Positions 1 through 64,000 of a DNA stretch of 64,000 nucleotides are shown here, piece by piece. Each line of letters opens with the position of its first letter. Within the stretch, counting starts at the first letter, position 1. The stretch covers positions 11,116 through 75,115 of the forward strand of contig JAVZBY010000004.1 of assembly GCA_038874655.1 (NCBI GenBank). Reading direction: 5' to 3'. Source of the DNA: Candidatus Woesearchaeota archaeon (GTDB lineage: Archaea; Nanobdellota; Nanobdellia; Woesearchaeales; GW2011-AR15). The notes beneath the pieces were generated by a model. The model was not told the origin of the DNA. It was given only the letters and a program-made list of their open reading frames with translations, and made no database searches. The position numbers and the translations under genes are program-made.

Positions 1-344
1 TAGTCTTGATAAATATTTGATTTACAAAAATTTTTTTTTATCATTTATTATTCCACATCAATTTAATTAATTTAAAAAAATTATAATTAGTTTCAAAATC
101 TAATAATAAATAAAAAAATAAAAAAGTTTTCTATATAATTTTTTCCAATTTCTTTTTTTACTCAAATTTAGAAAAATGTAAAAATAAACTAAAACAATAG
201 TAAATTATTTAAATTAGTTATCATTTGTTTTTGGTAACATTTATTTATTACTGAAAAATTTAAATAGTTAAAAAATATCTAAATAAAATAATTAAAACAT
301 AATATTAGAAGACTTAAAACATATTAAACTGGGAGGGGTGTATA

Positions 345-1604
345 ATGAAAAAATTATTTGCAATTGTTTTGATGTTATCTTTAATTTTAGGTGCATGCAC
401 ACAATATGAGTATAAAGAAAATGTTTCTCAAACTAACAACCTTGAAAATCAAATCAATGAAAAAAATAATGAAATTACTGGAGAAGTTGTAGAAGTGCTT
501 AATGAAGAAAAAATAGAAAATGTAGAACAAAAAAACCAGACTAAACAAGAAAATAAAGAAAATGAAAAAGAAGAAAAAAACAATATGATTATTGCATATG
601 AAGGAGATTTAATTGATTTAAAACCATATGTATATGATGCTGATGGTGATGATATTAAAATTGGTTATAGCTTTCCTTTTGATGAAAATGGAAAATGGCA
701 AACCAAAAAAGGAGATGCTGGGTTTTATTCTGTAATAATAACTGCAACTGACAAAAAAAATTCATTAGTTATGAAACAAATGGTTATAAAAGTTTTAGTT
801 AAAAACAAAAGTCCTATAATTCAGATTGATGATGTTTTAGAATTTAACGAAGGAGATCTTATTGAATTAAAACCTCTTGTCTTTGATGAAGATGATAAAG
901 AAGTTTCTGTAAAATACACAGGTTGGATGACCTCAAACAAATATCAAACAACCTATGAAGACTCTGGTGAATATGAAGTAACAATAACTGCTGATGATGG
1001 CAAAGACCCTGTTGAAAAGAAAATAAGAATCATAGTAAAAAATGTTAATAGAGAACCAATTTTAGAATTAGAACAAGAAAATTACACAATAACAGAAGGT
1101 GATCTATTACAAGTGAAAGCAACTGCAAAAGATCCTGATAATGATAAAGTTGAATTAAGTTTTGGAAAGCCATTATCAGAAAGCGGGAAATGGCAAACCC
1201 AAAAAGGAGATGCTGGCAAATACTTAATAAAAGTTTCTGCAAATGATGGACAAAATGTTGTAAAAAAAGATGTTGAAGTTGAAGTATTAAAGAAAAATGA
1301 ACCACCTATAATAAAAAGTATTGAAGTAGTTCCTCAATTTGTAGAATTAAAACAACCTGGTGATGAAGTAAAAGTAACTATTAAAGTAAATGCCGAAGAC
1401 CCAGATAAAGATGAATTAACTATAACCTACTCTGGTGATATGGAATCAGAAGAAAAAGTCTTTAAATATGGCGAAAAAGGTGGCATAAAAAAAGTAAAAG
1501 TTAGTGTTAGTGATGGAAAAGAAAGTGTTTCAGAGGAAGTTTCTTTTGAAATGAATAATTGGCCATGTTTTGACTGCCAAAGCTTAATTAAAGCACAAAA
1601 TTAA
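345..1604 (+). CDS. Secreted lipoprotein with four tandem Ig-like (PKD/cadherin-like) repeat domains
   Basis: SD gggaggggtg 4 nt upstream of ATG. N-terminal signal peptide with lipobox LILGAC. A unit of about 95 aa is repeated four times, with recurring motifs EGDLIxLKP, GKWQTxKGDAG and ATD/SAND-DGK. Confidence 0.6.
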   Translation: MKKLFAIVLMLSLILGACTQYEYKENVSQTNNLENQINEKNNEITGEVVEVLNEEKIENVEQKNQTKQENKENEKEEKNNMIIAYEGDLIDLKPYVYDADGDDIKIGYSFPFDENGKWQTKKGDAGFYSVIITATDKKNSLVMKQMVIKVLVKNKSPIIQIDDVLEFNEGDLIELKPLVFDEDDKEVSVKYTGWMTSNKYQTTYEDSGEYEVTITADDGKDPVEKKIRIIVKNVNREPILELEQENYTITEGDLLQVKATAKDPDNDKVELSFGKPLSESGKWQTQKGDAGKYLIKVSANDGQNVVKKDVEVEVLKKNEPPIIKSIEVVPQFVELKQPGDEVKVTIKVNAEDPDKDELTITYSGDMESEEKVFKYGEKGGIKKVKVSVSDGKESVSEEVSFEMNNWPCFDCQSLIKAQN

Positions 1605-1675
1605 AAAAAAGCTAAGAAAATTTAAAAAATAAATTATTAAAAAATTTTTTAAACTTTCTTTTTTATTATTGTTAT

Positions 1676-2983
1676 ATGAATAATAATTCTAGTGATATAA
1701 CTTCAAATGAGCAATTTTCTAAATATTTTGAATTATATGAACCTAGAGAGGATTCCTATTTATTACAAAAATATGTTCAAATATATACAAAAAAAGGTAT
1801 TTTATTTTTAGATATGGGTACTGGTTCAGGAATTCAAGGGATAACAGCTCTGAAAAAAAAAGCAAAAGTTGTTTCTATTGATATAAATAAAAAAGCAATT
1901 CAATATGCAAAAGAAAATGCAAAAAAAGAATTAAATGAAAAGGAATTAAAAAATATAAAATTTATTGAATCTGATTTATTCAAAAAAATTCCAAAAGAAT
2001 ATAAAAATAAATTTGATATTATTGCTTTTAACCCACCTTATTTACCAAAAGAAAGAATACTAAAAAAAGAAGATGAAAATATTGCGCTTTATTCTGCAAA
2101 AAGAGGTTGTGAGACAACACTAAGATTTTTAGAAAATGCAAATGAATATTTAAAAGAAGATGGTTTTATTTTACTGATTGGTTCATCATTAGCAAGCTGG
2201 TCTTTATTAGAAGAATCATTAAAAAAAAATCTTTTTGATTATGAGATACTAGAAAAAATACATATATTTTTTGAAGATATTTTCATTTTGAAAATAAAAA
2301 AATCTGAAATTTTAAAAAAACTTGAAAAACTTAAAATAAAAAATCCAAAATTATTTGCAAAAGGAAAAAGAGGTTTAATAATTAAAGGGTTATTAAAAAA
2401 TAAAAAAATATTAAAAAACAAAAATAAAAAAGAAGTTGCTATAAAAATAAAAAGAAAAGATAGTGAAGCAAAAAACACAATAGAGAATGAAACTAAATTT
2501 TTAAAAATTTTAAATAAACACAAGATAGGGCCAAAATTAATATTATCAAAAAAAGATTTTTTAATTTATGAATTTGTAAAAGGTGAATTTATATTTGATT
2601 TCATTATGGAAAAAACAAAAAAAGAAATTATCTTGGTTTTAAAAAAAATCTTCAAACAACTTTTCATTCTAGATAAATTAAAAATAAACAAATTTGAAAT
2701 GCACCATCCTCATAAACACATTATAATAGAAGAAAAAATATCAAGAAAAAAAGAAACTTATAATCCTGTTTTAATTGATTTTGAAAGAGCCCGTTTCTCT
2801 AATGACACAAAAAACATAACACAATTTTGTGATTTTTTAATTGGAGAAGATTTAAACAAAATATTAAAAGAAAAAAATATAATAATTCATAAAGAAAAAA
2901 TTATAGAAATGGCAAAAAATTATAAACATAATAAAACAAAAAAAAATTTCTATGAACTATTAAAATATTTATCCATGATCTAA
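1676..2983 (+). CDS. Fusion protein: N-terminal Mtq2/HemK-type NPPY SAM-dependent methyltransferase plus C-terminal Bud32/RIO-like atypical kinase domain
   Basis: YEPREDSYLL, DMGTGSGIQG (SAM motif I) and FNPPYLP (motif IV) lie in the first ~200 aa. The C-terminal half carries Bud32-like blocks KIGPKLI..IYEFVKGE and VLIDFERARFS. Confidence 0.5.
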   Translation: MNNNSSDITSNEQFSKYFELYEPREDSYLLQKYVQIYTKKGILFLDMGTGSGIQGITALKKKAKVVSIDINKKAIQYAKENAKKELNEKELKNIKFIESDLFKKIPKEYKNKFDIIAFNPPYLPKERILKKEDENIALYSAKRGCETTLRFLENANEYLKEDGFILLIGSSLASWSLLEESLKKNLFDYEILEKIHIFFEDIFILKIKKSEILKKLEKLKIKNPKLFAKGKRGLIIKGLLKNKKILKNKNKKEVAIKIKRKDSEAKNTIENETKFLKILNKHKIGPKLILSKKDFLIYEFVKGEFIFDFIMEKTKKEIILVLKKIFKQLFILDKLKINKFEMHHPHKHIIIEEKISRKKETYNPVLIDFERARFSNDTKNITQFCDFLIGEDLNKILKEKNIIIHKEKIIEMAKNYKHNKTKKNFYELLKYLSMI

Positions 2984-3000
2984 AAAAAATTGCCTTGAAA

Positions 3001-3303
3001 ATGAATAGAATACTTTCAAAGAAAGTTTATAACTTAGTAAAAAAAATTCCAAAAGGTAAAATAACTACCTATAAAGAGATTGCAAAAGCATTAGATACTA
3101 AATCATATAGATTGATTGGAAAAATACTAAGCAAAAATAATGATAAAAATATACCTTGCCATAGAGTAATAATGAGCAATGGTTCTTTAGGTGGTTATAG
3201 AGGAAATAAAAATAATTTTAAAAAGAAAAAACTTTTAGAAAAAGAAGGAATAAAAATAATAAATAATAAAATTGAAATTAAAAAATATCTACATAAGTTT
3301 TAA
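3001..3303 (+). CDS. MGMT-family protein (O6-alkylguanine-DNA alkyltransferase active-site/DNA-binding domain only)
   Basis: PCHRV active-site motif with an HTH-like TYKEIAKAL upstream. About 100 aa, single domain. The ATG at 3001 is preferred over the TTG at 2995 used by the ORF track. Confidence 0.6.
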   Translation: MNRILSKKVYNLVKKIPKGKITTYKEIAKALDTKSYRLIGKILSKNNDKNIPCHRVIMSNGSLGGYRGNKNNFKKKKLLEKEGIKIINNKIEIKKYLHKF

Positions 3304-3324
3304 GGAAAAAATAATAAAAAAAAA

Positions 3325-4272
3325 TTAATTTGCTTCTTTAACTTTATCTTTTAATTTTTTCCTAATTTTTTTCACATCATCTTCTAAGCCTAATCTTGCT
3401 AATAACTCTTTATATCTATTTCTTATGGTTACTTCTGTTACACCAGCTACATCTGCTACTTCTCTTTGTGTTCTTTTTTCACCATTAACCAAAGAAGCCA
3501 CATATAAACCTGCTGCTGCAATTCCAGTTGGTCCTCTTCCAGAGGTTAATTCTGCGCCTTGTGCCATTTCTATTATTTCAACAGCTTTACTTTGTGTTTT
3601 TGGACTCAAACCTAATGCACTACAAAATCTTGGTATATAATCAACTGGATTGCTTGGCAAAATTGTAATTGCTAATTCTCTTGTTATAAATCTGTAAGTT
3701 CTTCCAACTTCTTTTTTTTCAATACCCGATGCTGCTGATAACTCATCTAAAGTTCTAGGTACTTCATGCCTTCTGCATGCTGCATACAAAGTTCCTGCTA
3801 CCACTGATTCCATACTACGACCTCTAACTAATCCTCTTTGTACTGCCAATGTATATAATCTCGCAGCTTCTTCCTCTACTGACTTAGGTAATTTCAAATA
3901 AGAAGAAACTCTTTTTAATTCTGCTAATGCTAATTTTAAATTCCTTTCAATTGCAGTTGAGATTCTATATTGCCATTTTCTTAATCTATAAAACTTATTT
4001 TTTGTCTTTTTTTCTAAATTATATAAATCTGCTTTTCTTCCTACTTCTGTTCCTAAACCTTGATCATATTGAGTATAGGTCATTGGCGCACCTGTTCTTC
4101 TTTTCATGTCAGCATCATCGCCATCAAATTCACGCCAATCCTGACCAAAGTCAACCATCTTTTCTTCAACAACTAAACCACAATCCTTACAAATTACCTC
4201 TCCTTTTTCAGTGTTAAAGAACAAGTTAGTGCCGCCACACTCTGGGCACTTTCTCACATATTCTCTATCCAA
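3325..4272 (-). CDS. tfb: Transcription initiation factor IIB (TFB)
   Basis: N-terminal Zn ribbon CPECGG..CKDCG followed by two cyclin-fold repeats; strong family resemblance to archaeal TFB. The TTG start is preceded by GGGGTGA at 4 nt spacing. Confidence 0.9.
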   Translation of the reverse strand: MDREYVRKCPECGGTNLFFNTEKGEVICKDCGLVVEEKMVDFGQDWREFDGDDADMKRRTGAPMTYTQYDQGLGTEVGRKADLYNLEKKTKNKFYRLRKWQYRISTAIERNLKLALAELKRVSSYLKLPKSVEEEAARLYTLAVQRGLVRGRSMESVVAGTLYAACRRHEVPRTLDELSAASGIEKKEVGRTYRFITRELAITILPSNPVDYIPRFCSALGLSPKTQSKAVEIIEMAQGAELTSGRGPTGIAAAGLYVASLVNGEKRTQREVADVAGVTEVTIRNRYKELLARLGLEDDVKKIRKKLKDKVKEAN

Positions 4273-4276
4273 TATT

Positions 4277-4283
4277 TCACCCC
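4277..4283 (-). promoter_or_regulatory. Shine-Dalgarno GGGGTGA for the TFB TTG start
   Basis: Minus strand reads GGGGTGA-AATA-TTG. Confidence 0.5.
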
Positions 4284-4522
4284 ACTGTTTAAAAAATTTT
4301 TAAAAATTTCAATTAAAAAATAACAAACTTTTTAAATAGGACAAAAAAAACATTTATAAAGATTTCGGTTTTTATAGAGAAAAAACTTCAAAAATTAAAA
4401 AAAAAAGTTTATAAATTTTTTGAAAAACTCTTTTTTATAAACTAGAAAAAAGAAAATTTAATTTCTTTTTTCTAAATTTGCCAATAGTAATATTTATAAA
4501 CACATAGATAAATAAAATTAAC

Positions 4523-5134
4523 ATGAATAACACAAATAAATTAATTTTTTTTATTACATTATTTGTTTTAGCAAGTTGCACTTTAATGGAAACACCAAAA
4601 GATAACACACCAAGATTATTAAGTCAATGGGCTGTTTCTGCTACTGCATCTGACTCATATGGCGGTTCTGGGCAAAATATTGATGATCAAAGTGCTTATG
4701 CTGCTACTGGCAAACCAAATGTAAAAAATTGTGAAAACAGCAATTATGCATGGACAATCTCTAGAGAAAATGATGGAATTCATTGGATAGAATTAAATTA
4801 TGATATTCCTGTATATGTTAATAAAGTAAGAGTTTATGAAAACTTCAATCCTGGAAGTGTTATAAAAATAGAGTTAAAAAAAGATAATGGTTATGAAACA
4901 TTATGGCAAGGCACTTATAAAACAAAACAATGTCCTTATGTTTTAGAGAAAGAATATCGTAGTTTAGAAGGAAATATAACCAAAAATATAACTTCTTATA
5001 AAACAGACACAATAAGAATAACTGTTGATACAGATGTTCCTGGTTGGAATGAAATTGATGCTGTTGAATTAATTGGATATGAAAAAAAATTTACAATTCT
5101 TAATGGAACAATTGTTTTTGAAAACGAAGATTAA
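4523..5134 (+). CDS. Hypothetical secreted lipoprotein
   Basis: Signal peptide with lipobox LASC. No recognisable domain. Confidence 0.5.
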   Translation: MNNTNKLIFFITLFVLASCTLMETPKDNTPRLLSQWAVSATASDSYGGSGQNIDDQSAYAATGKPNVKNCENSNYAWTISRENDGIHWIELNYDIPVYVNKVRVYENFNPGSVIKIELKKDNGYETLWQGTYKTKQCPYVLEKEYRSLEGNITKNITSYKTDTIRITVDTDVPGWNEIDAVELIGYEKKFTILNGTIVFENED

Positions 5135-5175
5135 AAGAAAAAGAAGAAAAACAAAAAATAAAACAAGTTAATTCT

Positions 5176-5844
5176 TTATTCCATATTTATACCAAATTCT
5201 TGTGGTTCTGCAGGTAATTCAAACTCTGAATCACTAACTTTATTGCTATATTCTATTGCTGTCATTTCTGTTTTACCTGCTGCAGATTCAACTTTTTGAT
5301 ACAATGGAACAAATTCATTAGAATAACATGTTTCTGTTTTTGTGCTTGACAATTCATAACCAAAGCATCTTGCCTTTACTCCTGCAATTGTCCTAGAAGG
5401 TAATTCAACAACATTATATTTTTGCCAATTATCTCTTAAATCCTCATCTGTTTTTATCATATCATTCTGCTGATTAAATTCATAGCAAATTGGCTCTTCT
5501 TCTGTAATACACATATAAGTTTTATCATTAACTCTATAAACACTGCTTTCTTTTGATACATACTTAAAATTTTTACCCTTAAACACTAAGGTTTGCTCTC
5601 TCCCAACATTTCCAAAATTATCACTAACAGAATAAACAACTTTATATTCTGGCATTTTTGGTATATTTGAAAAAAAATCTTTTATATTATTATTCTCATT
5701 TTTTGTTTCAACATTTGTTTGTTCTGTTGTTTTTACTTCTGTATTTAAATTAGTATCTAAGCTATTTAAATTTTGATCTTCACCTGTTCTTGTGCATGCA
5801 GAAAAAATAAGCAATGCAACAAGCATTATTAAAATTTTTTTCAT
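5176..5844 (-). CDS. Hypothetical secreted lipoprotein
   Basis: SD GGGGTGA upstream. Signal peptide with lipobox FSAC. Confidence 0.5.
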   Translation of the reverse strand: MKKILIMLVALLIFSACTRTGEDQNLNSLDTNLNTEVKTTEQTNVETKNENNNIKDFFSNIPKMPEYKVVYSVSDNFGNVGREQTLVFKGKNFKYVSKESSVYRVNDKTYMCITEEEPICYEFNQQNDMIKTDEDLRDNWQKYNVVELPSRTIAGVKARCFGYELSSTKTETCYSNEFVPLYQKVESAAGKTEMTAIEYSNKVSDSEFELPAEPQEFGINME

Positions 5845-5966
5845 AAAATCACCCCAAATTTATTAAAAATAAATCTATTTAAATATATTATTATTTTTAT
5901 ATAAAGCAAAAATAGATTCATCTTAAAAAAAGTAAAAAAATCAAGATAATAAAGAATGGTGAGAAA

Positions 5967-6890
5967 ATGGAAGAAGTATATGTTGTAGGACATTTAACAC
6001 CTGATACAGATACAACAGTTTCTGCTGTTTCAATGGCAGCTTTCTTAAATTTAAGAGATAAAACTAACAAATATAAACCTGCAATGACTGGAAAACCAAA
6101 CTCTGAAACAGAATATGTTTTCAAAAAATATAATTATGACTTGCCTCTTTTATTAGAAGATGCAAATGGAAAAAAATTATTTTTAGTAGACCATAATGAA
6201 AGCTCTCAAATAGTAAGAGGTTTTAGTACAGAAAATATTTTAGGTTTTGTTGATCATCATAAAATAAAATTTGAATGTCCTAATCCAATAGAAATAATAA
6301 CAAAACCATGGGGTTCAACTAACTCAATAATCTTTGATTTATATGAAAAAGAAAATATTAAACTTCCTGAGAAAATAAAACCCTTAATGTTATGTGCAAT
6401 TTTATCTGATACAGTTATTACAAAAAGCCCAACAACAACACCTAAAGACATCTATGTTATAGAAAAACTTTCTAAAGAATTAAAAATAGATTATAAAGAA
6501 TTGGGTATGGAAATTTTCAAAGCAAAAGCACAGATATCAAAAAAGACACCAGAAGAAATAATAAAAAATGATTTCAAAGATTTTGAATTTAATGGAAAAA
6601 AATTCGGAATTGGACAAATTGAAATGCCTTCTTTAGATGAAATAAAACCAAAATTCAATGATTTAATACAAAAATCAAAAGAATTAAAACAAAAACAGAA
6701 CTATCACACAATAATACTAATGCTAACAGACATAATTCAAGAAGGTTCTATCTTATTAGTTGTTAGCGATGAGGAAAACAAAATATCAGGCATATTTAAA
6801 ACAAAGATAAAAAATAATTTAACAGACTTCCTTCCAGGAGTATTATCAAGGAAAAAACAAGTTGCATCGAAAATTGCAGAGAATTTTTGA
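5967..6890 (+). CDS. ppaC: Manganese-dependent inorganic pyrophosphatase, family II (DHH phosphoesterase)
   Basis: Motifs HLTPDTD, LVDHNE and VDHHK of the DHH/family II PPase. Length of ~307 aa fits. SD GGTGA upstream. Confidence 0.7.
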   Translation: MEEVYVVGHLTPDTDTTVSAVSMAAFLNLRDKTNKYKPAMTGKPNSETEYVFKKYNYDLPLLLEDANGKKLFLVDHNESSQIVRGFSTENILGFVDHHKIKFECPNPIEIITKPWGSTNSIIFDLYEKENIKLPEKIKPLMLCAILSDTVITKSPTTTPKDIYVIEKLSKELKIDYKELGMEIFKAKAQISKKTPEEIIKNDFKDFEFNGKKFGIGQIEMPSLDEIKPKFNDLIQKSKELKQKQNYHTIILMLTDIIQEGSILLVVSDEENKISGIFKTKIKNNLTDFLPGVLSRKKQVASKIAENF

Positions 6891-6941
6891 TAAAAAAAAT
6901 TAATAACTAATTTTCTATTTTTTTGTTATTTTTTTAACATA

Positions 6942-7370
6942 ATGTTTTTTTATAATTCTTTTCACAAAAAAAATATGGATTTGGAAGATAGATTAAGTTT
7001 AACACCTATTAAGAATATTCCTATTTTTAAAGAAGCTTTTCTTGTTGCTAGAGCAGGTGTTCCTGGTTTAGATATTAGAGATGTTAAATTAGATGCTGAA
7101 ACTTATGTTTCTAATGTTTTAAGACAAAATTTGCCAAAAAGTTTAATCCCTGCAAATTTATACATAGGGGATAAAGATGCAATTAATTGTTTAATGGATT
7201 TGCATAGTCATCCTAAAGCATACACTTCGCCTTTTAATTCACCTACGTTTGATCCTAATTCAATTGGATTAACTTGCCCTAGATTAACCTTTGGTTATGA
7301 AATAGGTAATAATGAAGTATATTTGGTAATAGGAAGAAGTTATGCAAAAACTCCATTCTGTCATCATTAA
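6942..7370 (+). CDS. Hypothetical protein
   Basis: ORF only. No SD and no recognisable motif. Confidence 0.3.
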   Translation: MFFYNSFHKKNMDLEDRLSLTPIKNIPIFKEAFLVARAGVPGLDIRDVKLDAETYVSNVLRQNLPKSLIPANLYIGDKDAINCLMDLHSHPKAYTSPFNSPTFDPNSIGLTCPRLTFGYEIGNNEVYLVIGRSYAKTPFCHH

Positions 7371-7407
7371 TAATAAAAAAATAATTTTTATTAATTTTAT
7401 TAAACTT

Positions 7408-7959
7408 TTACTTACCCACAAACAAATTATATTTCTCATTCCCTAATAATTCTGAAATAATCCTTTTAGAAAACATTTTTTGTGGATCTGGAATTAATTT
7501 TATTCTATTTTTTAAATCCTGGAAAGATTCAAAAGGCTTTTCTTGTCTTTGTTCTATTATTTCCCACATATGTTTTTTTCCTAAGCCAGGTAATAATTCT
7601 AAAACATGCATTCTTGTTGTAATTGGCTGGCTTTTATTAATAAAATCCACAAATCTCTTTTCATTTTTCATAACTAAATCATTTACAACAAATTCTAATT
7701 CTGCTCTTGCTGTTGCTGTTAATTTACTAGGATTTAGTCTACCATTTATATGATGAATCAAATCTCTTTTTCCTTCACCTATATAAATTTCTTGATGAAT
7801 ATTTAAAACAACATCTTTTTTTGGAACTAATTCTAACAATGTGAAATTATTAACTCCAATTGCTTGCACAATTGGTGTTTTTTTAAAACTAGGGCTATTA
7901 TCAAAAGGATAACCATTTGGCAAAAAATCTAAAACAATTGCTTTTTCTTCTTTATTCAT
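7408..7959 (-). CDS. DUF655-family protein (conserved archaeal protein of the L21e-Rpo4 cluster)
   Basis: Sits downstream of rpoF and rpl21e in the order conserved in archaea. C-terminal HhH-like region. GGGGG SD lies 6 nt before the second ATG. Confidence 0.5.
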   Translation of the reverse strand: MNKEEKAIVLDFLPNGYPFDNSPSFKKTPIVQAIGVNNFTLLELVPKKDVVLNIHQEIYIGEGKRDLIHHINGRLNPSKLTATARAELEFVVNDLVMKNEKRFVDFINKSQPITTRMHVLELLPGLGKKHMWEIIEQRQEKPFESFQDLKNRIKLIPDPQKMFSKRIISELLGNEKYNLFVGK

Positions 7960-8087
7960 TTTCATCCCCCATTAAAATATTCTAAAATTTTTTAAAAATT
8001 AAACTACATTACTTTTACTAAATATTAAATCAAAAAAGAATAAACTATTTAAATCTTTTTTTAATTAAACTTATTGAAGCTCTAAAT

Positions 8088-8435
8088 TCAAGCTTTTTTA
8101 TATTTGTTAATTGCTTCAATAATTTTATCCATATTTTCTTTACTTATTGTTAAAGAATATCCCTGTAAAATAACTTTTAATTCTTCAACACTTCCTGGCA
8201 AAACATCTAATATCTTTTTTACAATAACTTCCTTCATTCTAGGAATTTCTAATTTTAAAATTTCTTTTTCTAATTCTTCCGCATCCTTTTCTTTTAAAAC
8301 AGAGACATTATTAACATATTCTTCTGTTTTTCCTGCTCTTAAAGAAAGCTCAGTATCTCTTTTTTTTATATCTTTTAAGAATTTTTTCAAATCATAAATA
8401 CTAATTGGCTCTTCAGAAATAACTTTTGGATTCAT
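8088..8435 (-). CDS. rpoF: DNA-directed RNA polymerase subunit Rpo4/F
   Basis: Small acidic, helical protein immediately downstream of L21e, matching the conserved L21e-RpoF-DUF655 cluster. SD AGGTGA. Confidence 0.6.
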   Translation of the reverse strand: MNPKVISEEPISIYDLKKFLKDIKKRDTELSLRAGKTEEYVNNVSVLKEKDAEELEKEILKLEIPRMKEVIVKKILDVLPGSVEELKVILQGYSLTISKENMDKIIEAINKYKKA

Positions 8436-8523
8436 CTTTTCACCTTTTAAATAATGAATAATTTAATTATAAATAAAATTTATTAAACCATTCTAAAAAT
8501 TAAACAAAACTTTCCTAACACTA

Positions 8524-8814
8524 CTAATTACTTCTTACCAAATGAACTGGATGCACTATAATCATTTTATCCTTATTACCATCCTTGATCAAGACATTAT
8601 AACATTCTCCTTGCTTTCCTGTAATATAACCAATTTTACCATGAAATCTTGGATAATACCTTCCTTTATGATAAGAAGGCTCTACCTTTAATACAACTTT
8701 GTCCCCTTCTTTAAACTCTTGAAAAAACTTTCTAATTGAAAGTTTGCCTTTTGATCTATAATCCTTTCTAAATTTTTGTCTTGTTCCTCTTCCAAAACTA
8801 TGATGATGTTGCAT
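8524..8814 (-). CDS. rpl21e: Ribosomal protein L21e
   Basis: MQHHHSFGRGTRQKFRK..GDKVV..HPVHL is the typical eL21 sequence. Confidence 0.85.
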   Translation of the reverse strand: MQHHHSFGRGTRQKFRKDYRSKGKLSIRKFFQEFKEGDKVVLKVEPSYHKGRYYPRFHGKIGYITGKQGECYNVLIKDGNKDKMIIVHPVHLVRSN

Positions 8815-8865
8815 ATTGCTATGAAAAAAACAAATGTTTATAAAGATTACTATAAAACAAACCCT

Positions 8866-9120
8866 TTATTTTCTATAAATAGAAAAAACATTTCCAATTT
8901 CACTTACAAGAAGAGCTTTTGATTTTTGCAATACTTTTTCTATGATTTCTGATTTCTCCATAGGACAATTGTTTAAAATCTTTATTTTTATTAAATGCCT
9001 TTTTTTTAAAAGCTTTTCAACCTCATTATAAACATTATTACTTAACCCAAATTTACCTATTCTTAAGATTGGTTCTAAATTTTTTGCTTTTTCTCTTAAA
9101 TATTTTAAATTTTCTTCCAT
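8866..9120 (-). CDS. CRM-domain RNA-binding protein (YhbY/CRS1 family)
   Basis: About 84 aa with a GKFGLS motif and the typical CRM-domain length. Confidence 0.55.
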   Translation of the reverse strand: MEENLKYLREKAKNLEPILRIGKFGLSNNVYNEVEKLLKKRHLIKIKILNNCPMEKSEIIEKVLQKSKALLVSEIGNVFSIYRK

Positions 9121-9180
9121 TTTAAAAAAATATATGATAAAATGATTAAAATAAATTATTAAAATATAGTATTTAAAAAA

Positions 9181-9975
9181 TCATTTTCCTATCTTACAAC
9201 CTTGAGGCAATATTCTAATAATATCATCCAAACTACCAGAATAATTTAACTTAATTTTTATTTTTTTTGCAATATCCGAAGATTTTTCATTTCCCTGTAA
9301 AATCTCTAAAAATGATTTGCAGTTTTTTTTAATTGATGATTCAGGTGCTATCATTAATTTTCCCTCATACTTTAACTCAATATTCTCGTTCATAATACCA
9401 ATAAAAATCTTTAAAACAGGTTTTAAAAAATTCTTTTTACCATAAATCATAAAAGAACCTCTAGTAATATATTCTCCTGCTTTTGTTTCTTTTGTAACTT
9501 GCTCTGGATTAACATAAAAAACTTCTGTCATTGTTCTACCTAACTTCCAGGCTTTTGAAAAAACAGCAGTAAAAATCGCTGTTTCTTCTAAGGATAAATC
9601 ACTTGGTTTTTTGCCATTTGTTTTTAAAACAACAAAAGGACTACCTGCCATCTCAGTGTGAAAAACTAAATCAGTTTTTTCAGTATACTTTTTTATAATT
9701 AACTCGTTTGTTCCTGCATCTCTACCAGCAATAACCAAAAAACCTTCACTTGTAAAAAACCACCTAAATTTTTCAAACCATTCTTTTTTAATACTTTTTA
9801 TTTCTTCTTCTTTTTCTTGCTTTTTTAATTCATCCTCTAATAGTTTTAATTTTTTTATTGTTTCTTCTAATGCAAGCTTAGCTCTTTCTGCTTTTTTTCT
9901 CTCTATCTTTGCTTGCTCAAAATAATGAGAAGCATTTTGGTCAATTGTTTTAGTTAAATCTAATGTAATACGCAT
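9181..9975 (-). CDS. NFACT-R (DUF814) domain protein, a short Rqc2/NEMF-like fragment
   Basis: WFFTSEGFLVIAGRDAGTNELII..VFHTEMAGSPFVVL matches the NFACT-R core. An N-terminal coiled coil is present, but the NFACT-N domain is missing. Confidence 0.55.
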   Translation of the reverse strand: MRITLDLTKTIDQNASHYFEQAKIERKKAERAKLALEETIKKLKLLEDELKKQEKEEEIKSIKKEWFEKFRWFFTSEGFLVIAGRDAGTNELIIKKYTEKTDLVFHTEMAGSPFVVLKTNGKKPSDLSLEETAIFTAVFSKAWKLGRTMTEVFYVNPEQVTKETKAGEYITRGSFMIYGKKNFLKPVLKIFIGIMNENIELKYEGKLMIAPESSIKKNCKSFLEILQGNEKSSDIAKKIKIKLNYSGSLDDIIRILPQGCKIGK

Positions 9976-10032
9976 AAAATTTCAGAAATAAACTTATTTA
10001 ATAAATTTGTTGAAATTATATTTATCAAAGAT

Positions 10033-10809
10033 TCACATAAAAGCATTTTTCATTGCTTCATTACATATACAATGCTTTTTATCGTCTATCAAAGGAATAA
10101 CTTCTAAAATCAATTTTCTAACTTTTTCAATATTATTTTTCATAACATTAATGACATCTATATTTGATACTGCATGTTCTTTCCAAGCATCATAATCTGT
10201 AATCATTGCAATATTTGCATAACAAATTTCCAATTCTCTAGCTAAGATAACTTCAGGAACTAAAGTCATATTAATTGTATCAGCTCCCCATGATTTAAAC
10301 AAAAAAGATTCTGCTCTAGTTGAAAATCTTGGCCCTTCTATGACAACACATGTGCCTTTTTCATGAAAATCATAATTTAATTCCTTTGCTTTATTTATTA
10401 AAATACTTCTTAAATAATTGCAAAAAGGATCTGCCATAGAAACATGTGCAACTTTTTCTGTTTCATAAAAACTATAATCTCTTTTCTTAGTCATATCAAT
10501 AAATTGGGTTGTAAAAACAAAATCCCCAGGTTTTAATTCCTCTTTCAAAGAACCAACAGCATTAACAGAAATTATTTTTTTTACTCCTAATTCTTTAAAA
10601 GCCATTAAATTTGCTCTAAAAGGAACTTTACTTGGACTAAAAAAATGATTTAAGCCATGTCTTGGTAATATTGCAACTTCTTTTCCTTTTATTTTACCAA
10701 TTGTAATTAAATCTGATGGTTCTCCATATTTGGTTGTAATTTTAACTTTCCTTGGACTTTCTAAAACATTTGGATCATAAACACCTGTTCCACCAATTAA
10801 ACCTATCAT
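10033..10809 (-). CDS. mtnP: 5'-methylthioadenosine/purine nucleoside phosphorylase
   Basis: IGLIGGTG, ILPRHG and the PNP/MTAP family motifs are present. 258 aa. Confidence 0.8.
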   Translation of the reverse strand: MIGLIGGTGVYDPNVLESPRKVKITTKYGEPSDLITIGKIKGKEVAILPRHGLNHFFSPSKVPFRANLMAFKELGVKKIISVNAVGSLKEELKPGDFVFTTQFIDMTKKRDYSFYETEKVAHVSMADPFCNYLRSILINKAKELNYDFHEKGTCVVIEGPRFSTRAESFLFKSWGADTINMTLVPEVILARELEICYANIAMITDYDAWKEHAVSNIDVINVMKNNIEKVRKLILEVIPLIDDKKHCICNEAMKNAFM

Positions 10810-11070
10810 AATATCACCTTACTAAAATTTAAAATTTATTTACAACTAAAAAAATATTTCAAAAAATTAGAATGAAGTAATATTTATAATTCTTTTTAGT
10901 TAATAAAATTTACTATTATAAAATGAAAAGGTTTAAAAATAAAAAAAATAATTGATAAAATTAGAGGGGTGTAAAAAATAGAAAATTTTATAGAAATCAA
11001 AAAAATTGTTGACCCTAGAATTTCTCTTTATGATGATATTAATGTAAGACAATATTGTGTTGCAGATTTT

Positions 11071-12405
11071 TTGAGAATGCAAGAAAATGTTGATTTATTA
11101 GGTTTGGAAGGTTTAGGAAGAATTGCTCTTTTAGGATTATCAATAAGAGGACATTTACAACAAGGCCATATTGAAGGTGCATTAGGTTTTCTATCTAAAA
11201 ATTTAAACCTTCTAAAACAATATCCGGATTTCAAAAAATTCAAATTTTCTAGCTTTGATGAAAATTTTAAACCACCTTATGCAAATATTACACCTTTTGA
11301 TATTTTATTTTCCTTATACTCAAACAACATAATTCCTTATGAACCAAATCAAATTTTTAAAGAAATGCAAAGGCAAATAGATGAAGTTTTTATGTTTGTT
11401 TTAAAATTAGTAGATTCTATTTCAAATTATGACAATTATAGAGGACAAAGAATAAAATTTCTTGAAAGCGATGGGAAAACACCTTTGTTTGGGCTAACTG
11501 ATTTGTTAGAATATGAAATAACTCAACCTGAACAAGCAATGGCTTTTTTGACATGCTTTGGATGGGGTCTTGGAAAGATGGATTCTTTTGAGCATAGATA
11601 TAATACAGGATTGCCTTTTGGCGGTGGCATTAATCTACCTATTAATTTGGAAAATTTACCAAATGGAAAAAATAATATCTGGCATGATGTCATAACATTA
11701 AGCCTAATTCATTTGCCAGAAGAATTAGGGATAATACAACCACCTAATTTAGAAAAATTAATGAAACTTTTTAATTATAAAATTTTAAAACCACTTCAAG
11801 AGATTGGATTAATTCAAAACGAAGCTGTACAAGGTCCTAATACTCTAGATGGCTATGTTAGAATATTAAGAGGTCCAGGAAGTGCTGATTTTATGTCATA
11901 TGTTTTTTCTTGGATCATTTATGGCCCTTATGGAGGGTTAGGAATGAGAGTTGCTGATTTTTGGGACACTGCTGAACAAATTTCATCAAAAATCGTCTAT
12001 GGGGGTCAAGACAACCTAGCATATGAGGAATTATTAAAATTACCAAAATTTAAAGAACTAATTGATTCTAATAAACCGTTAGATTTAGCACTTTCAAAAT
12101 GGTCTTTTGAAGACCCAAAAGCTAGATTTAAACCAATTGAAAGTTGTAGTGAAAGATATTTTTTGCAGGGATATAATAGTATTAGAGGCCCATTTAATAC
12201 AATAATCACACAATATAACTTTTTAAAACATTTACCTGAACAATTTAATAGAGGAAGCGTTGAAAGATCAATACCTCAATTCCCTGTTGGTTTTGGAAGA
12301 GCTTCCTCCAGAGGCTATTTTGATTATATACTACAAAGACTACATGAATTTAATAACTTAGGGATAATTCCAAATTGGTCATATTTTGCAAAAGTGCTTA
12401 ATTAA
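11071..12405 (+). CDS. Hypothetical protein; start codon uncertain
   Basis: Long ORF. The frame stays open back to 10975, and a strong SD (10964..10971) sits about 100 nt upstream of the first TTG/ATG. No recognisable domain. Confidence 0.4.
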   Translation: MRMQENVDLLGLEGLGRIALLGLSIRGHLQQGHIEGALGFLSKNLNLLKQYPDFKKFKFSSFDENFKPPYANITPFDILFSLYSNNIIPYEPNQIFKEMQRQIDEVFMFVLKLVDSISNYDNYRGQRIKFLESDGKTPLFGLTDLLEYEITQPEQAMAFLTCFGWGLGKMDSFEHRYNTGLPFGGGINLPINLENLPNGKNNIWHDVITLSLIHLPEELGIIQPPNLEKLMKLFNYKILKPLQEIGLIQNEAVQGPNTLDGYVRILRGPGSADFMSYVFSWIIYGPYGGLGMRVADFWDTAEQISSKIVYGGQDNLAYEELLKLPKFKELIDSNKPLDLALSKWSFEDPKARFKPIESCSERYFLQGYNSIRGPFNTIITQYNFLKHLPEQFNRGSVERSIPQFPVGFGRASSRGYFDYILQRLHEFNNLGIIPNWSYFAKVLN

Positions 12406-12432
12406 AAGAATTTCAAATTAAATATTATTATA

Positions 12433-13104
12433 ATGGTAAAAAATTTTACTTATTTAGGAATTGATGAAACAACACTTGGCATAGAAACAGGTTGCATTGT
12501 TGTAGCAGCTGAAACTAAAAATCCTGAATTAACAAAACCAAACTATTCCTTTTCTTTAAAAAAAGGTAAAGATTATCTTAGAGAAGCTGAAGCATTAGTT
12601 GATAATTATATAAACCCAAATAATCTTCCAAATTTACCTACACCAGAACAAATGATTAGAGTAGGTATGTCTAATTATCATTGGCTTCGTATTAATAATG
12701 GAAGATTCAATAGACAAGGAATAGAACATGCTGGAGTAGCTCATTTAATCTCTTGTAATGGTTATTCTCCACAAGAATTAGTTGTCTTAATTGATGCTTT
12801 TCATGGAAACTTAGAAGAAAGTAAAGAAATAATTTTAGAGATACTCAAAAAAAGAGAGTTTTATTTACCAAAACAAAATATAGATTTTTGGTTTTCAGGA
12901 GATAAAGCGATTCCAATTATAAATTTTGCAGATTTATTAGCACTTCAGATTGGTTTATACCTAAATGAAAAATACAGACCTTATTTTCCAGAAAGAAAAA
13001 GGTTTCCAATAAAACCACATGAAATTAGTTATGAGAAAAAAAGAATGCCCCCTATAGATACAAATTCCAGAAAAACGCTTGAAGAAATTTTAAAGAAAAA
13101 CTAA
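12433..13104 (+). CDS. Hypothetical protein
   Basis: ORF only. A weak GIDE-like N-terminal motif is not enough to call RNase HII. Confidence 0.35.
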   Translation: MVKNFTYLGIDETTLGIETGCIVVAAETKNPELTKPNYSFSLKKGKDYLREAEALVDNYINPNNLPNLPTPEQMIRVGMSNYHWLRINNGRFNRQGIEHAGVAHLISCNGYSPQELVVLIDAFHGNLEESKEIILEILKKREFYLPKQNIDFWFSGDKAIPIINFADLLALQIGLYLNEKYRPYFPERKRFPIKPHEISYEKKRMPPIDTNSRKTLEEILKKN

Positions 13105-13116
13105 ATTATAAAAAAA

Positions 13117-13722
13117 TTATTTCTTTCCAATTTCTTTTTTCGCCTTTTCACTAACAATAGCAGAATTTCCACTAGGATCACTAATAATTAATGTTGCTTT
13201 TTCTCTTCCCCATAAAATTCTTTGTATTTTTTTCAACTGATTTTTTGCCTTTTTTTGAACACTTGGATCATCATCATCTTTTAAATCTTCAATTACTTTT
13301 TTAACTCTATTTAATATGCCTTCTACATTTGTGACATAACCATTTGAAATTGGTCCAGGAGTTATTTCTATTAAATGTGGAATTTTTATAGTTGCTTGAC
13401 TTGATTTAACCACTCTTATATTTAAATCATTTTCTGATTCAATTTCTAAAGTATATTTAACTGGTTTTCCGTCATTATCTGTTTCAACATCAGCCATATG
13501 ATAATTACAATTTGAGCAATCCATTGAAAATAGATAACACTTACCAAAATAGGGAATTTCTCTTTCCATTTCTCTTAATGTCAATGTTTCTTTATGACAC
13601 ATAGGGCATGGTTGATTTTCTAAAACATCCATTCCCATATTTTCATTTGAAATATTCTTTGTATTTTGAGATTTTTCTAATTCTGAGTTTTCATCATTTT
13701 TATCATAATCCTTATTTACCAT
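13117..13722 (-). CDS. ZPR1-type zinc finger protein
   Basis: CPMC..CSNC zinc ribbon followed by a ZPR1-like beta domain. About 200 aa, as in archaeal ZPR1 homologues. Confidence 0.6.
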   Translation of the reverse strand: MVNKDYDKNDENSELEKSQNTKNISNENMGMDVLENQPCPMCHKETLTLREMEREIPYFGKCYLFSMDCSNCNYHMADVETDNDGKPVKYTLEIESENDLNIRVVKSSQATIKIPHLIEITPGPISNGYVTNVEGILNRVKKVIEDLKDDDDPSVQKKAKNQLKKIQRILWGREKATLIISDPSGNSAIVSEKAKKEIGKK

Positions 13723-13806
13723 ACCTAACCCAAATTAAATCCTATTTTTAAACTTTTTTATTAATCAATCAAAATCTTTTTAAATGTCTGCTAAATTCAA
13801 ATTGCT

Positions 13807-14532
13807 ATGGCATCAGAAACAGTTCAAGTCATGGTTGAAGGTGGAAAAGCTACTGCTGCTCCTCCATTAGGGCCTGCATTAGGGCCATTAGGCGTAAACA
13901 TTGGTCAAGTTGTCTCTGAAATAAACAAAAAAACACAGGACTTTAAAGGAATGCAAGTCCCTGTTAAGGTTACTGTTGATAGAGACACAAAACAATTTAC
14001 AATAACTATTGGAACACCTCCTGCTTCTCAATTAATATTAAAAGAAGCAAAAATCCAAAAAGGAAGTGGAAATCCAAAAACAGAATTAGTTGCAGATTTA
14101 AAGATAGAGCAAATAATTAAAATAGCAAAGATGAAATCTGATTCATTGTTAGGAAAAACATTAAAAGAAAGAGTAAAAGAAATATTAGGAACATGTAGAT
14201 CTATGGGTATAATGGTAGAAGGCAAATTAGCAGATGAAACAATAAAAGAAGTTAATGAGGGAAAATATGATGAACAAATAAGATTAGAGAAAACAGAATT
14301 ATCTGCAGAAGAATTAAGAAAACTAGAAGAAGAAAAGAAAAAATTACAAGAAGAATTAAAAGCAAGAAGAGAAGAATTCTTAGCAAAAGCAAAACAAATA
14401 CAAGCACAAATGTCTGGTAAAGACAACAAAGCAATAAAAACAGCAATGGTTGCAGCAGGAATTCCAAATGAAATAATAAAAGAATTAATCCCTGATGAAA
14501 AACCTGCACAAGCTGGAGCTAAGAAAAAATAA
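13807..14532 (+). CDS. rpl11: Ribosomal protein L11 (uL11) with a C-terminal charged extension of about 80 aa
   Basis: The N-terminal 160 aa is typical uL11 (GKATAAPPLGPALGPLGVN, PVKVTV). An extra K/E-rich tail, predicted coiled coil, follows. Confidence 0.8.
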   Translation: MASETVQVMVEGGKATAAPPLGPALGPLGVNIGQVVSEINKKTQDFKGMQVPVKVTVDRDTKQFTITIGTPPASQLILKEAKIQKGSGNPKTELVADLKIEQIIKIAKMKSDSLLGKTLKERVKEILGTCRSMGIMVEGKLADETIKEVNEGKYDEQIRLEKTELSAEELRKLEEEKKKLQEELKARREEFLAKAKQIQAQMSGKDNKAIKTAMVAAGIPNEIIKELIPDEKPAQAGAKKK

Positions 14533-14616
14533 AATTAACAACTTTTTTTAATTTTTTTTAACTCATATTATACTTTTAAATTTTTTAAGAAAATAAATTT
14601 CAAGAAGATAAAAAAA

Positions 14617-14949
14617 TTACTCATTATAAATAAAAACACTTTCTCTCTCTTCACTGGAAATTTGATTAAATCTCATAAGCAAGATATCATAAATAAAAGT
14701 TATATGTGTAGAAAAAACTAATTTTAAAATCTCTTCATACATGTCTTTTTTATATTCAACTATTATTTTTTCCTCACCATTTTTAAATAAAAAACTTCTA
14801 AAAGTTTCGTCTGAGTCTGTTATAGACAATAAAAGAATTTTATCAAAGCCTAATGTTTCTAAATATTTATGTGCTTCCTCATACATAGACAACAAAGATT
14901 TATTCTCTTTTAAAGATTTAACATAAATCTGTTTTATTTGTTTTAACAT
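14617..14949 (-). CDS. Hypothetical protein
   Basis: ORF only. Confidence 0.3.
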   Translation of the reverse strand: MLKQIKQIYVKSLKENKSLLSMYEEAHKYLETLGFDKILLLSITDSDETFRSFLFKNGEEKIIVEYKKDMYEEILKLVFSTHITFIYDILLMRFNQISSEERESVFIYNE

Positions 14950-15122
14950 GATAGTAGTAAATAAATATGGAATATTTAAATCTTTCGTTTTTTACTACTA
15001 AATAGTAGTTTAAAAATCTTTGAAAAAATAAAAAGGTATTAGAAAAAATTAAATACTTAATATTATGATATATATCAATAAATAAACAATAAATAAATAA
15101 TATAAAAGATAACATAATTTTT

Positions 15123-15130
15123 AAGGAGGT
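15123..15130 (+). promoter_or_regulatory. Shine-Dalgarno AAGGAGGT
   Basis: aaggaggt-taaa-ATG, a perfect anti-16S match. The same ggaggttaaaatggc string recurs at the acidic peptide gene at 35543. Confidence 0.6.
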
Positions 15131-15134
15131 TAAA

Positions 15135-15494
15135 ATGGCAAAATCCCAAAAACATAAAAAAGAAGAAAAAAAAATTGAAGAAAAAAAATCAGAAAATCAA
15201 AATCATGCTTTAAATGAACACTTACATTGTTGTTCTTTAAATCCAAGCAAATTAGGAATTTCTTTTGGTATTTTATTAGCATTAAAAACCTCTGTTTTAG
15301 TTATACTTAATTTACTATTTAATGGTTGGGGTAATGCTATAATCAACTTATTAAGCAATTTATTTTTAGGATATGAAGCCTCCTTAAAAGGTTTAATATT
15401 TGGTTTAATTTGGGGATTTTTTGATGGCTTTGTATTAGGTTATTTATTTGCAATAATCTACAATTTTGTCAGAAAACAAGAATGCTGTAAATAA
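15135..15494 (+). CDS. Small membrane protein (hypothetical)
   Basis: Strong SD. Two or three predicted TM helices. CC pairs near both termini. Confidence 0.5.
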   Translation: MAKSQKHKKEEKKIEEKKSENQNHALNEHLHCCSLNPSKLGISFGILLALKTSVLVILNLLFNGWGNAIINLLSNLFLGYEASLKGLIFGLIWGFFDGFVLGYLFAIIYNFVRKQECCK

Positions 15495-15534
15495 ATAATT
15501 TTAAAATTTTTATTTTTTAGTTATTTTATCATTT

Positions 15535-16056
15535 TTATTTTATCATAATTCTTAGTTTTGAAAAAAAATTTTTTTTATAAATTATATCAGAAAAAGTCCA
15601 TTTAAATTCTTTCCAATCATTATTTTCATAAACTAACTGCAAATCTGCATAAACACCTTTACTTAAATAAATTCTGTGTGCTCTTTCCTTAAAAGAAGCA
15701 AAGACAACAGCATTACTTTTAACATAACCAACATCTACATTAAATAATCTCTTATCATTGATTAAAAAACTTTTTTCAATATCATAACACATTAATTTTA
15801 ATTTGGGTAATTTTTCTATACCAAAACTTCCAAAAAAATCAAAACAAATGTATTTTTTTATTAAATTTTTACCAAATTCCTTCTCATAAAAATTAGTAAA
15901 ATCAAAATCAAAAAAACCATCTTCTAAAATAATATTTCCAAAATTTCTGTTTAAAGTTTCAATTAATAATCGATATTTTTCACTATTTAATAAAAATTTA
16001 GAAAACATTATTGAAATAACTAAATTTGCTTTTGGTTTTTCCTTTGGAACGGACAT
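15535..16056 (-). CDS. Hypothetical protein (possibly DUF4416-like)
   Basis: ORF only. The DFTNFYEKEFG block is reminiscent of DUF4416, but the assignment is uncertain. Confidence 0.35.
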   Translation of the reverse strand: MSVPKEKPKANLVISIMFSKFLLNSEKYRLLIETLNRNFGNIILEDGFFDFDFTNFYEKEFGKNLIKKYICFDFFGSFGIEKLPKLKLMCYDIEKSFLINDKRLFNVDVGYVKSNAVVFASFKERAHRIYLSKGVYADLQLVYENNDWKEFKWTFSDIIYKKNFFSKLRIMIK

Positions 16057-16166
16057 AATATTTTTAGAATATTTAGAAATAAAAAAAATTAACTAATTTT
16101 AAAAATCAAAATTTAAAACATAAAAAATGCTTAAAATAAAAAATAATTCTTATAAATTATATTTCT

Positions 16167-16661
16167 TCAAAATAAATCTTTCTTTTTTTTGAAAGACAAA
16201 TATAGAATAAAAATTAAGGAGATGGTAAGATAAGAATCTGCAAGATTAAAAACTGGCCAAAACCTAAAATCTATAAAATCAACAACATAACCTAAGAAAA
16301 TTCTATCTATTAAATTACCTAATATACCTGATAATAAAATTATTAAGGGTATCCTAAAAATATTTTGATTATAATTTAAAGAAAAAAATTTATGTAAAAA
16401 AAAAAGAAAAGCCACAATTGAGATTATAATAAAAAGTAAATTATTGTTTTTAAACATACCAAAAGAAACACCTGTATTTTCTAAATAAGTTATATTAAAA
16501 AATAAAAATTTATGACTCTCACTAATTAAAAAATTCTTTCTCACTAAATATTTAGAAATCTGGTCTAAAAAAATCAATAAAAAAAATAAAAAAAAATAAA
16601 AGAAATGATTTAAATTACACTTAAACCCATTCTTTAAAAGCAAAGAATTTTTTTTTTTCAT
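16167..16661 (-). CDS. lspA: Lipoprotein signal peptidase (signal peptidase II)
   Basis: All LspA blocks are present: DQISK, NTGVSFG, GNLIDR..GYVVDFIDF, FNLADS. Four TM helices. 164 aa. Confidence 0.7.
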   Translation of the reverse strand: MKKKNSLLLKNGFKCNLNHFFYFFLFFLLIFLDQISKYLVRKNFLISESHKFLFFNITYLENTGVSFGMFKNNNLLFIIISIVAFLFFLHKFFSLNYNQNIFRIPLIILLSGILGNLIDRIFLGYVVDFIDFRFWPVFNLADSYLTISLIFILYLSFKKKKDLF

Positions 16662-16682
16662 GTTATGCCTTTTTCTTAAATT

Positions 16683-16868
16683 TTATTCTTCATTTTCAAA
16701 CAGACTCATATAGTTTTTAGCTTCGCTTTCATCATTAAAAACTTTTAGTATCTTTAAATTATCAAAATTAACACAACATTCATCATACTCTAAAAATTCT
16801 AGCTTCATTAGAACCATTTTTTTACAATTTAAACATTTTCCAACATAAAACTTTTCCATACATCTCAC
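16683..16868 (-). CDS. Small Cys-rich hypothetical protein
   Basis: 61 aa containing CLNC and CC. Probably a zinc-binding miniprotein. Confidence 0.3.
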   Translation of the reverse strand: MRCMEKFYVGKCLNCKKMVLMKLEFLEYDECCVNFDNLKILKVFNDESEAKNYMSLFENEE

Positions 16869-16887
16869 TTTTTATTTTAATGTAAAT

Positions 16888-17853
16888 TTAAAGTTTAAAC
16901 TCTTTTTTTCCTAAATAAACATCATAAGCAAAATCTACTGATTTGTTTCCATAAGTTATTGAAGAGATTGCATTACACATTCTAATTGCTTCTTTTAATG
17001 TTTTTTGATGAATATTTCTTCCTGTTGCATTTCCGCTAGCCCCACTAATATGGATTTGCTCATATAATTCTTGTAAAAATAATTTTGGATCTTTTGAGGA
17101 ACCTCCTGCTGTAATTACTTTTGTTTTTCCTGCTGCTTTTATTGCCTCTTTAAATGACTCTGCTCTATCTTTTGAAGAAAAGCCGTCTTTATTAGGATAA
17201 TTTACTTTTACAAAATCACTTCCTAAACATAAGGCAACACCAGCTGCTCCTGCAATCAAATGCGGATCTTTTTCATCTTTAATTGCTTTTCCTCTCGGAT
17301 AAATCCATAAAATAGTAATTAAGCCATGTTGATGTGCTAATGAAACTAATCTTCCTGCTTCTCCAACCATTTCTGCTTCATATTCACTACCTAAAAAAAT
17401 AGTATAGCCAATTCCTACAATATTAACTCTTTTTTTTAAATCTAAAATGCTTTCAAAATCAACCAAAGATAAGCTTAAAGGATCCTTTTGTTTTGTTTTA
17501 ACAATATTAGTTTTTGAATTAACTTTAACAATATAATTAATCTTTGGATAATATCTAGCATATTTAGATATTAAACCAAATTGTGCTGCAAAAGCACCTA
17601 TTATTCCTTGAGAAGCAATTCTAAATAAATGCTCAGGATCATTATCTTCCTCAGGAATGAGAAAATCCTCATTAGTTTTTCCATTAAAGTCATCATTTAG
17701 ATGCTCAAATTTTTGGTCGCCTGCAAAAAGCATTAATCTATCTGTGTTTTTTGTTATTAAAGAATAATTTTTCAAATACTCTTTTTCTGCTTTTTTCGGA
17801 ACATCCATCGGAACAATATTACTTTTTTTTACCTTTTTCAAGATAATCACCAC
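16888..17853 (-). CDS. Class I aldolase of the DhnA/archaeal FBP aldolase family
   Basis: TIM-barrel aldolase blocks, including VKVNYP with a likely Schiff-base lysine, and GASG..GRN near the C-terminus. Confidence 0.55.
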   Translation of the reverse strand: MVIILKKVKKSNIVPMDVPKKAEKEYLKNYSLITKNTDRLMLFAGDQKFEHLNDDFNGKTNEDFLIPEEDNDPEHLFRIASQGIIGAFAAQFGLISKYARYYPKINYIVKVNSKTNIVKTKQKDPLSLSLVDFESILDLKKRVNIVGIGYTIFLGSEYEAEMVGEAGRLVSLAHQHGLITILWIYPRGKAIKDEKDPHLIAGAAGVALCLGSDFVKVNYPNKDGFSSKDRAESFKEAIKAAGKTKVITAGGSSKDPKLFLQELYEQIHISGASGNATGRNIHQKTLKEAIRMCNAISSITYGNKSVDFAYDVYLGKKEFKL

Positions 17854-17984
17854 ATAAAATTAAAAACTAATAGAATATAAATATTTCTATAAAGATTTAG
17901 TTATAATAACTTCATCATGATTAGTCCTTATCTTTATATAGTAATTGGAAAAATTTATAAACAATTGTCAATTTTTATTTCCAT

Positions 17985-18527
17985 GTGGAAAAATATTTAA
18001 CCATTTTGAGCCCTTTTTTTGAAAACCCAAATGAGAAATATTCTATAAGAGAACTTTCTAGGCTCTTACAAATTAACCATACAACTGTGCGACAATATCT
18101 TGAAATTTTAGCAAAAGAAAACTATTTAACATTCAAAAAAGAAGGGATTTATATTTTTTATAACTTAATTTTATCTAAAAAAACTTTGAATCTAAAACTT
18201 TACTATAATTTAGAAAAATTAAGAAAATCTAACTTAGTTGAGGATTTAGAAAAATTTTATGATTATCCTGTGATTGTTTTATTTGGTAGTTATGCATTTG
18301 CTATGGATGATATTACAAGTGATATTGATATTTGTATAATTACAAACATTAAAAAAGAATTTATTTATGAAAACAATTTGGAAAAATACGAACATATAAT
18401 TAATAGAAAGATAAGCATACATAAATTTTCAAAAGAATCTTTTGAAAAAACAAAAAAAGTGAATCCAAATTTAATAAATAATATTTGCAATGGGATTGTG
18501 TTGTCAGGAGAATTGGTGATTGTATGA
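17985..18527 (+). CDS. HTH plus minimal nucleotidyltransferase (MNT) domain protein
   Basis: GTG start. N-terminal winged-helix region. LFGSYA..DSDIDI is the GS-x-D-x-D NTase signature. The stop overlaps the next start as ATGA. Confidence 0.65.
   Translation: MEKYLTILSPFFENPNEKYSIRELSRLLQINHTTVRQYLEILAKENYLTFKKEGIYIFYNLILSKKTLNLKLYYNLEKLRKSNLVEDLEKFYDYPVIVLFGSYAFAMDDITSDIDICIITNIKKEFIYENNLEKYEHIINRKISIHKFSKESFEKTKKVNPNLINNICNGIVLSGELVIV
18524..18527 (+). promoter_or_regulatory. ATGA start/stop overlap (translational coupling of the MNT-HEPN pair)
   Basis: The TGA stop of the NTase gene shares the TG with the ATG of the downstream gene. Confidence 0.6.
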
Positions 18528-18937
18528 ATTTTGATACATTATTAGAAAAAGGCATTGTAAAAAAGATTATTCCAAATAAATTAAGAGCCAATAGTTTAAT
18601 TATTGCTTCAAAACAAGCAATTGAAACAGCAAAATTAATTGAGATTAATAATAATACCTTAAAATCAATATTAAGAGAATTATATGAAGGATTGAGACAA
18701 TATTGTGAGGCACTTGGTTATTTAAGAGGATATAAATTTTTAGACCATGAATCCATAACTTATTTTTTAAAAGATATTTTAAAAGAAGAGAGTTTATCAA
18801 AAAGATTTGATAAATATAGAAAATTAAGAAATGGGATTAATTATTATGGCGATGATATAGATATAGAAACAATTAAAGAAGCTTTAATAGAAATTCCAAA
18901 AATAATAAAAGATTTAGAAAAACATAAAAAAACATAA
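18524..18937 (+). CDS. HEPN-domain protein, partner of the preceding MNT
   Basis: All-helical ~137-aa protein with an R-N-G-x-x-Y-Y-G block in the Rx4-6H position. Classic MNT-HEPN gene order. Confidence 0.55.
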   Translation: MNFDTLLEKGIVKKIIPNKLRANSLIIASKQAIETAKLIEINNNTLKSILRELYEGLRQYCEALGYLRGYKFLDHESITYFLKDILKEESLSKRFDKYRKLRNGINYYGDDIDIETIKEALIEIPKIIKDLEKHKKT

Positions 18938-18998
18938 TAAATTATTAATCTCGTAAATTAAAAAAAAGAATAAACTTAATGCAACTTAATGCAAAAAA

Positions 18999-20138
18999 TT
19001 AATCTACAAACTCTATTCCTAATTCTGATTCAATGTCCTTTTTCTTTTTCTCTGCCAACTTTTTACTAGAACCAAAGATTTGTGAGCTTTTTACTCCTGT
19101 AATTATTAAAATTGTTCTTATAGTGCCTTCTAAATCTTCTGAAATTTGCGCTCCCCATATAACTCTTGCATCTTCATCTAATTTTGTTGAAACAGTTTCT
19201 ACAACTTTTCTTGCTTCTTCTAAGGTCATATCTGGTCCGCCTGCAACATTTATTAAGGCTCCAGTTGCACCGCTAATATCAACATCCAATAATGGATTTT
19301 CAATTGCTTTTTGCACTGCTTCAATAGCCCTATTTTCAGAATCAGATTCACCTACACCAATCAAAGCAACTCCACCAGAGCCCATTATTGCTCTTATATC
19401 TGCAAAATCCAAATTAACTAAACCTGTTTTTGTTACTAATTCTGCAATACCTTTAACTGCATTTGTTAAGATTTCATCAGCAACCTTAAATGCTGTATGT
19501 AATGGTAAATCTGGTGCTAATTCTAATAATTTATCATTTGGAATAACAATTAAAGTATCAACATTTTTTTCTAATTTTTCTAAACCTAAAACAGCATTTT
19601 CATATCTTCTATTTCCTTCCATGGAAAAAGGCATTGTTACTATGCCTACAACCAAGGCACCTAATTTTTTAGCAACTTCGGCAACAACAGGCGCGGATCC
19701 AGTTCCTGTTCCTCCACCTAAACCACATGTAATAAAAACCATATCTGCTCCTTGTAAAGCGTTTTTTATCTCTGCTTCTTGTTCTCTAGCAGCTTCTTCA
19801 CCAATTTTTGGAATACTTCCTGCACCTAATCCTTTTGTCAATTCTTTTCCAATCAAAATTTTTTTATCTGCTGCTGTATACAATAAATCTTGTGCATCTG
19901 TATTTATAGCAATTGTCTCTGCTCCAGTAACACCCACTTCTGTAATTCTATTAATAGTATTATTACCTCCACCACCACAACCAACTACCTTTATAGTTGC
20001 TCTTTGTTTTGCCAATAATTCTTCTAATTCTTTATCAATAGCACTTTGTTTCATATGCTCAATAGAAACACCTTTTGGTGATAAAGAAGCCCTTTGTGTT
20101 CCTGATTTTATTATACTATCCAATATAAACACCTCCAC
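18999..20138 (-). CDS. ftsZ: Cell division GTPase FtsZ
   Basis: GGGTGTG tubulin signature and the full FtsZ fold sequence. Confidence 0.9.
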
Positions 20139-20301
20139 CCATTAAAATAAAAATTTACTAATAAAAAATTTATAATTACTTAATTGTAGTGCTAATATTT
20201 AAACTTTTATATTTCAAACTATATTCAAAACCTCTTTTTTAATAAAAATGAAAGATTAATAACAAATTAATAGTTAAACAAAATATTTATTTAATTATTT
20301 T

Positions 20302-21033
20302 TTAATTATTTTTTTTTTCGCTTGTTGTTTCTATTGCCTTTTCATTATGTGCTTCACTATGCTTTTTAGAAACATCTTTTATCTCTGGAATTAATTTTAA
20401 AATTCTCTCTTTAATTGCGTTTAAAACTTCATCAGGAATCTTTTCATCAATAACTAAAATTTCATTTTCTATCTTCATCTCTGGTAAAAAATTAAACTCG
20501 TTTTTCAAAACAGCTTTTGCTTTTTCTAATGGCTCATCTATTTTTTTATTGACTTTTATGTGATATTTTACTCTTTTTCCAGCTAATGGATGGTTAAAAT
20601 CAACTATTACTCTACCGCCTGAAACACTTCTAACAACACCATACATATTATCAACATTAACCTCTAATCCTGGAAAAGGATTTATCTTTTCTTTTAAAAA
20701 AACTTTCATTGGTAATAATTTTAATAATTGTGCATTTTTCTTTCCAAATGCATTTTCAGGTTCTAGTTCAATATCAAATGTTGAAATACCTTTTTCCTGT
20801 ATTGCTTTATCTAGTGAATTTAAGATATGATTTTCACCTAAACAAATTACTACTGGCCCAAAATTTCCTTGTCTTGTTAATCCAGAAGATTTTGCTAAAT
20901 TTTCATCAGTAGTATCAAACAAAGTATTATCTTCTAATCTTCCTGTGTATTCAATTTCAACAAAATCATGAACTTTTAATTTTAAATCTGAGATTGATTC
21001 AGATTTTTCTTCAGTATGGTTTGTTTTTGTCAT
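20302..21033 (-). CDS. FKBP-type peptidyl-prolyl cis-trans isomerase (long archaeal form with IF insert)
   Basis: FKBP core VEIEYTG..LFD plus an IF-domain insert and a C-terminal helical extension. Confidence 0.75.
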   Translation of the reverse strand: MTKTNHTEEKSESISDLKLKVHDFVEIEYTGRLEDNTLFDTTDENLAKSSGLTRQGNFGPVVICLGENHILNSLDKAIQEKGISTFDIELEPENAFGKKNAQLLKLLPMKVFLKEKINPFPGLEVNVDNMYGVVRSVSGGRVIVDFNHPLAGKRVKYHIKVNKKIDEPLEKAKAVLKNEFNFLPEMKIENEILVIDEKIPDEVLNAIKERILKLIPEIKDVSKKHSEAHNEKAIETTSEKKNN

Positions 21034-21147
21034 TCTTTTAAAGTAGATTAGATGTATATTTAAATAATTTACTTAAAAAGGGAACAAATTAAAAATACAA
21101 AAAATACAGAAAAATTAATAAAACTTAAAAATTTTAATATTATAATT

Positions 21148-22956
21148 TTGGATGAAAAATTGAATAAAAAAAAAGAAACTTCACTCTTGTATTTAGTTGG
21201 ATTTATATTTTTATTAGATATAAATATAGTTTTAGCACAATCATCTGGACAAAGTTTTGTTAGAGCATTAAATCCTTTCTGGAATTTAATTTCATATATA
21301 TTTAAAGATTTACTACAACCCTCTACAAGGTACATATTTTTTAAATTTTTAGTTTGGATGCTATTATGGATTTTTTTAATGCTACTAGCTCCAAAAGCAT
21401 TAGAATCTTTAAAAGCTGACAATGACACAGCAAAAAAACAAGCAAACATAATTACATTTATTCTAGCTTTAATAATGACAATTGGAATTCCTAATGCTGC
21501 ATTAGAGTTAATTTTTAGTTCTTATGCTTTTTTAGGTTTTCTTTTTATTATGTTTATAGGACCAGCACTTTTTATAGGTGGTAAAACGCCACAAAATAAC
21601 TTTGCTAGAGGAGGAATTTTTATATTAATTGGAATAATAATATATGCTTATGATAGTTTTGCTTCAAATTTAAGTGATATTTTTATCTTAGGAGCAACTT
21701 TATCTATAATATATGGGATAATAATGTGGATTAATGGCTTATCCATAGGTGGATCTTTAACAGGAATAAGTAAAAAAGAGCCCAGTAATCCAAAAGATCC
21801 AATAACAAATAAAGAAATAGAACAAGAAAAAGACTCTGAATTAAAAAAATTAAAACAAGAGATTAAAGCACTTTTTGAGTTAAATAGGGAATTTTCAAAA
21901 GATGTTGAGGTAATTCAAAATAATGTTTCAGATTTAAGAAAGAAAAATATATTATCATTAAAAAGAGAATTAAATCTAGAGCAAAAGAAACAAAGATTAA
22001 ATAATGTAGAAGCTCAATTTTCTGTTCCTTTAGAAAAGGTTAATCCTATTATTCAAATTATACAAAACATAAAACAAAATCCAAAATTTTCACAATTAGG
22101 CTTTTTTGACAAAAAAAAACCTATGTCCGGGTTTGATAATGTCGTAAAGTCATTTATAATTAATTATAAAATTCTTATTAGCTTATTAAGAGATTATGCA
22201 CTTTATAAAGGCGAGTTATTAAGTGAAAAAGAAGAAAATTTACATAACATATTAAAAGAACATATTGATAAATTAAAAAAAACTTTTGAGATTGTTGGAA
22301 AAACAGCTGATTCTGAAACATTAAAATTAGAAGCACAAATAAATAATTTAGAAAATGAGATTGTTGCGGCAATACAAAAAGGAAAAAAGCAGAAAAAAGA
22401 GAAATTGCTGAAATTAATAAGTGATTTAGAAAATGATTTCAATAATATGGACACAGAATTAAAAAATTATGGCTCTTTAATTGATAGTGAAATCAAAAAG
22501 ATTAATGAATATATTAATGCTGATGATTTAAGAAAAAACCAGATCATATCCGAAATAAAAAATAATTTAAGTAAATTCCAAAATGCTTTTAACTCTGGTT
22601 TGAGATATTTAAGAAATATGACAAGAAAAGGCATTAAAGAAGAAAAAAAATTTCATCAGAAAATTATCGAAATAAAAGATTATGCTAATTATTTAGAAAA
22701 TGATGATTTAAAAATTGAAAATGCTTACAACACTTGGATTGCATGGGTTAAAGAAATAGAAGAAGAGCTAAAAAAATTAGATGAAATAAATAAAAAAATT
22801 AAAACAATAAACTATGAAGCAGATCTTATAAATTTATTTAAGCAAGAAGAACAATTATTATCAAAATTTTATCAATCAATCCAAAAGTCAGAAAGTGTAT
22901 GCAAAGCATTATTAGAAGGCTATAGAAAATTAGCCAATGAAGTTCAAAATTTATAA
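21148..22956 (+). CDS. Signal peptide plus multi-TM N-domain plus long coiled-coil protein (paralogue 1)
   Basis: TTG start. Signal peptide ending VLAQSS. About 200 aa with four or five TM helices, then ~400 aa of coiled-coil-like K/E/N-rich heptads. The N-domain aligns to the next gene. Confidence 0.5.
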   Translation: MDEKLNKKKETSLLYLVGFIFLLDINIVLAQSSGQSFVRALNPFWNLISYIFKDLLQPSTRYIFFKFLVWMLLWIFLMLLAPKALESLKADNDTAKKQANIITFILALIMTIGIPNAALELIFSSYAFLGFLFIMFIGPALFIGGKTPQNNFARGGIFILIGIIIYAYDSFASNLSDIFILGATLSIIYGIIMWINGLSIGGSLTGISKKEPSNPKDPITNKEIEQEKDSELKKLKQEIKALFELNREFSKDVEVIQNNVSDLRKKNILSLKRELNLEQKKQRLNNVEAQFSVPLEKVNPIIQIIQNIKQNPKFSQLGFFDKKKPMSGFDNVVKSFIINYKILISLLRDYALYKGELLSEKEENLHNILKEHIDKLKKTFEIVGKTADSETLKLEAQINNLENEIVAAIQKGKKQKKEKLLKLISDLENDFNNMDTELKNYGSLIDSEIKKINEYINADDLRKNQIISEIKNNLSKFQNAFNSGLRYLRNMTRKGIKEEKKFHQKIIEIKDYANYLENDDLKIENAYNTWIAWVKEIEEELKKLDEINKKIKTINYEADLINLFKQEEQLLSKFYQSIQKSESVCKALLEGYRKLANEVQNL

Positions 22957-22976
22957 ATACATTTATGTGAATAAAA

Positions 22977-24548
22977 ATGCTAAAAGAACAAAAAAAGATT
23001 TTAAAATTTTCATTTTTATTATTGGTTGGTTTCTTAATTATAGATTTTGTCAGTGCTCAAACCACATATAGAGCATTAAAACCTTTTTGGGATTTTATTG
23101 CTTATATATTCAGTGTTTTACCTAGTGGCACAACAAAGTATGTCTTTTATAAATTTATTATTTGGATGTTATTAGCTTCTGTTTTAATATTACTAGTTCC
23201 AAATTCATTAGCTTTTTTGAGATCAGAAGATCCAACAGTAAAAAAGAATGCAAAAATTATTGCTTGGATTTTATCATTAATGATGTCAATTGGAATTCCA
23301 AATTCTATATTAGATTTAATTTTCAATTCTTATTCCCTTATTGGTGCATTTTTATTGTTAGCTGTTGGTCCTGCTTTAATATTTGCACTCACAAACAAAA
23401 GTAATAGAAGATTAAGAGGAATTGCTTTTTTAGTTTCTGGTGTTTTATTAATGATATTCGCTACTACAGGAACAGTTAATGAATGGCTAAATTTATGGGA
23501 TTTACTAGACTGGATTAATCTTGGTGGTTTCATAATGATGATTATAGGATTAGTAATGATAATACAAGGTGATGAAAAAACTATTACTAATGATGAACTA
23601 AATAGTTCTAATTCCTCAAATAATGATTATAATCAAAATCCAATTCAAAATCATGAAACATTTGAAAAAGAAAAAGCAAAAAACTCTTTGCATCTGATTG
23701 ATGAAATATTAAATGAGATTAATGAATTTAATAATAAATTAGTTGAGAAAATTAGCTTAATTGAAAATGAAATTAACGATTATAGAAATGAAATAAAAAT
23801 ATTAGAAGAATTACTCCAAAAAATAAAAGAATTAAAAGAAAGAATATCACATGTTTCAATTATAAATGATCACCTTTCTGATGAAAAAGCAATAAAGGGA
23901 TTGAAAGAAGAAATAGAAAATAAATTAAATTTAGGTTCTGGACACAATATAACAACTGCTATTAGAGATTTAAAAACATTAGAAAAACATTTATCAACAA
24001 TAGATCAACATATTGTTGAATTACAAAGAAAACAAAATACATTGATAACAAAATCTAAAAATAATTTATGGAATGTTGATAATTCATTAGAAGGACAAAC
24101 TTCAAATCAAGATTTAGCTAATCTAATACAAGAAACAAGACACTTAATTAGAGATATAGTATCAAAAATTGATCAAATAAAAAAAATAGAGCATTTGAAT
24201 GAAAGAGCAGAATCCCAAATAATAGAACAAAATAGAAATGAGATTATACAAGGGAGTAATATAGATAGTTTAATTAATGCTATAAAAACATTATGTGATG
24301 AAGTTATAAATAAGAAAAATAATAATAAATTAAATTCATTAAAAACAAATATAACCCATTTACTACATTTTTTAGAAACACAACCAAATCATAGTTCTCC
24401 TGGAGGTAAAATAGCACATAAATTAAGAATACATGAAACCTTACAACAAATATCAAGAAATATAAATGAAGAAGGTAAAATATCAGATGAAATAATAAAT
24501 GAACTAAATCAATTAAAGCAACAACTACAAGTAATTTCTAAGGAATAA
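22977..24548 (+). CDS. Signal peptide plus multi-TM N-domain plus long coiled-coil protein (paralogue 2)
   Basis: Signal peptide ending VSAQTT. The N-domain matches paralogue 1 (RALxPFW, KYxFxKFxxWMLL, MxIGIPNxxLxLIF, GPAL). Coiled-coil C-terminal region. Confidence 0.5.
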   Translation: MLKEQKKILKFSFLLLVGFLIIDFVSAQTTYRALKPFWDFIAYIFSVLPSGTTKYVFYKFIIWMLLASVLILLVPNSLAFLRSEDPTVKKNAKIIAWILSLMMSIGIPNSILDLIFNSYSLIGAFLLLAVGPALIFALTNKSNRRLRGIAFLVSGVLLMIFATTGTVNEWLNLWDLLDWINLGGFIMMIIGLVMIIQGDEKTITNDELNSSNSSNNDYNQNPIQNHETFEKEKAKNSLHLIDEILNEINEFNNKLVEKISLIENEINDYRNEIKILEELLQKIKELKERISHVSIINDHLSDEKAIKGLKEEIENKLNLGSGHNITTAIRDLKTLEKHLSTIDQHIVELQRKQNTLITKSKNNLWNVDNSLEGQTSNQDLANLIQETRHLIRDIVSKIDQIKKIEHLNERAESQIIEQNRNEIIQGSNIDSLINAIKTLCDEVINKKNNNKLNSLKTNITHLLHFLETQPNHSSPGGKIAHKLRIHETLQQISRNINEEGKISDEIINELNQLKQQLQVISKE

Positions 24549-24660
24549 GAAGAAAATATTTTTTAAAAACCCAAACTTTTATAAACTCTAATTTTCTTAA
24601 AAAAATATAAAATAAAAATTTAAAATCAAATCAAAGATTAAATCATAAAAGAGGTGCAAA

Positions 24661-25368
24661 ATGGAAATTCAAATTTCTAAAAAAATAACAAAACCAAAAA
24701 TAATCCAAGGTTTTCCTGGATTTGGATTAATTGGAACAATAGCAACTGAATTTTTAATTGAACATTTAAATGCTGAAAAAATTGGCTCTTTTATTTATGA
24801 CGAGTTGCCTGCTACAGTGGCAATCCACAAAGAAAAATTAGTTGATCCTATGGGTATATTTTATGATAAAGAATATAACTTGATTATACTTCACACAATA
24901 TTAAATTCCAATGGATTAGAATGGAAACTAGCAGAAAATATATTAAAATTAGCAGATGATACTAACACAACAGAAATCATTTCATTAGAAGGTGTTTCTA
25001 GTCCTACTGTTAACGGTTCTGAAAAAGTTTTTTTCTATACTGAAAACGAAAAAACAAAATCAAAACTAAAAGAAATTGGATTAGAACCATTAAAAGAATC
25101 CATTATTGTCGGTGTATCTGGTGCATTAATGCTAAGATCAAAAATACCTTTAACTTGTTTATTTGCAGAAACAAAAAGCGAAATTCCTGATAGTAAAGCT
25201 GCTTCTAACATAATTAAAGCATTAGACGATTATCTAGGGTTAAAAGTTGATTATCAACCATTATTAAAACAAGCAGAGGAATTTGAGCAAAAATTCAAGA
25301 CAATATTAAAACAAAGCTCTTCTGCAATAAAAGAGAGAGACAGAAAACAGATGAGCTATTTCGGATAA
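24661..25368 (+). CDS. PAC2-family proteasome assembly chaperone
   Basis: The hallmark IQGFPGFGLIGTIA N-terminal motif. About 235 aa. Confidence 0.55.
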   Translation: MEIQISKKITKPKIIQGFPGFGLIGTIATEFLIEHLNAEKIGSFIYDELPATVAIHKEKLVDPMGIFYDKEYNLIILHTILNSNGLEWKLAENILKLADDTNTTEIISLEGVSSPTVNGSEKVFFYTENEKTKSKLKEIGLEPLKESIIVGVSGALMLRSKIPLTCLFAETKSEIPDSKAASNIIKALDDYLGLKVDYQPLLKQAEEFEQKFKTILKQSSSAIKERDRKQMSYFG

Positions 25369-25392
25369 AACTTTAAAATTAAATTTTTTGAA

Positions 25393-26097
25393 TTATTTTT
25401 TATCTTTATTATTTTTCTTTTTAACTTCTCTTTTAATTTCTTTTTTAATAAAATTTACTTTATTAAACTCTTCTTTGCTTTTTTTATTCTTAATTAATTT
25501 TTCATCTAAACTCTCTTCATCATTAATCTCTTTATTCAATTTTTTTATATCCTTTTCAACATTTTCCAAAAATTTTTGCATTTCTTCATAGGATCTTGGC
25601 TCTAAATAAGAATACAAAAACCTTATAACAACTATCATAAAAAAGAATAATATTACAGCAAAAAAGACACTTAACAAATGAAAGAAGCTTTCATTATTTA
25701 ATAAATCACTATAAACTAAAACAATTGTTATATAAGTAAAAAAAGCAATAACAGATTTAGAAGACATCTTAAAAATTGTTTTTAATGGTAATTTATGGAA
25801 AAAATCATATACAGATACTATTAAAGTAAAAATTAAAAATATAAAAATAACTAATGCCTTTGCTAAATTTAAATCATAGTTTATTAAATATCTGATTAAA
25901 TCAAAATAAACAAAAATAAGAAAAATAGAGCTCTCTAAACTTTTATGATGCCCAAACCCTTCTCTTGGATATTTATAAAAATAGATTTCCATTAATGCAA
26001 TCGCAAAAAATAAAGGCAATAATATCCAAAGCATTTCTTTATAAATTAAAGGTGCATATAAAAATTCTAAAAAAGTACTAAACAAATCATTAAACAT
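25393..26097 (-). CDS. Hypothetical membrane protein with a charged C-terminal tail
   Basis: About six predicted TM helices followed by a K/E-rich tail. Confidence 0.4.
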   Translation of the reverse strand: MFNDLFSTFLEFLYAPLIYKEMLWILLPLFFAIALMEIYFYKYPREGFGHHKSLESSIFLIFVYFDLIRYLINYDLNLAKALVIFIFLIFTLIVSVYDFFHKLPLKTIFKMSSKSVIAFFTYITIVLVYSDLLNNESFFHLLSVFFAVILFFFMIVVIRFLYSYLEPRSYEEMQKFLENVEKDIKKLNKEINDEESLDEKLIKNKKSKEEFNKVNFIKKEIKREVKKKNNKDKK

Positions 26098-26200
26098 AAA
26101 ACTACCTCTTTTTTAAAATTGATAAAATTTTAAAAATTTATAAAAAATAAATTAAATTAGATTATAAATTTTTTGATAAGTCTATTATTAAATATAATAA

Positions 26201-27406
26201 TCATACCAAATAAAATAAAACAGGAATTAATAAACAACCCATTGCATGATTTCTAGCAACACCCTTTAAAGGTGCCAATAATCCTATTGATGTAGCACAT
26301 ATTAAAATTAAAATTCCTATCAATCCATTTAAAATAAAAGACCTAAAGACAATAAATAAAATAACAAATAAAACCATTATTTGATAATTTATCCTTATAA
26401 TTAAACTAGAAAATATTTTAGAAAAATAACAAACCAAAAAAACAGAAAAACTCCCAGAAAAAAGCATAGCAAAAATTAAAATTAAAAAAATATCAAAATC
26501 TAATTTAATCAATTTAGATAATACCACAATAGAACCATCTTTAGCTTTACCTAAAACATAGAAAGTAACTAATGAAAAAACAACACTCATTGTGCCTTGT
26601 GCTCCAACTAAAGCTAAATAAGTTTTATCTTTAATATTTTTTACAAACTGAGAAGCTATTACAGCTCCTTGAGCAGGCCCTAATCCAGGAAAAAATTGGA
26701 TCAAAAAAACACCTATTGAACTACCAAAAATAGAAGAAAAAACTTCTCTAAAAGATATATCTATTTTTTTATCTATTTTCTGCTCAGGAATTTTAGTATT
26801 TTCATTGAAACTTATAATTAACCCTGAAACACCAAATAATCCTGATAAAATTGGAAACAAAGGCTCTTTTAAATTCATAGAAAAAACAATTAAACCTAAG
26901 CATCCAGAAATCAAAAAAATAAAAAAAGCAAGAAAAAAATTTTTTTCTCTTATAATCATATAAAAGATAATTAAACTTAAAAAATAAATAACATAGGGCT
27001 TAAAAAGAGGGTAAAAATTTTTAGCAATAAAAAAAAATAAAGGAATTAATAAAACAGCAAAAATCATTCCTAAAAATGTGCCTAATATTGTTATTTTTAC
27101 TGCCATATAAGCTTCACCTTTTAAAAGCATTTTTTGTCCTGGCAATACACTTAAAGCATTTTCATTTTCTGGTGCTCCTAAATAAACACTTGGAATAGTG
27201 TCTAAAAAAGAATGTGTTATTGAAAGCGAGATAATAAAAACTGCTAATGACAAAGGTTGCAAGTAATTTAACAAAAAAGGAGATAATGCTAACAAAGTAG
27301 TTGCAACTAAATTTACATGTATTCCTGGCATTAATCCTGTAAAAATTCCAATGAAAATTCCTAAAAACATTAAAAAAATAACCTCAATAAATAAAATTTT
27401 AAACAT
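26201..27406 (-). CDS. TctA/DUF112-family membrane protein
   Basis: Polytopic membrane protein. GLMPGIHVN and PGLGPAQGA blocks resemble the TctA family. Confidence 0.45.
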   Translation of the reverse strand: MFKILFIEVIFLMFLGIFIGIFTGLMPGIHVNLVATTLLALSPFLLNYLQPLSLAVFIISLSITHSFLDTIPSVYLGAPENENALSVLPGQKMLLKGEAYMAVKITILGTFLGMIFAVLLIPLFFFIAKNFYPLFKPYVIYFLSLIIFYMIIREKNFFLAFFIFLISGCLGLIVFSMNLKEPLFPILSGLFGVSGLIISFNENTKIPEQKIDKKIDISFREVFSSIFGSSIGVFLIQFFPGLGPAQGAVIASQFVKNIKDKTYLALVGAQGTMSVVFSLVTFYVLGKAKDGSIVVLSKLIKLDFDIFLILIFAMLFSGSFSVFLVCYFSKIFSSLIIRINYQIMVLFVILFIVFRSFILNGLIGILILICATSIGLLAPLKGVARNHAMGCLLIPVLFYLV

Positions 27407-27641
27407 TAATATATTAGTAAAATAATAGTATTTATATTTTTTATTAAAGATAAGAAAATCTTAATTAAAAGTTCAAATATAACAAAAAATAAAAACTCTT
27501 CAATTTAAATAAAAAAATAAATTAAAAAAGACAAAAGCATCACAATAAAAACATATATTTCAATAAAAAAGCATATATTTAAATATTTAAACTACAATTT
27601 AAAATTTGATTATTTTTAATTTAAGTTATAGAGGTGTAAAA

Positions 27642-28058
27642 ATGAAACACTTTTTTAACAAAATAAAAGAAAAAGTTAAAAAATGGGGCTTTGATGACGA
27701 AGCTAATGAAGATGTTGAAGAAGAATATTTAGAATTAGATGCTGCTGTTAAAAAATCTGCATCACAAAAGATTATAGTAAGACCTTTTGTTTTAGATGAT
27801 TTCTCAGATGTAAAAGAAGTTGTTGATACAATAAGAGAAGGTTATTCTATTGCTTTAGTAAATATAAAAGCTTTAAGAGAAAAAGACATGGTTGAATTAA
27901 GAAGAGCAATAAACAAATTAAAGAAAACATGCGATGCAATTGGCGGTGATATTGCAGGATTTGGAGAAGATTATATTGTAGTAACCCCAAGTTTTGCAGA
28001 AATATATAGAACAAAAGAAAATCAAACATCAGAAGTTAAAGAAGAAAAAGAAGAATAA
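27642..28058 (+). CDS. sepF: Cell division protein SepF
   Basis: SD gaggtg 5 nt before ATG 27642. IIVRPFVLDDFSDVKEVVDTIREGYSIALVNIKAL..GGDIAGFGEDYIVVTP matches the SepF/DUF552 core. Confidence 0.65.
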   Translation: MKHFFNKIKEKVKKWGFDDEANEDVEEEYLELDAAVKKSASQKIIVRPFVLDDFSDVKEVVDTIREGYSIALVNIKALREKDMVELRRAINKLKKTCDAIGGDIAGFGEDYIVVTPSFAEIYRTKENQTSEVKEEKEE

Positions 28059-28152
28059 TTCATTACTCTTTTAATTCTTTTTTTTCATTATTATTTATTT
28101 TTTTTAATTAACTTTAATAAACTTTTTTAAGATACAATTATTTTAAGAATTC

Positions 28153-29388
28153 ATGAATTTTAAATGCTCTTATTGTGGTCAATCTAGAATACAACATTTA
28201 AGAAGTTGTCCAAAAGTCTATTCTATAATAAATCAAATTCAATTTAACAAAAAAGCAAAACAAGAATATTTTGGAAAATCACCTAATGTGTTTATTGGAC
28301 ATAATAATTACCCTAATGTAAATATAGGTTTTTTCTCAAATGAAGAAATTCCTGAAAACTCAGACAAACCAAATGAATGGGCTGAAAAAAATTTTAATAT
28401 TCCTAATGTAATAGAAATCAGAAGCAATTTAATAAATTCAAAGTTTAAAGCAAATGTAAAACTCAATGAATTAACAAAAAACAAAGCAATTGCAAAAACA
28501 TTTGATCAAAAATTTTTAGAAATAACCCAAGAAATTTCAATCTCTGAAAAACCTGTTGATGTTGAAGTTTCTTTAGAAAAAAAACCTTCTTTCAATATAT
28601 TTTATGAACAAGAAATAACACCTTTTGGACCAAGTGTGAATTTAAAAAAAGCAAACATTACTGAAAATCCTCATATAAAAAAACCTGTTGAGAAAGTTGT
28701 AAATGACACTGATTTAAAAGCTAATGAAGCAATAAACTATTTATACAAAAAAGGATATGATAATTATTTTTTAACAAAAGTATTTTCATTAGGAAATATT
28801 GGTTTAAAAGAAAACAGAAAAATTGTTCCAACAAAATGGAGCATAACTGCTATTGATGATTCAATTGGAAAAAGCATTATTAATGAAATAAGAGATTATA
28901 ATTATTATGATTATGTTTCTCACTTTGGTTATTATCTAGGGAATTATTATCTAATTTTATTTTTTCCTGAACCTTGGGCTTATGAATTATTTGAAACATA
29001 TATAGGAGATTTAAATAATCCTATTCCTGAACAAACTATGAGTGATTATGAATTGTATAATGGAAGAAAAGATTACGCTGAAAACACAGTTGGCGGATAT
29101 TATGCTGCACGGCTTTCTATTTTAGAATACCTAAAAGAAAAAAAAAGACAAGCCTCTGTTTTAGTTTTCAGATTTATCTCTGATGAATATTATCTTCCTT
29201 TAGGTGTTTGGGTTGTTAGGGAAGCAGTAAAAAAAGCATTAAAAAACAATCCACTAAAATTTAGCTCAAAAGAATTAATGCTAAAATATGCTGAAATTTT
29301 TCTGAAAAAGAAATTCAATTATGACAAATTAAACAACAGCATACTTTTAAGAGAAATAAAAGAGCAAAAAAGATTATTTGATTATTAA
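28153..29388 (+). CDS. Hypothetical Zn-ribbon protein, possibly Nre-family
   Basis: N-terminal CSYCG..C..SCP. About 411 aa, similar in length to archaeal NreA. The family assignment is tentative. Confidence 0.3.
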   Translation: MNFKCSYCGQSRIQHLRSCPKVYSIINQIQFNKKAKQEYFGKSPNVFIGHNNYPNVNIGFFSNEEIPENSDKPNEWAEKNFNIPNVIEIRSNLINSKFKANVKLNELTKNKAIAKTFDQKFLEITQEISISEKPVDVEVSLEKKPSFNIFYEQEITPFGPSVNLKKANITENPHIKKPVEKVVNDTDLKANEAINYLYKKGYDNYFLTKVFSLGNIGLKENRKIVPTKWSITAIDDSIGKSIINEIRDYNYYDYVSHFGYYLGNYYLILFFPEPWAYELFETYIGDLNNPIPEQTMSDYELYNGRKDYAENTVGGYYAARLSILEYLKEKKRQASVLVFRFISDEYYLPLGVWVVREAVKKALKNNPLKFSSKELMLKYAEIFLKKKFNYDKLNNSILLREIKEQKRLFDY

Positions 29389-29400
29389 TTAAAAATATTA

Positions 29401-29715
29401 TTATTTCCCACTTCTCCATACTTTTTTACACTTTTTACATTTATAAAACCTAGTAGGGGGTTCATCTGCTCTTCTCATTTGAACCATCCAAAAATAAACA
29501 CCTTCATTTCCGCAATTCCAGCACTTAATTGGCAAAACATCATCTCCAATATGCTCATTTTCCTCATCAATAATTTCAATCTCTTTGTGTTCTATTTTTT
29601 CTTTTATAACTATTTTCTCATCATTATCATCAATTTTTTTTTTGTAGCCACAGCTACAAATAAAATAACCCTTTTTCGGGATTAAAATAGACTGACAATT
29701 AGGGCAAAATTGCAT
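29401..29715 (-). CDS. tfs: Transcription factor S / RNA polymerase subunit M (TFIIS-type Zn ribbon)
   Basis: N-terminal CPNC..CSC ribbon. C-terminal CWNCG..QMRRADEPPTRFYKCKKC carries the RSADEP signature. Confidence 0.8.
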   Translation of the reverse strand: MQFCPNCQSILIPKKGYFICSCGYKKKIDDNDEKIVIKEKIEHKEIEIIDEENEHIGDDVLPIKCWNCGNEGVYFWMVQMRRADEPPTRFYKCKKCKKVWRSGK

Positions 29716-29740
29716 AGAAATTTAAAATTAATATAATTAT

Positions 29741-30532
29741 TTAATTTTTTAGTTTATTTTCAACTAACTTTATTTCAATATCCCCAAACTGAACCTCTTG
29801 TAATAAATCAATTTTTCTTTGAAAATCCAAATGCAATAAAGGAATAAAAGTAAATACTTTTTCCTCTTTTGTATTATCTGGTAATAAATGCTCAAATTTT
29901 AATTTTGCCTCTTTATTATTTTTTTTGAAAAAAGAAATGATCTTATTATATACATCTTTTATAACTAAGCTAATATCTCTCGGTTTTTCAGGAGCTTTTA
30001 CTTCAGGCTGATTCACAATTTTAGCAGGTCTTCTTTGATAAACTTCTAAAGCCTTTTCTAATGCCTTAACTAAATCAAAAACACTTACTTTTCTTTTTCT
30101 TGGCTGAGGTGTTCTTGGATACAATGTTGGTTTTTCACTTAATTCATTAAAATTATAACTACTTATATCAATAGCACCATTCTCATAATTAACCAATTCT
30201 TCAAAAGGAACCTCATCATTAGAATTTGCACTTGCTATTAAAGCATCTAACGCACTAATATCCTCTTCTAAAAACCTATATGACTTAACTCTTAGCATTA
30301 TTGCTGCAGCCAATAAAACTTTTCCAGAAATCTTTAAATCCATTTCTTTTAATTTTTTTAATCTCTCTAAAAACTTATTTGCCAATAAAGAAACATCAAT
30401 ATCCCAAGGATCCATTTTCTCAGAACTTACTAAATCATAAATCATAGATTGCCATGTAATCTCATCATTATTAAAAAGAATATTAAAAATCTGCTCATTT
30501 GATTTTAACTCTGGATTAATGGCTTCTAACAT
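29741..30532 (-). CDS. scpA: Segregation and condensation protein A (ScpA, kleisin)
   Basis: Conserved N-terminal ScpA block DPWDIDVSLLANKFLERLKK and LLAAAIMLRVKS. Confidence 0.65.
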   Translation of the reverse strand: MLEAINPELKSNEQIFNILFNNDEITWQSMIYDLVSSEKMDPWDIDVSLLANKFLERLKKLKEMDLKISGKVLLAAAIMLRVKSYRFLEEDISALDALIASANSNDEVPFEELVNYENGAIDISSYNFNELSEKPTLYPRTPQPRKRKVSVFDLVKALEKALEVYQRRPAKIVNQPEVKAPEKPRDISLVIKDVYNKIISFFKKNNKEAKLKFEHLLPDNTKEEKVFTFIPLLHLDFQRKIDLLQEVQFGDIEIKLVENKLKN

Positions 30533-30654
30533 TTTTTTTTAATTTTTATGAATACTTAAATAATTAACTCAAATAACACTACAATGATATTATAAATTTG
30601 TATACTAGTATATAAATTTTGCGAAAAATATTTAAATAAAAAAATATTAAAATT

Positions 30655-32232
30655 ATGTTAATGGCAAATTATTTTAAAAAATTTGTATCTTTTAAGATTA
30701 AAAGCAGAAATGTAAATTTATATTTTTCCATTCCAAAAAATAGTTCTGAATTTAATGAAGACTTACTAAATAAAGAATTTGAATTTTTTAAATCCATTTT
30801 ATTAAAACAGCATCCTTTTTTTCAAGATAATAAATTTAAAAATAATTTTGACTTAGCAACTTTGCCTAGAGATAATGAAGCTGAAGAAGAAGAAAGACTA
30901 TTAGCAAAGGATATTTTGCAACTAAAATTAAATTTTAAATATGTAAAAAATATAAATGAAATTAAAGCACCTTCAATAAAATATTTTGAAGAAAAAACTA
31001 TCATGCTTTTAGCACCTTTAATTGGACAAATATTAAAGAGTGATAATAATGTTATTCCTGATGGAGAAGGGGATTTCACAGTAAAAGTTAAAATTGGTAA
31101 AGCTATGGATTTAGGTGAAGAAAATTTAGCTATTGTTTATGAAACGCTCTCTGATTTAGAAACCTTATATCTAGGCTTTCATTATCAATTAATTGCAAGA
31201 TATCTAGTTTTTCCCTATTATCTTAGTGGTGAAAAAACATTTTTTAGTGCCTTTCCTATAAAATGTATAATACATGAGATTCAACATTATAAACAAATGA
31301 CTTTTACTAATTGGGAAAGAAAAGTAAAAAATGCCATAGAAGAAAAATTTACTACTCCTTCTAAATTAAGTCCAAATTCATTATTATTATTTTGGGCCTT
31401 ATGTGAATTATACAAAGAAGCTGAAGCATATTTCATGGATTCAAAAAAAAATCAAAGAAGAAAAATAGACATGAATTGGATCTATAATTTCAGAAAAAAT
31501 TTATTCACTATGGTCTCTCTTCCCAAAAATGAAAAAGAATTATGGGAATTTTATAACAAATATATCGATGAAAACACCTCTTTATATGTTAATGCTCTAT
31601 TAATGATGGCTACAATCTCTTTTGCTGAAGCAAAAAAAGATGGTCATCCTGAACAAATAATCTTATATAAAGATGTCAATCCAGAAATAAAAAAATTAGT
31701 TAATGAAATTGAAGTTATGATAAATGTTCTTTTAAATAATAATAGTGAGAATCTAAATCTTTTAAAAAATAAGATAATTGAATTATACAAATTACTAAAA
31801 CCTTACCTTCCTTATCTAATCGCTAACAAATTAAGAGAAAATATAAATAATCTCTATAATAATAATTTAACAATAATAAAAAAAGGATGCTTAATTATTA
31901 AAAATGAAGTTTTACCTTTTTATGATAGATTTGATTTGTCTAAATTAAATGAGATCATGACAAAAGAAAAAATATTTTATTATGGCCAAGTTCCTGAAAT
32001 TTATGTTAATAGAAGTTTTAATTTTGTAAAAAATTATGTTACATCTACTGGTAAATTATCTCCTGCAACACATTTCGGTTTTATAAAGAAATATGAAGAT
32101 GCATGCAACATTTTAAGAATAGACAGAAACAATAGAGTAATTGATTTATTTTTTTATAAAGAATTAAAAAAATTGACTCTCGAAAAAGATAAAAAAATGT
32201 CAGAACAAAAAGAGGCATATTTATTAGGATAA
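30655..32232 (+). CDS. Hypothetical protein with an HExxH motif
   Basis: 525 aa with no signal peptide. The only candidate catalytic motif is IIHEIQH. Confidence 0.35.
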   Translation: MLMANYFKKFVSFKIKSRNVNLYFSIPKNSSEFNEDLLNKEFEFFKSILLKQHPFFQDNKFKNNFDLATLPRDNEAEEEERLLAKDILQLKLNFKYVKNINEIKAPSIKYFEEKTIMLLAPLIGQILKSDNNVIPDGEGDFTVKVKIGKAMDLGEENLAIVYETLSDLETLYLGFHYQLIARYLVFPYYLSGEKTFFSAFPIKCIIHEIQHYKQMTFTNWERKVKNAIEEKFTTPSKLSPNSLLLFWALCELYKEAEAYFMDSKKNQRRKIDMNWIYNFRKNLFTMVSLPKNEKELWEFYNKYIDENTSLYVNALLMMATISFAEAKKDGHPEQIILYKDVNPEIKKLVNEIEVMINVLLNNNSENLNLLKNKIIELYKLLKPYLPYLIANKLRENINNLYNNNLTIIKKGCLIIKNEVLPFYDRFDLSKLNEIMTKEKIFYYGQVPEIYVNRSFNFVKNYVTSTGKLSPATHFGFIKKYEDACNILRIDRNNRVIDLFFYKELKKLTLEKDKKMSEQKEAYLLG

Positions 32233-32265
32233 TAATAAAATACAAAAATTATAAAATTCTTTAAT

Positions 32266-33648
32266 TTAATTTTTTAGTTCATCTTCAAATATCTTATATA
32301 ATCTCTTCTTGAATTTCAAAGGTATTGTTCTAGAATCATGAATTCCGTAATATTTCTTTTTTAATTCCTCTGCTCTTGGTTCTACACTTTTTAATAATTC
32401 TCTTTTAAATTTATCTATTAGTTCTCCTTTAAAACCATTCTTATAAGCCAAGTAAAATGCATATAATTGCTCTTCTGAACCACAACCTGAAGCATCATAA
32501 CCGACAGAACAACCTTCTTTTTTTTCAACACCAAAACAAGAAAATAAATGCTCGTTTTCTTTAACTAACATGTCAGTCCTAAACCCAATACTTTTCGGAT
32601 CTAGATTATTAGCTAACATAAAAATATAAATTCTAGCACACTTAGAGCAATGCTCACACCAATAATGCTTTTTTCCATATTCATTTTCATCTGGAAAACA
32701 AGACATTTGATATTTACCAATTTCTTTATATCTCTTGTGAAGAATTTTCATAATAGCTAACTCATACAAAGGTTCAATAAAACTTGACACATTCATTCCT
32801 GTTAATAAAAAAGCCATATTATCCATTTCTTTTACCCAAAAACTTGTTTGATCATATACAGGATAACTTAAATATCCATCTTTATTAATATAAGTATCAT
32901 CGCAACTTTTTTCATCACCAAATAAAATATATTTTGCTTTTTCATAATAAGCTATGGGCATTATATCAAAGAAAAGTTCTGTCATTAAATGACCATATCC
33001 TAACTCTGTTCTAGGTAATTTCCAAAACCTATAATCATGAATTACACCTGTACTATTTTCAAAAGTATAAACCTTGACATTAAATTCTTTGGAAAATTTT
33101 TTAATTAATTCCTTTTTATATTCATTTTCTAATTTAACTGCATTATCTAACATAAAAACAGGAATTGGCTCTAAACCTAATTCTTTTGCTAGTGCAAATG
33201 TCAATAAACTATCTTTACCAAAAGACATATTTACTATTACTTTTTCTTTCAGATCAATCTTTTCTTTTGGATACTTTATTTCATAATTAGCAAAAGAAAC
33301 CTTCAAATTCAAAAAATTTTTAATTTGTAATTCTGTTGAAACATTATCTACATCAGCACAAAAACTTAAATTGTTTAAATGTGCATTAAATATTTGTTGT
33401 TTAAATAAAGGATAAGAAGTTTTAAATTCAATCTCTTTTAAATTTGAATTAGAAAATTTCCAATTTTGACTTAACATCTGTGGTAAGTGCAAAACTTTTA
33501 GATATGCATAATTATCAATAAAAATATCTTTGAGATATTCTGGATAATTATCCCATATATCTTTAGAATAAACTAAAAAAAAATCTTTTTCATCTATTGT
33601 TAATTTTAAACCATTATCTGTTTTTTTACAATCAACTTTCATTTTCAC
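32266..33648 (-). CDS. PP-loop ATP pyrophosphatase superfamily protein (PAPS-reductase/QueC-like) with C-x15-C-x2-C-x2-C motif, paralogue A
   Basis: MSFGKDSLLTFALA P-loop of the SGGKDS type. YQMSC..WCEHCSKCARIY cysteine cluster. Aligns along its whole length with the ORF at 35786..37183. Confidence 0.5.
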   Translation of the reverse strand: MKMKVDCKKTDNGLKLTIDEKDFFLVYSKDIWDNYPEYLKDIFIDNYAYLKVLHLPQMLSQNWKFSNSNLKEIEFKTSYPLFKQQIFNAHLNNLSFCADVDNVSTELQIKNFLNLKVSFANYEIKYPKEKIDLKEKVIVNMSFGKDSLLTFALAKELGLEPIPVFMLDNAVKLENEYKKELIKKFSKEFNVKVYTFENSTGVIHDYRFWKLPRTELGYGHLMTELFFDIMPIAYYEKAKYILFGDEKSCDDTYINKDGYLSYPVYDQTSFWVKEMDNMAFLLTGMNVSSFIEPLYELAIMKILHKRYKEIGKYQMSCFPDENEYGKKHYWCEHCSKCARIYIFMLANNLDPKSIGFRTDMLVKENEHLFSCFGVEKKEGCSVGYDASGCGSEEQLYAFYLAYKNGFKGELIDKFKRELLKSVEPRAEELKKKYYGIHDSRTIPLKFKKRLYKIFEDELKN

Positions 33649-33704
33649 AACACTCTATACATTGCTTATCTTTATCATTATTTTTATTTCTTAAATTCTA
33701 ATTA

Positions 33705-34787
33705 CTACCTTCTCAACAAATTATCATTTCTTAACTCAGCACTTAATTCTTTTAATAATCCATATCTTTTCATTGCTTCATATAGAATGCTTAAAATAAT
33801 ATCATCATAACTCATTCCTGCTGTAAAACATGCTTTTGGAAATCTTGAATTTTCCAAAGGATCTGGCATCAATCCAGGCAATGCATTAATCTCTAAAACA
33901 TTCGGAATTCCATTTTTATCCAATCTTATATCTAATCTTGCTAAATCCACACATCCTAAAACTTTAAATGTTTTCAAAGAAACAGCTTTTATCATTCTTT
34001 CTAATTCTTTTGAAATTTGTGCTGGACAAACTACAGGATCAACTGGATTATTTGGATTATCCCAAATCCATTTAACCTCATAAGAATCAAACTTATTAAC
34101 ATGTTCTGGTAAATAATCAAAAGTCACTTCTACAATTGGCATTACTTTTGGAGGATTATTTCCCAATATTGCTACTGTAAATTCTCTACCCTCTAAATAT
34201 TCTTCAACTAAAGCTTCTTGATGATAATTATTTATAACAAATCTTAATTGTCTTCTTAATTCCTCTTCGTTCTTTACTAATGAATCATTTCTTATTCCTT
34301 TTGATGAACCTTCTGCATTTGGTTTTACAAAAAGAGGAAAATTTAACTCTGGATTTAATTTTTGATTCCAATTACTAAAAATCTGAAATTTTGGTGTTGG
34401 AACTCCATAATATTGTAAAATTTCCTTTGTTCTTCTTTTGTCCAAAGTTAAAGCTTGAGTAAAAACACCACTTCCAGTATAAGGTATTCCGAGCATATCT
34501 AAAATAGCAGGAACTTGACTTTCTCGAGAACCTCCATTTAAACCTTCAGCTATATTAAAAACAAAATCATAATTACCATATTTAATTTTTTCAAAAAAAT
34601 CTTCATTTGCCTCAACAATTTCAGCAATAAAACCCTTTTTTTCTAATGCATTTTTAATTGCAGTTGGAACTGCCAAATTATCATACTCAGCATAATAATC
34701 TTCTGGCATATTTGCAGGTGGCTCTTTTTTTAAATTAAAAGCAACTGCAATTCTTGGTATAGGGTTTTTAAAAACAAACTTTTTCAT
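33705..34787 (-). CDS. ddl: D-alanine--D-alanine ligase family ATP-grasp enzyme
   Basis: NIAEGLNGGSRESQVPAILDMLGIPYTGSGV..LDKRRTKEIL parallels the DdlB block [43 protein letters not shown]. C-terminal LEINALPGL ATP-grasp motif. Confidence 0.75.
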   Translation of the reverse strand: MKKFVFKNPIPRIAVAFNLKKEPPANMPEDYYAEYDNLAVPTAIKNALEKKGFIAEIVEANEDFFEKIKYGNYDFVFNIAEGLNGGSRESQVPAILDMLGIPYTGSGVFTQALTLDKRRTKEILQYYGVPTPKFQIFSNWNQKLNPELNFPLFVKPNAEGSSKGIRNDSLVKNEEELRRQLRFVINNYHQEALVEEYLEGREFTVAILGNNPPKVMPIVEVTFDYLPEHVNKFDSYEVKWIWDNPNNPVDPVVCPAQISKELERMIKAVSLKTFKVLGCVDLARLDIRLDKNGIPNVLEINALPGLMPDPLENSRFPKACFTAGMSYDDIILSILYEAMKRYGLLKELSAELRNDNLLRR

Positions 34788-34812
34788 TTATATAGACCTC
34801 CATTTTTATTTT

Positions 34813-35154
34813 TTAAAAATACTTATCCTCTATTTTAGTATTATTTATAATAGCATTAATTATTAAAAAAAATCTTTTAAAATGAGAATAAAAAACAAAA
34901 AATAAAATCAAAATAATTGTAAAAAGAAAAAAAATCTCTAACAAAATAGGATTAAACCCTTTATTAAGGATACTCAATCTATCTCTAAAAAACTGATTAA
35001 CAAAAAATTGACTATAAAAAAGATTTAAATTTAATAAAATTAGAAAATTATAAAATAGACTTGAATTTAAAAATCTAGAATTTAAACTAAACTTTATCAA
35101 ACCTTTTTTAAAAGAATCAATCCTGAAAGACAAACTCAATTGCCTATTTATCAT
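34813..35154 (-). CDS. Small hypothetical membrane protein
   Basis: 113 aa with two predicted TM segments. Lies between the ligase and the acidic peptide gene. Confidence 0.3.
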   Translation of the reverse strand: MINRQLSLSFRIDSFKKGLIKFSLNSRFLNSSLFYNFLILLNLNLFYSQFFVNQFFRDRLSILNKGFNPILLEIFFLFTIILILFFVFYSHFKRFFLIINAIINNTKIEDKYF

Positions 35155-35342
35155 TTAGCTTTTATCACTTCCTTTTTTATTTTTATATTTTGAGTTTATC
35201 TTTGAAATTTTCACAATAGTTATATTTCAAAAAATTATTTTTAACAAAAAAATAAAAGAAAAAGTGGTATATAAATTTATTCATTTTTTTTATCACTTAG
35301 CAAAAAAAATTATTTCTTTCATTAATCTAAAATTGTAAAAAT

Positions 35343-35543
35343 TTAATACTTATCCTCATCATCTTCATAATCTTCGTAATCTTCGTCATCATAGTCTTCA
35401 TCATCATAGTCTTCATCATTATAGTCTTCATCATCATAGTCTTCATCATAATCTTCATCGCTATACTCTTCGTCATCATATTCTTCGTCATCATATTCTT
35501 CAACAAAATCTTCATCTTCATAATCTTCTTCGTGTCTAGCCAT
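35343..35543 (-). CDS. 66-aa poly-acidic Tyr-repeat peptide (D/E-x-D/E-Y tandem repeats)
   Basis: SD GGAGGT 4 nt upstream of ATG 35543. Sequence MARHEEDYEDEDFVEEYDDEEYDDEEYSDEDYDEDYDDEDYNDEDYDDEDYDDEDYEDYEDDEDKY. Coded by 15-bp tandem DNA repeats. Confidence 0.5.
   Translation of the reverse strand: MARHEEDYEDEDFVEEYDDEEYDDEEYSDEDYDEDYDDEDYNDEDYDDEDYDDEDYEDYEDDEDKY
35360..35520 (-). repeat. Imperfect tandem array of a 15-bp unit (catcatagtcttcat family) within the acidic peptide CDS
   Basis: At least four near-perfect consecutive copies over 35387..35450, with degenerate copies on either side. Confidence 0.6.
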
Positions 35544-35547
35544 TTTA

Positions 35548-35553
35548 ACCTCC
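35548..35553 (-). promoter_or_regulatory. Shine-Dalgarno GGAGGT for the acidic peptide gene
   Basis: Minus strand reads ggaggt-taaa-ATG, identical to the RBS context at 15123. Confidence 0.55.
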
Positions 35554-35785
35554 ATCCACACAAATAACTGAAATTTTAGTAAAATCAAATCTATTTAAAT
35601 CTTATTTTTTTTTAGAAACTAAAAAAAATTTAAAACAAAATTTATAATTTGCAAAAAATAATTTACAAATAATTAAAAAAATAGAAACTTATTTAAAGAG
35701 AACCTTTAATAAATAATATTAAAAATATATTTTAAAAAATAGTAAAAAAATTAAGAATAAAAATTATAATTAAAAAAATTAAAAA

Positions 35786-37183
35786 ATGGATGAGCTTTCT
35801 ATAAAATACAGCATATCAAAAAAAGGATTTAATGTAAGAATAAATAATAAAACCTATTCAATAAAATATCCGCAAATAATTTGGGAAACTTTCCCAAAAA
35901 AAATTAAAAAAATAACAATTGAAAATTTTGTTTTTTTAACTACATTTACATTACCAATGCTCTTAAATAAAAGAAAAGCATTTTTTCACATGAATTCTCC
36001 TTTATTAGGAAGTTTTTTTGTTAAACCAATTTTATATTATATCCCTGCATGTGCTGATGAATATAACAGAGATAGCTTTACATTACTAAAAAGGTTTATA
36101 AACTCCACTTATGATTTTAAATCTTATAACCCAACTTTTTTTGATTATAATCCTAAAGTTAATTACAGAAGTGTTCATTTATTCACATTTGGAAAAGATA
36201 GCTTGCTTTCTTATTGCTTAGCAGAAGAATTGAAATTAAATCCTATTTTATTATATGTCGAAGAGCCTGACACAGCATATAAAGATAAAAATGGAAAAAT
36301 AAAAAAAACATATGAAAACAAGCACAAAGACATATTAATAAAAAAATTTAGTGAAGAATTTAAAAAACCTATTTATAAGATAAAACATCAATTAAGCTTA
36401 ACAAGAGAAGCTCCTCACTTAGGTGTTGATGAACCTGAATTACCTTATGGCTCTCAATTAACTGAATATGCTCTATTAACTATTCCCTTTAACCATTACT
36501 TTAAAGCAAAATACATGGTATATGGGAATGAAGCAAGCTGTTCAAGTACTTATGTAAATAAAGAAGGCTTTATAACAAACCCTGTTTATGATCAATCCGG
36601 TGAATGGGTAGTTGAAATTTCTAAGGTTTTGAAAGTATTGACAAAAAAAATGTCAGCAATTTCTTTAATAGAACCAATCCATGAATTATTAATCACAAAA
36701 ATTTTACACACTAGATATCCAAAGCATGCTAAATATCAGATGTCTTGTATGGCAGCAAACAATTATGCAAAATATTCAAGATGGTGTCATAATTGTTCAA
36801 AATGCGCTAGAATGTATGTTTTTTTAAAAGCATTTAATATTGATGTTAAATCCGTAGGTTTTAAAGAAGATATGTTCAAAAAAGAAAAAATGCATTTTTA
36901 CACTTTATTTGGTAAACCTGAAGAAAATGCATTACCTTATGATTTAGCAGGAGTTGGCAGAGATGAAATGTTATTAGCTTTTTATTTATCTTACAAAAAT
37001 GGTTCAAAAGGTTATTTGATTAAAGAATTTGAAAGAAAATTTTTAAAAGAAGCTGAACAAAGAAAAAATGAACTTTATAAAGAATTTTTCAGCATTCATG
37101 AATCTTTAACAATACCAAAAAGAATGCACAAAAAAATAATTAACATATTTAAAGAAGAAATAGAAAAACTAAATTTACCATAA
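35786..37183 (+). CDS. PP-loop ATP pyrophosphatase superfamily protein with C-x15-C-x2-C-x2-C motif, paralogue B
   Basis: LFTFGKDSLLSYCLA P-loop and YQMSC..WCHNCSKCARMY. Shared blocks with the 32266 ORF: PVYDQ, IEPxxELxIxKILH, AFYLxYKNGxKG. Confidence 0.5.
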   Translation: MDELSIKYSISKKGFNVRINNKTYSIKYPQIIWETFPKKIKKITIENFVFLTTFTLPMLLNKRKAFFHMNSPLLGSFFVKPILYYIPACADEYNRDSFTLLKRFINSTYDFKSYNPTFFDYNPKVNYRSVHLFTFGKDSLLSYCLAEELKLNPILLYVEEPDTAYKDKNGKIKKTYENKHKDILIKKFSEEFKKPIYKIKHQLSLTREAPHLGVDEPELPYGSQLTEYALLTIPFNHYFKAKYMVYGNEASCSSTYVNKEGFITNPVYDQSGEWVVEISKVLKVLTKKMSAISLIEPIHELLITKILHTRYPKHAKYQMSCMAANNYAKYSRWCHNCSKCARMYVFLKAFNIDVKSVGFKEDMFKKEKMHFYTLFGKPEENALPYDLAGVGRDEMLLAFYLSYKNGSKGYLIKEFERKFLKEAEQRKNELYKEFFSIHESLTIPKRMHKKIINIFKEEIEKLNLP

Positions 37184-37276
37184 TAATCTAAAAATCAACT
37201 AAAAAAACTTGAAAAAGCATAATTACTTAAAAATTACACAAAAAGAGATATAAAGAACTACCTTTTTTTTATATTA

Positions 37277-38290
37277 ATGAAATTAATCAAAGTAAAAGGG
37301 ACTAATTATCAAATTGGTTATAAATTAGGCCACATATTTTCCTCTGCAATAAAATATAGAATAAAAAAATTTAAAATAACTAAAAGATTAATTGATTCTA
37401 AAAAAGATTATTTAGAAAAAACTTTAAAACTCTGTGAAATATACCCTAATTACTTACTTGAATTAAAAGGAATTTCTGATGGCTCTAATACAAATATTTA
37501 TGAAATTTTAATGCTTAATTTACTAGGATTACTTGATATAAAAAGATGTAGCACAATAGCATATAAAGGAAAAAATAGTTTTATTGCTCATAATGAAGAT
37601 GGGGACACTTTTGAAAGAAAAAAAGATTTTGCATTAATAAAATATGAAAAAATAATTAATGAAATAGAATACAAAAATAAAAATAATAAAAAAAACAAAA
37701 AATTTTATTTTTACTCATACTTTTATCCTGGTGAACTTTTAGGAGCAACATTTTCATGGAATTCTTATGGTTTAATAATAACTGTTAATTCAATAAGGTC
37801 TAGATTAAGCAATATTCCAAAACTGCCAAGAGTTTTTGTAGCAAGAGCACTATTAGAAGCAAAAACAATAAATCAAGCAATTAAAATAATAAAAAATTCA
37901 AAAAGCTCTGGTGGCTTGCATTATCTTATAATGAAAAAAACAAATAAAAAATCAAACAATGTAAAAGAAATAGTTTCAATAGAAAGATATCAGAATTCTA
38001 CTAGTATTGAAAAAATAAATAACATTTATATTCATACTAATCACTATATTCACAAAAAATTTCTAAATAAAACAAAGCCACATAAAAATTCTGTAATAAG
38101 ATATGAAAGATTAAAAGAATTAATAGAACTGCATAGAGATAAAATAATAAATGCAGATAAAGAAATTCTTTTAAAAATTATGAGAGATAGAAAAACAAAG
38201 CCAAACTCAATATACAACAAAAAAAATGATACCAATCAAACTCTTGCTACTTTTATAGCTTTGAAAAATAAAAAATATGTATTTTTATAA
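37277..38290 (+). CDS. Peptidase C45 / acyl-CoA:6-APA acyltransferase-like Ntn hydrolase
   Basis: N-terminal G.NYQIGYKLGH. Candidate nucleophile in KRCSTIAYKGKN, followed by IAHNEDGD, as in the C45/choloylglycine-hydrolase superfamily. Confidence 0.5.
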   Translation: MKLIKVKGTNYQIGYKLGHIFSSAIKYRIKKFKITKRLIDSKKDYLEKTLKLCEIYPNYLLELKGISDGSNTNIYEILMLNLLGLLDIKRCSTIAYKGKNSFIAHNEDGDTFERKKDFALIKYEKIINEIEYKNKNNKKNKKFYFYSYFYPGELLGATFSWNSYGLIITVNSIRSRLSNIPKLPRVFVARALLEAKTINQAIKIIKNSKSSGGLHYLIMKKTNKKSNNVKEIVSIERYQNSTSIEKINNIYIHTNHYIHKKFLNKTKPHKNSVIRYERLKELIELHRDKIINADKEILLKIMRDRKTKPNSIYNKKNDTNQTLATFIALKNKKYVFL

Positions 38291-38326
38291 AATAAATCAA
38301 AAATAAAAAAATAAAAAAAATTTTTA

Positions 38327-40090
38327 TTAAAAATTAATTAAAGGTATTATATCTGAAATTTTTAACTTTTTTCTTGTAATTAATAATCTAGCAAAAAAGA
38401 ACAACAAAAAAAAGAAAAATATTATCAAAGTTTCTTTTACTAAAAACATTAAATTTAGTTCATTCAATAAAATTAAATCTCTTAACAAAGAGATTCCATG
38501 TGTCATTGGCATAAAAGGTGATATAAATTGAAAAAACCCTGGAGAAGTTTCAATTGGAAAAGTTCCTGCTCCAGAAGTAAGTTGAAGCATCAATAAAATT
38601 ATAGCAATGATTTGTCCTATTTTTCCAAATAAAACCATAACAAATTGAATTATAGCTAAAAATGTCCATGATAAAAATACTGTATAAATTAAAAAAAGTA
38701 AAATATTTTTAGGTTGTAATCCTATAAAAAGAATTAATGAAAAATCCAAAATTAATGCTTGTAATAAAGCCAAAATTGCTGGAAAAATTGATTTGCCTAA
38801 TGTAATAGAAAAATCTGAAAATTTTGAAATAATTAAACTATTATCTCTCTGATTTACAAATATCATAATAATTAACGCACCAACCCACAATGCAAGTAAT
38901 ATAAAATAAGGAGATAATGCTTCTCCATAAGTTTCTGCATTATCTTTACTTACATCAATGACAATAACAGGATTAAACAACATTTCTGATTTTTCCCTTA
39001 TTTTCTGTTCAGAAAAATCCTTTTTCAAATTATCACTTGCTTTTGCTAATTCTGAACTCAACTCATTTGAACCGTAATAAGACAACTTTATTCCATTTTC
39101 TAAAGTTGAAATACCTCTTTCTAATTTTCTAGAACCCTCTCTTAATTTTTGGCTTCCTTCATAAATCTTCTCTAAATTTTCACTTAACTTATATGAGCTT
39201 AAATAAACCTCATTATGCGCATTAACAAAAACAGAATTTTGTTTTTTCAAAAATTCCATTTTTAATTTATAACTAGGATCTATTACACCTTTATCTGCCA
39301 ATGAAGAGATTAAAACAGATAATTCATCTATATTTGAAGAAAATTGTTTGCTTCCTTCATATAATCTTTTATTTGCCTCTGCTAATTTTTCTGAACCATC
39401 TTTTACTTTATTTAAATAAAAACTTATATCTTCAATCCCTTCACTTAATTGATTACTTCCTTCTTTTAAAAGATTGCTTCCTGACTTTAATTTTTTAATT
39501 CCATTGCTTAAATCAGTTGAAACATCAGAAGCTTCAGACATATTATTTAGTAAAGATTCTGAAATTGGAATAATTTCATCTACATACTTATCTCTTATTT
39601 TTTCCTTCAAAGAATTATTTAACTCTTTAACTATTTCAAAACTTATTCTAGAACCTAAAAAATTATTAACATCTCTTTTCTCAAAAAATATTTCTGCTTT
39701 AACTGGCTCTTCTTTTATAGAAAAAACATTTTTAGTAAAATCTTTTGGTATAATTATAATTCCATAATATTTCTTATTATATAATCCGCTCATAGCTTCA
39801 TCATAATTAATAAAATAAAAATTAAAGTCCTTATTTTTCATTTCATCAATTAGCTCATCACCTAAATTTCTGTAATCACCATTATAAATATAACCTAAAT
39901 CTTGATTAACAACTGCTATTGGTAAATTTTTAACATTTCCATAAGGATCCCAAAAAGCCCATAAATAAAGAAAACCATAAATTAAAGGAATAAGTAAAAT
40001 AACAATTATAGCCAAAATCTTAAAAGGATCTCTTAAATATTTTTTAATTTCTGAAATTGCAATAAATAAGCTATCTTTCATTATAAACAC
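38327..40090 (-). CDS. YhgE/Pip-domain membrane protein (ABC-2 type permease with a large extracytoplasmic helical repeat domain)
   Basis: N-terminal TM helix. Extracellular region with repeated L..GS..L.EGS heptad-like units. C-terminal cluster of five TM helices typical of ABC-2. Confidence 0.65.
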   Translation of the reverse strand: MFIMKDSLFIAISEIKKYLRDPFKILAIIVILLIPLIYGFLYLWAFWDPYGNVKNLPIAVVNQDLGYIYNGDYRNLGDELIDEMKNKDFNFYFINYDEAMSGLYNKKYYGIIIIPKDFTKNVFSIKEEPVKAEIFFEKRDVNNFLGSRISFEIVKELNNSLKEKIRDKYVDEIIPISESLLNNMSEASDVSTDLSNGIKKLKSGSNLLKEGSNQLSEGIEDISFYLNKVKDGSEKLAEANKRLYEGSKQFSSNIDELSVLISSLADKGVIDPSYKLKMEFLKKQNSVFVNAHNEVYLSSYKLSENLEKIYEGSQKLREGSRKLERGISTLENGIKLSYYGSNELSSELAKASDNLKKDFSEQKIREKSEMLFNPVIVIDVSKDNAETYGEALSPYFILLALWVGALIIMIFVNQRDNSLIISKFSDFSITLGKSIFPAILALLQALILDFSLILFIGLQPKNILLFLIYTVFLSWTFLAIIQFVMVLFGKIGQIIAIILLMLQLTSGAGTFPIETSPGFFQFISPFMPMTHGISLLRDLILLNELNLMFLVKETLIIFFFFLLFFFARLLITRKKLKISDIIPLINF

Positions 40091-40120
40091 CTAATTTATA
40101 CCTTTTGTTTATGTTTAATT

Positions 40121-40810
40121 TTAAATTATGTTTAATTCTCCTTTTTCAATAAAAAGTACTCTATTAGCAATCATTAACTCTTGTTTTCTTTTTGTCGTGA
40201 AAATAAGAGTTTTTTCTTTAATTAAAGGTTCTATCTTTTTCCAAAAAAATATCATATTATCTTCACTCAATTCTTTTGTAATTTCGTCTAATAACAAAAC
40301 TTCTGGATCAGAAATATATGCTATCAAAAAAGATATGAATGCTTTTTCAACAGCACTTAAATCTTTAATACTTTTATTTGATATTTCAAACAATTTCAAA
40401 AAATTTTTTATCTTATCATTAGAAAAGGAAAGTTTTAAGCTTTTAGCATAATATTCAAGAATTTCAAAAATATCAAAATCCTCAAAAATAGGTTTAATAT
40501 TTTCTATAGCTGAAACTCCTATCTTAAGTTTAATATCTGCTTTTTCATAAAAAATAATCTCTCCTTTATGTTCTAAAAAACCTGCCATGCATAAAATTAA
40601 TAAGGTTTTTCCACTCCCAGAATCACCATAAATTGCAATTTTTTCTTTTTCAAAAACTTCAAATGAAATACCCTTTAGTAGTGGTTTATTAAAAAAATAT
40701 AAACTTAGATTATTTACTTGTAAAATTCTTTTTCTAGTTAAGTTATCTTTTTTAAAATTGAAATAATACTTTGATTTATTCTCTATATTTAACATAATAA
40801 AAGAGAACAA
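40121..40810 (-). CDS. ABC transporter ATPase-like protein with a degenerate signature motif
   Basis: Walker A GDSGSGKT and Walker B LLLDE are intact. The LSGGQ position reads LSAVEKAF. Adjacent to the YhgE permease. Confidence 0.55.
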   Translation of the reverse strand: MFSFIMLNIENKSKYYFNFKKDNLTRKRILQVNNLSLYFFNKPLLKGISFEVFEKEKIAIYGDSGSGKTLLILCMAGFLEHKGEIIFYEKADIKLKIGVSAIENIKPIFEDFDIFEILEYYAKSLKLSFSNDKIKNFLKLFEISNKSIKDLSAVEKAFISFLIAYISDPEVLLLDEITKELSEDNMIFFWKKIEPLIKEKTLIFTTKRKQELMIANRVLFIEKGELNII

Positions 40811-40889
40811 AAAACCTATTTATAAAATTAACCACTTTATAGTAGTTTTAAAACTATTTATAGTATTTTTAAAAGTTTGAAAGTTAAAA

Positions 40890-40962
40890 TGGGCCCGCCC
40901 AGACTCGAACTGGGGACCTACTCCGTGTAAGGGAGTTGTCATAGCCACTAGACCACGAGCCC
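40890..40962 (-). tRNA. tRNA-Val (anticodon UAC)
   Basis: Minus strand reads GGGCTCGTGGTCTAGTGGCTATGACAACTCCCTTACACGGAGTAGGTCCCCAGTTCGAGTCTGGGCGGGCCCA. Seven-bp acceptor stem with one G-U pair. Anticodon loop CTTACAC. T-loop TTCGAGT. Confidence 0.85.
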
Positions 40963-41002
40963 AAAACTAAAAAAATTAAAAAATAAAATAATAAAAACAT
41001 AT

Positions 41003-41605
41003 CTAAATTTGGTTTTGTTTATTTAATTTAGAGTTATTTGCATTTCTACTAGGTCTTATTTTTTCTGCTCCTTTTCCTTTATTTCTTAAACCTCTTGATT
41101 TTTTTGCTGATGAAGTTAATCCACGATAAACTCTACCTTTATTAGCTGGATTTTTTAACCATTCAAAATAATGTCTTGATAAAACCTCTGGATGATTTCT
41201 ATCTACCATAATAATTTCATACCAAAGATATCTACCATCCTCTCCAACCCAATAAGAATTTAAAACCTCGCAATTGGGATATTTTTTATTTGCTCTTTGT
41301 TCTGCAACTGTTTGATAATTCATCTCTAAAATTTTTCTTTGTCTTTGTGTTTTAGGTCTTCTTGCTTTTCTTATTGTTGGTCTCATTCGACCTCCTCTAG
41401 AAACTCTTTGCCTAACAATAAAAACTCCTTGAATTGCTTTATAACCTAATTCTCTTGCCTTATCTATTCTTGTTGGTTTTTCAATCCTGACTGTTACAGG
41501 TTCATTTCTCCATTGTATTAATCTTTGTTTCCAGAGCTCAGAAAGATTTTCTCTAGGTTTTTTCCACAAATTTTTCACATATTTATATAAACCCATTTTA
41601 TTCAC
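41003..41605 (-). CDS. rpl15e: Ribosomal protein L15e
   Basis: MGLYKYVKNLWKKP..RLIQWR is the typical eL15 sequence. SD GGTGA. Confidence 0.9.
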   Translation of the reverse strand: MNKMGLYKYVKNLWKKPRENLSELWKQRLIQWRNEPVTVRIEKPTRIDKARELGYKAIQGVFIVRQRVSRGGRMRPTIRKARRPKTQRQRKILEMNYQTVAEQRANKKYPNCEVLNSYWVGEDGRYLWYEIIMVDRNHPEVLSRHYFEWLKNPANKGRVYRGLTSSAKKSRGLRNKGKGAEKIRPSRNANNSKLNKQNQI

Positions 41606-41833
41606 CTTCCAGATTCAGGAGCCTTTTGGCTTATCCCACATCTCTTTTCATTTGAAAAAAGAAATACTTTATAAATTTTAGGTAAATTTTTAAATAAACA
41701 TTAAATCTAAAATAATGCTGAGGCTAAAAGCCTTGGGTTTCATCATTAATATGATGATTAAAGACTTTCTAGCTTCAGCCAGGAAATTTTAAAAAAATTA
41801 GAAAAACTTAACAAAATAAATTAAGGTGAAAGA

Positions 41834-42235
41834 ATGGCTGAATTTAAATTAGTTATAGGAGATCCTAAAACAGGAAAATCTTTACAAATTGTTGTATCTG
41901 GCGATAATGCAAAAGCATTTATTGGAAAAAAGATTGGAGATAAAATAAATGGCGAATCTTTTGACATGCCAGGCTATGAATTTGAAATTAGAGGTGGAGC
42001 AGATTATTGCGGTTTTCCAATGAGAAAAGATATTGAAGGTCCAATAAGAAAAAAGATTTTTATCACAAGTGGAATTGGAATAAGAAACAAAAACAAAGGA
42101 AATAAATACAAAAAAACAGTGTGTGGAAACACAATTCACGAAAAAATAACTCAGATTTCAATGAAAGTTATTAAATATGGAAAAAAACCATTATTCCCAG
42201 AAGCAGAACAAAAAACAGAACAACAAAATTCTTAA
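41834..42235 (+). CDS. rps6e: Ribosomal protein S6e
   Basis: MAEFKLVIGDPKTGKS is the eS6 N-terminus. SD AGGTGA. Confidence 0.85.
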   Translation: MAEFKLVIGDPKTGKSLQIVVSGDNAKAFIGKKIGDKINGESFDMPGYEFEIRGGADYCGFPMRKDIEGPIRKKIFITSGIGIRNKNKGNKYKKTVCGNTIHEKITQISMKVIKYGKKPLFPEAEQKTEQQNS

Positions 42236-42349
42236 TTTTTTTCAATTCTTTTTTCAATTCTATTTTTTTTTATTATATGATTTTTTAAATAAGATCTATA
42301 GCAAATTTTAAACTAAATTAGGATGTTAGTTAAACATATTTATTAGGGT

Positions 42350-43060
42350 TTAACCATTAAAATATGTAGAAAGTTCTTCTAAATCTCTTAAACTTGTAAA
42401 ATTATTATTTCCTATTATAACATGATCTAAAAGAGGAATTGAAACTAGTTTACATGCATTCGCTATTATTTTTGTAATTTCAATATCCTCTAAACTTGGT
42501 GTTGAATCTCCAGATGGATGATTATGCACTAAAATAATTGCAGAAGCAGATTCCATAATCGCACTTTTTAAAATCTCTCTTGGATGAATTAAGCTACTAT
42601 CCAATGTTCCAATAAACATAATCTCTTTTTTTATTAATCTTTTTTTCACATCCAAAAACAAACATAAGAAATGCTCTTTCTTTTCAATAGAAAATCTAGC
42701 ATGTAATAAATTAAAAACATCATTCGGCTCTTTAATCAAGGGTTTTTCATCATCCTTAAAAGAAGCTAATCTTCTTGATAATTCAAAACAAGCAACAATT
42801 TGACAAGCTTTTGCAAAACCAATTCCTTTAATTTTTAACAACTCATTTATTGATTTAATTGATAATTGCTTTAAATTATAAATAGACAATATCTCATTAG
42901 CTAAATCTAATACATTCTTTTCCTTTGTGCCTTTATTAAGGATAATTGCTAATAACTCAGCATTACTTAATGAGTTTACTCCATATTTAAACAATCTTTC
43001 TCTAGGTTTACTTTCAAATGGAAACTCCTTTATTGTTAATTTTTTATTAAGTTTATTCAT
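42350..43060 (-). CDS. radC: RadC-family JAB/MPN domain protein
   Basis: JAMM motif HNHPSG..PS.ED and the N-terminal HhH region typical of RadC/UPF0758. Confidence 0.75.
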   Translation of the reverse strand: MNKLNKKLTIKEFPFESKPRERLFKYGVNSLSNAELLAIILNKGTKEKNVLDLANEILSIYNLKQLSIKSINELLKIKGIGFAKACQIVACFELSRRLASFKDDEKPLIKEPNDVFNLLHARFSIEKKEHFLCLFLDVKKRLIKKEIMFIGTLDSSLIHPREILKSAIMESASAIILVHNHPSGDSTPSLEDIEITKIIANACKLVSIPLLDHVIIGNNNFTSLRDLEELSTYFNG

Positions 43061-43272
43061 TTTACCCTTTTATTAGTAAAAAAATAATAAAATTAAATAA
43101 TTTTTGTTTTTGAATTAGATTTTTACATAAAAGGAATAAATAATTACTCATTAATTAAAAATAAAAATGCCCTAGATTTTCTATAAAACTATTAAGAAAT
43201 AAAATTAAAAAAACATTAAAAAAATTAAAAAGTAGTTAATTTTATAAAGGATTTATTTTTCTTAAAAAATTT

Positions 43273-43794
43273 ATGGCAAGATTAAGAAAATTTGTATGTT
43301 ATAGGCGCTTAGAAAGGCCAAATACAAGAAAATCTAAGTATAGAAAAAAATCATTTGTTAGAGGTAATCCTGTTTGTAAAGTTGTAAAATTCAATATTGG
43401 TAATTTAAGTGGTAATTTTTCTCATAGAGTTGACTTATATGTAAAAGAAGCTTTACAAATAAGAGATAATGCCTTAGAATCTGGAAGAACAACAGCAACA
43501 AGATTATTAGAAAAAACATTAGGAAAAAACGGATTTAGATTACAAGTAAGAACATATCCTCATCACATTTTAAGAGAACACGCATTGGCAGCTGGTGCAG
43601 GTGCAGACAGATTTAGTTCTGGAATGGCACACTCTTTTGGAAAACCAATAGGAAATGCAGTTCAACTAAAAGAAAAACAAGTAATAATTTCTGTTTATGT
43701 AAATGAACAAAACATTCCAGTTGCTAGAGAAGCATTAAAAAAAGCTAACTATAAATTACCAACAACTTGTGGTATTTCTGTAAATAAAATTTAA
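43273..43794 (+). CDS. rpl10e: Ribosomal protein L10e (uL16)
   Basis: MARLRKFVCYRR..R.GNP is the characteristic L10e sequence. Confidence 0.85.
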   Translation: MARLRKFVCYRRLERPNTRKSKYRKKSFVRGNPVCKVVKFNIGNLSGNFSHRVDLYVKEALQIRDNALESGRTTATRLLEKTLGKNGFRLQVRTYPHHILREHALAAGAGADRFSSGMAHSFGKPIGNAVQLKEKQVIISVYVNEQNIPVAREALKKANYKLPTTCGISVNKI

Positions 43795-43841
43795 TAAACA
43801 AAAAATTAAATTTATTTTTTGTTTTTAATTTAAATTTTTTT

Positions 43842-44828
43842 TCAAACACTCTTATTGTTATAATTGTTTAAAATTAAATTTTTTAATGTCTCTACATCTA
43901 TAAAAATTTGAAAATTTTTTTCATAATTGTCTTCTATTAACTTAACAGATTCTTGTATTTCTTCATCTCTTAAATCTGTTTTACTTATATAAATAACAAA
44001 TGGTTTATGAAACTTCCTTAAAGCATATAATAATTTATCTTGTTTTTCAAATTCATCTGTTGGATCAAAAACAAAAACAACCAAATCTGCAACATATTTT
44101 AAAGCCAAATATGCTTGTAATTCTATATTATTCATTTTTTCTGGTCTATTTAATGTTCCTGGCGTATCTATTACTTGAACTGTTTTTCCACCTTCTTTAA
44201 TATAACCTAAATTTAATGACTTTGTTGTAAAAGGATAAGAATTTATTTCTGGTTTAGAACTAGTTAATCTTGATAACAAAGTTGTTTTTCCAACATTTGG
44301 AAAACCAAACAAACAAACAGAATAAACCGAAGTTTTAATAACTGGAAATTCTTTAAAAACCTTTCTTGCTTCTTCTAAATAAATTAAATGTTTTTTTATT
44401 TGTTTAACCACACTAGAAATTCTACCATAAAATTCTCTTGAATGATTTTTTATTGATAAATACTCCTTATCCTGTTTTATTTTATTCTTGTAAAAATTGA
44501 AAAAATAATCAAATTTTTCATTAGCCCATGATAAGCTAGCTAATGATTTTTTTAAATAAACATAATCTAATGTACATTTTACTAATTCTTTATAAAACTC
44601 ATTCAAACTATCAATATTAGGAAAATTATGTATAATTTTTTTAAATTCATCTTTTAAAAATGTTCTTACAAAATCTATTTTTTGTATTTCAATTTCTCTC
44701 AACTTTTTTAATTCGTCATTTATCTTTAATGATTTTTTTAATCCTGATGAAAATTTTTTTGCTTTTCTAAAAGCTAAATCTAAATAAAAATCAGAAGATT
44801 CTATCTTTTTTATATCTTGAAAGCTCAT
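43842..44828 (-). CDS. NOG1-family GTPase
   Basis: N-terminal NOG1-type helical domain followed by a G domain: FGFPNVGKTT, DTPG, plus N/TKxD-like elements. Confidence 0.65.
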   Translation of the reverse strand: MSFQDIKKIESSDFYLDLAFRKAKKFSSGLKKSLKINDELKKLREIEIQKIDFVRTFLKDEFKKIIHNFPNIDSLNEFYKELVKCTLDYVYLKKSLASLSWANEKFDYFFNFYKNKIKQDKEYLSIKNHSREFYGRISSVVKQIKKHLIYLEEARKVFKEFPVIKTSVYSVCLFGFPNVGKTTLLSRLTSSKPEINSYPFTTKSLNLGYIKEGGKTVQVIDTPGTLNRPEKMNNIELQAYLALKYVADLVVFVFDPTDEFEKQDKLLYALRKFHKPFVIYISKTDLRDEEIQESVKLIEDNYEKNFQIFIDVETLKNLILNNYNNKSV

Positions 44829-44914
44829 AAAACAAAAGAAAGAGATTTCATTTATAAAAGTTTATAATATAAAAGGTTCTAATGCAATAATCTAATAATA
44901 AAAAATAAAAAAAA

Positions 44915-45490
44915 TTAAACAAATGGCTTTATAATTTCATATAACAAACTCAAAATCGGCAAATAAATAATCAAATTAGAAATAAACTGAGTAACTTGAT
45001 GCATTGTAACTTCAACTGGATCGTATAACTTAATAAAAACTACAAATGCCAAGATTGTTCTTAAAATTAATGTCAAAAAAAAGAATTGCACAAAACTTAA
45101 ATGCATTGTTGGATTTATTAAACCAATTAAAAAAGCAGAAATTCCTGCTACTATTGGTGCTAAAATATAGCCTGGTGAAATAAAACTGTTTAAAGCATAA
45201 CAACTAATTCCAACTATAGGACCATATATTAAACCATATTTTGCTCCAAAAACATAACCTATAAAAAAAGTAAAAGCTGTATTACTTTCTATAGAAATAT
45301 TTGGTATCATTTTACTATATCTAATTGTAAGAAAAGTAAACGGCAAAAAAATAGCTAAAAGTGCTATACCAATAACATATTTAGCCCATATAAGAAAAGC
45401 AACAAGAACAAGAACGGAAATTAAAAGAACTCTTATATTGAGATATTTTTGTACTTTTTTTTTAAACTCTTCTCTATTAAATCTATCCAT
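44915..45490 (-). CDS. Hypothetical membrane protein
   Basis: Five or six predicted TM helices. Could be an ECF-transporter S-component-like protein, but unassigned. Confidence 0.35.
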   Translation of the reverse strand: MDRFNREEFKKKVQKYLNIRVLLISVLVLVAFLIWAKYVIGIALLAIFLPFTFLTIRYSKMIPNISIESNTAFTFFIGYVFGAKYGLIYGPIVGISCYALNSFISPGYILAPIVAGISAFLIGLINPTMHLSFVQFFFLTLILRTILAFVVFIKLYDPVEVTMHQVTQFISNLIIYLPILSLLYEIIKPFV

Positions 45491-45600
45491 TAAAATTATA
45501 AGATAATATCAAATGTTTTTAAATCTTTGGAATTAATGAAATCTTTAATTAATAACTATTTGAATTAAATAATTTTAAATAAATTAAAATACTCTAAAAA

Positions 45601-46647
45601 ATGATGATTAAAAATATGAACAACAACACTATTAATTCAAATACTAATAATTCAAATAAAACCAATAAATATTTACTACCTTTTGAAACTATAAAAAGAA
45701 GTGTCTTAATAAGAAAAATTTCTGAGACAAGTGAAAAATTTGGTTGCTATCCTGAAAACAGAAAAATTGAAGAGCACATAAAATTAGGAATAGTTAATAT
45801 TGATAAACCACAAGGTCCTACGAGTCATCAAGTAAGTGCTTATGTGCAAAAAATTCTAAACATAAACAAAAGTGGTCATGCTGGAACACTAGATCCTAAT
45901 GTAACAGGTGTTCTACCAATTGCTTTAGAAAAAAGCACTAAAATAGTACAAACACTACTTTTAGCAGGAAAAGAATATGTTTGTTTAATGCATCTTCACA
46001 AAAAAGTTGAGGAATATGAATTATATAAAGTTTTAGACAAATTTACTGGGAAAATAAATCAATTACCACCTGTAAAAAGTGCAGTCAAAAGACAATTACG
46101 AGAAAGAGAAATTTATTATATAGAGGTTTTAGAGATTAAAGACCAAGATGTTTTATTCAAAGTTGGTTGTCAAGCAGGAACTTATATAAGAAAATTAGTG
46201 CATGATATTGGTAAAGAATTAAATTGTGGTGCTCATATGGCTGAACTAAGAAGAACAAAAGCAGGACCTTTTAATGAAACAACTTTAACTACACTACAAG
46301 ATTTAACAGATGCTTATTATTACTATAAACAAGGAAATGAAAAATTTTTGAGAAAAATCATTCTTCCTATTGAATACGGAGTATCACATTTACCAAAAAT
46401 TTGGGTTATGGATACAACAGTTGATACATTATGTCATGGCGCTTCTTTAGCTGTTCCAGGAGTATCAAAGCTAGAAACAGGCATTAATAAAGGTGATATT
46501 GTCGCTATATTCACTTTAAAAAATGAACTTATTTGTTTTGGTGAAGCTTTATTAAGCTCTAAAGAGATGATGGGTGAAAAAGGTTTAGCAGTAAAAACTG
46601 ATAAAGTTGTAATGGAACCTGGTGTTTATCCTAAAATAAATAAATAA
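45601..46647 (+). CDS. cbf5: H/ACA RNP pseudouridine synthase Cbf5 (TruB family with PUA domain)
   Basis: GIVNIDKPQGPTSHQV and the catalytic GTLDP. C-terminal PUA domain. Asn-rich N-terminal extension of ~45 aa. Confidence 0.85.
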   Translation: MMIKNMNNNTINSNTNNSNKTNKYLLPFETIKRSVLIRKISETSEKFGCYPENRKIEEHIKLGIVNIDKPQGPTSHQVSAYVQKILNINKSGHAGTLDPNVTGVLPIALEKSTKIVQTLLLAGKEYVCLMHLHKKVEEYELYKVLDKFTGKINQLPPVKSAVKRQLREREIYYIEVLEIKDQDVLFKVGCQAGTYIRKLVHDIGKELNCGAHMAELRRTKAGPFNETTLTTLQDLTDAYYYYKQGNEKFLRKIILPIEYGVSHLPKIWVMDTTVDTLCHGASLAVPGVSKLETGINKGDIVAIFTLKNELICFGEALLSSKEMMGEKGLAVKTDKVVMEPGVYPKINK

Positions 46648-46747
46648 CTTAAAAAATTTTATAAAATTTTTTTAATAACTTCAACCAAACTTGAAATTAA
46701 CACAAAGTATATTAAAAAGGTTTTCTTACATAATTTTGGTGATAATA

Positions 46748-48952
46748 ATGAAAAATAAATTTATGAAAACAACATTACTAGGATTATTTTTAATTTTTTT
46801 AGTATTTAGCTTAATAAGTTGTACTGAAATAAATTTAAATAAACCTGGGCAGAATACCAATCAAAATAATAACAATTTAAAATTTGACTCAGGAGAATTA
46901 AAAAAATTCAATTCAAAGCAAGAAATTATTGAATTCCTAAATAAGAATCAAATTGCCAGTTATGGGCTATATGCTACTAATTTTAGAACAGCTACTATGG
47001 AAACAATGGCAAAGTCAACTGATTCTTCAATAATGTCTAGTGTTTCACAAGGGGCTTCTGATTATAGCACTACAAACATACAAATACAAGGTGTTGATGA
47101 AGCTGATTTTATAAAAAACGATAACAAATATATTTATTTAATAAGTGGAAACAAATTAGTTATTATAGATGCTTATCCTGCTGAAAATGCAAAAATTCTC
47201 TCTGAGACATATATAGACGGAAATCCAAGAGAATTATTCTTAAATGGAAACAAACTTATTGTATTTACAGAAACAAATGAAGAAGTTTATACTTTTATGC
47301 AATATGAAATAATTCCAGTGCCTATTTATAAACAAAAAACACATGTTTTAATTTTTGACATTAGTGATAGAGAAAAACCAAAAAAAATTAGAGATTATGA
47401 TGTAAAAGGATATTATCTTACATCAAGAATGATTGATAACTATGTTTACATAATAGCACAAGATTATGTTTATTACTATAATAATTATATTGATATGCCT
47501 GTTATTAGAGAAACAAATTCAAAAATTGCAATAAATCCAAACATATATTATATTGATGAGCCTGACAACAACTATAATTTTAACACAATATTATCAATTG
47601 ACTTAAACAATCTTGATTCTGAAGATAGCATAAAAGCAGAGACATTTATGATGGGTTATTCTAATGTAATATTTGTTAGTGAAAACAACATTTACATATC
47701 ATATATGAAAAATAATCCAATTATATGGGGAAGATGGAATCCTTACTATAATAACTATAATGAATACCTAAAACAAAGATTTTATGATGTAATTGTTCCA
47801 TTATTACCAACAGAAACAAAGGAAAAAATAAAAGAAATAGAAAGCAGCAATTTAAAAGATAATGAAAAATGGGAAAAAATTGCAAATGAAATTGAAGAAA
47901 TGTATAATAAAATGTCAAAATCAGAAAAAACTGAATTTATGGAAAAAGTAGAGGAAGCAATAACACAATATGAATTAAAAAGAGAAGAAGAGTTGAAAAG
48001 AACAATCATTCATAAGATACAAATAAAAGATGGAAATTTAAAATATATAGCAAAAGGTGAAGTAAAAGGATATTTATTAAATCAATTTTCAATGGATGAA
48101 CATAATGAAAATTTAAGAGTTGCAACAACATTTGATGCATGGACATCTGGGAAATCAATTACTTACAATAATATCTATGTATTAAATAAAGATATGAAAG
48201 TAATTGGAAAATTAGAGAAAATTGCTCCTGATGAAAGAATTTATTCAACAAGATTTTTAGGAGATAGATTATACATGGTAACTTTCCAAAGAATTGATCC
48301 ATTTTTTGTAATTGACTTATCAAATCCAGAAAAACCAGAAATCTTAGGTGAATTAAAAATCCCTGGATTTTCAGATTACTTACATCCTTATGATGAAAAT
48401 ACAATAATTGGCTTAGGTAAAGACACAAAAGAAAATGAATGGAATACTATTTCAACTAATGGAATTAAATTAGCATTATTTGATGTTAAAGATGTTAATA
48501 ATCCAAAGCTTATTGACCAATATATAATTGGAAAAGAAGGAACAGACTCAGAAGCATTATACAATCATAAGGCATTTTTATTCAGCAAAGATAAAAACTT
48601 ACTAGTAATTCCAGTAAGAGAAACAAAAGGAAAAGAGATATATGATTCAAGATGGGGTTTTTATAAACAAAAAGTATGGCAAGGTGCTTATGTATTTGAT
48701 ATCACAAAACAAGGATTTAAATTAAAAGGAAAAGTAAGTCATGCTGAAACAGAAGAATACCCCTATTGGTATTATGGCAGTCCAAATGCTATAAAGAGAT
48801 CTTTATTTATGGATGATGTTTTATATACTATCTCTCAGAAAAAAATAGAGATGAATAATTTAGATGACTTAGAAACAATAAATAGTATAACTCTTCCTTA
48901 TTCCGAGGTATATTATCCAAATCCATATAAAGGAGGAGTTGCAATAGAATAA
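46748..48952 (+). CDS. Secreted lipoprotein with beta-propeller domain (Beta_propel-like)
   Basis: SD GGTGA 5 nt before ATG 46748. Lipobox LISC. The GVDEADFIKNDNKYIY block is typical of the secreted beta-propeller family. Confidence 0.5.
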   Translation: MKNKFMKTTLLGLFLIFLVFSLISCTEINLNKPGQNTNQNNNNLKFDSGELKKFNSKQEIIEFLNKNQIASYGLYATNFRTATMETMAKSTDSSIMSSVSQGASDYSTTNIQIQGVDEADFIKNDNKYIYLISGNKLVIIDAYPAENAKILSETYIDGNPRELFLNGNKLIVFTETNEEVYTFMQYEIIPVPIYKQKTHVLIFDISDREKPKKIRDYDVKGYYLTSRMIDNYVYIIAQDYVYYYNNYIDMPVIRETNSKIAINPNIYYIDEPDNNYNFNTILSIDLNNLDSEDSIKAETFMMGYSNVIFVSENNIYISYMKNNPIIWGRWNPYYNNYNEYLKQRFYDVIVPLLPTETKEKIKEIESSNLKDNEKWEKIANEIEEMYNKMSKSEKTEFMEKVEEAITQYELKREEELKRTIIHKIQIKDGNLKYIAKGEVKGYLLNQFSMDEHNENLRVATTFDAWTSGKSITYNNIYVLNKDMKVIGKLEKIAPDERIYSTRFLGDRLYMVTFQRIDPFFVIDLSNPEKPEILGELKIPGFSDYLHPYDENTIIGLGKDTKENEWNTISTNGIKLALFDVKDVNNPKLIDQYIIGKEGTDSEALYNHKAFLFSKDKNLLVIPVRETKGKEIYDSRWGFYKQKVWQGAYVFDITKQGFKLKGKVSHAETEEYPYWYYGSPNAIKRSLFMDDVLYTISQKKIEMNNLDDLETINSITLPYSEVYYPNPYKGGVAIE

Positions 48953-49003
48953 AAATTAAAAAAATAAATAAAAAATTTAAATAAACTTTTTTTTATTTTT
49001 ATT

Positions 49004-49552
49004 ATGAAATTACCAACAAGAGAACAATGTTTACAATTTTATAAAGAATTAGAAACACCAGAAAACATAATAAATCATGTAAAAAAAGTAAATGAAGTTG
49101 CTAATTTTCTCGCACTAAAATTAAAGGAAAAAGGAATAAATATTAACCTAGAATTAGTAGACAGAGCGTCCTTAATTCATGATTTAGATAAGTGGTATAC
49201 CTTAAATCATAAAGAAGTATTACATGGAGATTATACAAAAAAAATTTTAGAGCAAAAAGGTTACCCTGAATTAGGTTTTTATGCAAAACAACATATTATT
49301 GAAGGGGCAATATTGCCTTATAAAACCTGGGAAGAAAAAATAATAGCCTATGCAGATAAAAGAGTTAATGGAGACAAAATTATTTCTTTAAAAGAAAGAT
49401 GGGATTACATAAATAAAAGATATACTGCTATTGATTCTGAAAAAAGAAAATTTGCTGAAAAATTGACTTATGAAATTGAAAAAGAAATTTTTGACATTAT
49501 TAAATTAGATCCTAATAAATTAGAAGAAGAAATAAAAAAAGAAAAAATCTAA
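49004..49552 (+). CDS. HD-domain phosphohydrolase
   Basis: H..V (HVKKV) ... LIHDLDK metal-binding HD motif. Confidence 0.55.
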   Translation: MKLPTREQCLQFYKELETPENIINHVKKVNEVANFLALKLKEKGININLELVDRASLIHDLDKWYTLNHKEVLHGDYTKKILEQKGYPELGFYAKQHIIEGAILPYKTWEEKIIAYADKRVNGDKIISLKERWDYINKRYTAIDSEKRKFAEKLTYEIEKEIFDIIKLDPNKLEEEIKKEKI

Positions 49553-49686
49553 GAATAAAGTAAAATTTGTGTTTTAATTTAATAACAAATAATTTAATAC
49601 TTTTTTGTATAGTAAAATTTATATAATCTAATAAATACATTCTTAATAAAGAATTTTTCAATAGCTATTTTTTGGGGGGTGGAAAA

Positions 49687-49956
49687 ATGAAATGCAATGT
49701 TGGAAAATTTGAAAGAGTATTAAGAATAATAGTTGGGTTAATAATTTTAGGACTTGGTTATAACTATAAAAATGTCTTTGGTTTAATTGGTTTAATTCCA
49801 TTATTAACAGGAATTATCGGTTTTTGCCCAGCATATTTAATATTAAAAAGAGATAAAGAAAAAATAGATAGTAAAAAAGAAAACAAAGAAGAAAAATTTG
49901 AAGATAAAAAAGAATTAAAAAAAACAGAAAAAAAATCAAAAAAAGGTAAAAACTAA
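49687..49956 (+). CDS. DUF2892 (YgaP-like) small membrane protein
   Basis: G.FERVLRI.VGL..LGLG ... GFCPAYL is the family signature. The ATG at 49687 follows SD GGGGGTGG. Confidence 0.5.
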   Translation: MKCNVGKFERVLRIIVGLIILGLGYNYKNVFGLIGLIPLLTGIIGFCPAYLILKRDKEKIDSKKENKEEKFEDKKELKKTEKKSKKGKN

Positions 49957-49971
49957 AAAAAGGTGAAATAA

Positions 49972-50832
49972 ATGTTTTGGTGGATTTTAATAGGAATAAT
50001 TTTTTTCTTAAGTGGAGTAAGAATAGTAAGACCTACTCATAGAGGTGTTATAGAATTTTTAGGAAAATATCATAAATTTGCTGAGCCAGGTTTTCATTGG
50101 ATTATTCCAATAATAATGAAAATGTATCAAGTTAATATCACTGAACAAATGGTTGATGCAGAACCACAAGAAATTATTACTAATGATAATTTAAATGCTA
50201 GAGTTGATGCTCAAGTCTATTTTAGAGTCAAACCCGATGAACAATCTGTAAAAGCTTCTTTATATAATGTTTATGATTATCAAGTACAAATAGTAAGTTT
50301 AGCAAGAACAACATTAAGAAACATAATTGGAACAATGACATTAAAATCTGCTAATAGTGAAAGAGACAAAATTAATTCTGAATTAATGAAAACATTAAAA
50401 GAAGAAACACATAATTGGGGTATTGAAGTTGTTAGAACTGAATTAAAAGAAATAGAGCCACCTAAAGATGTACAAGAAACAATGAATAAGGTTGTTAAAG
50501 CAGAAAACGAAAAAATTGCAGCAAGAGATTATGCATTAGCAGCAGAAACACAAGCAGATGGTTTAAGAAGAGCAAAAATAAAAGAAGCTGAAGGTATTAA
50601 AGAAGCAAAGATATTAGAAGCAGAAGGAGAAGCACAAGCAATAAAATTAGTCAATGAAGCAGCCAACAAATATTTTGTAGGAAATGCACAATTATTAAGA
50701 AGACTAGAAGCTGTTGAAAAAGCATTAGCTAATAATGCAAAAGTAGTAGTTCCAACTGACACAGAGTTAATTAATGTAATCGGTGATTTAGCAGGAGTTC
50801 CTATTGAAGTTAAAAAATCAGAGAAAAAATAA
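49972..50832 (+). CDS. SPFH/band-7 (stomatin/prohibitin-like) membrane protein
   Basis: N-terminal TM helix followed by an SPFH domain and a coiled-coil C-terminus. SD AGGTGA. Confidence 0.8.
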   Translation: MFWWILIGIIFFLSGVRIVRPTHRGVIEFLGKYHKFAEPGFHWIIPIIMKMYQVNITEQMVDAEPQEIITNDNLNARVDAQVYFRVKPDEQSVKASLYNVYDYQVQIVSLARTTLRNIIGTMTLKSANSERDKINSELMKTLKEETHNWGIEVVRTELKEIEPPKDVQETMNKVVKAENEKIAARDYALAAETQADGLRRAKIKEAEGIKEAKILEAEGEAQAIKLVNEAANKYFVGNAQLLRRLEAVEKALANNAKVVVPTDTELINVIGDLAGVPIEVKKSEKK

Positions 50833-50885
50833 GCAAAAATAAAATTTCTTCACTTATTTTTTTAATTTTTTTATTTTTTATGTAA

Positions 50886-51137
50886 TTATTTACTAAATTT
50901 TTCTTTAAAATATTTATTAAAAAAACTTAAATATAATTCTTCCTTTAACTTTATTTCTTTTTTATTCCATGCTTTCATATTCTCTTTATCATATTCTAAA
51001 GCAAATAAAATTATTGTAATAAAAAAAAGAACTAAAACAATAACAAGCAAAAACATTCTATAAAAAAGAGATTCATTCATAGTAAGAAATGTAAGAAAAA
51101 CAGAGAATAAAATAGAACTAATAAAATAAGATTTCAT
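50886..51137 (-). CDS. Small hypothetical membrane protein
   Basis: Two TM helices. ORF only. Confidence 0.3.
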   Translation of the reverse strand: MKSYFISSILFSVFLTFLTMNESLFYRMFLLVIVLVLFFITIILFALEYDKENMKAWNKKEIKLKEELYLSFFNKYFKEKFSK

Positions 51138-51406
51138 AAAAAGTCGTTTTTATAACAAGATTTTAAAAACATTTAAAATAAAATATTTACTAATTTATTC
51201 AATATATATAGGATTATTTAATAAATAGAAATATAAACCTCTTAAATAAAATTCTATAATTAAAAAAGTAAAAGAGAAGTTTCAGTTAAATAATAAATTT
51301 ATAAATAAATAGATTTTATTTAAAAACATATATTGTATATACATAAAAAAAATAAATATATATAAAAATTAAAAATAAAATAATAAAAAAATAAAAGTTG
51401 AGAAAA

Positions 51407-52384
51407 ATGGAAACAAGAAAAATACAAAAAACAGGAATTGCTACTTACATAGTTAGTTTACCAAAAACATGGATTGTAAAAAAAGGTTTAAAAGCCGGTG
51501 ATAAAGTAAATATCATAGAAGAGAAAGATCAAAGTTTAAGGATATGCTTGGATTATAAAGATCCTTTAAAAAAAGAAGTTGAAATAAAATTGAATAAAGA
51601 TATTTCTTTGGAAGAATTTTTAAGAAAATTCACAGCACATTACTTAGATGGCGCAACTAAAATTACTATACTAATTAACGATAAAAAAAACATTTTTAAA
51701 GAAATTACACTAAATCTAAAAAGATTTATGGGGTATGAAATTGTAGAACAAAGCTCATCAAAACTAATAATACAAGACTTCTTTACCTCAGAAAATTTAT
51801 CATTAACTAAAACAATAAGAAGAGAATTTAACATATCAAAAATGGTTATTGAAGAAAGTAGAGGCATTTTAAATAAAGAAATAAATAATTTGAATAATAT
51901 TGAACTTTGGGAAGAAGAAGTTGATAAATTATATCTTTTTTTAAGAAGACAAATAAATTTTGCAATTCATAATAGTAGTATTTTAAAAAATTTTGAAGTA
52001 ACTTTAAAAGAATGTCAAGATTATTTATTATTAATTGATGCTATAGAAAAAATAACAGATTCTTTTTATACAATCTCTCAAAATGCTTTACAAATAGAAG
52101 CAATATCAGAAAAAAGCTTAAAAAGATTAAACACAATTTATGACAGAATTTTAGAATCTTATGAAATTGCATTTTCAAGTATATTTAAAAAAAGTTTCAA
52201 AGATTCAAACACCAATTATGAAAAAATAAAAGAAATACTTAATTACAATATAACTATTCATGAAGAAAACTTAAATGAGAAATCAAAAGAAAATTTATAT
52301 ATGATTCTAGCAAATTTACACACTATAATAAATTATTTAGAGGAAATTGCAGAAATTGGCTTAGGTGTAGATGAAGAAAATTAA
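51407..52384 (+). CDS. AbrB/SpoVT-type N-domain plus PhoU-like helical repeat regulator
   Basis: KIQKTGIATYIVSLPKTWIVKKGLKAGDKV swapped-hairpin motif followed by two PhoU-like helical repeats. ATG 51407 is preferred over the TTG. Confidence 0.5.
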   Translation: METRKIQKTGIATYIVSLPKTWIVKKGLKAGDKVNIIEEKDQSLRICLDYKDPLKKEVEIKLNKDISLEEFLRKFTAHYLDGATKITILINDKKNIFKEITLNLKRFMGYEIVEQSSSKLIIQDFFTSENLSLTKTIRREFNISKMVIEESRGILNKEINNLNNIELWEEEVDKLYLFLRRQINFAIHNSSILKNFEVTLKECQDYLLLIDAIEKITDSFYTISQNALQIEAISEKSLKRLNTIYDRILESYEIAFSSIFKKSFKDSNTNYEKIKEILNYNITIHEENLNEKSKENLYMILANLHTIINYLEEIAEIGLGVDEEN

Positions 52385-52550
52385 GTCTCTTGTTTTTCTT
52401 GGCTTTTTTGGTTTATTATTTTAAAATTTTATTTAAATAGTATGAATTTAGTTTAGTAATTAATTAAAAATTAGTTTATTATTAAATATTAACTTCAAAA
52501 AGAATTTTAAAACTTAAAAATAGAGATAATTAAAATTAAAAACTAGAAAA

Positions 52551-52862
52551 TTATGCATCAACCATTTCAATTTCAATGTTTAATCCATCTGGAATCGGCA
52601 CTCTCATTACTAATCTTAATGCTCTTTCATCAACTCCTAAATCTATTAATCTCTTATGAACTCTCATCTCATATCTTTCCCAAGTTTCTGTTCCCTCACC
52701 ATCAGGACTTTTTCTTGTTGTGACTCTTAATTTTTTTGTTGGCAAGGGTATTGGCCCTTTCATATCAACTCCTGTTTTTTCTGCTATTTCTTTAATACTT
52801 GCACAAACTTGATTTATTTTATCTATATCTGTGCTTGCTAATTTTATTCTTGCTTTCTGCAT
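52551..52862 (-). CDS. rps10: Ribosomal protein S10 (uS10)
   Basis: Typical uS10 sequence. Immediately downstream of the EF-1alpha gene, as in archaea. Confidence 0.9.
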
Positions 52863-52941
52863 TTTCCTACCTCATGATAATTTTTAAGTTTACCATGAAA
52901 AAATAAGATAAAAAATAAAAAAATTTATCTTATTCATGGAT

Positions 52942-54234
52942 TTATTTCATTGGTTTTGCAACCAAATCTATACACATACCAGCTGCAACTGTTTGACCTG
53001 AGTCTCTGATTGCAAATCTGGATAATTGTGGTATCTCTTTGAATCTTTCAATTACTAATGGTGTTGTTGGCTTAACTTTTACAATTGCAGCATCTCCATT
53101 TTTAATAAAATCTGGATGCTCTTGTAATGCTTGTCCTGTTCTTGGATCTAATTTTTTAACTATTTCAGTTATTTGACAAGCAACTTGTGCTGTGTGAATA
53201 TGGAACACTGGTGTATAACCTACTGTAATAACTGTTGGATGATTTAATACTATTATTTGTGCTGTAAATTCTGTTGCTACTGTTGGTGGTGTTTCTGGAT
53301 GTCCTACAACATCTCCTCTAGCAATATCTTTTTTACCAATTCCACCTACTGAAAAACCAATATTATCTCCTGGTTCTGCTCTATCCAATTGTTCATGGTG
53401 CATTTCTATTGTTTTACATTCTCCTAAAACACCTTTTCCTTCTCTTCCAGGAACAGCTATTATTTTATCTTTTGGTTTTAAAACACCTGTTTCAACTCTA
53501 CCTACTGGAACAACTCCAATTCCAGTAATGTTATAAACATCTTGGATTGGCAACCTTAATGGCAAATTTATTGGTTTTTCAGGAACTCTGAAATTATCAA
53601 ATGCTTCTACCAATGTTGGACCATTCCACCATGGCATTTTATCTGTTTTTTTAACTACATTATCTCCTTGTAATCCAGAAATTGGAACAAATTGAATGTC
53701 TGTATCTAATTTATAACCAACTGTTTTCAATAATCCTTCTACTTGTGCTTTTACAGATTCAAACTTTGCTTTGTCATAATTAACCATGTCCATCTTGTTA
53801 ATTGCAATAACTAATTGATTAACTCCTAATGTTTTTGCTAAGAAAACATGTTCTTTTGTTTGTGCCATAACACCATCTGTTGCTGCTACAACTAAACAAC
53901 CAACATCTGCTTGTGAAGCTCCTGTAATCATATTTTTAACGAAATCTCTATGACCTGGTGCATCAATTATTGTGAAAAAGTATTTAGGTGTTTCAAATTT
54001 CTTATGTGCTAAATCTATTGTAATACCTCTTTCTCTTTCTTCTTTTAAATTGTCCATAACATATGCAAACTCAAAACCACCTTTTCCTAATGATTCAGCC
54101 AATTCTTTTAATTTTCTCATCTCTTGTTCTGGAATAGCGCCAGAATCATACATTAATCTACCAACTGTTGTTGATTTTCCATGGTCAATGTGACCAATAA
54201 CAACTAAATTCAAATGTTCTTTTCCTTTTGCCAT
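52942..54234 (-). CDS. tuf: Translation elongation factor 1-alpha
   Basis: [17 protein letters not shown] and NKMD GTPase motifs. Full-length EF-1alpha. Confidence 0.95.
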
Positions 54235-54342
54235 TTTTTATTCCTCCGTACAAAATAATAAAAATGTTTTTTATAAAATTAATATTTTATTGGAAATAAC
54301 ATCCCTTTATAAGTGTTTCTATGACTATAAAATAAAAAATTT

Positions 54343-56541
54343 TTATTGTGATGTATCTGGAACACCCATATCTTCTTCTTTTAATCCTTTTCTATTTCTA
54401 ATTTGCATGATTATTTTTTGTTGTAATTCTTCTGGCAATTTCTCGAATGTCTGATCTAAAACTGAAAATGTTGCTCTACCTTCTGTTGCACTTCTTAATT
54501 CATTGCTTAAACCAAACATTTCAGCTACTGGCAATTTTCCTTTAATTGTTGTAAATTCATCTTCACTTTCCATTTCTAATAATTGTCCTCTCTTTGATGA
54601 TAATAATTTTGAAATTTCTCCTAAAAATGCTGTTGGTGTATCAAATTGTAATATTTGTATTGGTTCAAACAAAACAGCATTTCCATCAATCATTGCTGCT
54701 CTTATACTATCTCTGACTGCTGGATAAACTTGAGCTGGTCCTCTGTGAATTGAATCTTCGTGCAACACCATGTCTGCTAAAATAACTTTTACACCAATAC
54801 AAGGTTCTTTTGCCAATGGACCTGCTGCCATAACATCTTCAAACATATCCATTATTAATTCAATAACTTCTCCTATATGAACTTGTCCTCTTGTTGCATT
54901 AACTAACATATTTCCCTTAAATATATCTTTTACTTCTCTTGCTTCTTTGCTATCCATTCCTAAATTAGCTAATTTCTCCCATAAATCTTGCATTTTTTTT
55001 CTAATCCTCATTTCTGGAATTTCTCCTGACTTTATTGCTGCTACTATTTTTGGATCCAAAGGCTCAACTTTAAAATAAAATTTATTATGTTTATTTGGAG
55101 ATTTTCCTTCAAATTCTCTTGATGGCTTTAACACAGTTTCTCTATAAACTACAATAGGTGGTGTTGTTCTTACATCTAAACCTTTTTCTGTTTTAATTCT
55201 ATTTTCAATAATCTCCAAATGAAGTTCTCCCATTCCTGACATTAAATGTTCTCCTGTCTCTTCATTAATTTGAATTGTAATGGAAGGATCTTCTTTTGCA
55301 ACTTTTCTTAATACATCAACTAATTTTGGCAAATCACTTGGCTTTGTTGCTTCAATAGCTTTTGTAACAACAGGTTCAAATAAATGTTTTATTTGCTCAA
55401 AAGGTTCTTGTGGTTGTATTGTAACTGTTTCTCCTGCAAAACCATTTTTCAAACCAGCAATTCCTATTATGTTTCCTGCTGGCACTTCATCTACAACCTC
55501 TCTTTTTGGACCATTATATATATAAACTTGTTGTATTCTTGCATTTTCTTTTGCGCCATTACAATAAACTTGTAATCCTCTTTTCATTGTTCCTGAAAAT
55601 AATCTACCTGCACAAATCTCTCCTGCTAATGGATCTACTACTATTTTTGTTATAACAAAAGCAACTTCCCCATTAGGATCACAATTAACTAAAGATTTAC
55701 CAAATTCACTTTCAAGGTCTCCATGCCATATCTTAGGAATTCTGTATTTTTGTGCTTCAATTGGATTTGGTAAATGTCTAACTACTGCATCTAGAACTAC
55801 CTCGTGTAAAGGTGCTCTTTTCTTTAATGCTTTTTGAGCTTCTTGATCATCAGTTTCATAAGCTTTTATTATATCTGAAAAATTAATTCCTTTTTTTTGC
55901 ATATATGGAATACTCATAGCCCAATTATGAAATGCACTTCCAAAACAAACTGAACCATTTTGTACATTAACAAGCCACTTACCCTTAAATTCTGGAGGAC
56001 TAATACTATCAATGAATTTATTTACTCCTGCAATTATTTTTACAAATCTTTCTTGCATTTGTTGTGGATTCAATTTTAACTCTTTTATTAATCTATCAAC
56101 TTTGTTTATAAATAAAATAGGTTTTACTCTCTCTCTTAATGCTTGCCTTAATACTGTTTCTGTTTGCGGCATCATTCCTTCTACAGCACAAACTAAAACA
56201 ATTGTTCCATCTGCAGCTCTCATTGCTCTAGTAACATCACCACCAAAATCAACGTGTCCAGGTGTATCCAATAAATTAACTAAATATTCATCATCATTCA
56301 AAGTATGTACCATACTAACTGCAGAAGTATCTATTGTAATACCTCTCTCTTGCTCATCTTGATGAAAATCTAATACACATAATTTTCCTGCTAAATCTTC
56401 AGAAATCATACCTGCGCCAGAAAGCAAATTATCTGAAAAAGTTGTTTTACCATGATCTATATGTGCACAAATAGCAATATTTCTAATATTTGTTGGTTTA
56501 TTCATAATTTTTTTAACCCTATCAACCATCTTTTCAGCCAT
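54343..56541 (-). CDS. fusA: Translation elongation factor 2
   Basis: AHIDHGKTT, DTPGHVDF, and the diphthamide-loop region HRGPAQ near the C-terminus. Confidence 0.95.
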   Translation of the reverse strand: MAEKMVDRVKKIMNKPTNIRNIAICAHIDHGKTTFSDNLLSGAGMISEDLAGKLCVLDFHQDEQERGITIDTSAVSMVHTLNDDEYLVNLLDTPGHVDFGGDVTRAMRAADGTIVLVCAVEGMMPQTETVLRQALRERVKPILFINKVDRLIKELKLNPQQMQERFVKIIAGVNKFIDSISPPEFKGKWLVNVQNGSVCFGSAFHNWAMSIPYMQKKGINFSDIIKAYETDDQEAQKALKKRAPLHEVVLDAVVRHLPNPIEAQKYRIPKIWHGDLESEFGKSLVNCDPNGEVAFVITKIVVDPLAGEICAGRLFSGTMKRGLQVYCNGAKENARIQQVYIYNGPKREVVDEVPAGNIIGIAGLKNGFAGETVTIQPQEPFEQIKHLFEPVVTKAIEATKPSDLPKLVDVLRKVAKEDPSITIQINEETGEHLMSGMGELHLEIIENRIKTEKGLDVRTTPPIVVYRETVLKPSREFEGKSPNKHNKFYFKVEPLDPKIVAAIKSGEIPEMRIRKKMQDLWEKLANLGMDSKEAREVKDIFKGNMLVNATRGQVHIGEVIELIMDMFEDVMAAGPLAKEPCIGVKVILADMVLHEDSIHRGPAQVYPAVRDSIRAAMIDGNAVLFEPIQILQFDTPTAFLGEISKLLSSKRGQLLEMESEDEFTTIKGKLPVAEMFGLSNELRSATEGRATFSVLDQTFEKLPEELQQKIIMQIRNRKGLKEEDMGVPDTSQ

Positions 56542-56596
56542 AAACTTTCACCTTCATTATTTTTCTTCAAAATTTTTTAAAGCTTGTCTTAAAATC

Positions 56597-57088
56597 TTAA
56601 AAGACATGTATTTCATGTACTGTTTTATAACTATGTAATTCATCATCATTAAACCACAAGGAAATTTCTTTCTTTGCATTTTCAATTGTATCTGAAGCAT
56701 GAATTAAATTCTTAATTGCAATTCCTTTTTTGTCAGCATATTCATAAGAATGATGAGCAAAATCCCCCCTTATTGTTCCAGGCAATGCTTTTCTTGGCTC
56801 TGTTGAACCAACCATTTTTCTAACAACTTCAACTGCATGAATGCCTTCTAAAACCATTGCAATTACTGGGCCTTCTGTAATAAATGCCTCTAATGGCTTA
56901 TAAAAAGGTTTATTTATATGCTCAGAATAATGTTTTTTTGAAAAATCTTCATCAACCCAAACCATTTTCATGCCAACTATCTTTAAACCTGCATTTTCAA
57001 ATCTTGTAATAATATTACCAATTATTCCTCTTTGTACTGCATCTGGCTTTAATAAAACTAAGGTTCTTTCAATTAAACTTTGTGGCAT
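56597..57088 (-). CDS. ndk: Nucleoside diphosphate kinase
   Basis: ERTLVLLKPDAVQRG..NIIHASD. Active-site His in the IHASD block. Confidence 0.9.
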   Translation of the reverse strand: MPQSLIERTLVLLKPDAVQRGIIGNIITRFENAGLKIVGMKMVWVDEDFSKKHYSEHINKPFYKPLEAFITEGPVIAMVLEGIHAVEVVRKMVGSTEPRKALPGTIRGDFAHHSYEYADKKGIAIKNLIHASDTIENAKKEISLWFNDDELHSYKTVHEIHVF

Positions 57089-57172
57089 TTTTTAGCACCT
57101 TTTTTATTTTTTATTAAACATTAGGGTAAGGATATTATTATAAATTTTATTCAAAATTTTATTCCTTTTTTT

Positions 57173-57361
57173 CTAATTTTCCTTTTTAACAGATTTTGAA
57201 TATTCTCTTGTCCACTTTAAATTTCTTGATTTTCTCTCTAGTTTCAACATATTTTTCTCACACTTTGTTGAACAAAAATAAAAAACACGAGCATCTGTTT
57301 TTATATACATTTTACCAGTTCCTTTTTTTATTGTATTACCACAAAAACTGCATTTTACCAT
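57173..57361 (-). CDS. rpl24e: Ribosomal protein L24e
   Basis: MVKCSFCGNTIKKGTGKMY..FCSTKC zinc-binding eL24 sequence. Confidence 0.85.
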   Translation of the reverse strand: MVKCSFCGNTIKKGTGKMYIKTDARVFYFCSTKCEKNMLKLERKSRNLKWTREYSKSVKKEN

Positions 57362-57456
57362 TTTAACAACCTCTATATTTTATAATAATTATAATTTGGA
57401 TAATTCTTTTCGGATGGTTTGTTATATAAGCAAATTAAAGGAAATTAAAGATATAA

Positions 57457-57756
57457 TTATCCTTGACCTCTTCCTGTCTTATTTAGTGGCCTTGCTTCAA
57501 TTTCTGTTTCTCTTAACATTAATATATCACCTATTTGCACTGGCCCTCTAACATTTCTTCTTAAAATTTTATTTGCATCTCTACCTTCTAAAACCTTACA
57601 TCTAACTTGAGTAACATCTCCTCTTGTTCCTGTTCTACCTATTATTTCTTCAACTCTAGCTTGCCATGCTTGACTAAAATTAACTTGACCTTTAACTTCA
57701 AGCTCAGCTTCTTTTTTTTCTTTACTATGCATCTTTTTTAAAGCCATATTAAACAC
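57457..57756 (-). CDS. rps28e: Ribosomal protein S28e, with N-terminal K/E-rich extension
   Basis: [37 protein letters not shown] is the eS28 core. Confidence 0.8.
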
Positions 57757-57824
57757 CTTTGATTAATTTTTTAAAAATTGATTAACAAATTAATAATTTA
57801 ATTAATAAGACAAAATTAATTATC

Positions 57825-58136
57825 TTAATTTGATTTTAATTCCTTTAATAAATTTGCTGCTTCACCTAACTCTATAATAGCAACACTACTTGTTCCTAAA
57901 GGTAATCCTGCTGCTGCACCTAATTCATCTTTACTTGGAACTTCAACACAAGGAATATTTTTTTCTTTACAAAGTAAAGGAATATGCATTATTATCTCTG
58001 GTGGATTTACATCCTTTGCATAAACAACTAACTTTGCTGATCCTCTTTCTATTGCTTTTGTAACTTCATTTGTACCTTTTTTAATTTTTCCAGTTGTTCT
58101 TGCCAATTCAACTGCTTCATATGCTTTTTCAGACAT
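57825..58136 (-). CDS. rpl7ae: Ribosomal protein L7Ae (K-turn binding)
   Basis: The L7Ae fold sequence [29 protein letters not shown] 4 nt before the second in-frame ATG at 58136. Confidence 0.85.
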
Positions 58137-58528
58137 TTTTTCACCCTCGTTCAAAATTTTTACTTTTATATTTTTTTCTTTTTTTATAAAATTTCATCCA
58201 AATAACTGGTAATCAGAAAGATTACCTTCATTCAGGCATATGCCCTCATAATTCATTAGGTATATTTTTGGAAATAGCTCTCTTTTATAAAGATTTTGAA
58301 TTTTTCGCATTAATGTGTTATCTGCAAAATATTTCGCATTAAAGTAAATTAATTTAAGGTATTAATTAATTTATCTATATTTTAACTTTTTTAAATTTTA
58401 ATAAATTATACCTTATTATTTTTTAAATAATAAAATAGTAAATTAGTAAATAATTAGATAGTAAAAAACATCACCAATTAAATATCAATCTATAATAAAT
58501 TAAAATAAAATCATAAAAATAATAAAAA

Positions 58529-59833
58529 TCAAATTATCAACTTACAGACTCTGTTTTCATCTAATGATTTAAATTTTCTAAATTCATCTAAAAAATATAA
58601 AGCTAAACTACGCAGTTTAAGAATATCTAAAAGCAAATTAGTATGTTTCTCTTTTAATAATTTGTTAATATCTAATATTAAAAACTTAGGTGATGAGTCT
58701 TTATAGCGATTTATTCGATATTCTATATAGTTTTTTAATTCTGATTCATCAATTCCTTCATCATTAGGAATTTCTAAAAGATTCAATATTTCCTCAAGAT
58801 TTTTAATTCCAATACCACATAACTTCCCATATAAAGAACTCAACTCTACTGTATCCATGCCTAACCATTTTTCTTTTACTTTTTCAGAACTTTTAGAAAG
58901 AACGATTTTCATTCTCCTATTAAAACGAAATAAAAAATAGTCAATAGTTTGAATTATTAATAAAAGTTTAAACGCATCCTTACATATATTAAATCTAGCT
59001 TTTTTTATTTCTTCAGCAGTCCCATATTTTGGTTTTGAATTTGTATTATCCCATTTATCATATCCCTTGATTAAAATTAGATAATACCCTGAAAAATCAT
59101 TTATATTTAACTTCTTTGATGCAGAACATAACATCCTTATAATATACTTATTATAACCCACATAGCCTCTATGTGTTAAAGCGTTTAAATAAAATCTTAA
59201 GATTTCTTTCTTCTTTTCTTCCATAATACCTAAATTTTTAATATAGGTATCTATAAATTCTATTAATAATTTATCATAAACTTTTTTTCTTTCACTTCTC
59301 TTTGGATTTAAATCCGAGTCTGTCAATCCCACGAGATCAATTTCTTCTTTAGTTAATTCTTTCCCTTTATAATATTTAATTAAAATTTTATGTTGCGGGG
59401 AGTCTTCAATAGTATCATGACTTAATGCTGCTAAGATTACTAAAAAGTCAGTTGTTCCTAACATTGCTGCTACAGTAATTGGATGAGAAACTACTAAAGC
59501 AGGTCCGTATTTTCTTTTTTTTGGTGAACATTCCTTAAAATCCCAAGAAATTGTAAGTGCTGCACAAGCACTTCTAGCAAGTATAATTTTTTCTAAATCA
59601 CTTAAATGTCTTATATCTATTATTGCATTTAATTGTTCAATAACCTCTTGTAAATCCTCATAACCTAAGTCACTTAAACTTTTAATAGTTCCATTAATTT
59701 GATAATTAAAATTTTTAGAATAGGGTTTAGGCCATAAATCTATATTCAAATGTGATGAAATTAGAAATTTAACTATTTCATAATTTCTCTCAACATTAAT
59801 TCCATAGTTTTGTTTTTGGGAGTAAATATTCAC
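58529..59833 (-). CDS. RelA/SpoT-type HD-domain ((p)ppGpp hydrolase-like) protein
   Basis: HPITVAAMLGTTDFLVILAALSHDTIED and KGYDKWDNTNS align with the SpoT hydrolase blocks HP..VA.IL..DTI.AALLHD.VED and KLADRLHNMRT. No synthetase domain. Confidence 0.5.
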   Translation of the reverse strand: MNIYSQKQNYGINVERNYEIVKFLISSHLNIDLWPKPYSKNFNYQINGTIKSLSDLGYEDLQEVIEQLNAIIDIRHLSDLEKIILARSACAALTISWDFKECSPKKRKYGPALVVSHPITVAAMLGTTDFLVILAALSHDTIEDSPQHKILIKYYKGKELTKEEIDLVGLTDSDLNPKRSERKKVYDKLLIEFIDTYIKNLGIMEEKKKEILRFYLNALTHRGYVGYNKYIIRMLCSASKKLNINDFSGYYLILIKGYDKWDNTNSKPKYGTAEEIKKARFNICKDAFKLLLIIQTIDYFLFRFNRRMKIVLSKSSEKVKEKWLGMDTVELSSLYGKLCGIGIKNLEEILNLLEIPNDEGIDESELKNYIEYRINRYKDSSPKFLILDINKLLKEKHTNLLLDILKLRSLALYFLDEFRKFKSLDENRVCKLII

Positions 59834-60003
59834 AAATTAGTTGTAAAAAAAAGTTATATTTATTTCTTCCTAAATTTATCATTTATAAATTTTTCTATTT
59901 AAAAAAATTTTATAATTTAGTAACTCATAATTAAGATAATTGTAAATTACAAAAAGTAGCTTATAACAAAACTTATAAACATTTTATCTTTTCATGTTAT
60001 AAA

Positions 60004-61461
60004 ATGCCTAAGAAAAAACAAGATTCAAAAGAAGATAATGATATACAAAATAAAAAAGAAATTTCCTCTCATAATTCTATAGAAAAAGATAAATTAAAAA
60101 AATCAAAAAAAATCTCAAAAAAAGAAAAAAATGATGAAAAACAGAAAGAAAACATTGCTGAGATAAAAAATGAGAATTTAGAAAAAACAAATGAACTAAC
60201 AACAGAAAAAATATCTCAAAAAAAAGAAGAAAAAGAGAATTTACAACCAGAATTAAACATAGGCTTAGTAGGTCATGTTGATCATGGAAAAACTACATTA
60301 ACAGAAAAATTAACTGGGAAATGGACAGACACACATTCTGAAGAAATAAAAAGAGGTATTACAATAAGATTAGGTTATGCTGATGCAACTTTTAGAAAAT
60401 GTAATGAATGTCCTGAGCCAGATTGTTATACAACAAAAGAAACATGTAAAAAAGGGCATAAAGCAAACTTTTTAAGAAAAGTTTCATTTGTAGATGCTCC
60501 TGGTCATGAATCATTAATGGCAACAATGTTATCTGGAGCAACCTTAATGGATGGCGCTCTTTTGTTAATTGCTGCAAATGAAGAATGTCCACAACCTCAA
60601 ACAAGAGAGCATTTAATGGCTTTAAAAATAATGGGTATTAAAAACATTGTTATTGTACAAAACAAAATTGATTTAGTAAGTGAGGAACAAGCCTTAAAAA
60701 ACTATAATCAAATAAAAGAATTTTTAAAAAATACTGAATATGAAAATGCTCCTATAATTCCTGTTTCTGCTCAGCATAATATAAATGTAGATGCCATAAT
60801 AGAAGCAATCCAAAAATATATTCCTACTCCAGAAAGAAATGAAAACTCAAATCCTATAATGTTTGTTGCAAGGTCTTTTGATATAAACAAACCTGGAACT
60901 TTACCAAAAGACATGAAAGGTGGTGTTCTAGGAGGTGCTTTACAACAGGGAATTTTGAAAGTGGGTGATGAAATAGAAATAAGACCAGGCAGAGTCTATG
61001 AAGAAGCAAATAAAAAAGTTTGGAAACCTATAAAAACAAAAATATTAAGTTTAATGACAGGAAATACTAAAGTTGATTCTGTAAAACCCGGTGGCTCAAT
61101 TGCTGTAATGACACCTTTAGATCCTAGCATTGTCAAATCTGATAGTTTAACTGGTAATATTGTTGGATTACCTGATAAATTACCTCCTGTATGGGACACA
61201 CTAAAACTAGAAGTCCATTTATTGGAAAGAGTTGTTGGTTCAAAAGAAGATTTAAAAGTAGATTCTATAAAAATGTCAGAAGTTTTAATGTTGAATGTCA
61301 ATTCTGCTGCAACAGTCGGTTTTGTAACAAAACTTAGTAAAAACATTATTGAATGTAAATTAAAACTGCCTGTTTGTGCTGAAAAAGAATCAAGAGTCAC
61401 AATTTCTAGAAGAATGGGCACAAGATTTAGGTTAATTGGTTATGGTATTATTAAAGAGTGA
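60004..61461 (+). CDS. eif2g: Translation initiation factor aIF-2 gamma, with an N-terminal K/E-rich extension of about 80 aa
   Basis: [15 protein letters not shown] and NKID GTPase motifs, plus the zinc knuckle C..C..C..C. Confidence 0.9.
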
Positions 61462-61510
61462 TTCTTCTTAAAAGAATAAAAATATAAACTACTTAATTAT
61501 TTTTCTCTTT

Positions 61511-62125
61511 ATGGATTTGTCTAATTTATCACCTGAAGAAATTATTGAACTACAAAAAAAGAATTGTATATTCTGTAAAATAATTAAAAGAGAGATTCCA
61601 AGTTATGAAATTTATAGAGATGATAAAGTAATTGTAATTTTGGATATAAACCCTGCTAATGAGGGACATTGTTTAATATTACCTATACAACATTATCAAA
61701 TATTACCACAAATTCCTGAAAATATTATTTCTCATATGGCCATTATAGCAAAAAGAACCTCTAAATTAATGTTAAAATCCTTAGGTATAAAAGGCACAAG
61801 TGTTTTTATTGCAAATGGTGCAATTGCAGGTCAAAAATCACCTCATTTTATGATCCATTTAATTCCGAGAAAACCTAATGATATGCTATTTCAGTTAAAT
61901 AAAAAAAATGTGGATATAAAAAAATTAGAAGAAATAAAAACAAAATTATTTGTAAAAATGTCTCAATTAAGTGGAAAACAAATACAAATAGAGCATAACT
62001 CTGAAGAAAATGAAAACAGTAAAGAAAGCATAAAAGATAATGACAAAGAAAGTAGTGTTCAAAAAAATAATGTGAGAAATGAAAAAATAGATATTGATAA
62101 AATTTCAAAATTATTTGGGCAATAA
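61511..62125 (+). CDS. HIT-family hydrolase with C-terminal charged extension
   Basis: Blocks EIYRDDKVIVILDINPANEGHCLILP and HFMIHLIP are of HIT type. Confidence 0.6.
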   Translation: MDLSNLSPEEIIELQKKNCIFCKIIKREIPSYEIYRDDKVIVILDINPANEGHCLILPIQHYQILPQIPENIISHMAIIAKRTSKLMLKSLGIKGTSVFIANGAIAGQKSPHFMIHLIPRKPNDMLFQLNKKNVDIKKLEEIKTKLFVKMSQLSGKQIQIEHNSEENENSKESIKDNDKESSVQKNNVRNEKIDIDKISKLFGQ

Positions 62126-62141
62126 AATAAAAAGGTGAAAA

Positions 62142-62657
62142 ATGAGCTGTGATGTTTGTAAGATTTTAGAAAATAAAAAAGAATTTCAATTAATTTATGA
62201 AGATGAGGTATGTTTTGCTATATTACATGAAAGTCCAGCTATTGAAGGTCATACTTTAGTAATTCCAAAAAAACATACCCCTATTTTAGAAGAAGCCGAT
62301 GATCAAACAATTGCTCATTTATTTAATATTGCAAATAAAATTTCTACTGCTATATTTGAAACACTTGGTTCTTTTGGAACAAACATTTTAATAAACAATG
62401 GTCTCTCTGCTGGTCAGGATTTACCACATCTTATATTAAATGTTTTACCAAGAAAAGAAAATGATAACATCAATTTAGAATGGAATGCTAAAAAAGCATC
62501 TGAAAATGAACTAAAAACAATTCAATCAATACTTAAAACTTATAGTGATTATATCTATTCTGGACAAGAAAAAAAAACAGAAGTAAAAATAAAAGAAGAA
62601 TCGAATAATGAAAAAAAAGAAGATTATTCAATAAAATCTTTAAGAAGAATGCCTTAA
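62142..62657 (+). CDS. HIT-like protein, tandem paralogue
   Basis: EGHTLVIPKKH and a variant histidine triad, LPHLILNVLP. SD AGGTGA. Confidence 0.5.
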   Translation: MSCDVCKILENKKEFQLIYEDEVCFAILHESPAIEGHTLVIPKKHTPILEEADDQTIAHLFNIANKISTAIFETLGSFGTNILINNGLSAGQDLPHLILNVLPRKENDNINLEWNAKKASENELKTIQSILKTYSDYIYSGQEKKTEVKIKEESNNEKKEDYSIKSLRRMP

Positions 62658-62688
62658 TAAAAAATTAAAAAAGTTTTAATTAATAAAA

Positions 62689-63231
62689 TTAAGGTCCTAA
62701 TATTTGTATATTATCATCCCAAGTAGTGGTATTGCAATTACTAAAGTATTTTATTTGTTCTTTTGTCCATTCTAAATTTGGCTCATCACAAGAAATTATT
62801 TGAGATCCAGCATTTCCTGGAATTTTTGGATATAATTTTATTTTCTCAATTTTTGAGTAATTATTTATTGAAGAGATATCATATTTTAGATCTACAAAAC
62901 TATTTTTGCTTACACCTGCTGTTTTTCCATCAATTGTAATGATATTATCTGCAAAAAAGACTATTCTAAAATCTGAAATATCTTGTCCTTTATTTTCTAA
63001 AGATATTGCAAAGACAGAATCATTAATACATATTCTATATTTATTACCCAAAGTTATTGGAGTTAACTCTACATCACTAGTACATCTCAAAATGCCTTGT
63101 TGTTTTGTTGTAGCATCAATACTTTCTTGATTTATACCTTGAATTAAAACCATAACAGCAGCACCAATAGAAACAACAATCATAACTAATAATACAGTAG
63201 CAATTAAAGGAGAAACACCTCTTTTATTCAT
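62689..63231 (-). CDS. Archaeal type IV pilin-like protein (class III signal peptide)
   Basis: N-terminus KRGVSPLIATVLLVMIVVSIGAAV is a prepilin-peptidase-type signal peptide with a hydrophobic helix. Confidence 0.6.
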   Translation of the reverse strand: MNKRGVSPLIATVLLVMIVVSIGAAVMVLIQGINQESIDATTKQQGILRCTSDVELTPITLGNKYRICINDSVFAISLENKGQDISDFRIVFFADNIITIDGKTAGVSKNSFVDLKYDISSINNYSKIEKIKLYPKIPGNAGSQIISCDEPNLEWTKEQIKYFSNCNTTTWDDNIQILGP

Positions 63232-63416
63232 ATTTTCACCTATTCAAATCATTTTTTTAATATTTAATTATAATAAAAGAGTATAATTTCTTATATAAAT
63301 ATTTCGAATTTAAAAAACAAATCTGAATAACTGAACACATCATTTTCTAAGATAACTAACCTATTTAAAATAGATTATCCGCAATCTTTTTAAATATTTT
63401 GACTTTCCAAAACATT

Positions 63417-63674
63417 ATGGAAGCAACAATTTTAAGTTATAGAAGAGGAAGAAAAACTCAAACAACAAATCAAGTAATATTAAAAATTGATAACATTGAT
63501 TCTAAAGAAAAAGCAGAAAAATTAATCGGCAAAGAAGTTGTTTATGAGACTGAAACAAAGAAACAAATAAAAGGAAAAATTACTTCTGTTCATGGAAGAA
63601 AAGGAAATTTAAGAGCATTATTTGAAAAAGGTTTGCCTGGACAAGCAATCACACAAAAAGTAAAAATAATTTAG
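63417..63674 (+). CDS. rpl35ae: Ribosomal protein L35Ae
   Basis: ILSYRRGRKTQ..LIGKEVVY..GKITSVHGRKGNLRALFEKGLPGQA is the eL33/L35Ae signature. ATG 63417 is preferred over the upstream TTG. Confidence 0.8.
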   Translation: MEATILSYRRGRKTQTTNQVILKIDNIDSKEKAEKLIGKEVVYETETKKQIKGKITSVHGRKGNLRALFEKGLPGQAITQKVKII

Positions 63675-63728
63675 TTATAGTTTCTCATTTTTATAAATAA
63701 TTTTTAATTAATTTATTTGGTTTTGATA

Positions 63729-64000
63729 TTATACCTTTATTAATTCTGTAGTTGAGTATTGCTTTGAAATATAAGTTTTATATTTTTCATTAGTGAGATT
63801 CATGAAAGTATTAAAAGCTAATTCATGTGTATTATTTATTTTACTTAAATGAGATAATACAACTTTCTCTAAATTTTCAGTTGCATTATTTTTAACAAAA
63901 AGTGAAGCATCAATATTAGATAAATGTCCCTTATTACTTAAAATTCTCTGTTTTAAATTATATGGATATGGTCCATTTATTAACATATCAATGTCATGAT
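63729..64000 (-). CDS. C-terminal fragment of a protein running off the window edge, possibly an MBL-fold hydrolase
   Basis: VVLSHLSKINNTHELAFNTF resembles the C-terminal block of metallo-beta-lactamase-fold proteins. The frame is open to the window end. Confidence 0.25.
   Translation of the reverse strand, partial: HDIDMLINGPYPYNLKQRILSNKGHLSNIDASLFVKNNATENLEKVVLSHLSKINNTHELAFNTFMNLTNEKYKTYISKQYSTTELIKV

What the first reader, a model, noticed from the sequence alone, without database searches (positions are those of the whole stretch)
16167..16661. Bacterial-type lipoprotein signal peptidase (LspA) co-occurring with several lipobox proteins in an archaeal context
The 164-aa ORF carries every conserved LspA block (DQxSK, NxGxxFG, GNLIDR, VVDFIDF, FNxADS). 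The window also encodes at least four secreted proteins with L-x-x-C lipoboxes at 345, 4523, 5176 and 46748. LspA homologues are scarce in archaea, where lipobox processing is generally attributed to other enzymes. A complete Lsp plus its substrates suggests an acquired bacterial-style lipoprotein maturation route. Lgt was not seen in this window.
Basis: partly seen in the sequence, partly recalled or inferred. Interest (0 to 1): 0.5.

Follow-up and report, generated by a model that had tools for sequence, protein, structure and literature searches.

The report
Bacterial-type lipoprotein signal peptidase in archaeon
The gene is an intact bacterial-type lipoprotein signal peptidase (LspA) in a tiny DPANN archaeon, and related archaea also carry the partner enzyme Lgt, although the archaeal lipoprotein literature says archaea have neither.

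Summary
Window 16167-16661 (minus strand) encodes a 164-aa canonical LspA. It passes the Pfam and TIGRFAM cut-offs. It keeps both catalytic Asp (D119, D142) and the other family-invariant residues. Its predicted fold matches solved LspA structures at TM 0.75-0.82.

The contig is clearly archaeal (TFB, aEF-1alpha, L7Ae, S6e, L15e, Nre, TFS), with 25% GC. Its best-named relatives are Woesearchaeota/Nanoarchaeia. All four lipobox N-termini are real. About 118 of 120 homologues of one substrate keep a Cys after the signal-peptide core (111/120 match the lipobox pattern).

LspA is not peculiar to this genome. It sits in conserved archaeal synteny in at least 18 independent contigs, which points to an old acquisition inherited vertically.

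No Lgt is in the window, nor within 10 kb of lspA in 17 other archaeal loci examined first. However, one archaeal contig (found as L151, re-read as L173) carries a canonical Lgt 4.3 kb from lspA. That Lgt seeded a coherent Woesearchaeota/Nanoarchaeota clade, and one MAG holds both genes on separate contigs.

Both genes are auto-annotated in GenBank, but a 2025 paper states that no archaeal Lgt/Lsp homologues are known. Verdict: new member of a known kind, moderate interest.

The parts
16167..16661 (-). lspA: lipoprotein signal peptidase (signal peptidase II, peptidase family A8), 164 aa, four TM helices, catalytic D119 and D142
   Evidence: Pfam PF01252 at 115.9 bits. TIGR00077 at 97.6 bits, above the 73.95 cut-off. 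PDB LspA hits 6ryo, 5dir and 9emz. Invariant residues in 69 homologues and in 87 archaeal plus bacterial sequences. Four hydrophobic segments. AF2 pLDDT 90.5. Foldseek TM 0.75-0.82 to 5dir/6ryo only.
16683..16868 (-). Conserved 61-aa Cys-rich small ORF (C12, C15, C31, C32 invariant) directly upstream of lspA. Probably co-transcribed; function unknown.
   Evidence: It is 53-63% identical to ORFs at the same position (overlapping the lspA start) in L002 and L004, and is also found in L010 and L103. No Pfam or NCBIfam hit.
16888..17853 (-). DeoC/LacD-family class I aldolase, first gene of the same-strand run aldolase - small ORF - lspA. It is a synteny marker, not a functional part.
   Evidence: Pfam PF01791 E=2e-47. 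The same arrangement occurs in L002, L004, L010 and L103.
46748..48952 (+). Predicted lipoprotein substrate: beta-propeller domain protein with signal peptide ...FLVFSLIS|C
   Evidence: Pfam PF09826 E=1.4e-162. Of 120 homologues, 111 keep a relaxed lipobox, and most of the rest keep [GAS]-C after the h-region. The named ones are Woesearchaeota/Nanoarchaeia.
345..1604 (+). Predicted lipoprotein substrate: Big_9/PKD/cadherin-like surface protein, signal peptide ...SLILGA|C
   Evidence: Sequence. Pfam Big_9, PKD and Cadherin_4.
4523..5134 (+). Predicted lipoprotein substrate, 203 aa, no known family, signal peptide ...LFVLAS|C
   Evidence: Sequence and strict lipobox rule. No Pfam or NCBIfam hit.
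5176..5844 (-). Predicted lipoprotein substrate, 222 aa, no known family, signal peptide ...ALLIFSA|C (F at -3)
   Evidence: Sequence and relaxed lipobox rule. Its N-terminus weakly matches an S. aureus lipoprotein-family model, NF047408, E=2.7e-5.

Best explanation
The ORF is a working LspA, a four-helix membrane aspartyl protease. In this DPANN archaeon (Woesearchaeota/Nanoarchaeia type) it removes the signal peptide of lipid-modified prolipoproteins by cutting just before the lipobox cysteine. The mature protein stays anchored by its lipidated N-terminal Cys on the outer face of the cell membrane.

The gene is not a recent import. A bacterial lspA entered an ancestor of this archaeal lineage and has been inherited since, in archaeal synteny next to eIF-1A or an aldolase. 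The same lineage also carries a canonical Lgt, unlinked to lspA and usually in an operon with an uncharacterised roughly 260-aa membrane protein. The route is therefore the bacterial two-step one: Lgt puts a glyceryl-lipid on the Cys, then LspA cleaves.

Shown here: family membership, catalytic residues, fold, archaeal host, conserved synteny, conserved lipoboxes, and Lgt in related archaeal genomes.

Inferred: enzymatic activity, that this genome's own Lgt lies outside the window, the identity of the lipid donor, and Sec export of the substrates.
For: - LspA identity. Every residue that is at least 90% conserved in 69 bacterial relatives is equally conserved in 18 archaeal sequences, and there are no archaeal-specific substitutions. 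The AF2 model matches only LspA structures.
- Archaeal host.
- Lineage-wide and vertical. Archaeal contexts appear. The arrangement S8e..HhH-GPD-p138-LspA-p200-eIF-1A, or aldolase-cys61-LspA-eIF-1A, recurs across contigs of 25-54% GC. Fifteen of 18 archaeal LspA have an archaeal nearest neighbour. The largest mostly-archaeal clade has 8 members, against a label-permutation maximum of 5.
- Substrates.
- Lgt in the lineage. L151/L173 has Lgt and LspA 4.3 kb apart beside eIF-1A and the A-type ATPase subunit I. The 120 closest Lgt are 55-70% identical and all named ones are archaeal. All 12 E. coli Lgt key residues checked are kept in 114-120 of 120. GCA_030651135.1 holds Lgt next to S10, aEF-1alpha, Rpb6 and exosome genes, and holds LspA on another contig.
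Against: - No Lgt is present in the 64-kb window. At the S10/aEF-1alpha position where one relative has lgt, the window has a different gene.
- No Lgt lies within about 10 kb of lspA in the 17 other archaeal loci examined first, whereas 27 of 69 bacterial relatives have lgt immediately downstream (Fisher p=0.001). Co-occurrence in this exact genome is therefore unproven.
- No member of the window's own LspA subclade (window, L002, L004, L010, L103) was shown to have Lgt.
- No biochemical data exist.
- Archaeal membranes normally lack phosphatidylglycerol esters, so the lipid donor for Lgt is unclear.
- The NJ tree on 150 columns does not recover archaeal monophyly (0% bootstrap), so several transfers cannot be excluded.
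Confidence: 0.8

Rival explanations
1. Hybrid pathway. This genome (or its subclade) has LspA but no Lgt. The lipobox Cys is lipidated with an archaeal lipid by an AliA-type or unknown archaeal enzyme, and the bacterial-type LspA cleaves these archaeol-modified precursors.
For: No Lgt is found in the window, or near lspA in 17 other archaeal loci. No Lgt has been shown for the window's own LspA subclade. AliA (arCOG02177) is reported to be present in DPANN with gaps, and the archaeal signal peptidase II is unidentified (PMC12462473).
Against: Related archaea with the same lspA synteny do carry a canonical, highly conserved Lgt. Archaeal LspA shows no lineage-specific changes that would suggest a new lipid substrate. 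No AliA candidate could be identified in the window, because no AliA sequence or profile was available. The only weak lead, 25393-26097 with DUF2070 at 21.8 bits against a cut-off of 30, has no shown link to AliA.
Confidence: 0.13
2. The archaeal LspA has been retained for another role, such as cleaving non-lipidated peptides or conferring tolerance to LspA-targeting antibiotics from neighbours, and is not the housekeeping lipoprotein peptidase.
For: Some bacteria keep extra lspA paralogues for resistance (my own knowledge, not tested here). The gene is unlinked to lgt in archaea.
Against: There is a single copy per locus. The full set of catalytic and substrate-binding residues is kept. Conserved lipobox substrates occur in the same genomes. 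A canonical Lgt occurs in the same lineage.
Confidence: 0.05
3. Artefact: a bacterial gene on a chimeric or mis-binned contig.
For: DUF4416 and a holin-like 2-TM gene of bacterial or phage flavour lie just downstream of lspA.
Against: Archaeal genes flank lspA on both sides within 3 kb (aldolase with archaeal synteny, FtsZ, L11). GC is a uniform 25%. An independent Logan contig has the same gene order. At least 18 independent archaeal contigs carry lspA in conserved archaeal synteny.
Confidence: 0.02

Closest known systems
Bacterial LspA / signal peptidase II (MEROPS family A8; structures 5DIR from P. aeruginosa and 6RYO/6RYP from S. aureus)
   Same: Length is about 160 aa with four TM helices plus a beta-cradle. 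Both catalytic Asp and every family-invariant residue are present. Sequence identity to the solved enzymes is 30-32% and TM-score is 0.75-0.82.
   Different: The host is an archaeon. The gene context is archaeal (aldolase, eIF-1A) rather than the bacterial ileS-lspA(-lgt)-rluD arrangement seen in L012 and 26 other bacterial loci. The lipid on its substrate is unknown.
LspA of Omnitrophota, Elusimicrobiota, Dehalococcoidia and Planctomycetota MAGs (the closest bacterial sequences)
   Same: They are 40-46% identical to the window protein, about the same as many archaeal homologues.
   Different: In 27 of 69 of these bacterial loci lgt directly follows lspA, which is never seen in the 18 archaeal loci. 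Archaeal sequences mostly cluster with each other.
Haloferax volcanii AliA/AliB archaeal lipoprotein lipidation system (Nat Commun 2025, PMC12462473)
   Same: It deals with the same kind of substrate: lipobox proteins anchored through a thioether-linked lipid on Cys+1. DPANN were predicted there to be rich in lipoproteins.
   Different: AliA/AliB are not Lgt or LspA homologues and add archaeol. Their downstream signal peptidase is unknown. That paper states that no archaeal Lgt or Lsp homologues have been identified, which the present data contradict for Woesearchaeota/Nanoarchaeia.

Membership tests
LspA / signal peptidase II (Pfam PF01252, TIGR00077, MEROPS A8) | Profile match above the curated thresholds over the full length | tested here: met
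   PF01252 at 115.9 bits against 25, covering profile positions 2-141 of 142. TIGR00077 equivalog at 97.6 bits against 73.95.
LspA / signal peptidase II (Pfam PF01252, TIGR00077, MEROPS A8) | Catalytic aspartate dyad in the GNxxDR and FNxADS motifs | tested here: met
   D119 and D142 are invariant in 69 homologues and in 18 archaeal plus 69 bacterial sequences. They align to the S. aureus and P. aeruginosa motifs.
LspA / signal peptidase II (Pfam PF01252, TIGR00077, MEROPS A8) | Other family-invariant residues (DQxxK, NxGxxF, G..GN..DR, V.DF, P.FN.AD) | tested here: met
   D33, K37, N62, G64, G112, G115, N116, R120, D128, P136, F138, N139 and A141 are all present and invariant.
LspA / signal peptidase II (Pfam PF01252, TIGR00077, MEROPS A8) | Four transmembrane helices with an extracytoplasmic beta-cradle; LspA fold | tested here: met
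   Four hydrophobic segments. The AF2 model has helices 17-43, 74-93, 97-123 and 140-159 and strands 49-62 and 126-131, with pLDDT 90.5. Foldseek hits with E<=0.001 are to LspA only, at TM 0.75-0.82 and rmsd 1.9-2.9 A.
LspA / signal peptidase II (Pfam PF01252, TIGR00077, MEROPS A8) | Cleaves lipid-modified prolipoproteins before Cys+1; inhibited by globomycin | not testable with these tools
   This needs biochemistry or complementation.
Bacterial-type Lgt-LspA lipoprotein maturation pathway | Lipobox-bearing substrates encoded in the genome | tested here: met
   There are four in the window. The lipobox Cys is conserved in about 118 of 120 homologues of the beta-propeller protein.
Bacterial-type Lgt-LspA lipoprotein maturation pathway | Lgt (PF01790) in the same genome | tested here: inconclusive
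   None is found in the 64-kb window, and the rest of the genome is not available. Lgt is present in related archaea: L151/L173 on the same contig as LspA, GCA_030651135.1 in the same MAG, and a 120-member archaeal Lgt clade with all catalytic residues.
Bacterial-type Lgt-LspA lipoprotein maturation pathway | Phosphatidylglycerol-type lipid donor in the membrane | not testable with these tools
   The only hint is a PlsY (G3P acyltransferase) gene two genes from lgt in L171. No lipid-synthesis gene was seen in the window.
Archaeal AliA/AliB pathway (arCOG02177/02178) | Membership of a window protein in arCOG02177/02178 | not testable with these tools
   No AliA sequence or profile could be obtained. 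The multi-TM proteins of the window gave no relevant Pfam or NCBIfam hit.

The most novel reading that the evidence does not exclude
A whole DPANN lineage (Woesearchaeota/Nanoarchaeia) runs the complete bacterial Lgt-LspA lipoprotein pathway rather than, or beside, the archaeal AliA route. This would explain the lipoprotein-rich archaeal genomes reported to lack AliA/AliB.

It would also imply one of two things. Either these archaea hold bacterial-type glycerol-3-phosphate ester phospholipids in their membrane (PlsY lies beside lgt in one MAG), or canonical Lgt and LspA accept archaeal ether lipids. In both cases the 'lipid divide' would be crossed at the level of protein anchors. A conserved, uncharacterised membrane protein of about 260 aa, co-operonic with archaeal lgt, could be a lineage-specific adaptor.
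Probability: 0.35. Interest if true: 0.7.

Novelty: new member of a known kind. Interest (0 to 1): 0.5.

Why it matters
Work on archaeal lipoproteins currently states that archaea have no Lgt or Lsp homologues, and that the archaeal lipoprotein signal peptidase is still to be found (PMC12462473).

The data here show that one large, lipoprotein-rich archaeal lineage has canonical versions of both enzymes. They are old, conserved and embedded in archaeal gene neighbourhoods.

This gives three things:
- A ready explanation for some lipoprotein-rich genomes reported to lack AliA.
- A testable natural case of bacterial lipoprotein enzymes working in an archaeal membrane.
- A probe for what lipids these uncultured episymbionts actually have.

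It does not solve the signal peptidase question for Euryarchaeota. The genes are also already auto-annotated in GenBank. The advance is therefore recognition and context, not a new kind of enzyme.

Tried and rejected
- **Incomplete or hybrid pathway.** Lgt was searched with E. coli Lgt (phmmer) and a 28-sequence profile (filters off) in the window and in 17 other archaeal lspA loci. None was found, while 27 bacterial loci served as positive controls. For a while this favoured an incomplete or hybrid pathway. It was overturned when a metagenome scan produced L151, with Lgt on an archaeal lspA contig.
- **AliA/AliB.** No sequence, Pfam name or supplement was obtainable. The weak DUF2070 match of 25393-26097 could not be tied to AliA and was dropped.
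- **Archaeal-specific substitutions in LspA** that might indicate a different lipid substrate: none found.
- **Phylogeny.** NJ with 200 bootstraps on 150 columns supports small archaeal groups (window+L002+L004+L010 at 64%). It cannot test a single origin, since all-archaea monophyly is 0%. No ML program was available.
- **L012** (Elusimicrobiota-labelled, close to an archaeal LspA, with adjacent Lgt) was checked as a possible mislabelled archaeon. It is bacterial: Rex, IleS-LspA-Lgt-RluD, complex I.
- **Lipobox density.** The rule-based scan found 5 lipobox ORFs in 326 kb of archaeal loci (window included), against 19 in 1,017 kb of bacterial loci (1.5 against 1.9 per 100 kb). Outside the window only one archaeal locus had a hit, so the window's four are a local enrichment on small numbers.
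- **Same-sample Lgt.** The most AT-rich archaeal Lgt (P0258) was looked up in case it came from the same run as the window's lspA contig. It comes from a different run.
- **Literature.** Searches for DPANN or Woesearchaeota combined with LspA, signal peptidase II or Lgt found only the Pohlschroder-group papers and reviews stating absence.
- **RNA genes.** Rfam found no RNA-family match and ARAGORN found one tRNA-Val (tac) gene at 40889-40963 (minus strand), not relevant to the finding.

Full report
**1. The observation**

Window 16167-16661 holds a complete 164-aa ORF on the minus strand.
- It matches Pfam Peptidase_A8 (PF01252) at E=2.2e-33 and 115.9 bits, almost end to end.
- It exceeds the curated cut-off of the NCBIfam/TIGRFAM lspA equivalog (97.6 against 73.95 bits).
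- Its best solved-structure relatives are the S. aureus and P. aeruginosa LspA enzymes (E=1.4e-18 and 2e-13). GNLIDR and FNLADS align to their catalytic motifs.
- In an alignment of 69 homologues the invariant columns are D33, K37, N62, G64, G112, G115, N116, D119, R120, D128, P136, F138, N139, A141 and D142. D119 and D142 are the catalytic pair.
- Hydropathy gives four membrane segments.
- An AlphaFold2 model (pLDDT 90.5) has four long helices plus a small sheet. In the PDB it matches only LspA, at TM 0.75-0.82 and rmsd 1.9-2.9 A.

**2. The host is archaeal**

The window is 25% GC throughout. It encodes the following archaeal-type proteins:
- TFB, L15e, S6e, L7Ae and an eEF1A-type elongation factor
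- Rpb4, TFS, Nre, PAC2, ZPR1, DUF655 and NFACT
- SepF and FtsZ

Within 3 kb lspA is flanked by an aldolase, FtsZ and L11. An independent Logan contig has the same local gene order. Named close homologues of LspA and of the beta-propeller lipoprotein are from 'Candidatus Woesearchaeota' or 'Nanoarchaeia'. A chimera is very unlikely.

**3. The substrates**

The four N-termini cited are real signal peptides ending in a lipobox: LGAC, LASC, FSAC (minus strand, F at -3) and LISC. A rule-based six-frame scan found only these four plus one internal false start.

For the beta-propeller protein (PF09826), 111 of 120 homologues match a relaxed lipobox. Most of the remaining nine still have [GAS]-C after the hydrophobic core. 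The flanking sequence varies freely. The Cys is therefore under selection, and these are true lipoprotein precursors.

**4. LspA is a lineage trait**

Among the 120 best database hits (40-67% identity), 11 of the 15 that carry a name are archaeal. Six long contigs carrying such homologues are plainly archaeal, with TFIIE, eIF-1A, S8e, LSM, S17e, Alba, Hjc and an S-layer protein.

A scan of GTDB species genomes returned 11 more archaeal-titled loci among the best 80. A JGI metagenome scan added further contigs with the same archaeal neighbours (L093, L098, L142, L145, L151).

Two recurrent neighbourhoods appear:
- S8e ... HhH-GPD - p138 - LspA - p200 - eIF-1A.
- In the window's own subclade (window, L002, L004, L010, L103): aldolase - 61-aa Cys-rich ORF - LspA, followed by eIF-1A in L002, L004 and L010.

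Loci titled 'Methanosarcinales' or 'Methanobacteriota' share this synteny and are probably mislabelled. These contigs range from 25 to 54% GC, so the arrangement is old.

Sequence clustering agrees:
- Fifteen of 18 archaeal sequences have an archaeal nearest neighbour, although they make up only 21% of the set.
- The largest clade that is at least 80% archaeal has 8 members, against a label-permutation maximum of 5.
- Full archaeal monophyly is not recovered on 150 columns, so the number of transfers is open.

The shared eIF-1A adjacency across LspA subclades favours one early insertion. The archaeal enzymes show no lineage-specific substitutions. Every residue conserved in bacteria is conserved in them.

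**5. Where is Lgt?**

E. coli Lgt and a profile built from it detect lgt immediately downstream of lspA in 27 of 69 bacterial loci. They detect it in none of 18 archaeal loci, and nowhere in the window (Fisher p=0.001). At that point the pathway looked incomplete.

The metagenome scan changed this.
- Contig L151 has the LspA - p200 - eIF-1A synteny and also a 256-aa Lgt 4.3 kb upstream. L151 is identical to part of a 97-kb contig of GCA_019322805.1, L173, which also carries A-type ATPase subunit I.
- With that Lgt as seed, the 120 best homologues are 55-70% identical. Every named one is 'prolipoprotein diacylglyceryl transferase' from Woesearchaeota or Nanoarchaeota.
- All twelve E. coli Lgt residues checked (Y26, H103, R143, N146, E151, G154, H196, Y201, Y235, R239, E243, R246) are kept in 114-120 of the 120.
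- This clade is at most 38% identical to the bacterial lspA-linked Lgt.
- One member lies in GCA_030651135.1 beside S10, aEF-1alpha, Rpb6 and exosome genes. That is the same MAG that carries LspA on another contig.

So this archaeal lineage has both enzymes, unlinked. In four archaeal contigs lgt is preceded by, and overlaps, a conserved polytopic membrane ORF of about 260 aa with no known family. In one of them a PlsY gene lies two genes away.

**6. Mechanism**

The most likely sequence of events is as follows.
- Prolipoproteins are exported (inferred).
- Lgt, encoded elsewhere in the genome, attaches a glyceryl lipid to the lipobox Cys. This is inferred from relatives.
- LspA (D119/D142) cleaves before the modified Cys, inferred by strong homology.
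- The products are surface-anchored proteins such as the beta-propeller protein and an Ig/PKD/cadherin-like protein.

Two things remain open: whether this very genome has Lgt, and what the lipid donor is in an archaeal membrane. The main rival is a hybrid route, in which an archaeal lipidation enzyme feeds LspA. It cannot be excluded for the window's subclade, but it is less likely given the conserved archaeal Lgt clade.

**7. Comparison with what is known**

The protein is a member of the LspA family by every testable criterion. The pathway is the bacterial one in an archaeal host.

The current archaeal lipoprotein literature states that no archaeal Lgt or Lsp homologues have been identified. 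It also says the archaeal signal peptidase II is unknown, and notes lipoprotein-rich genomes that lack AliA/AliB (PMC12462473). I found no open-access paper reporting these genes in DPANN. GenBank auto-annotation does name them.

**8. Verdict**

This is an ordinary enzyme in an unexpected but consistent host: a new member of a known kind. It is a useful correction to a standing statement in the field, and it raises a testable question about membrane lipids in DPANN archaea. Interest 0.5.

Noticed in passing
window 16683-16868 (-): A 61-aa Cys-rich ORF with four invariant Cys, probably a zinc ribbon and with no known family. It is conserved directly upstream of, or overlapping, lspA in the window's subclade (L002, L004, L010, L103). 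It may be co-translated with lspA or belong with the aldolase.
   Followed up: partly
window 15135-15494 (+) and 15535-16056 (-): Just downstream of lspA lie a 119-aa two-TM protein and a bacterial-type DUF4416 protein. The 2-TM protein scores 69.5 bits on the NCBIfam 'bacteriophage holin' model (cut-off 70). DUF4416 scores E=7.5e-41. They occupy the position that eIF-1A holds in related archaeal loci. DUF4416 is also next to lspA in L103.
   Followed up: partly
L171 7416-8186, L173 9226-9999, L177 5208-6014, L178 5199-6014: An uncharacterised polytopic membrane protein of about 260 aa, ending in NR[VI]YF, overlaps the start of archaeal lgt in four contigs (29-37% identity). It is a candidate lineage-specific partner of Lgt. 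No homologue is present in the window.
   Followed up: partly
L171 6774-7232 (-): A PlsY-type glycerol-3-phosphate acyltransferase (PF02660) lies two genes from lgt in a Woesearchaeota MAG. This hints at bacterial-type ester phospholipid synthesis in an archaeon.
   Followed up: no
window 30655-40810: A gene cluster containing three paralogous unknown proteins (30655 +, 32266 -, 35786 +), a D-Ala-D-Ala-ligase-like ATP-grasp enzyme (33705-34787 -), a peptidase C45/AAT-family protein (37277-38290 +) and an ABC-2 exporter (38327-40810 -). It may be a small-molecule or peptide modification and export cluster.
   Followed up: no
window 21148-22956 and 22977-24548 (+): Tandem paralogues (E about 1e-40 to each other). 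Each has a cleavable-looking non-lipobox signal peptide, five further TM segments and a large soluble domain. No family match.
   Followed up: no
L005 9548-9964 and homologues; L005 10445-11047 and homologues: In most other archaeal lspA loci the gene is flanked by two conserved proteins. One is a disordered protein with a conserved C-terminal coiled coil (p138). The other is a 4-TM protein with a C-terminal Cys/His domain (p200). Neither has a known function.
   Followed up: partly
L011, L025, L034, L071 (GTDB genome contigs): Records titled 'uncultured Methanosarcinales archaeon' or 'Methanobacteriota archaeon' share the DPANN S8e/HhH-GPD/p138/LspA/eIF-1A synteny. Their taxonomic labels are probably wrong.
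   Followed up: partly
window 62689-63231 (-): A protein with an archaellin/type IV pilin N-terminal domain (TIGR02537, 32.4 bits). It is a class III signal peptide substrate, showing a second, archaeal-type secretion-processing route in the same window.
   Followed up: no
L162 8293-9237 (-): An Lgt that scores higher on the archaeal-clade profile than on the bacterial one (204 against 156 bits). It lies about 800 bp from, and divergent to, an lspA on a 16-kb JGI contig of undetermined domain.
   Followed up: no

Follow-up and report, generated by a model that had tools for sequence, protein, structure and literature searches.

The bacterial FtsZ regulators EzrA and ZipA combine an N-terminal membrane anchor with a large cytoplasmic region (helical, of the spectrin-like repeat type in EzrA, otherwise of the linker-plus-globular type) and organise a cytoskeletal ring at the membrane. 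In haloarchaea, the division ring is anchored by CdpA (HVO_0739; UniProt D4GTB2), for which four TM segments, a disordered cytoplasmic linker and a small CTD of 44 aa were described, with no reported signal peptide (PMC12126565). Here we analysed two adjacent genes, A and B, in a 64-kb stretch of DNA from a Woesearchaeota (DPANN) archaeon (the whole of which we call the window), whose protein family has a tripartite layout of anchor, linker and C-domain in common with CdpA and with CdpC (bioRxiv 10.64898/2026.07.16.738847). Their products belong to a lineage-specific family that is uncharacterised and whose topology is a prediction; they do not amount to a demonstrated new mechanism.

The gene pair and its family

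Gene A is a maximal ORF of 602 aa with a TTG start at 21148 (21148..22956; all features described here are on the plus strand), and gene B encodes 523 aa from an ATG start (22977..24548). Both were present as described in an earlier reading of this DNA that used the letters and ORFs only (the sequence-only reading). The second in-frame TTG of gene A is the likelier start, giving a probable protein of 598 aa (21160-22956), since it is the one used in the NCBI annotation (QXE31_04125; P0046) and aligns best with the starts of the orthologues, which are TTG and GTG codons, each placed after a common TTGGAT[AG]AAA. The TTG start proposed earlier for the first gene thus holds whichever codon is used, with 21160 likelier than 21148. 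The product of gene B is identical to MEM3374383.1 from a Ca. Woesearchaeota MAG. The genes are separated by a spacer of 20 bp without a T-run (22957..22976) and are probably co-transcribed; a T6 run located 11 nt past the stop codon of B (24559..24564) is a possible archaeal oligo-T terminator.

The proteins A and B aligned in BLASTP with 35% identity across their N-terminal 266 aa (E 2e-43), and their C-terminal parts gave no alignment with each other, which bears out the proposed paralogy with diverged C-terminal parts. They are the only two family copies in the window, and tandem-repeat scans of the A/B region returned A-rich low-complexity matches only. When 1.84 billion representatives were searched exhaustively with a profile of the N-domain, 44 clusters were recovered, and all clusters bearing a name were assigned to Ca. 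Woesearchaeota, 'Nanoarchaeota archaeon' or GW2011_AR15, that is, to DPANN, as expected for a lineage-specific family. A search with an alignment of four sequences yielded only the already known contig from GTDB genomes and nothing from JGI metagenomes. With regard to a phage or defence origin, neither A nor B had a PHROG match or a blastn match in the phage collection, and the PADLOC matches were confined to the coiled-coil region of A/B, at about 15 bits. A literature search on coiled-coil membrane proteins of Woesearchaeota returned nothing relevant.

The A+B tandem is kept in the same order in L001, L002 and L004, which makes four genomes including that of the window, and A and B form separate orthologous groups across Woesearchaeota assemblies. 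The identity between A proteins was 61-78% (40% to L001) and between the N-domains of B proteins 69-76%, in comparison to 31-41% between A and B. As each gene has orthologues in the same tandem order elsewhere, the duplication is old; the sequence-only reading had taken it for recent, which does not agree with a tandem shared by three other assemblies and with A-A and B-B identities exceeding those between A and B.

Signal peptide and five-helix membrane domain

Both proteins start with a predicted Sec-type signal peptide. In A (residues 1-31; 21148..21240), the K-rich n-region and hydrophobic h-region are followed by IVLA↓QS at the end (KKKE...IVLA↓QS, with the arrow at the predicted cleavage site), and in B (residues 1-27; 22977..23057) the sequence runs KEQKK...FVSA↓QT. 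Judged by sequence inspection on a positive n-region, a hydrophobic stretch (h-region) spanning 10-20 residues and small amino acids at -3/-1 (AxA), both are predicted class I signal peptides with an AxA↓Q end, and they would be expected to be cleaved. The ends LAQS in A and SAQT in B are those anticipated earlier as AQ(S/T), and A↓Q was found at this position in 24 of the 34 N-complete family members. Because some relatives have an A24 peptidase as a neighbour, we also considered a class III (prepilin/archaellin) signal peptide, which was rejected because its motif is absent: neither G nor A separates the charged n-region of A and B from their h-region, and the [KR][GA] cleavage motif, expected ahead of the hydrophobic stretch, fits only one of 34 relatives (P0026, RG↓IVVV).

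The N-domain that follows comprises residues 32-200 of A (21241..21747), with a short amphipathic helix that carries a PFW motif and is predicted to lie outside, and residues 28-198 of B (23058..23570), which are about 40% identical to it. Kyte-Doolittle analysis together with the AlphaFold2 model (pLDDT 78.5) indicated a signal-peptide helix, the amphipathic helix (37-54) and five TM helices, located in A at about 61-87, 93-112, 116-146, 151-169 and 176-200; B likewise has five. The earlier estimate of four or five TM helices is thus settled at five by these two methods. The conserved part of about 170 aa has near-invariant K66, W70, L108 and G190 and an invariant P115. The PFW-type motif reads RALNPFWNLISYIF in A and RALKPFWDFIAYIF in B, and [RK]YxFxKFxxWMLL, MxIGIPNxxLxLIF and GPAL occur in both. 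All motifs quoted in the sequence-only reading were found, except that the one given as KYxFxKFxxWMLL begins with R in A.

Pfam-A and NCBIfam had no match inside the N-domain, and the best overall matches were below the curated cut-offs (DUF7014, 20.1 bits with a cut-off of 27; KIF9, 17 with a cut-off of 31.9). No curated family spanned the N-domain in any of the 43 family members scanned, PDB sequence-profile searches gave nothing at E < 0.05, and PADLOC and PHROG had no N-domain match. Neither a transporter family nor any other known one was accordingly encountered for the N-domain in Pfam, in NCBIfam or among PDB sequences, in line with the earlier interpretation.

The strong conservation of the N-domain, with its invariant Pro and buried Lys, suggests a role beyond anchoring. 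One reading is that the function resides in the five-helix domain, which would be a small channel or transporter or a protein that handles lipids, with the cytoplasmic tail gating, regulating or oligomerising it as in Hv1 or CorA-type channels. The domain is conserved far above most tails (the fast-evolving tail of B has 35% identity to its L004 orthologue vs 76% in the N-domain), whereas simple anchors are seldom so conserved, and the near-invariant Lys lies within TM1, the invariant Pro at the TM2-TM3 turn, and the polar residues N116, S125 and Y126 are conserved. However, it consists of just five short helices with no evident pore, it matched neither transporter nor channel families in the databases named above, and no substrate-related genes are consistently close by. 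We consider this reading unlikely, though not negligible.

Helical tails, soluble partners and predicted topology

The tail of A consists of a short linker with a first helical module (residues 201-324; 21748..22119), seen in A-type orthologues only, and a second helical module (residues 325-602; 22120..22953); that of B consists of an N/Q/S-rich linker and a heptad-rich helical domain (residues 199-523; 23571..24545). These C-terminal parts are rich in K, E, N, I and L (K 15%, E 11.5% and N 10% in A; I 14%, N 13%, E 11% and K 10% in B), in agreement with the K/E/N-rich composition noted before. For the coiled-coil signal, we required a/d hydrophobic periodicity across at least 28 residues, beyond chance, and used a simple custom periodicity score with a threshold of 0.6, rather than COILS or DeepCoil. 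Scores of at least 0.6 were obtained for 80% (A) and 58% (B) of tail residues, in comparison to 8% and 6% in shuffled sequences, and none of 200 shuffles reached the observed values. A heptad signal is therefore present by this score, but the "very long coiled coil" of the sequence-only reading appears overstated, because Gly/Pro breaks cut the signal into segments of 30-87 aa and the AF2 monomer model of the tail (pLDDT 65.5) shows helices of 10-57 residues packed as bundles. The tail of A is 62-83% conserved across orthologues, as highly as the N-domain of A, and therefore is not mere low complexity. With regard to methyl-accepting chemotaxis and sensor proteins, which have cytoplasmic coiled coils as well, MCPsignal, HAMP and kinase domains had no Pfam match in A/B at E up to 1.

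In L005, the gene directly downstream of the family member encodes a protein of 309 aa that has no signal peptide or TM segment (maximum KD19 of 0.90, that is, no hydrophobic segment) and is homologous to residues ~325-602 of A (BLASTP 5e-9), with the motifs GLRYLR, AYNxWIxWxKxIEQ and QxSESVC in common. In L006, L010/L011 and L013, the downstream gene overlaps the family gene by 4 nt or starts 1 nt past its stop codon, and encodes a soluble helical protein of 362-375 aa (maximum KD19 ≤1.13). The partners from L006, L011 and L013 showed no similarity to the tail of A (hhalign probability 0.7-1.2%). The linkers past TM5 in relatives are of low complexity and G/RG-rich, K/E-rich or P/T-rich, and the C-domains are unrelated between family subgroups, with a papain-like domain in one member. 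Such varied linkers and unrelated C-domains are what one would see if the anchor stays constant and its cargo varies.

To place the tails relative to the membrane, we followed the net charge along an alignment of 22 family sequences. The values alternated: +2.6 in the n-region, -1.1 in the N-segment, +1.3 in loop 1, -0.4 in the turn, +1.5 in loop 3 and -0.7 in loop 4, with K+R of 5.9 in loops 1 and 3 as against 2.1 for the N-segment, the turn and loop 4. Read with the positive-inside rule, such an alternation means that, past five TM helices, the C-terminus would lie in the cytoplasm. The long helical tails of A and B are thus most likely inside the cell. This predicted C-in topology is based on the positive-inside rule together with the free homologue of the A tail, and it leaves no more than about 50 residues of each protein outside. 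Two observations count against it. The 40 residues past TM5 are not net positive (K+R 5.2 vs D+E 6.7), and some relatives have P/T-rich linkers (P0009, P0034) or a papain-like domain (P0034), both of which are more typical of extracellular proteins.

The sequence-only reading had proposed surface filaments or tethers, i.e. tails forming extracellular coiled-coil structures for attachment to a host cell. The signal peptide, the strong heptad signal, the source organism being a DPANN archaeon, and the P/T-rich linkers and papain-like domain, which are common in secreted proteins, are all compatible with that proposal. It is opposed by the charge alternation, by the odd number of TM helices past the signal peptide, and by the occurrence of the A tail module in a protein that has neither signal peptide nor TM segment. 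Moreover, the partner proteins are soluble and leaderless, RG/G-rich and K/E-rich linkers follow TM5, and the helices come in short segments modelled as bundles. We regard such filaments or tethers for host attachment as highly improbable, and on the predicted topology A and B would drop out of the candidate host-attachment surface filaments, which is relevant to the mining of DPANN genomes for symbiosis factors.

In distant members, a cassette of Peptidase_A24, a 2-TM protein of 80-84 aa, the family gene and the soluble partner recurs (L005, L009, L010/L011 and L013), and glycosyltransferases come next in L005, L006/L008 and L013. The AR15 member AJF61890.1, for example, has a downstream partner of 375 aa and a 2-TM protein of 84 aa. 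The cassette and the glycosyltransferases would fit a module for the biogenesis of the cell envelope (related to surface glycosylation, the S-layer or type IV filaments), where the family would couple cytoplasmic factors to the outside via its membrane domain and the small 2-TM protein; the conserved PFW helix, predicted to be extracellular, could then contact envelope components. However, a search of the window for the 80-aa 2-TM protein, Peptidase_A24 and an L011-type partner found none, and neither the window nor its close relative L004 has A24, the small protein or glycosyltransferases beside the pair. In addition, genes for a pilus ATPase or platform are absent from the surroundings, the signal peptide of the family is assigned to class I and not class III, and the synteny may merely mirror inherited gene order within one order. 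We find this envelope role doubtful and give it a low probability.

A possible scaffold and its comparison with known systems

We read A and B as a membrane-anchored cytoplasmic scaffold in which A is an anchor joined to its usual soluble partner; this is a tentative reading, to which we assign somewhat less than an even chance. Both proteins would be inserted via the Sec pathway by the cleavable signal peptide, after whose removal the outside part would comprise only the short N-terminal amphipathic helix and two short loops. The chain would cross the membrane five times and end in the cytoplasm, where a low-complexity linker would bear the helical, heptad-rich domain. The five-helix domain would be the constant module, serving to anchor the protein in the membrane and probably also for oligomerisation or the binding of partners, and the cytoplasmic tail would be the variable one. 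In most relatives, the membrane protein would have a soluble helical protein as its partner, whose overlapping or abutting gene is probably translated together with that of the anchor, and in the lineage of the window a partner-type domain would have been joined to a second copy of the anchor, giving gene A. The scaffold, probably a hetero-oligomer, may keep helical assemblies on the cytoplasmic side of the membrane. What our computations show is the paralogy, the distribution of the family, the synteny, the alternating charge and the C-module in its fused and free forms, whereas we infer the cleavage of the signal peptide, the C-in topology, an interaction of A with B and with the partner, and the scaffold role.

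The family and its soluble partner (together with the 2-TM protein in most lineages) could also make up a so far undescribed DPANN-specific membrane-associated cytoskeletal or membrane-remodelling apparatus, which we consider a long shot. Such an apparatus might, for instance, organise cell division, or the membrane where cells are in contact with each other, in ultra-small archaea, which to our knowledge are without most known divisome anchors. DPANN archaea have tiny genomes and many conserved genes without assigned function. The present analysis defines a rare, DPANN-restricted family that combines a constant signal peptide and five-TM domain with variable helical cargo of predicted cytoplasmic location, with the partner either fused or free. 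If it does anchor cytoskeletal or division components, a missing membrane anchor would be added to the little-known cell biology of Woesearchaeota.

In comparison to CdpA, A and B are likewise archaeal proteins with an N-terminal polytopic domain, a linker of low complexity and a domain at the C-terminal end, the latter two predicted to be cytoplasmic, and the pair sits between ftsZ (18999-20138; two genes upstream) and sepF (27606-28058; about 3 kb downstream). In L004, ftsZ is also two genes away; however, this linkage is not kept in distant members (no ftsZ adjacency in L005, L006, L009, L011 and L013), and a division role therefore has little support. Unlike in CdpA, a signal peptide precedes the five TM helices of A and B, and a short linker leads to helical tails of 300-400 aa. 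CdpA was compared with the family by its published description; none of the named clusters among the 44 is haloarchaeal, and all of them being DPANN is indirect evidence against homology. As far as can be judged by analogy, A and B resemble anchors such as CdpA in layout only.

A membrane anchor followed by a large, predicted cytoplasmic helical region is also shared with EzrA and ZipA, which in contrast cross the membrane with one TM helix only and lack a signal peptide, and the EzrA and ZipA Pfam models did not match A/B at E up to 1. ZorA of Zorya and MotA/ExbB-type proteins are similar in having a polytopic N-terminal domain with a conserved Pro and a long cytoplasmic coiled-coil tail (in A and B a predicted one), and a small membrane protein gene adjoins the family gene in some relatives. 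However, that small neighbour lacks the conserved TM Asp and is missing from the window, the context of A/B is chromosomal housekeeping and not a defence island, and neither MotA_ExbB nor ZorA matched A/B in Pfam or PADLOC. The remaining comparison is with 'Rosetta stone' pairs, an evolutionary pattern rather than a protein family, for which homology was established for the L005 partner only: in the lineage of the window the C-module of A is fused to the anchor, and in L005 it has a gene of its own directly downstream of the anchor gene. Such a fused and split arrangement is a classic sign that two proteins work together.

Gene organization and architecture of the A/B pair

The window, which is archaeal in sequence and has a G+C content of 24-25%, carries genes A (21148-22956, forward strand, 602 aa, TTG start) and B (22977-24548, forward strand, 523 aa, ATG start) side by side; the product of B is identical to MEM3374383.1 from a Candidatus Woesearchaeota MAG. 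Around the pair we found ftsZ (18999-20138, reverse strand), the gene of an FKBP-type isomerase (20302-21033, reverse), a PAC2-family gene (24661-25368, forward), the gene of a membrane protein that is weakly DUF2070-like and K-rich at its C-terminus (25393-26097, reverse), tctA (26201-27406, reverse), sepF (27606-28058, forward) and an Nre gene. A and B are separated by 20 bp without a T-run, and a T6 run is located 3' of the stop codon of B; from the spacing and the T-runs we infer a single transcription unit. Long or medium-sized ORFs antisense to ftsZ and gene A (19033-20145, forward; 21069-21449 and 22203-22454, reverse) encode low-complexity translations and, rather than being genes, are most likely shadow ORFs that come with an AT-rich genome. 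Further upstream, a small protein with an ArsR-type HTH and a nucleotidyltransferase (Pol-beta-like) domain (17985-18527, forward) is followed by a 150-aa ORF without a family match (18485-18937), and the two may form an MNT/HEPN-like toxin-antitoxin pair.

The TTG start of A, proposed in the sequence-only reading, was borne out, with the second in-frame TTG, at 21160, being favored. Upstream of the first membrane segment there is no in-frame ATG, the A orthologues start with TTG (locus L002) or GTG (locus L004), each straight after a common TTGGAT[AG]AAA, and their N-termini line up with the 21160 start, which is also the one implied by the 598-aa NCBI annotation (P0046). The conserved motif lies directly 5' of these non-ATG starts (window 21148-21162, L002 422-434, L004 3531-3543) and may be a translation-initiation signal.

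The two ORFs were exactly as described in that reading, all of its quoted motifs were found in them, and their paralogy was supported by BLASTP (35% identity across the first 266 residues, E 2e-43), whereas the C-terminal tails gave no alignment. Hydropathy and AlphaFold2 modeling of the N-domain (22-sequence alignment, mean pLDDT 78.5, pTM 0.59) indicated a helix for the signal peptide, a short amphipathic one (residues 37-54), and five helices of TM length (61-87, 93-112, 116-146, 151-169 and 176-200). Among the 34 members with a complete N-terminus, 24 close the hydrophobic leader with A|Q, by prediction a typical signal peptidase I site. A comparison of 22 diverse N-domains showed P115, in the IGIPN of the TM2-TM3 turn, to be invariant, and A30, L55, K66, W70, L108 and G190 to be at least 90% conserved.

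The tails of A and B are rich in K/E/N/I/L. With a simple heptad score (hydrophobic occupancy of the a/d positions less that of the other positions, in windows of 28 residues; a crude measure other than COILS or DeepCoil), 80% of the tail of A and 58% of that of B reached the threshold of 0.6, compared to 8% and 6% after shuffling; the observed coverage was not reached in any of 200 shuffles. The coiled-coil signal was thus upheld, but 'very long' seems an overstatement: glycines and prolines interrupt it, leaving segments of 30-87 residues, seven for A and four for B, and helices in the full-length model of A (three-sequence alignment, pLDDT 65.5) were 10-57 residues long.

Distribution of the family and age of the duplication

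With the N-domain profile, an exhaustive HMMER search of 1.84 billion representatives returned 44 clusters (E ≤ 1e-3), of which 25 also passed E ≤ 1e-10. All named members are DPANN, as expected for a lineage-specific family, and belong to Candidatus Woesearchaeota, 'Nanoarchaeota archaeon' or archaeon GW2011_AR15 (AJF61890.1, on the 1.16-Mb record CP010425.1). At locus L005 a second member (12348-13547, forward, profile E 8.5e-70) had been overlooked by gene callers, which placed two short reverse-strand ORFs there. A and B both scored below the cut-offs of all Pfam and NCBIfam models, the N-domains of 43 members matched no Pfam family, the best E in a search of PDB sequences with the profile was not better than 0.1, and searches with PADLOC, PHROGs and phage DNA were negative. 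By these searches the family is rare and restricted to DPANN. An unlikely alternative would be that the N-domain is itself a channel or transporter regulated by the tail: its strong conservation and a buried lysine speak for this, whereas the absence of matches to any family or fold, including known transporter families in Pfam, NCBIfam or PDB sequences, speaks against it.

The A-then-B tandem also occurs in two Woesearchaeota assemblies (L002/L003, MAG GCA_038825025.1; L004, GCA_038824935.1) and a Logan contig (L001). The pair had been regarded as recently duplicated; however, A is 61-78% identical to its orthologues (40% to L001) and the N-domain of B 69-76%, while A and B are only 31-41% identical within or between genomes. 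Together with the common tandem, this places the duplication before the divergence of these genomes. The tail of A (62-83%) is conserved to the same degree as its N-domain, and that of B is fast-evolving (28-35%).

Topology of the tail

In the 22-sequence alignment, mean net charge (K+R minus D+E) alternated between regions: +2.6 for the n-region, -1.1 for the mature N-segment, +1.3 for loop 1, -0.4 for the TM2-TM3 turn, +1.5 for loop 3 and -0.7 for loop 4. Under the positive-inside rule, loops 1 and 3 and the chain past TM5 should therefore be cytoplasmic. Helix 37-54, the amphipathic one, was not scored as a TM segment because of its polarity; were it to span the membrane, the two K/R-rich loops would come to lie outside. 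Independent support comes from L005, where a 309-aa protein encoded directly downstream of the family member P0005 is collinear with residues ~325-602 of A (BLASTP E 5e-9, best segment) and shares its motifs GLRYLR/GVRFLR, AYNTWIAWVKEIEE/AFNDWIGWIKAIEQ and QKSESVC/QNADSTA. This protein has no hydrophobic segment (maximum 19-residue Kyte-Doolittle mean 0.90) and thus should be cytoplasmic.

Some features run counter to a cytoplasmic C-terminus. The initial 40 residues past TM5 are not net positive, and the low-complexity linkers at this position in relatives, G/RG-rich or K/E-rich in some, are P/T-rich in others, which is more typical of the outside, as is a papain-like domain. The latter (Peptidase_C1, E 3e-10) lies between the N-domain and the C-terminal coiled coil of P0034, an 811-aa Logan contig protein with a Pro-rich linker. 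All in all, a cytoplasmic C-terminus is predicted with good confidence, and it would leave only about 50 residues per protein exposed outside. The surface filament or tether of the sequence-only reading is thereby replaced by a most likely cytoplasmic tail, and an extracellular tether appears very improbable.

Genomic neighborhood, possible role and known systems

In distant relatives (L005, L009, L010/L011 of AR15, and L013) we noticed a recurring cassette: Peptidase_A24 (reverse), an 80-84-aa two-TM protein (reverse), the family gene (forward) and a 309-375-aa soluble helical protein (forward); the L009 contig stops short of the last position, and L006/L007/L008 have the cassette without A24. 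The partner gene begins 16 nt past the family-gene stop in L005 and 1 nt past it in L013, and in L006 and L011 the two genes overlap by 4 nt, which suggests co-expression. Among the partners of L006, L011 and L013, pairwise identity is no more than 23-25%, and they had no detectable similarity to the tail of A, which itself weakly matched, by profile, the tail of the protein P0013. A search of the window for the two-TM protein, A24 and an L011-type partner found none. In the simplest reading of these sequences, the family protein would normally work with a fast-evolving soluble helical partner, and gene A would be a partner-type module fused to a duplicated anchor in the lineage of the window.

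The two-TM protein, conserved and located between A24 and the family gene (L005 9647-9889, L006 9664-9906, L009 9671-9916, L011 9643-9897, L013 7647-7895, all reverse), matches no Pfam family and carries the motifs ..HF[HE][IL]P[AF]QF.LG.. and, C-terminally, WRPR[IL][YW]L; its beginning, PAQF and then a hydrophobic stretch, is reminiscent of prepilin-type cleavage sites, with Gln in the +1 position. In the window, L004, L005, L006/L008 and L010/L011, the family gene is followed by a PAC2 gene at a distance of 0.1-4.5 kb. A weakly DUF2070-like neighbor occurs in the window, where it is convergent with PAC2, and in L004 and L005.

Glycosyltransferases often come after the cassette, and an envelope-biogenesis module linked to them and to A24 would be a rather improbable reading. 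In the window the pair is flanked by ftsZ and sepF, within 9 kb of each other, and L004 has the same order (ftsZ, one gene, A, B, PAC2, DUF2070-like, tctA), with ftsZ again two genes upstream; near distant members ftsZ is absent. Since this linkage is lost in distant relatives, a division role is only a possibility. Our tentative proposal is a five-TM anchor, inserted via Sec, that would hold helical domains of variable kind on the cytoplasmic side of the membrane; A and B, which have homologous membrane domains, would probably associate with each other. What probability remains goes to something else.

Bacterial EzrA and ZipA have a layout similar to this anchor; in the tests applied, the family was not a member of EzrA/ZipA, MotA/ExbB/ZorA, MCPs or any transporter family, and a literature search found nothing on it. 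The archaeal division anchors CdpA (N-terminal TM domain, disordered linker, small CTD; PMC12126565) and CdpC (amphipathic helix, linker, CTD; bioRxiv 10.64898/2026.07.16.738847) share the proposed layout in outline, although as a matter of membership the described layout of CdpA sets the family apart from it. The family described here is rare, well defined and specific to DPANN, and its revised topology is predicted and testable. By analogy, it may work like a membrane-anchored coiled-coil scaffold, an already known kind of protein; as far as the searched libraries show, three things are new: the sequence family, its module of signal peptide plus five TM helices, and the partner that is either fused or split.

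Follow-up and report, generated by a model that had tools for sequence, protein, structure and literature searches.

Among the closest described counterparts of the locus reported here is the alternative D-Glu route for peptidoglycan in Xanthomonas oryzae, in which the gene for MurL adjoins that for MurD2, a ligase that adds a C-terminal Glu to a peptide-like substrate; MurL, which needs ATP and Mg and releases AMP, acts on that residue (PMC5808125, PMC8788868), epimerizing it unidirectionally from L to D (PMC5808125). Peptide C-terminal carboxylates are also adenylated by other PP-loop enzymes, namely the PesC nitrile synthetase, TsrC, and AsnO, and such enzymes amidate or nitrilate peptide C-termini (PMC13060819). 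In the synthesis of NAGGN, Ngg makes a dipeptide that AsnO amidates (PMC8070244).

We analyzed a 64-kb stretch of archaeal DNA (the window) from a genome of 24% GC. At the conserved core of the locus studied, a Ddl-family ligase gene is paired with a gene for a distant MurL relative; this uncharacterized pair recurs in many uncultured archaea. An earlier note on this DNA had recognized no described pathway in it, and our literature search likewise found no published description of a module joining such a ligase to a MurL-like enzyme. As with MurD2/MurL, an ATP-dependent amino-acid ligase gene lies beside a gene of the MurL superfamily, and MurL is the sole family that the window's PP-loop proteins match by sequence. 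Unlike MurL, however, these proteins are not partnered by MurD2 in a route to peptidoglycan without Glu racemase: their partner is a Ddl-type ATP-grasp enzyme rather than a Mur-family ligase, the hosts are archaea whose loci hold no murein genes, and an aminomutase fusion, a PLP enzyme, and a GNAT are additional archaeal partners.

Organization of the locus

All of the ORFs listed in the earlier note were recovered at its coordinates, and profile searches against Pfam and NCBIfam bore out the family resemblances it had named. The features are as follows.

30655..32232, + strand: 525-aa protein with HEIQH, an ORFan judged to lie outside the module; no family match
32266..33648, − strand: MurL-like PP-loop ATPase, paralogue A, 460 aa, core gene 2; separated by 57 bp from the ligase gene upstream; matches NF041275 (MurL)
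33705..34787, − strand: Ddl-family ATP-grasp ligase, 360 aa, core gene 1; Pfam Dala_Dala_lig_C, 130.6 bits
34813..35154, − strand: 113-aa hydrophobic membrane ORF, doubtful as a gene; no family match
35343..35543, − strand: 66-aa poly-acidic ORF in which Tyr recurs every ~5 residues; lineage-specific neighbor of paralogue B; ATG at 35543, stop at 35343; MARHEEDYEDEDF...DEDKY
35548..35553, − strand: GGAGGT, ribosome-binding-like element 4 nt before the ATG of the acidic ORF
35786..37183, + strand: MurL-like PP-loop ATPase, paralogue B, 465 aa, facultative member; paralogue of A
37277..38290, + strand: C45-family Ntn hydrolase/acyltransferase, 337 aa, lineage-specific neighbor of paralogue B; NF040521, 154.2 bits (cut-off 85); Pfam AAT, 102 bits (cut-off 23.2)
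38327..40090, − strand: YhgE/Pip ABC-2 permease; TIGR03061, 160 bits, and TIGR03062, 181 bits, both over cut-off
40121..40810, − strand: ABC ATPase; ABC_tran, E 2.5e-15; Walker A GDSGSGKT; signature LSAVE

These genes had been read as a single unit with the acidic peptide at its center. An acidic ORF, a C45 gene, YhgE, the HExxH protein, and the small membrane ORF are, however, each missing from all 86 related loci; the genes are not a single unit, and the locus is not one peptide-modification cluster.

The Ddl-family ligase

The ligase contains the Ddl C-terminal ATP-grasp domain, aligns with Ddl structures in the PDB (E ~1e-30), and keeps the catalytic residues K97, K144, E180, K215, R255, D257, E270, and N272 (E. 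coli DdlB numbering, used throughout for this protein). While fold and catalytic residues are those of D-alanine--D-alanine ligase, its score with the best NCBIfam Ddl model (199.7 bits) falls under the cut-off of 243, and the D-Ala-binding positions are not retained: Y216 is replaced by W in the window's clade and by T in TACK, and the S281/L282 substrate loop is swapped for a longer insert, MPDPLENSRFP. Further, the ligase has no murein context, and orthologues of it are fused to an aminomutase. With its catalytic residues intact and its D-Ala specificity positions altered, the protein is predicted to be active, yet not as a canonical Ddl.

Kinship of the PP-loop paralogues with MurL and QueC

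Paralogues A and B are 38% identical over 461 aa (E 1e-103) and share the invariant PP-loop [FS]FGKDS, which reads SFGKDS in paralogue A. Their SGGxDS-type PP-loop and Rossmann-like core can be superposed on QueC. Their structural neighbors include QueC, QatC, Cap9, ThiI, TilS, NcsA, and TtuA, and the nearest solved structures, those of QueC, Cap9, and QatC, belong to enzymes that form amides or nitriles and do not epimerize. Four cysteines (C321, C334, C337, and C340 in paralogue B) are invariant in 24 sequences and correspond, as a sequence motif, to the QueC-type Cys4 metal site; C...CxxCxxC is the zinc type of QueC (PMC13329287). The window's proteins nevertheless differ from QueC in being twice as big, with N- and C-terminal domains of their own, and from QueC, Cap9, and QatC in lacking a deazaguanine or defense gene context. 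Pfam QueC (PF06508) scores only 12.6-14.6 bits, below its cut-off of 22, and models of the tRNA-modifying PP-loop enzymes TtcA, NcsA, and TilS match no member. Orthology to TtcA, NcsA, or QueC, a prospect raised in the earlier note, is contradicted by these scores and by the absence of a tRNA-modification context.

The relationship that does emerge is to MurL. All 24 family members match the NCBIfam MurL model (best E 1.1e-12) and no other of 18,950 models; for paralogue A, NF041275 is the only NCBIfam match (E 5.4e-6), and the two window proteins score 25.2 and 24.8 bits. The matches are colinear, with family members covering model positions 230-443 of 447 at corresponding protein positions, and weak matches from two distant relatives push the coverage back to about position 129. 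This homology is specific and holds at the superfamily level; it is also remote, at 25-45 bits across the family against an equivalog cut-off of 700 bits that the PP-loop proteins do not reach. On these matches, the paralogues are remote relatives of MurL, and because the scores lie so far below the cut-off, only the adenylation chemistry, and not the epimerase outcome, can be assumed.

The earlier note had overlooked this kinship, which we judge to be the one informative relationship of the PP-loop paralogues.

A conserved gene pair in uncultured archaea

Co-localization of ligase and PP-loop genes in other genomes, which the earlier note had proposed to check by neighborhood analysis, is very strong. 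A Ddl-like gene adjoins a MurL-like gene in 67 of ~90 loci, with a median gap of 57 bp and both genes on the same strand in 72 of 75 cases. Basal-type MurL-like genes are directly adjacent to a Ddl-like gene in 59 of 73 instances, and each of the six A-type genes immediately follows either a Ddl-like gene or a KamA-Ddl fusion, at distances from −43 to +57 bp. The pair is found in Bathyarchaeia (33 of 35 loci), Thorarchaeota (7/7), Borrarchaeum (2/2), and Aig/Nitrososphaeria (3/3), as well as in DPANN. Paralogue B, on the other hand, is often solitary and is also present in bacteria, and so may have a function of its own.

The company kept by the pair varies with the lineage. In TACK and Asgard archaea it is accompanied by a threonine-synthase-like PLP enzyme (PRK06381, 380 bits; cut-off 266), a GNAT, and an AIG2/GGACT-like protein, and in DPANN by a lysine-2,3-aminomutase-like radical-SAM enzyme (496 bits to AblA) that is sometimes fused to the ligase. 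Such KamA-like/Ddl fusion ORFs, of 685-708 aa, occur in loci L010, L012, and L053, and the window's ligase is ~68% identical to the ligase domain of those in L010 and L012. Since its orthologues are fused to a 2,3-aminomutase-like enzyme, the ligase is suggested to act on a small molecule rather than on a ribosomal peptide. A triad of GNAT, ATP-grasp, and PP-loop genes is present in 38 loci; DPANN clusters hold up to three ligases and two MurL-like genes, and two of them, L008 and L012, include GNAT-like genes. No aminomutase, PLP enzyme, or GNAT was found within the 64-kb window, no Mur-family ligase, MraY, or MurG-like gene is recurrent in the ~90 loci, and no glutaminase domain or subunit was found to be conserved with the MurL-like family.

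The extended operons contain the same enzyme classes as the systems for NAGGN (Ngg and AsnO) and Ne-acetyl-beta-lysine (AblA and AblB) synthesis (PMC8070244): GNAT, ATP-grasp ligase, PP-loop ATPase, and lysine-2,3-aminomutase-like radical-SAM enzyme. The classes alone correspond, however, and neither an Ngg-type GNAT/ATP-grasp fusion nor an AsnO-type glutamine amidotransferase was found. The ATP-grasp enzyme is of the Ddl and not the Ngg type, the PP-loop enzyme is of the MurL/QueC and not the asparagine-synthetase type and has no glutaminase domain, and the window has neither the GNAT nor the aminomutase.

The acidic ORF and other neighboring genes

The acidic ORF is based on ~10 copies of a 15-nt repeat and has the same orientation as the ligase and paralogue A. 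If it starts at the ATG, the divergent spacer, placed at 35589-35785 in the earlier note, becomes 35544-35785. In an independent assembly (L096), it is called as a 66-aa gene. Only one close lineage, represented by L088 and L089 (paralogue B 75% identical), keeps the gene order, with a divergently oriented acidic ORF in front of paralogue B and the C45 gene behind it. The counterpart there is a 40-aa, Trp-terminated acidic ORF at the same divergent position, also preceded by GGAGGT, which in L088 stands 8 nt before the ATG inside the common ATGGAGGTT; acidity is kept in the L088 counterpart, but Tyr periodicity is not. When the window and ~1.3 Mb of related loci were scanned for ATG-initiated ORFs of 25-150 aa with a D+E fraction of at least 0.5, only the window's acidic ORF and this one counterpart in L088/L089 were recovered. 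The acidic ORF is more than chance, and its conservation, the lack of which the earlier note had named among the grounds for refuting its reading, extends to L088/L089 and to no other locus. We also observed that GGAGGT is conspicuous against the low GC content of the genome.

The protein encoded at 37277-38290 scores above the C45 family cut-off. At residue 91 it reads KR-CSTIAY, similar to the G-CTTAY at which isopenicillin N acyltransferase is cleaved, and we take this to be a putative self-cleavage site. The C45 gene also adjoins paralogue B in L088, whereas an orthologue in L094 (60% identical) has no MurL-like neighbor and L001-L086 contain no C45 gene; beyond the window's own, a single lineage has both the acidic ORF and C45 beside paralogue B.

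The remaining genes are less closely tied to the pair. Although the 113-aa membrane ORF is called by the gene finder on L096, it has no homologue in any locus and the 85%-identical ligase of L084 lacks it upstream, and therefore 34813-35154 may not be a gene. The permease has both YhgE terminal domains and an adjacent ABC ATPase, whose signature is degenerate, as the earlier note had said. This pair is not linked to the module: the syntenic L088 runs directly from C45 to L15e/S6e/RadC, and the other loci have no YhgE gene. We judge it to be an adjacent bystander outside the module. The HExxH motif of the flanking protein is present (HEIQH), and this protein, whose sole database match is itself and which is absent from all related loci, is an ORFan bystander. 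The HExxH enzyme and transporter of the nitrilobacillin cluster superficially recall the gene list of the earlier note. PesC, TsrC, and AsnO are asparagine-synthetase-like enzymes with glutaminase domains, however, and, unlike in PesC-type clusters, the HExxH protein of the window is an ORFan with no NCBIfam match and the acidic peptide is not conserved with the enzymes.

Proposed function of the pair

By analogy with MurD2/MurL of Xanthomonas, we tentatively propose, at a little less than an even chance, that ligase and MurL-like enzyme form a two-enzyme module that ligates and then epimerizes in making a small non-ribosomal peptide or amino-acid conjugate. The Ddl-family ligase would couple one amino acid, in relatives probably a beta-amino acid from the fused or adjacent lysine-2,3-aminomutase-like enzyme, to a second via an acyl-phosphate. 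The MurL-like PP-loop enzyme would next adenylate the new C-terminal alpha-carboxylate (ATP -> AMP + PPi) and, if it behaves as MurL does, flip that residue from L to D. Paralogue B would be a second, more mobile enzyme with the same chemistry, whose own neighbors, the acidic ORF and C45, would have been acquired in this lineage.

The same module could instead take a different second step, which we consider somewhat unlikely: the MurL-like enzyme would adenylate the peptide carboxylate and transfer it to ammonia or an amine, giving an amide, a nitrile, or another peptide bond. The result would be a di- or oligopeptide that is N-acetylated and amidated, for example a compatible solute, made by the logic of NAGGN or by Ne-acetyl-beta-lysine synthesis plus a ligase. 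The closest solved folds (QueC, Cap9, and QatC) are all amide-forming, GNAT-containing triads and, in DPANN clusters, GNAT-like genes are present, and the aminomutase is AblA-like, beta-lysine and beta-glutamate derivatives being known archaeal osmolytes; the multiple ligases and MurL-like genes of DPANN clusters would fit stepwise chain building. Against this, the sequence match is to MurL only, with no amidotransferase, QueC, or asparagine-synthetase model matched, no glutaminase domain or subunit is conserved, and the window has no GNAT. A role for the module in producing the D-amino-acid stem peptides of a murein- or pseudomurein-like wall is brought to mind by the fact that Ddl and MurL are both bacterial peptidoglycan enzymes (PMC8788868). 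We regard this as highly improbable, given that Mur ligase, MraY, and MurG-like genes do not recur in ~90 loci and that the ligase lies under the Ddl cut-offs with altered D-Ala-binding positions. Murein is not known from the host lineages.

In the model of the earlier note, the ligase, both PP-loop enzymes, and C45 would modify the acidic Tyr-repeat peptide as a ribosomal precursor, and YhgE/ABC would export it (RiPP-like or as an envelope polymer). This model draws on the gene-like character of the acidic ORF (GGAGGT before the ATG, its kept position in L088/L089, its call on L096), its rarity in the sequence scanned, its co-orientation with the ligase and paralogue A, and the fact that ribosomal peptides can be modified at their C-termini by PP-loop enzymes (PMC13060819). 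The model is nonetheless very unlikely: more than 60 loci have the core pair but no acidic ORF, ligase orthologues are fused to an aminomutase, C45 is unlinked to MurL-like genes beyond two lineages, the syntenic L088 has no YhgE/ABC pair, the HExxH protein is an ORFan, and Tyr periodicity is lost in L088, acidity alone being kept. A RiPP-type co-occurrence of precursor and tailoring enzymes was not seen, as the acidic ORF is found in one further lineage only and the exporter is not conserved. We give almost no credence to the idea that the PP-loop paralogues act on nucleic acids or nucleobases (in tRNA thiolation, lysidine-type modification, QueC-like deazaguanine synthesis, or QatC/Cap9-type defense). 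Their structural neighbors do include QueC, QatC, Cap9, ThiI, TilS, NcsA, and TtuA, and a few JGI records label homologues "7-cyano-7-deazaguanine synthase"; Pfam QueC, however, gives 12-15 bits, the tRNA-enzyme models are unmatched, there is no PADLOC match, those enzymes do not have the family's own large N- and C-terminal domains, and in place of nearby QatA/B/D, CD-NTase, or deazaguanine genes there is a tight coupling to an amino-acid ligase.

In this Woesearchaeal lineage, the mobile paralogue B and C45 could act on the C-terminus of the divergently encoded acidic protein (...DEDKY here, ...GDEDW in L088), the terminal aromatic residue being adenylated and then epimerized, amidated, or re-ligated, although we think this distinctly unlikely. 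If true, a MurL-type enzyme would here have a ribosomally encoded archaeal substrate, and there would be a loose resemblance to tubulin, whose acidic tail undergoes a tyrosination cycle; C45 would be the activity that removes or transfers.

Gene content of the locus

All of the open reading frames listed in the earlier note were found in the window, and the families it had named for the two PP-loop paralogues, the Ddl-type ligase, the C45 Ntn hydrolase/acyltransferase and the YhgE/ABC pair agreed with profile searches and pairwise alignment. The window has a G+C content of ~24%, and archaeal ribosomal-protein genes adjoin the locus; MAGs of Candidatus Woesearchaeota encode proteins that match the window's exactly. 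The locus comprises:

30655-32232, plus strand: HExxH protein, HEIQH motif present
32266-33648, minus strand: PP-loop paralogue A (460 aa), 38% identical to paralogue B (E 1e-103)
33705-34787, minus strand: Ddl-family ATP-grasp ligase, Dala_Dala_lig_C at 130.6 bits
35343-35543, minus strand: poly-acidic, Tyr-repeat frame ("acidic ORF"), best read as 66 aa with ATG at 35543, GGAGGT 4 nt upstream
35786-37183, plus strand: PP-loop paralogue B (465 aa), paralogue of the 32266-33648 protein
37277-38290, plus strand: C45/AAT protein, score exceeding the cut-off
38327-40090, minus strand: YhgE/Pip permease, matching the family profile
40121-40810, minus strand: ABC ATPase, signature LSAVE

The PP-loop paralogues are remote relatives of MurL

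In Pfam, the paralogues gave only sub-threshold matches to PAPS_reduct, ATP_bind_3 and QueC (E 0.02-0.2). When the 24 members of a diverse family alignment were scanned singly against NCBIfam (18,950 models), MurL was the sole match for all 24, with a best E of 1.1e-12. The matches were colinear, with family members spanning positions 230-443 of the 447-position model and weak matches of two distant relatives reaching back to ~position 129. Scores lay far under the equivalog cut-off of 700, and the relation is, as judged against the NCBIfam profile model rather than an authentic MurL sequence or structure, a remote one: superfamily-level homology, not orthology. Distant matches in a representative-library search were all annotated as "hypothetical" and none was nearer to MurL, and a search of PDB sequences with paralogue B returned nothing up to E 10. 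A word-indexed search assigned the family 489 clusters (90% identity), and matches in an exhaustive representative library (50% identity) rose from 186 at E <= 1e-30 to 452 at E <= 1e-10 and to 1,300 at E <= 1e-3.

Invariant within the family are the PP-loop, [FS]FGKDS, and four cysteines (C321/C334/C337/C340), which match the zinc motif of QueC, C...CxxCxxC (PMC13329287); members also carry family-specific domains at both ends, one of ~120 aa at the N-terminus and a helical one at the C-terminus. The published QueC-family survey covers neither the MurL-like archaeal clade nor MurL, and the MurL papers state that the enzyme "lacks known conserved domains" (PMC5808125, PMC8788868); the placement is thus our own, and we infer that MurL-type proteins belong to the QueC-like PP-loop fold. 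A defence-system role, raised by similarity to QatC/Cap9, was rejected, the core genes having no PADLOC match.

The ligase is predicted to be active on other substrates

None of the top-scoring NCBIfam Ddl models reached its cut-off with the window's ligase (best score 199.7 bits, cut-off 243), and an exact look-up of the protein returned no record. In an alignment with E. coli DdlB, the ATP-grasp residues K97, K144, E180, K215, R255, D257, E270 and N272 were conserved, as was, in an AE[YF]D motif, the Glu equivalent to E15. The catalytic-triad residue Y216 of Ddl was replaced by W in the DPANN group and by T in TACK, and the S281/L282 loop, which in Ddl holds the second D-Ala, was swapped for a longer segment, MPDPLENSRFP. 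Retention of the catalytic set, together with the changes at Y216 and in the loop, suggests an active ligase whose substrates are other than D-Ala/D-Ala.

A ligase and a MurL-like gene are paired across archaea

Related loci from other genomes and contigs (96 in total; designated by L numbers) were gathered; tblastn of the window's proteins was run on 86 of them, and ORF clustering, in which both calling and clustering were simple, covered 90 loci plus the window. Whether the ligase and PP-loop genes co-localise elsewhere had been put to such an analysis by the earlier note, and they do: a Ddl-like gene adjoins the MurL-like gene in 67 of ~90 loci, a frequency that is only descriptive because the 80 genome loci were chosen as those nearest to the query alignment. 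The pairs have a median gap of 57 bp, and 72 of 75 share a strand. By MAG taxon label, which may be wrong (several "bacterial" or Methanosarcinales loci look like mis-binned archaeal contigs), a Ddl-like gene was present in 33/35 loci of Bathyarchaeia, 7/7 of Thorarchaeota, 2/2 of Borrarchaeum and 3/3 of Aigarchaeota/Nitrososphaeria, and variably in DPANN.

The TACK/Asgard arrangement is PALP< MurL> Ddl> GNAT>, and the operon often continues into a gene for an AIG2/GGACT-like or C_GCAxxG_C_C protein. Its PLP enzyme passes the NCBIfam model PRK06381, "threonine synthase" (380 bits, cut-off 266), a label that is probably wrong in the MurL-like context. A PLP gene passing this model lay within ~1.7 kb of the MurL-like gene, usually divergently, in 44 loci (L003-L086); in L003, for example, it occupies 8747-9832, upstream of the MurL-like gene.

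The DPANN arrangement consists of a KamA-family radical-SAM enzyme (496 bits against AblA, 463 against glutamate 2,3-aminomutase) with 1-3 Ddl paralogues and 1-2 MurL-like genes; two DPANN loci, L008 and L012, also contain GNAT-like genes. Three loci encode a fusion of the aminomutase-like enzyme to the ligase, as one ORF of 685-708 aa:

L010, 6554-8611, plus strand: KamA-family/Ddl fusion, single ORF
L012, 5750-7876, minus strand: KamA-family/Ddl fusion, single ORF
L053, 45-2138, plus strand: KamA-family/Ddl fusion, single ORF

The ligase half is ~68% identical to the window's ligase (L010, L012), and, as Rosetta-stone evidence, the fusions suggest that the orthologue group of the window's ligase acts on what a 2,3-aminomutase produces, a small beta-amino acid. 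Genes for an aminomutase, a PLP enzyme, a GNAT and AIG2 were all absent from the 64-kb window itself. Another locus, L065, also has the fusion, its ligase portion broken by an apparent frameshift. Several DPANN loci (L018, L028, L033, L060, L015) carry tandem MurL-like pairs and lack a ligase in the vicinity; in L018 one of the two copies (6135-7268) is shortened, just 26% identical and possibly decaying. In L018, L028 and L033 the tandem pairs are followed downstream by a gene for an MgtE-like magnesium transporter together with its neighbour.

Paralogue B is a facultative member

Within the MurL-like family, all six A-type genes stand directly downstream of a ligase or fusion (gaps -43 to +57 bp), and the ligase is adjacent to 59 of the 73 genes of the basal, TACK/Asgard type. 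One B-type gene is adjacent to a ligase, six lie within 4 kb of one (e.g., L008-L012) and 12 stand by themselves. Bacterial contexts were seen for B-type genes sharing 67-69% identity with paralogue B (locus L013 and homologue P0004), on contigs whose RND pumps, OEP and Omp85/BamA mark Gram-negative settings, which suggests that the gene moved lately between archaea and bacteria. Because B-type genes are mostly unlinked to the ligase and occur in such settings, paralogue B is a facultative, mobile member. On both contigs (CAZVDF010000002.1 for L013) the B-type gene stands alone amid an RND efflux operon, histidine-biosynthesis genes and Omp85/BamA. Assembly GCA_038889695.1 (L087, L097) contains two B-type copies, one accompanied by C45 and identical to the window's, the other 82% identical and with different neighbours; these are either paralogues or a two-strain bin mixture.

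The remaining genes are judged not to be part of the module

The single cluster proposed in the earlier note, which took in C45, YhgE/ABC, the HExxH protein and the acidic ORF, dissolved on comparison: neither C45, YhgE, the HExxH protein, a 113-aa ORF nor the acidic ORF had a homologue in the 86 related loci. In L088/L089, two loci in which paralogue B is 75% identical, the order is acidic ORF < > B > C45, followed, as in the window, by L15e, S6e and RadC. The YhgE/ABC pair is missing from these otherwise syntenic loci; the transporter is therefore an indel rather than a cluster component. Relative to L088 2845-3003, the pair (window 38327-40810) is inserted between C45 and L15e. The ABC ATPase, with its degenerate LSAVE, had mad3 as its top PADLOC match (E 5e-14), probably through generic ABC similarity.

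L087, whose B gene is 82% identical, has neither C45 nor the acidic ORF. C45 has few homologues (11 at E <= 1e-10) and was rejected as a general partner of the module: in another Woesearchaeon, a 60%-identical orthologue sits among unrelated genes, one of them encoding a 508-aa protein that is neither MurL-like nor the HExxH protein. A search of 5.8 billion clusters with the HExxH protein returned a self-match only; its candidacy as an aKG-HExxH tailoring enzyme was rejected, with neither family match nor homologue. Upstream of the 85%-identical ligase in L084 there is no equivalent of the 113-aa ORF, and a metagenome scan for further close relatives re-found the L089 lineage and nothing else.

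The acidic ORF, around which the locus had been thought to be organised, is built on ~10 copies of a 15-nt repeat. In an independent assembly (L096) the gene finder predicts it, at 66 aa. L088/L089 have a positional counterpart (MKKHRNEDEEYEDEEDL...GDEDW, 40 aa, in L088) that shares position, orientation and the upstream ATGGAGGTT; both frames begin with a basic-then-acidic N-terminus and have a C-terminal aromatic residue, and the Tyr periodicity is not kept. No small acidic ORF (D+E >= 0.28) lay within 900 bp upstream of other B-type genes, and the window plus ~1.3 Mb of loci held no other ATG-ORF of 25-150 aa with D+E >= 0.5. The acidic ORF thus appears to be a real, clade-restricted gene. 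Since it was seen elsewhere only in L088/L089, the conserved ligase/MurL-like module is not tied to it; any link it has would be with paralogue B and C45, within a single narrow lineage. The 15-nt repeat also leaves a second frame open on the same strand of the region (35343-35563, minus strand), 78 aa long and with MMKT repeats.

Proposed activity of the module

ATP-grasp ligases form acyl-phosphates that are then coupled to amines, and PP-loop enzymes adenylate carboxylates or equivalent groups. In the reading that we consider likeliest, tentatively and at slightly short of an even chance, the ligase would yield a dipeptide-like conjugate, and the coupled MurL-like enzyme would adenylate its C-terminal carboxylate and epimerise the C-terminal residue. 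The analogy is with MurL, which turns the C-terminal L-Glu that MurD2 has just attached into D-Glu, consuming ATP and yielding AMP (PMC5808125, PMC8788868). Both systems join a ligase to a MurL-type enzyme, whereas the ligase superfamily and the hosts differ and the archaeal module has extra partners.

The same module might instead end in amidation or further ligation, giving an N-acetylated, amidated peptide resembling NAGGN or acetyl-beta-lysine. The triad of GNAT, ATP-grasp and PP-loop genes fits such a product; structural neighbours form amides, and the related PP-loop enzymes AsnO, TsrC and PesC amidate or nitrilate peptide C-termini (PMC8070244, PMC13060819). However, the sequence match is exclusively to MurL and no glutaminase was found, and we regard this outcome as rather unlikely. 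A whole-cluster RiPP pathway, a tRNA, deazaguanine or defence role, and a role in a murein-like wall are each countered by the family, neighbourhood or remaining-gene tests, and each is highly improbable; the pseudomurein literature held no pertinent Ddl-like connection.

The earlier note had matched the locus to no described pathway, and the open-access literature indeed held no paper describing an archaeal Ddl-ligase/MurL-like pairing. To our knowledge, MurL is the lone unidirectional ATP-driven peptide epimerase, is confined to the peptidoglycan pathway of a few bacteria, and has neither a solved structure nor a solved mechanism. Here a sizeable sister family is tied to a Ddl-type ligase in Bathyarchaeia, Asgard archaea, Aigarchaeota and DPANN, groups in which we know of no murein. 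Should ligation followed by epimerisation hold, abundant uncultured archaea would build small D-residue peptides, possibly beta-lysyl and N-acetylated, without racemases. These would represent a new D-amino acid source and might serve as an osmolyte, a cofactor or a building block of the envelope, and the annotations "D-alanine--D-alanine ligase", "threonine synthase" and "hypothetical protein" would need correction. With two to four genes, the system is compact and amenable to reconstitution in E. coli.

Antisense frame at ftsZ

Elsewhere in the window (18999-20138, minus strand; 19033-20145, plus strand), an FtsZ gene (Tubulin and FtsZ_C domains) is wholly covered by an antisense frame. This 370-codon open frame has no family match, and so long a stop-free stretch opposite FtsZ is unexpected at 24% G+C.

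Follow-up and report, generated by a model that had tools for sequence, protein, structure and literature searches.

What do two divergently encoded, paralogous PP-loop proteins do in a woesearchaeal archaeon, and on what do they act? The question is raised by a locus within the window, by which we mean the whole 64,000-nucleotide (64-kb) stretch of DNA that was analysed. The two genes are the following:

32266..33648, minus strand: paralogue A, a MurL-like PP-loop enzyme, 460 aa from a GTG start.
35786..37183, plus strand: paralogue B, a MurL-like PP-loop enzyme, 465 aa, 38% identical to A.

Both reading frames lie where the initial annotation had placed them, diverging from each other at a separation of 2.1 kb; the NCBI start for A is the ATG at 33642, two codons downstream, giving a protein of 458 aa (P0001). 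The proposed end-to-end alignment was upheld (BLASTP: 38% identity and 57% positives over 461 columns, E 1e-103), and every block named in that annotation is common to A and B: [S/T]FGKDSLL, PVYDQ, IEPxxELxIxKILHxRY, YQMSC...WCxxCSKCAR and AFYLxYKNGxKG. In a 52-sequence family alignment that includes A and B, the invariant positions are G144, K145, S147, E174, Q267, S289, P293, Y307, S316 and the four Cys of a cluster described below. Neither copy is in decay, which had been raised as a possibility. The duplication is old: A and B belong to two separate deep clades, the B clade being told apart by a change from S to T at the first P-loop position, and members of the two clades are adjacent in four of the genomes sampled. 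The main elements of the proteins are these:

33256..33648, minus strand: N-terminal domain of A (aa 1-131), a three-stranded meander with helices.
33202..33225, minus strand: variant PP-loop of A, SFGKDSLL (aa 142-149), with G144, K145 and S147 invariant.
32902..32919, minus strand: GDEKSC motif of A (aa 244-249), with C249 near-invariant.
32638..32700, minus strand: Cys cluster of A, C317-x13-C331-x2-C334-x2-C337, a predicted structural Zn site with all four Cys invariant.
36185..36208, plus strand: variant PP-loop of B, TFGKDSLL (aa 134-141).
36746..36805, plus strand: Cys cluster of B, C321-x12-C334-x2-C337-x2-C340.

The proteins have the Rossmann-like alpha/beta/alpha nucleotide-binding fold of the PP-loop ATP pyrophosphatase superfamily, as had been anticipated. 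The loop itself is a variant, [ST]-F-G-K-[DE]-S after strand E134-140, in which G, K and S are invariant, position 146 may be either D or E, and Phe stands in place of the first Gly (F143 is kept in 47 of the 52 family sequences). The suggested membership of the PAPS reductase/CysD/DndC group did not hold, the PF01507 gathering score not being reached. The nearest structural neighbours are QueC and the CBASS protein Cap9. The Cys pattern had been likened to the QueC zinc site, and C317/C331/C334/C337 of A do align with C188/C197/C200/C203 of Escherichia coli QueC, which we take to be the zinc ligands of that enzyme; the Cys of 'GVCETD' in QueC is matched by C249, which 47 of the 52 sequences keep. 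From sequence, we predict the four-Cys cluster to be a structural site in both A and B, and infer zinc as its metal. Other features set the proteins apart from QueC. QueC has C-x8-C-x2-C-x2-C, whereas A has 13 residues in place of x8 and B has 12 (the initial count was 15); the P-loop is SFGKDS in A and SGGxDS in QueC; and QueC is a single domain of ~220-230 aa, half the length of A and B, as the initial annotation had noted, both of which have in addition an N-domain of 130 aa and a helical C-domain of 115 aa. Among Pfam and NCBIfam models, no QueC model matched A or B at E<=1. In A and B, a PP-loop ATP-pyrophosphatase core of QueC type thus lies between an N-domain peculiar to the family and a helical C-domain.

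PP-loop enzymes of this general appearance might modify tRNA or nucleosides, for example as thiolases whose Cys motif holds an Fe-S cluster, the nearby ligase being a mere neighbour. We consider this very improbable, because the motif aligns with the QueC Cys rather than with the Fe-S Cys that are catalytic in TtuA or NcsA, a domain search of the N-domain recognised no THUMP, PUA or other RNA-binding domain, and a strong linkage to amino-acid enzymes recurs in different phyla. A defence role like that of the QueC-like Cap9 was also rejected: there was no PADLOC match, and neither CD-NTase nor que genes occur in the family neighbourhoods examined. Neither A nor the family profile retrieved anything relevant from the PDB by sequence, tblastn against plasmids gave no match, and a precomputed Pfam tag (PF26298) on two homologues was not reproduced when these were scanned.

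In sequence comparisons, nearly all members detect just one characterised family, MurL, whose NCBIfam model (NF041275) is matched by 50 of 52 with a best E of 4e-13. A and B score 25.2 and 24.8 bits, far under the curated cutoff of 700, so they are not MurL, and their function may differ from it; divergent full-length members from a 1.84-billion-protein search are not MurL either. A and B have the overall length of MurL (about 447 aa), and their C-terminal 220 residues match the model in register, over model positions 228-444 (137-361 in family member P0242). For B, the match has E 7e-6 and relates residues 242-451 to model positions 230-443, and in A the GDEKSC motif sits within the matching stretch; the N-terminal 130 aa and the P-loop segments alone give no MurL-model match. 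In the parts of the literature consulted, MurL appears as an 'unprecedented' epimerase without recognisable domain or mechanism. According to passages of the MurL report (PMC5808125), the enzyme consumes ATP, with AMP as a product, and acts on a peptidyl C-terminus, and its gene adjoins that of the ligase adding the residue on which it acts. Such use of ATP fits a PP-loop enzyme. The family puts relatives of MurL on a PP-loop scaffold of QueC type that includes a predicted zinc site, and so lends the adenylation hypothesis a structural footing. We propose that A and B, two branches that parted early within a family lacking annotation, would adenylate carboxylates.

The genomic parallel lies in the gene next to A, on the same strand:

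33705..34787, minus strand (same as A): Ddl-like ATP-grasp ligase, 360 aa, upstream of A (PF07478, E 7e-38).

The initial annotation took the gene between the paralogues for that of a substrate. However, of the 62 loci whose flanks were long enough, 52 have a Ddl-like ATP-grasp ligase no more than 3 kb away, and this recurrence identifies the intervening gene as a partner ligase. An ATP-grasp gene is missing within 3 kb at some adequately flanked loci (e.g. L025, L056, L065, L067), and the numbers of ligases and MurL-like genes do not track each other (1:2 in the window, 3:2 in L001, 3:1 in L062). The ligase keeps the ATP-binding and catalytic residues of E. coli DdlB (K144, S150/S151, K215, R255, D257, E270, N272, S281) but differs from it by Y216W, L282R and inserted segments in the substrate region, and it falls under every NCBIfam Ddl cutoff (best model 199.7 bits against 243). 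In sister lineages, some of the ligases next to the MurL-like genes form one protein with a KamA-type 2,3-aminomutase; the 64-kb window itself has no KamA gene.

These features bear on whether the order of reactions might be reversed, with the MurL-like enzymes acting as ATP-driven racemases of free amino acids, via aminoacyl-AMP, and feeding a D-specific Ddl-type ligase in organisms supposed to lack PLP racemases. The conserved DdlB catalytic residues of a partner from the D-Ala-D-Ala ligase family would fit, and two paralogues could provide two different D-amino acids. Nevertheless, we regard this order as quite improbable, given the changed ligase pocket and the sub-cutoff Ddl scores, the KamA-ligase fusion, which suggests that the ligase takes a beta-amino acid, and the peptidyl substrate of MurL itself.

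We tentatively favour, at somewhat less than an even chance, a module in which A, B and the Ddl-like ligase make peptides with D- or beta-amino acids by ligation and epimerisation. The ligase would first couple amino acids, one of which, in sister lineages, would be a beta-amino acid from the fused or adjacent aminomutase. A MurL-like enzyme would then adenylate the new C-terminal alpha-carboxylate and thereby acidify the alpha-proton; deprotonation, reprotonation on the opposite face and hydrolysis of the adenylate would leave a D-residue. The two paralogues may each act on a residue or at a step of their own, or may pair as a heterodimer. The result would be a small peptide made without ribosomes, with D-amino acids, beta-amino acids or both. 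A C-terminal beta-amino acid could not undergo epimerisation by this chemistry. A pathway for D-amino-acid peptides of this kind has not yet been described in archaea.

The module would differ from the MurL system in several respects. The partner of MurL is the Mur ligase MurD2, while that of A and B is of the Ddl type; a Mur ligase is absent from the clustered neighbourhoods, where the neighbours are Ddl-like ATP-grasp, KamA-like, ThrC-like PLP, GNAT and C45 genes. Unlike in MurL, paralogue pairs are common, and the hosts are mostly archaea (DPANN, Bathyarchaeia, Asgard). To our knowledge, these archaea do not make murein, and UDP-MurNAc-dipeptide, the substrate of MurL, is ruled out for A and B unless these archaea produce it.

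An adenylated carboxylate might alternatively be passed to a nitrogen nucleophile, A and B being extra ligases or amidotransferases of the same peptide pathway and not epimerases. Amidation, amidine or nitrile formation, lactam closure or a peptide bond could result, as with QueC, Cap9, WbuX, asparagine synthetase and beta-lactam synthetase. QueC and Cap9 indeed yield amides, nitriles or conjugates rather than epimers, and a central fragment weakly matches the WbuX amidotransferase model (E 1e-4). We nonetheless find nitrogen transfer unlikely: the QueC, Asn-synthetase and WbuX models all remain under threshold, no glutaminase or other ammonia-donor gene is conserved in the neighbourhoods, and MurL is the one characterised family that nearly all members match.

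Returning to ligation followed by epimerisation, it is tempting to extend this reading to the whole family, which spans DPANN, Bathyarchaeia, Asgard archaea and a few bacterial MAGs (190 cluster representatives at E<=1e-30, 1437 at E<=1e-3). The module is present in several archaeal phyla, and many of the genomes that carry it are small. The DPANN, Bathyarchaeia and Asgard archaea might possess an undescribed peptide assembly line, independent of ribosomes and NRPS, in which each ATP-grasp ligation is followed by a MurL-like, ATP-driven stereo-inversion of the C-terminus. Building blocks would come from 2,3-aminomutases or PLP enzymes, and the protease-resistant D-/beta-amino-acid peptides might serve as osmolyte, envelope component or signal. 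We regard this wider picture as on the doubtful side. If it is true, a fold and catalytic scaffold would be assigned to MurL itself. Through the ligase and MurL-like module, D-amino-acid peptides would be accessible with neither racemases nor NRPS, a prediction being that archaea contain metabolites so far unseen in them. Our search found no literature on this gene cluster or on MurL-like enzymes in archaea. With no Pfam model, and with 'hypothetical protein' as the label of every member bearing a source name, the family offers enzymologists a clean target.

Three further reading frames complete the locus:

34813..35154, minus strand: hydrophobic 113-aa ORF of uncertain reality, no family match above threshold.
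35343..35543, minus strand: small acidic protein, 66 aa, 68% D+E, with YDDED-type repeats and the C-terminus ...DEDKY.
37277..38290, plus strand: C45-family autoproteolytic acyltransferase/hydrolase, 337 aa, downstream of B (PF03417, E 5e-29).

The acidic protein invites the idea that the ligase and PP-loop enzymes modify its C-terminus, by analogy with RimK, LysX and tubulin-tyrosine ligase acting on acidic tails, with the C45 hydrolase trimming the tail. Its D/E/Y-rich gene lies between the paralogues behind a strong ribosome-binding site (GGAGGT, 4 nt 5' of the ATG), and L001, whose A-type orthologue is 61% identical to A, has a 50-aa acidic counterpart at the same position (8497-8646), ending in Trp (GGDEW). 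We would give this idea hardly any weight. The ligase is of the Ddl type and not of the RimK or TTL type, the acidic coding region is a low-complexity 15-bp tandem repeat, and the other loci have no equally acidic small ORF at the corresponding position upstream of the ligase (two weaker matches, in L029 and L036, lie elsewhere), so the protein cannot be the general substrate of the family. As a substrate of the whole family, the acidic ORF was rejected, being confined to two lineages; it is lineage-specific, and any link to the enzymes is conjectural. The C45 gene scores 154 bits on NF040521 against a cutoff of 85, and is limited to these same two lineages, adjoining B only in the window and in L001/L002.

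The two PP-loop paralogues of the window, A and B, can be aligned along their full length (38% identity, E 1e-103). As the initial annotation had it, they are divergently encoded, A on the minus strand and B on the plus strand. The interval between the two genes contains three ORFs, each encoded on the minus strand.

Paralogues A and B and the ORFs between them
32266..33648, minus strand: A, ORF of 460 aa
33705..34787, minus strand: Ddl-like ATP-grasp ligase, related to D-Ala-D-Ala ligase
34813..35154, minus strand: hydrophobic ORF of 113 aa
35343..35543, minus strand: highly acidic ORF of 66 aa
35786..37183, plus strand: B, ORF of 465 aa

Downstream of B is a gene for a C45-family autoproteolytic hydrolase/acyltransferase (Pfam and NCBIfam matches). 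A is 100% identical to 'hypothetical protein' QXE31_04175 of a Candidatus Woesearchaeota MAG, from a contig of 82.6 kb, and the window (~24% G+C) also carries genes for ribosomal proteins S6e and L15e, a TFIIS-type zinc ribbon and ScpA, which fit an archaeal host. All sequence blocks quoted earlier as common to the pair are present in both A and B, but the cysteine spacing, initially read as C-x15-C-x2-C-x2-C, proves to be C-x13-C-x2-C-x2-C for A and C-x12-C-x2-C-x2-C for B. The family alignment gives the P-loop variant [ST]-F-G-K-[DE]-S, in which G, K and S do not vary.

The Pfam matches, PAPS_reduct and PP-loop near the P-loop, are all sub-threshold. A PDB sequence search with A and the family profile found no relative, and a solved structure spanning the entire protein does not exist. 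An AlphaFold2 model, for which an alignment of 52 sequences was used, has very high confidence (pLDDT 94.9, pTM 0.93). The fold is of the QueC-type PP-loop kind. Compared by profile with E. coli QueC, the cysteines C317, C331, C334 and C337 line up with C188, C197, C200 and C203. The latter are the zinc ligands of QueC, so that the cluster, judged by alignment, is probably a structural zinc site. The initial readings of the fold and of the metal site were right.

The key relative, overlooked in the initial annotation and the closest one with a known function, is the bacterial epimerase MurL. Its NCBIfam model (NF041275) is matched by A (E 5e-6), B (E 7e-6) and altogether 50 of the 52 family members (best E 4e-13). 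The matches are in register (e.g. A 283-451 versus model positions 276-444 of 447) and run from the GNExSC motif through the cysteine cluster to the C-terminus; in one divergent member the match reaches back over the P-loop region (123-356 versus 137-361). Judged by these profile matches, MurL and the family of A and B, hereafter MurL-like, are distant homologues. A and B fall well short of the 700-bit equivalog cutoff and therefore are not MurL themselves. As described in two reports (PMC5808125, PMC8788868), MurL requires ATP and Mg2+, releases AMP, converts a terminal L-Glu into D-Glu in one direction only, is encoded next to MurD2, the ligase that adds this L-Glu, and 'lacks known conserved domains'; the mechanism proposed there is adenylation of the alpha-carboxylate.

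MurL-like proteins are mainly archaeal. A phmmer-type search returned 244 relatives at 90% clustering, and among the 120 matches listed all source-named ones are 'hypothetical protein'. A HMMER scan of 1.84 billion representatives retrieved 190 proteins at E<=1e-30, 511 at E<=1e-10 and 1437 at E<=1e-3. In one-genome-per-species data, relatives are encoded by 244 stretches, each confirmed by tblastn. These are mostly from DPANN (Woese-, Nano-, Aenigmat- and Iainarchaeota); further hosts include many Bathyarchaeia, Thor- and Hermodarchaeota and Nitrososphaeria, and a few stretches are bacterial MAGs. The closest relative of B (739 bits) is encoded at 9686-11362 of locus L068, on a contig binned as Chitinispirillaceae (a bacterium); mis-binning of a Woesearchaeota contig or recent transfer may account for this.

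To characterise gene neighbourhoods, ORFs were called in 83 non-redundant loci and classified by seed proteins and all-against-all clustering. Of the 62 loci having at least 1.5 kb on each flank, 52 have a Ddl-type ATP-grasp ligase within 3 kb, and one additional locus has an ATP-grasp ligase fused to another gene. In 47 loci the ligase gene directly adjoins the MurL-like gene in the same orientation, with stop and start codons overlapping in several. The catalytic residues of E. coli DdlB are conserved in the window's ligase, which differs from DdlB by Y216W, L282R and extra insertions and falls below every Ddl model cutoff. Two contexts are conspicuous. In DPANN, the MurL-like/ligase pair is accompanied by a KamA-family radical-SAM 2,3-aminomutase; the nearest models are those of lysine and glutamate 2,3-aminomutase, whose cutoffs it does not reach. 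KamA also occurs fused to the ligase.

KamA-Ddl-like fusions
L012, 45-2138: single ORF of ~700 aa beside MurL-like gene
L014, 7950-10007: single ORF of ~700 aa beside MurL-like gene
L019, 4673-6817: single ORF of ~700 aa beside MurL-like gene
L062, 5750-7876: single ORF of ~700 aa beside MurL-like gene
L011, 1242-3328: frameshifted fusion

The window's ligase has some of its nearest relatives among the ligase halves of these fusions, and the fusion links beta-amino-acid supply to the Ddl-like enzyme. The second context, in Bathyarchaeia and Asgard archaea, has the order ThrC-like PLP enzyme (PRK06381; 37 loci), MurL-like, Ddl-like, often with GGCT-like, Amidohydro_3 and enolase-superfamily proteins nearby. 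Extra ATP-grasp genes and a GNAT occur in L001 and L064, and among the neighbourhood loci the C45 gene is found only in the window and L001/L002. The whole 64-kb window has no KamA, GNAT or second ATP-grasp gene. Some clusters have no ATP-grasp gene.

Variant clusters without an ATP-grasp gene
L022, 167-4774: two MurL-like genes, then DUF1611 (Rossmann and P-loop domains) and a DapF-like epimerase
L024, 1305-5909: two MurL-like genes, then DUF1611 and a DapF-like epimerase
L047, 9992-12455: single MurL-like gene, then DUF1611

The stop and start codons of the two MurL-like genes overlap in L022 and L024. Overall, the linkage of MurL-like genes both to Ddl-type ligases and to enzymes making or handling unusual amino acids is strong and phylogenetically broad.

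By analogy with MurD2 and MurL, the favoured reading is that MurL-like enzymes would adenylate the C-terminal carboxylate of the Ddl-like ligase's product and invert that residue. Adenylations like that proposed for MurL are a typical task of PP-loop, QueC-like scaffolds. The main alternative is adenylation with subsequent transfer to a nitrogen nucleophile, of the kind seen in QueC, Cap9 or WbuX; the structural neighbours and a weak WbuX match are compatible with it. That the enzymes racemise free amino acids as a supply for the ligase seems less likely, as does RNA modification. Overall, the MurL-like proteins are a QueC-fold, putatively adenylating family teamed with ATP-grasp ligases.

It might also be proposed that the ligase and PP-loop enzymes modify a lineage-specific acidic protein, which we regard as less likely. 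The acidic ORF (MARHEEDYEDED...DEDKY) is coded by about ten copies of a 15-bp tandem repeat, and its product is 68% Asp + Glu, with YDDED-type repeats and a C-terminal Tyr. A strong ribosome-binding site, GGAGGT, lies 4 nt upstream of its ATG, and the ORF is probably a real gene. At the same position, another Woesearchaeota genome has an acidic counterpart (L001, 8497-8646, plus strand; 50 aa, ending ...GGDEW). In the other loci examined, no small ORF of equal acidity was found there, upstream of the ligase, so that the acidic protein cannot serve as substrate for the family in general. The initial claim that the paralogues flank a 'substrate gene' is unsupported.

The A/B duplication is old, because the two fall into deep clades (neighbour-joining tree of 92 family sequences) and orthologues are closer than paralogues within a genome: window and L001 proteins are 61% (A) and 58% (B) identical, paralogues of one genome 38-42%. 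On average, sequences are 52% identical within clade A, 47% within clade B and 37% across the two clades. No more than four positions distinguish the clades cleanly; one is the first P-loop residue (S in A, T in B). A-type genes adjoin B-type genes in the window and in L001, L014 and L048; other pairs of paralogues are found in L007, L021, L022, L024 and L056. Both copies are intact and have been kept linked.

Several other features of the window deserve mention. Between A and ScpA, an ORF of 525 aa (30655-32232, plus strand) carries the HExxH motif HEIQH (31273-31287) and is possibly a zinc metallopeptidase; it has no significant Pfam match, no NCBIfam or PADLOC match, and a weak ArgoN match (E 0.003) below threshold. 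Its place is taken by a GNAT and two ATP-grasp ligases in L001 and by nothing in L010. The 113-aa hydrophobic ORF (34813-35154, minus strand), between the acidic gene and the ligase, is rich in F, L, I and N, has no family match and is possibly a small membrane protein; by our rough estimate, a frame of this length is improbable by chance at 24% G+C. Two ORFs, 18999-20138 (minus strand, 379 aa) and 19033-20145 (plus strand, 370 aa), cover nearly the same stretch in opposite orientations, which is unusual in DNA this AT-rich, with its frequent stop codons. The sole tRNA gene of the 64-kb window is tRNA-Val (TAC) at 40889-40963 on the minus strand.
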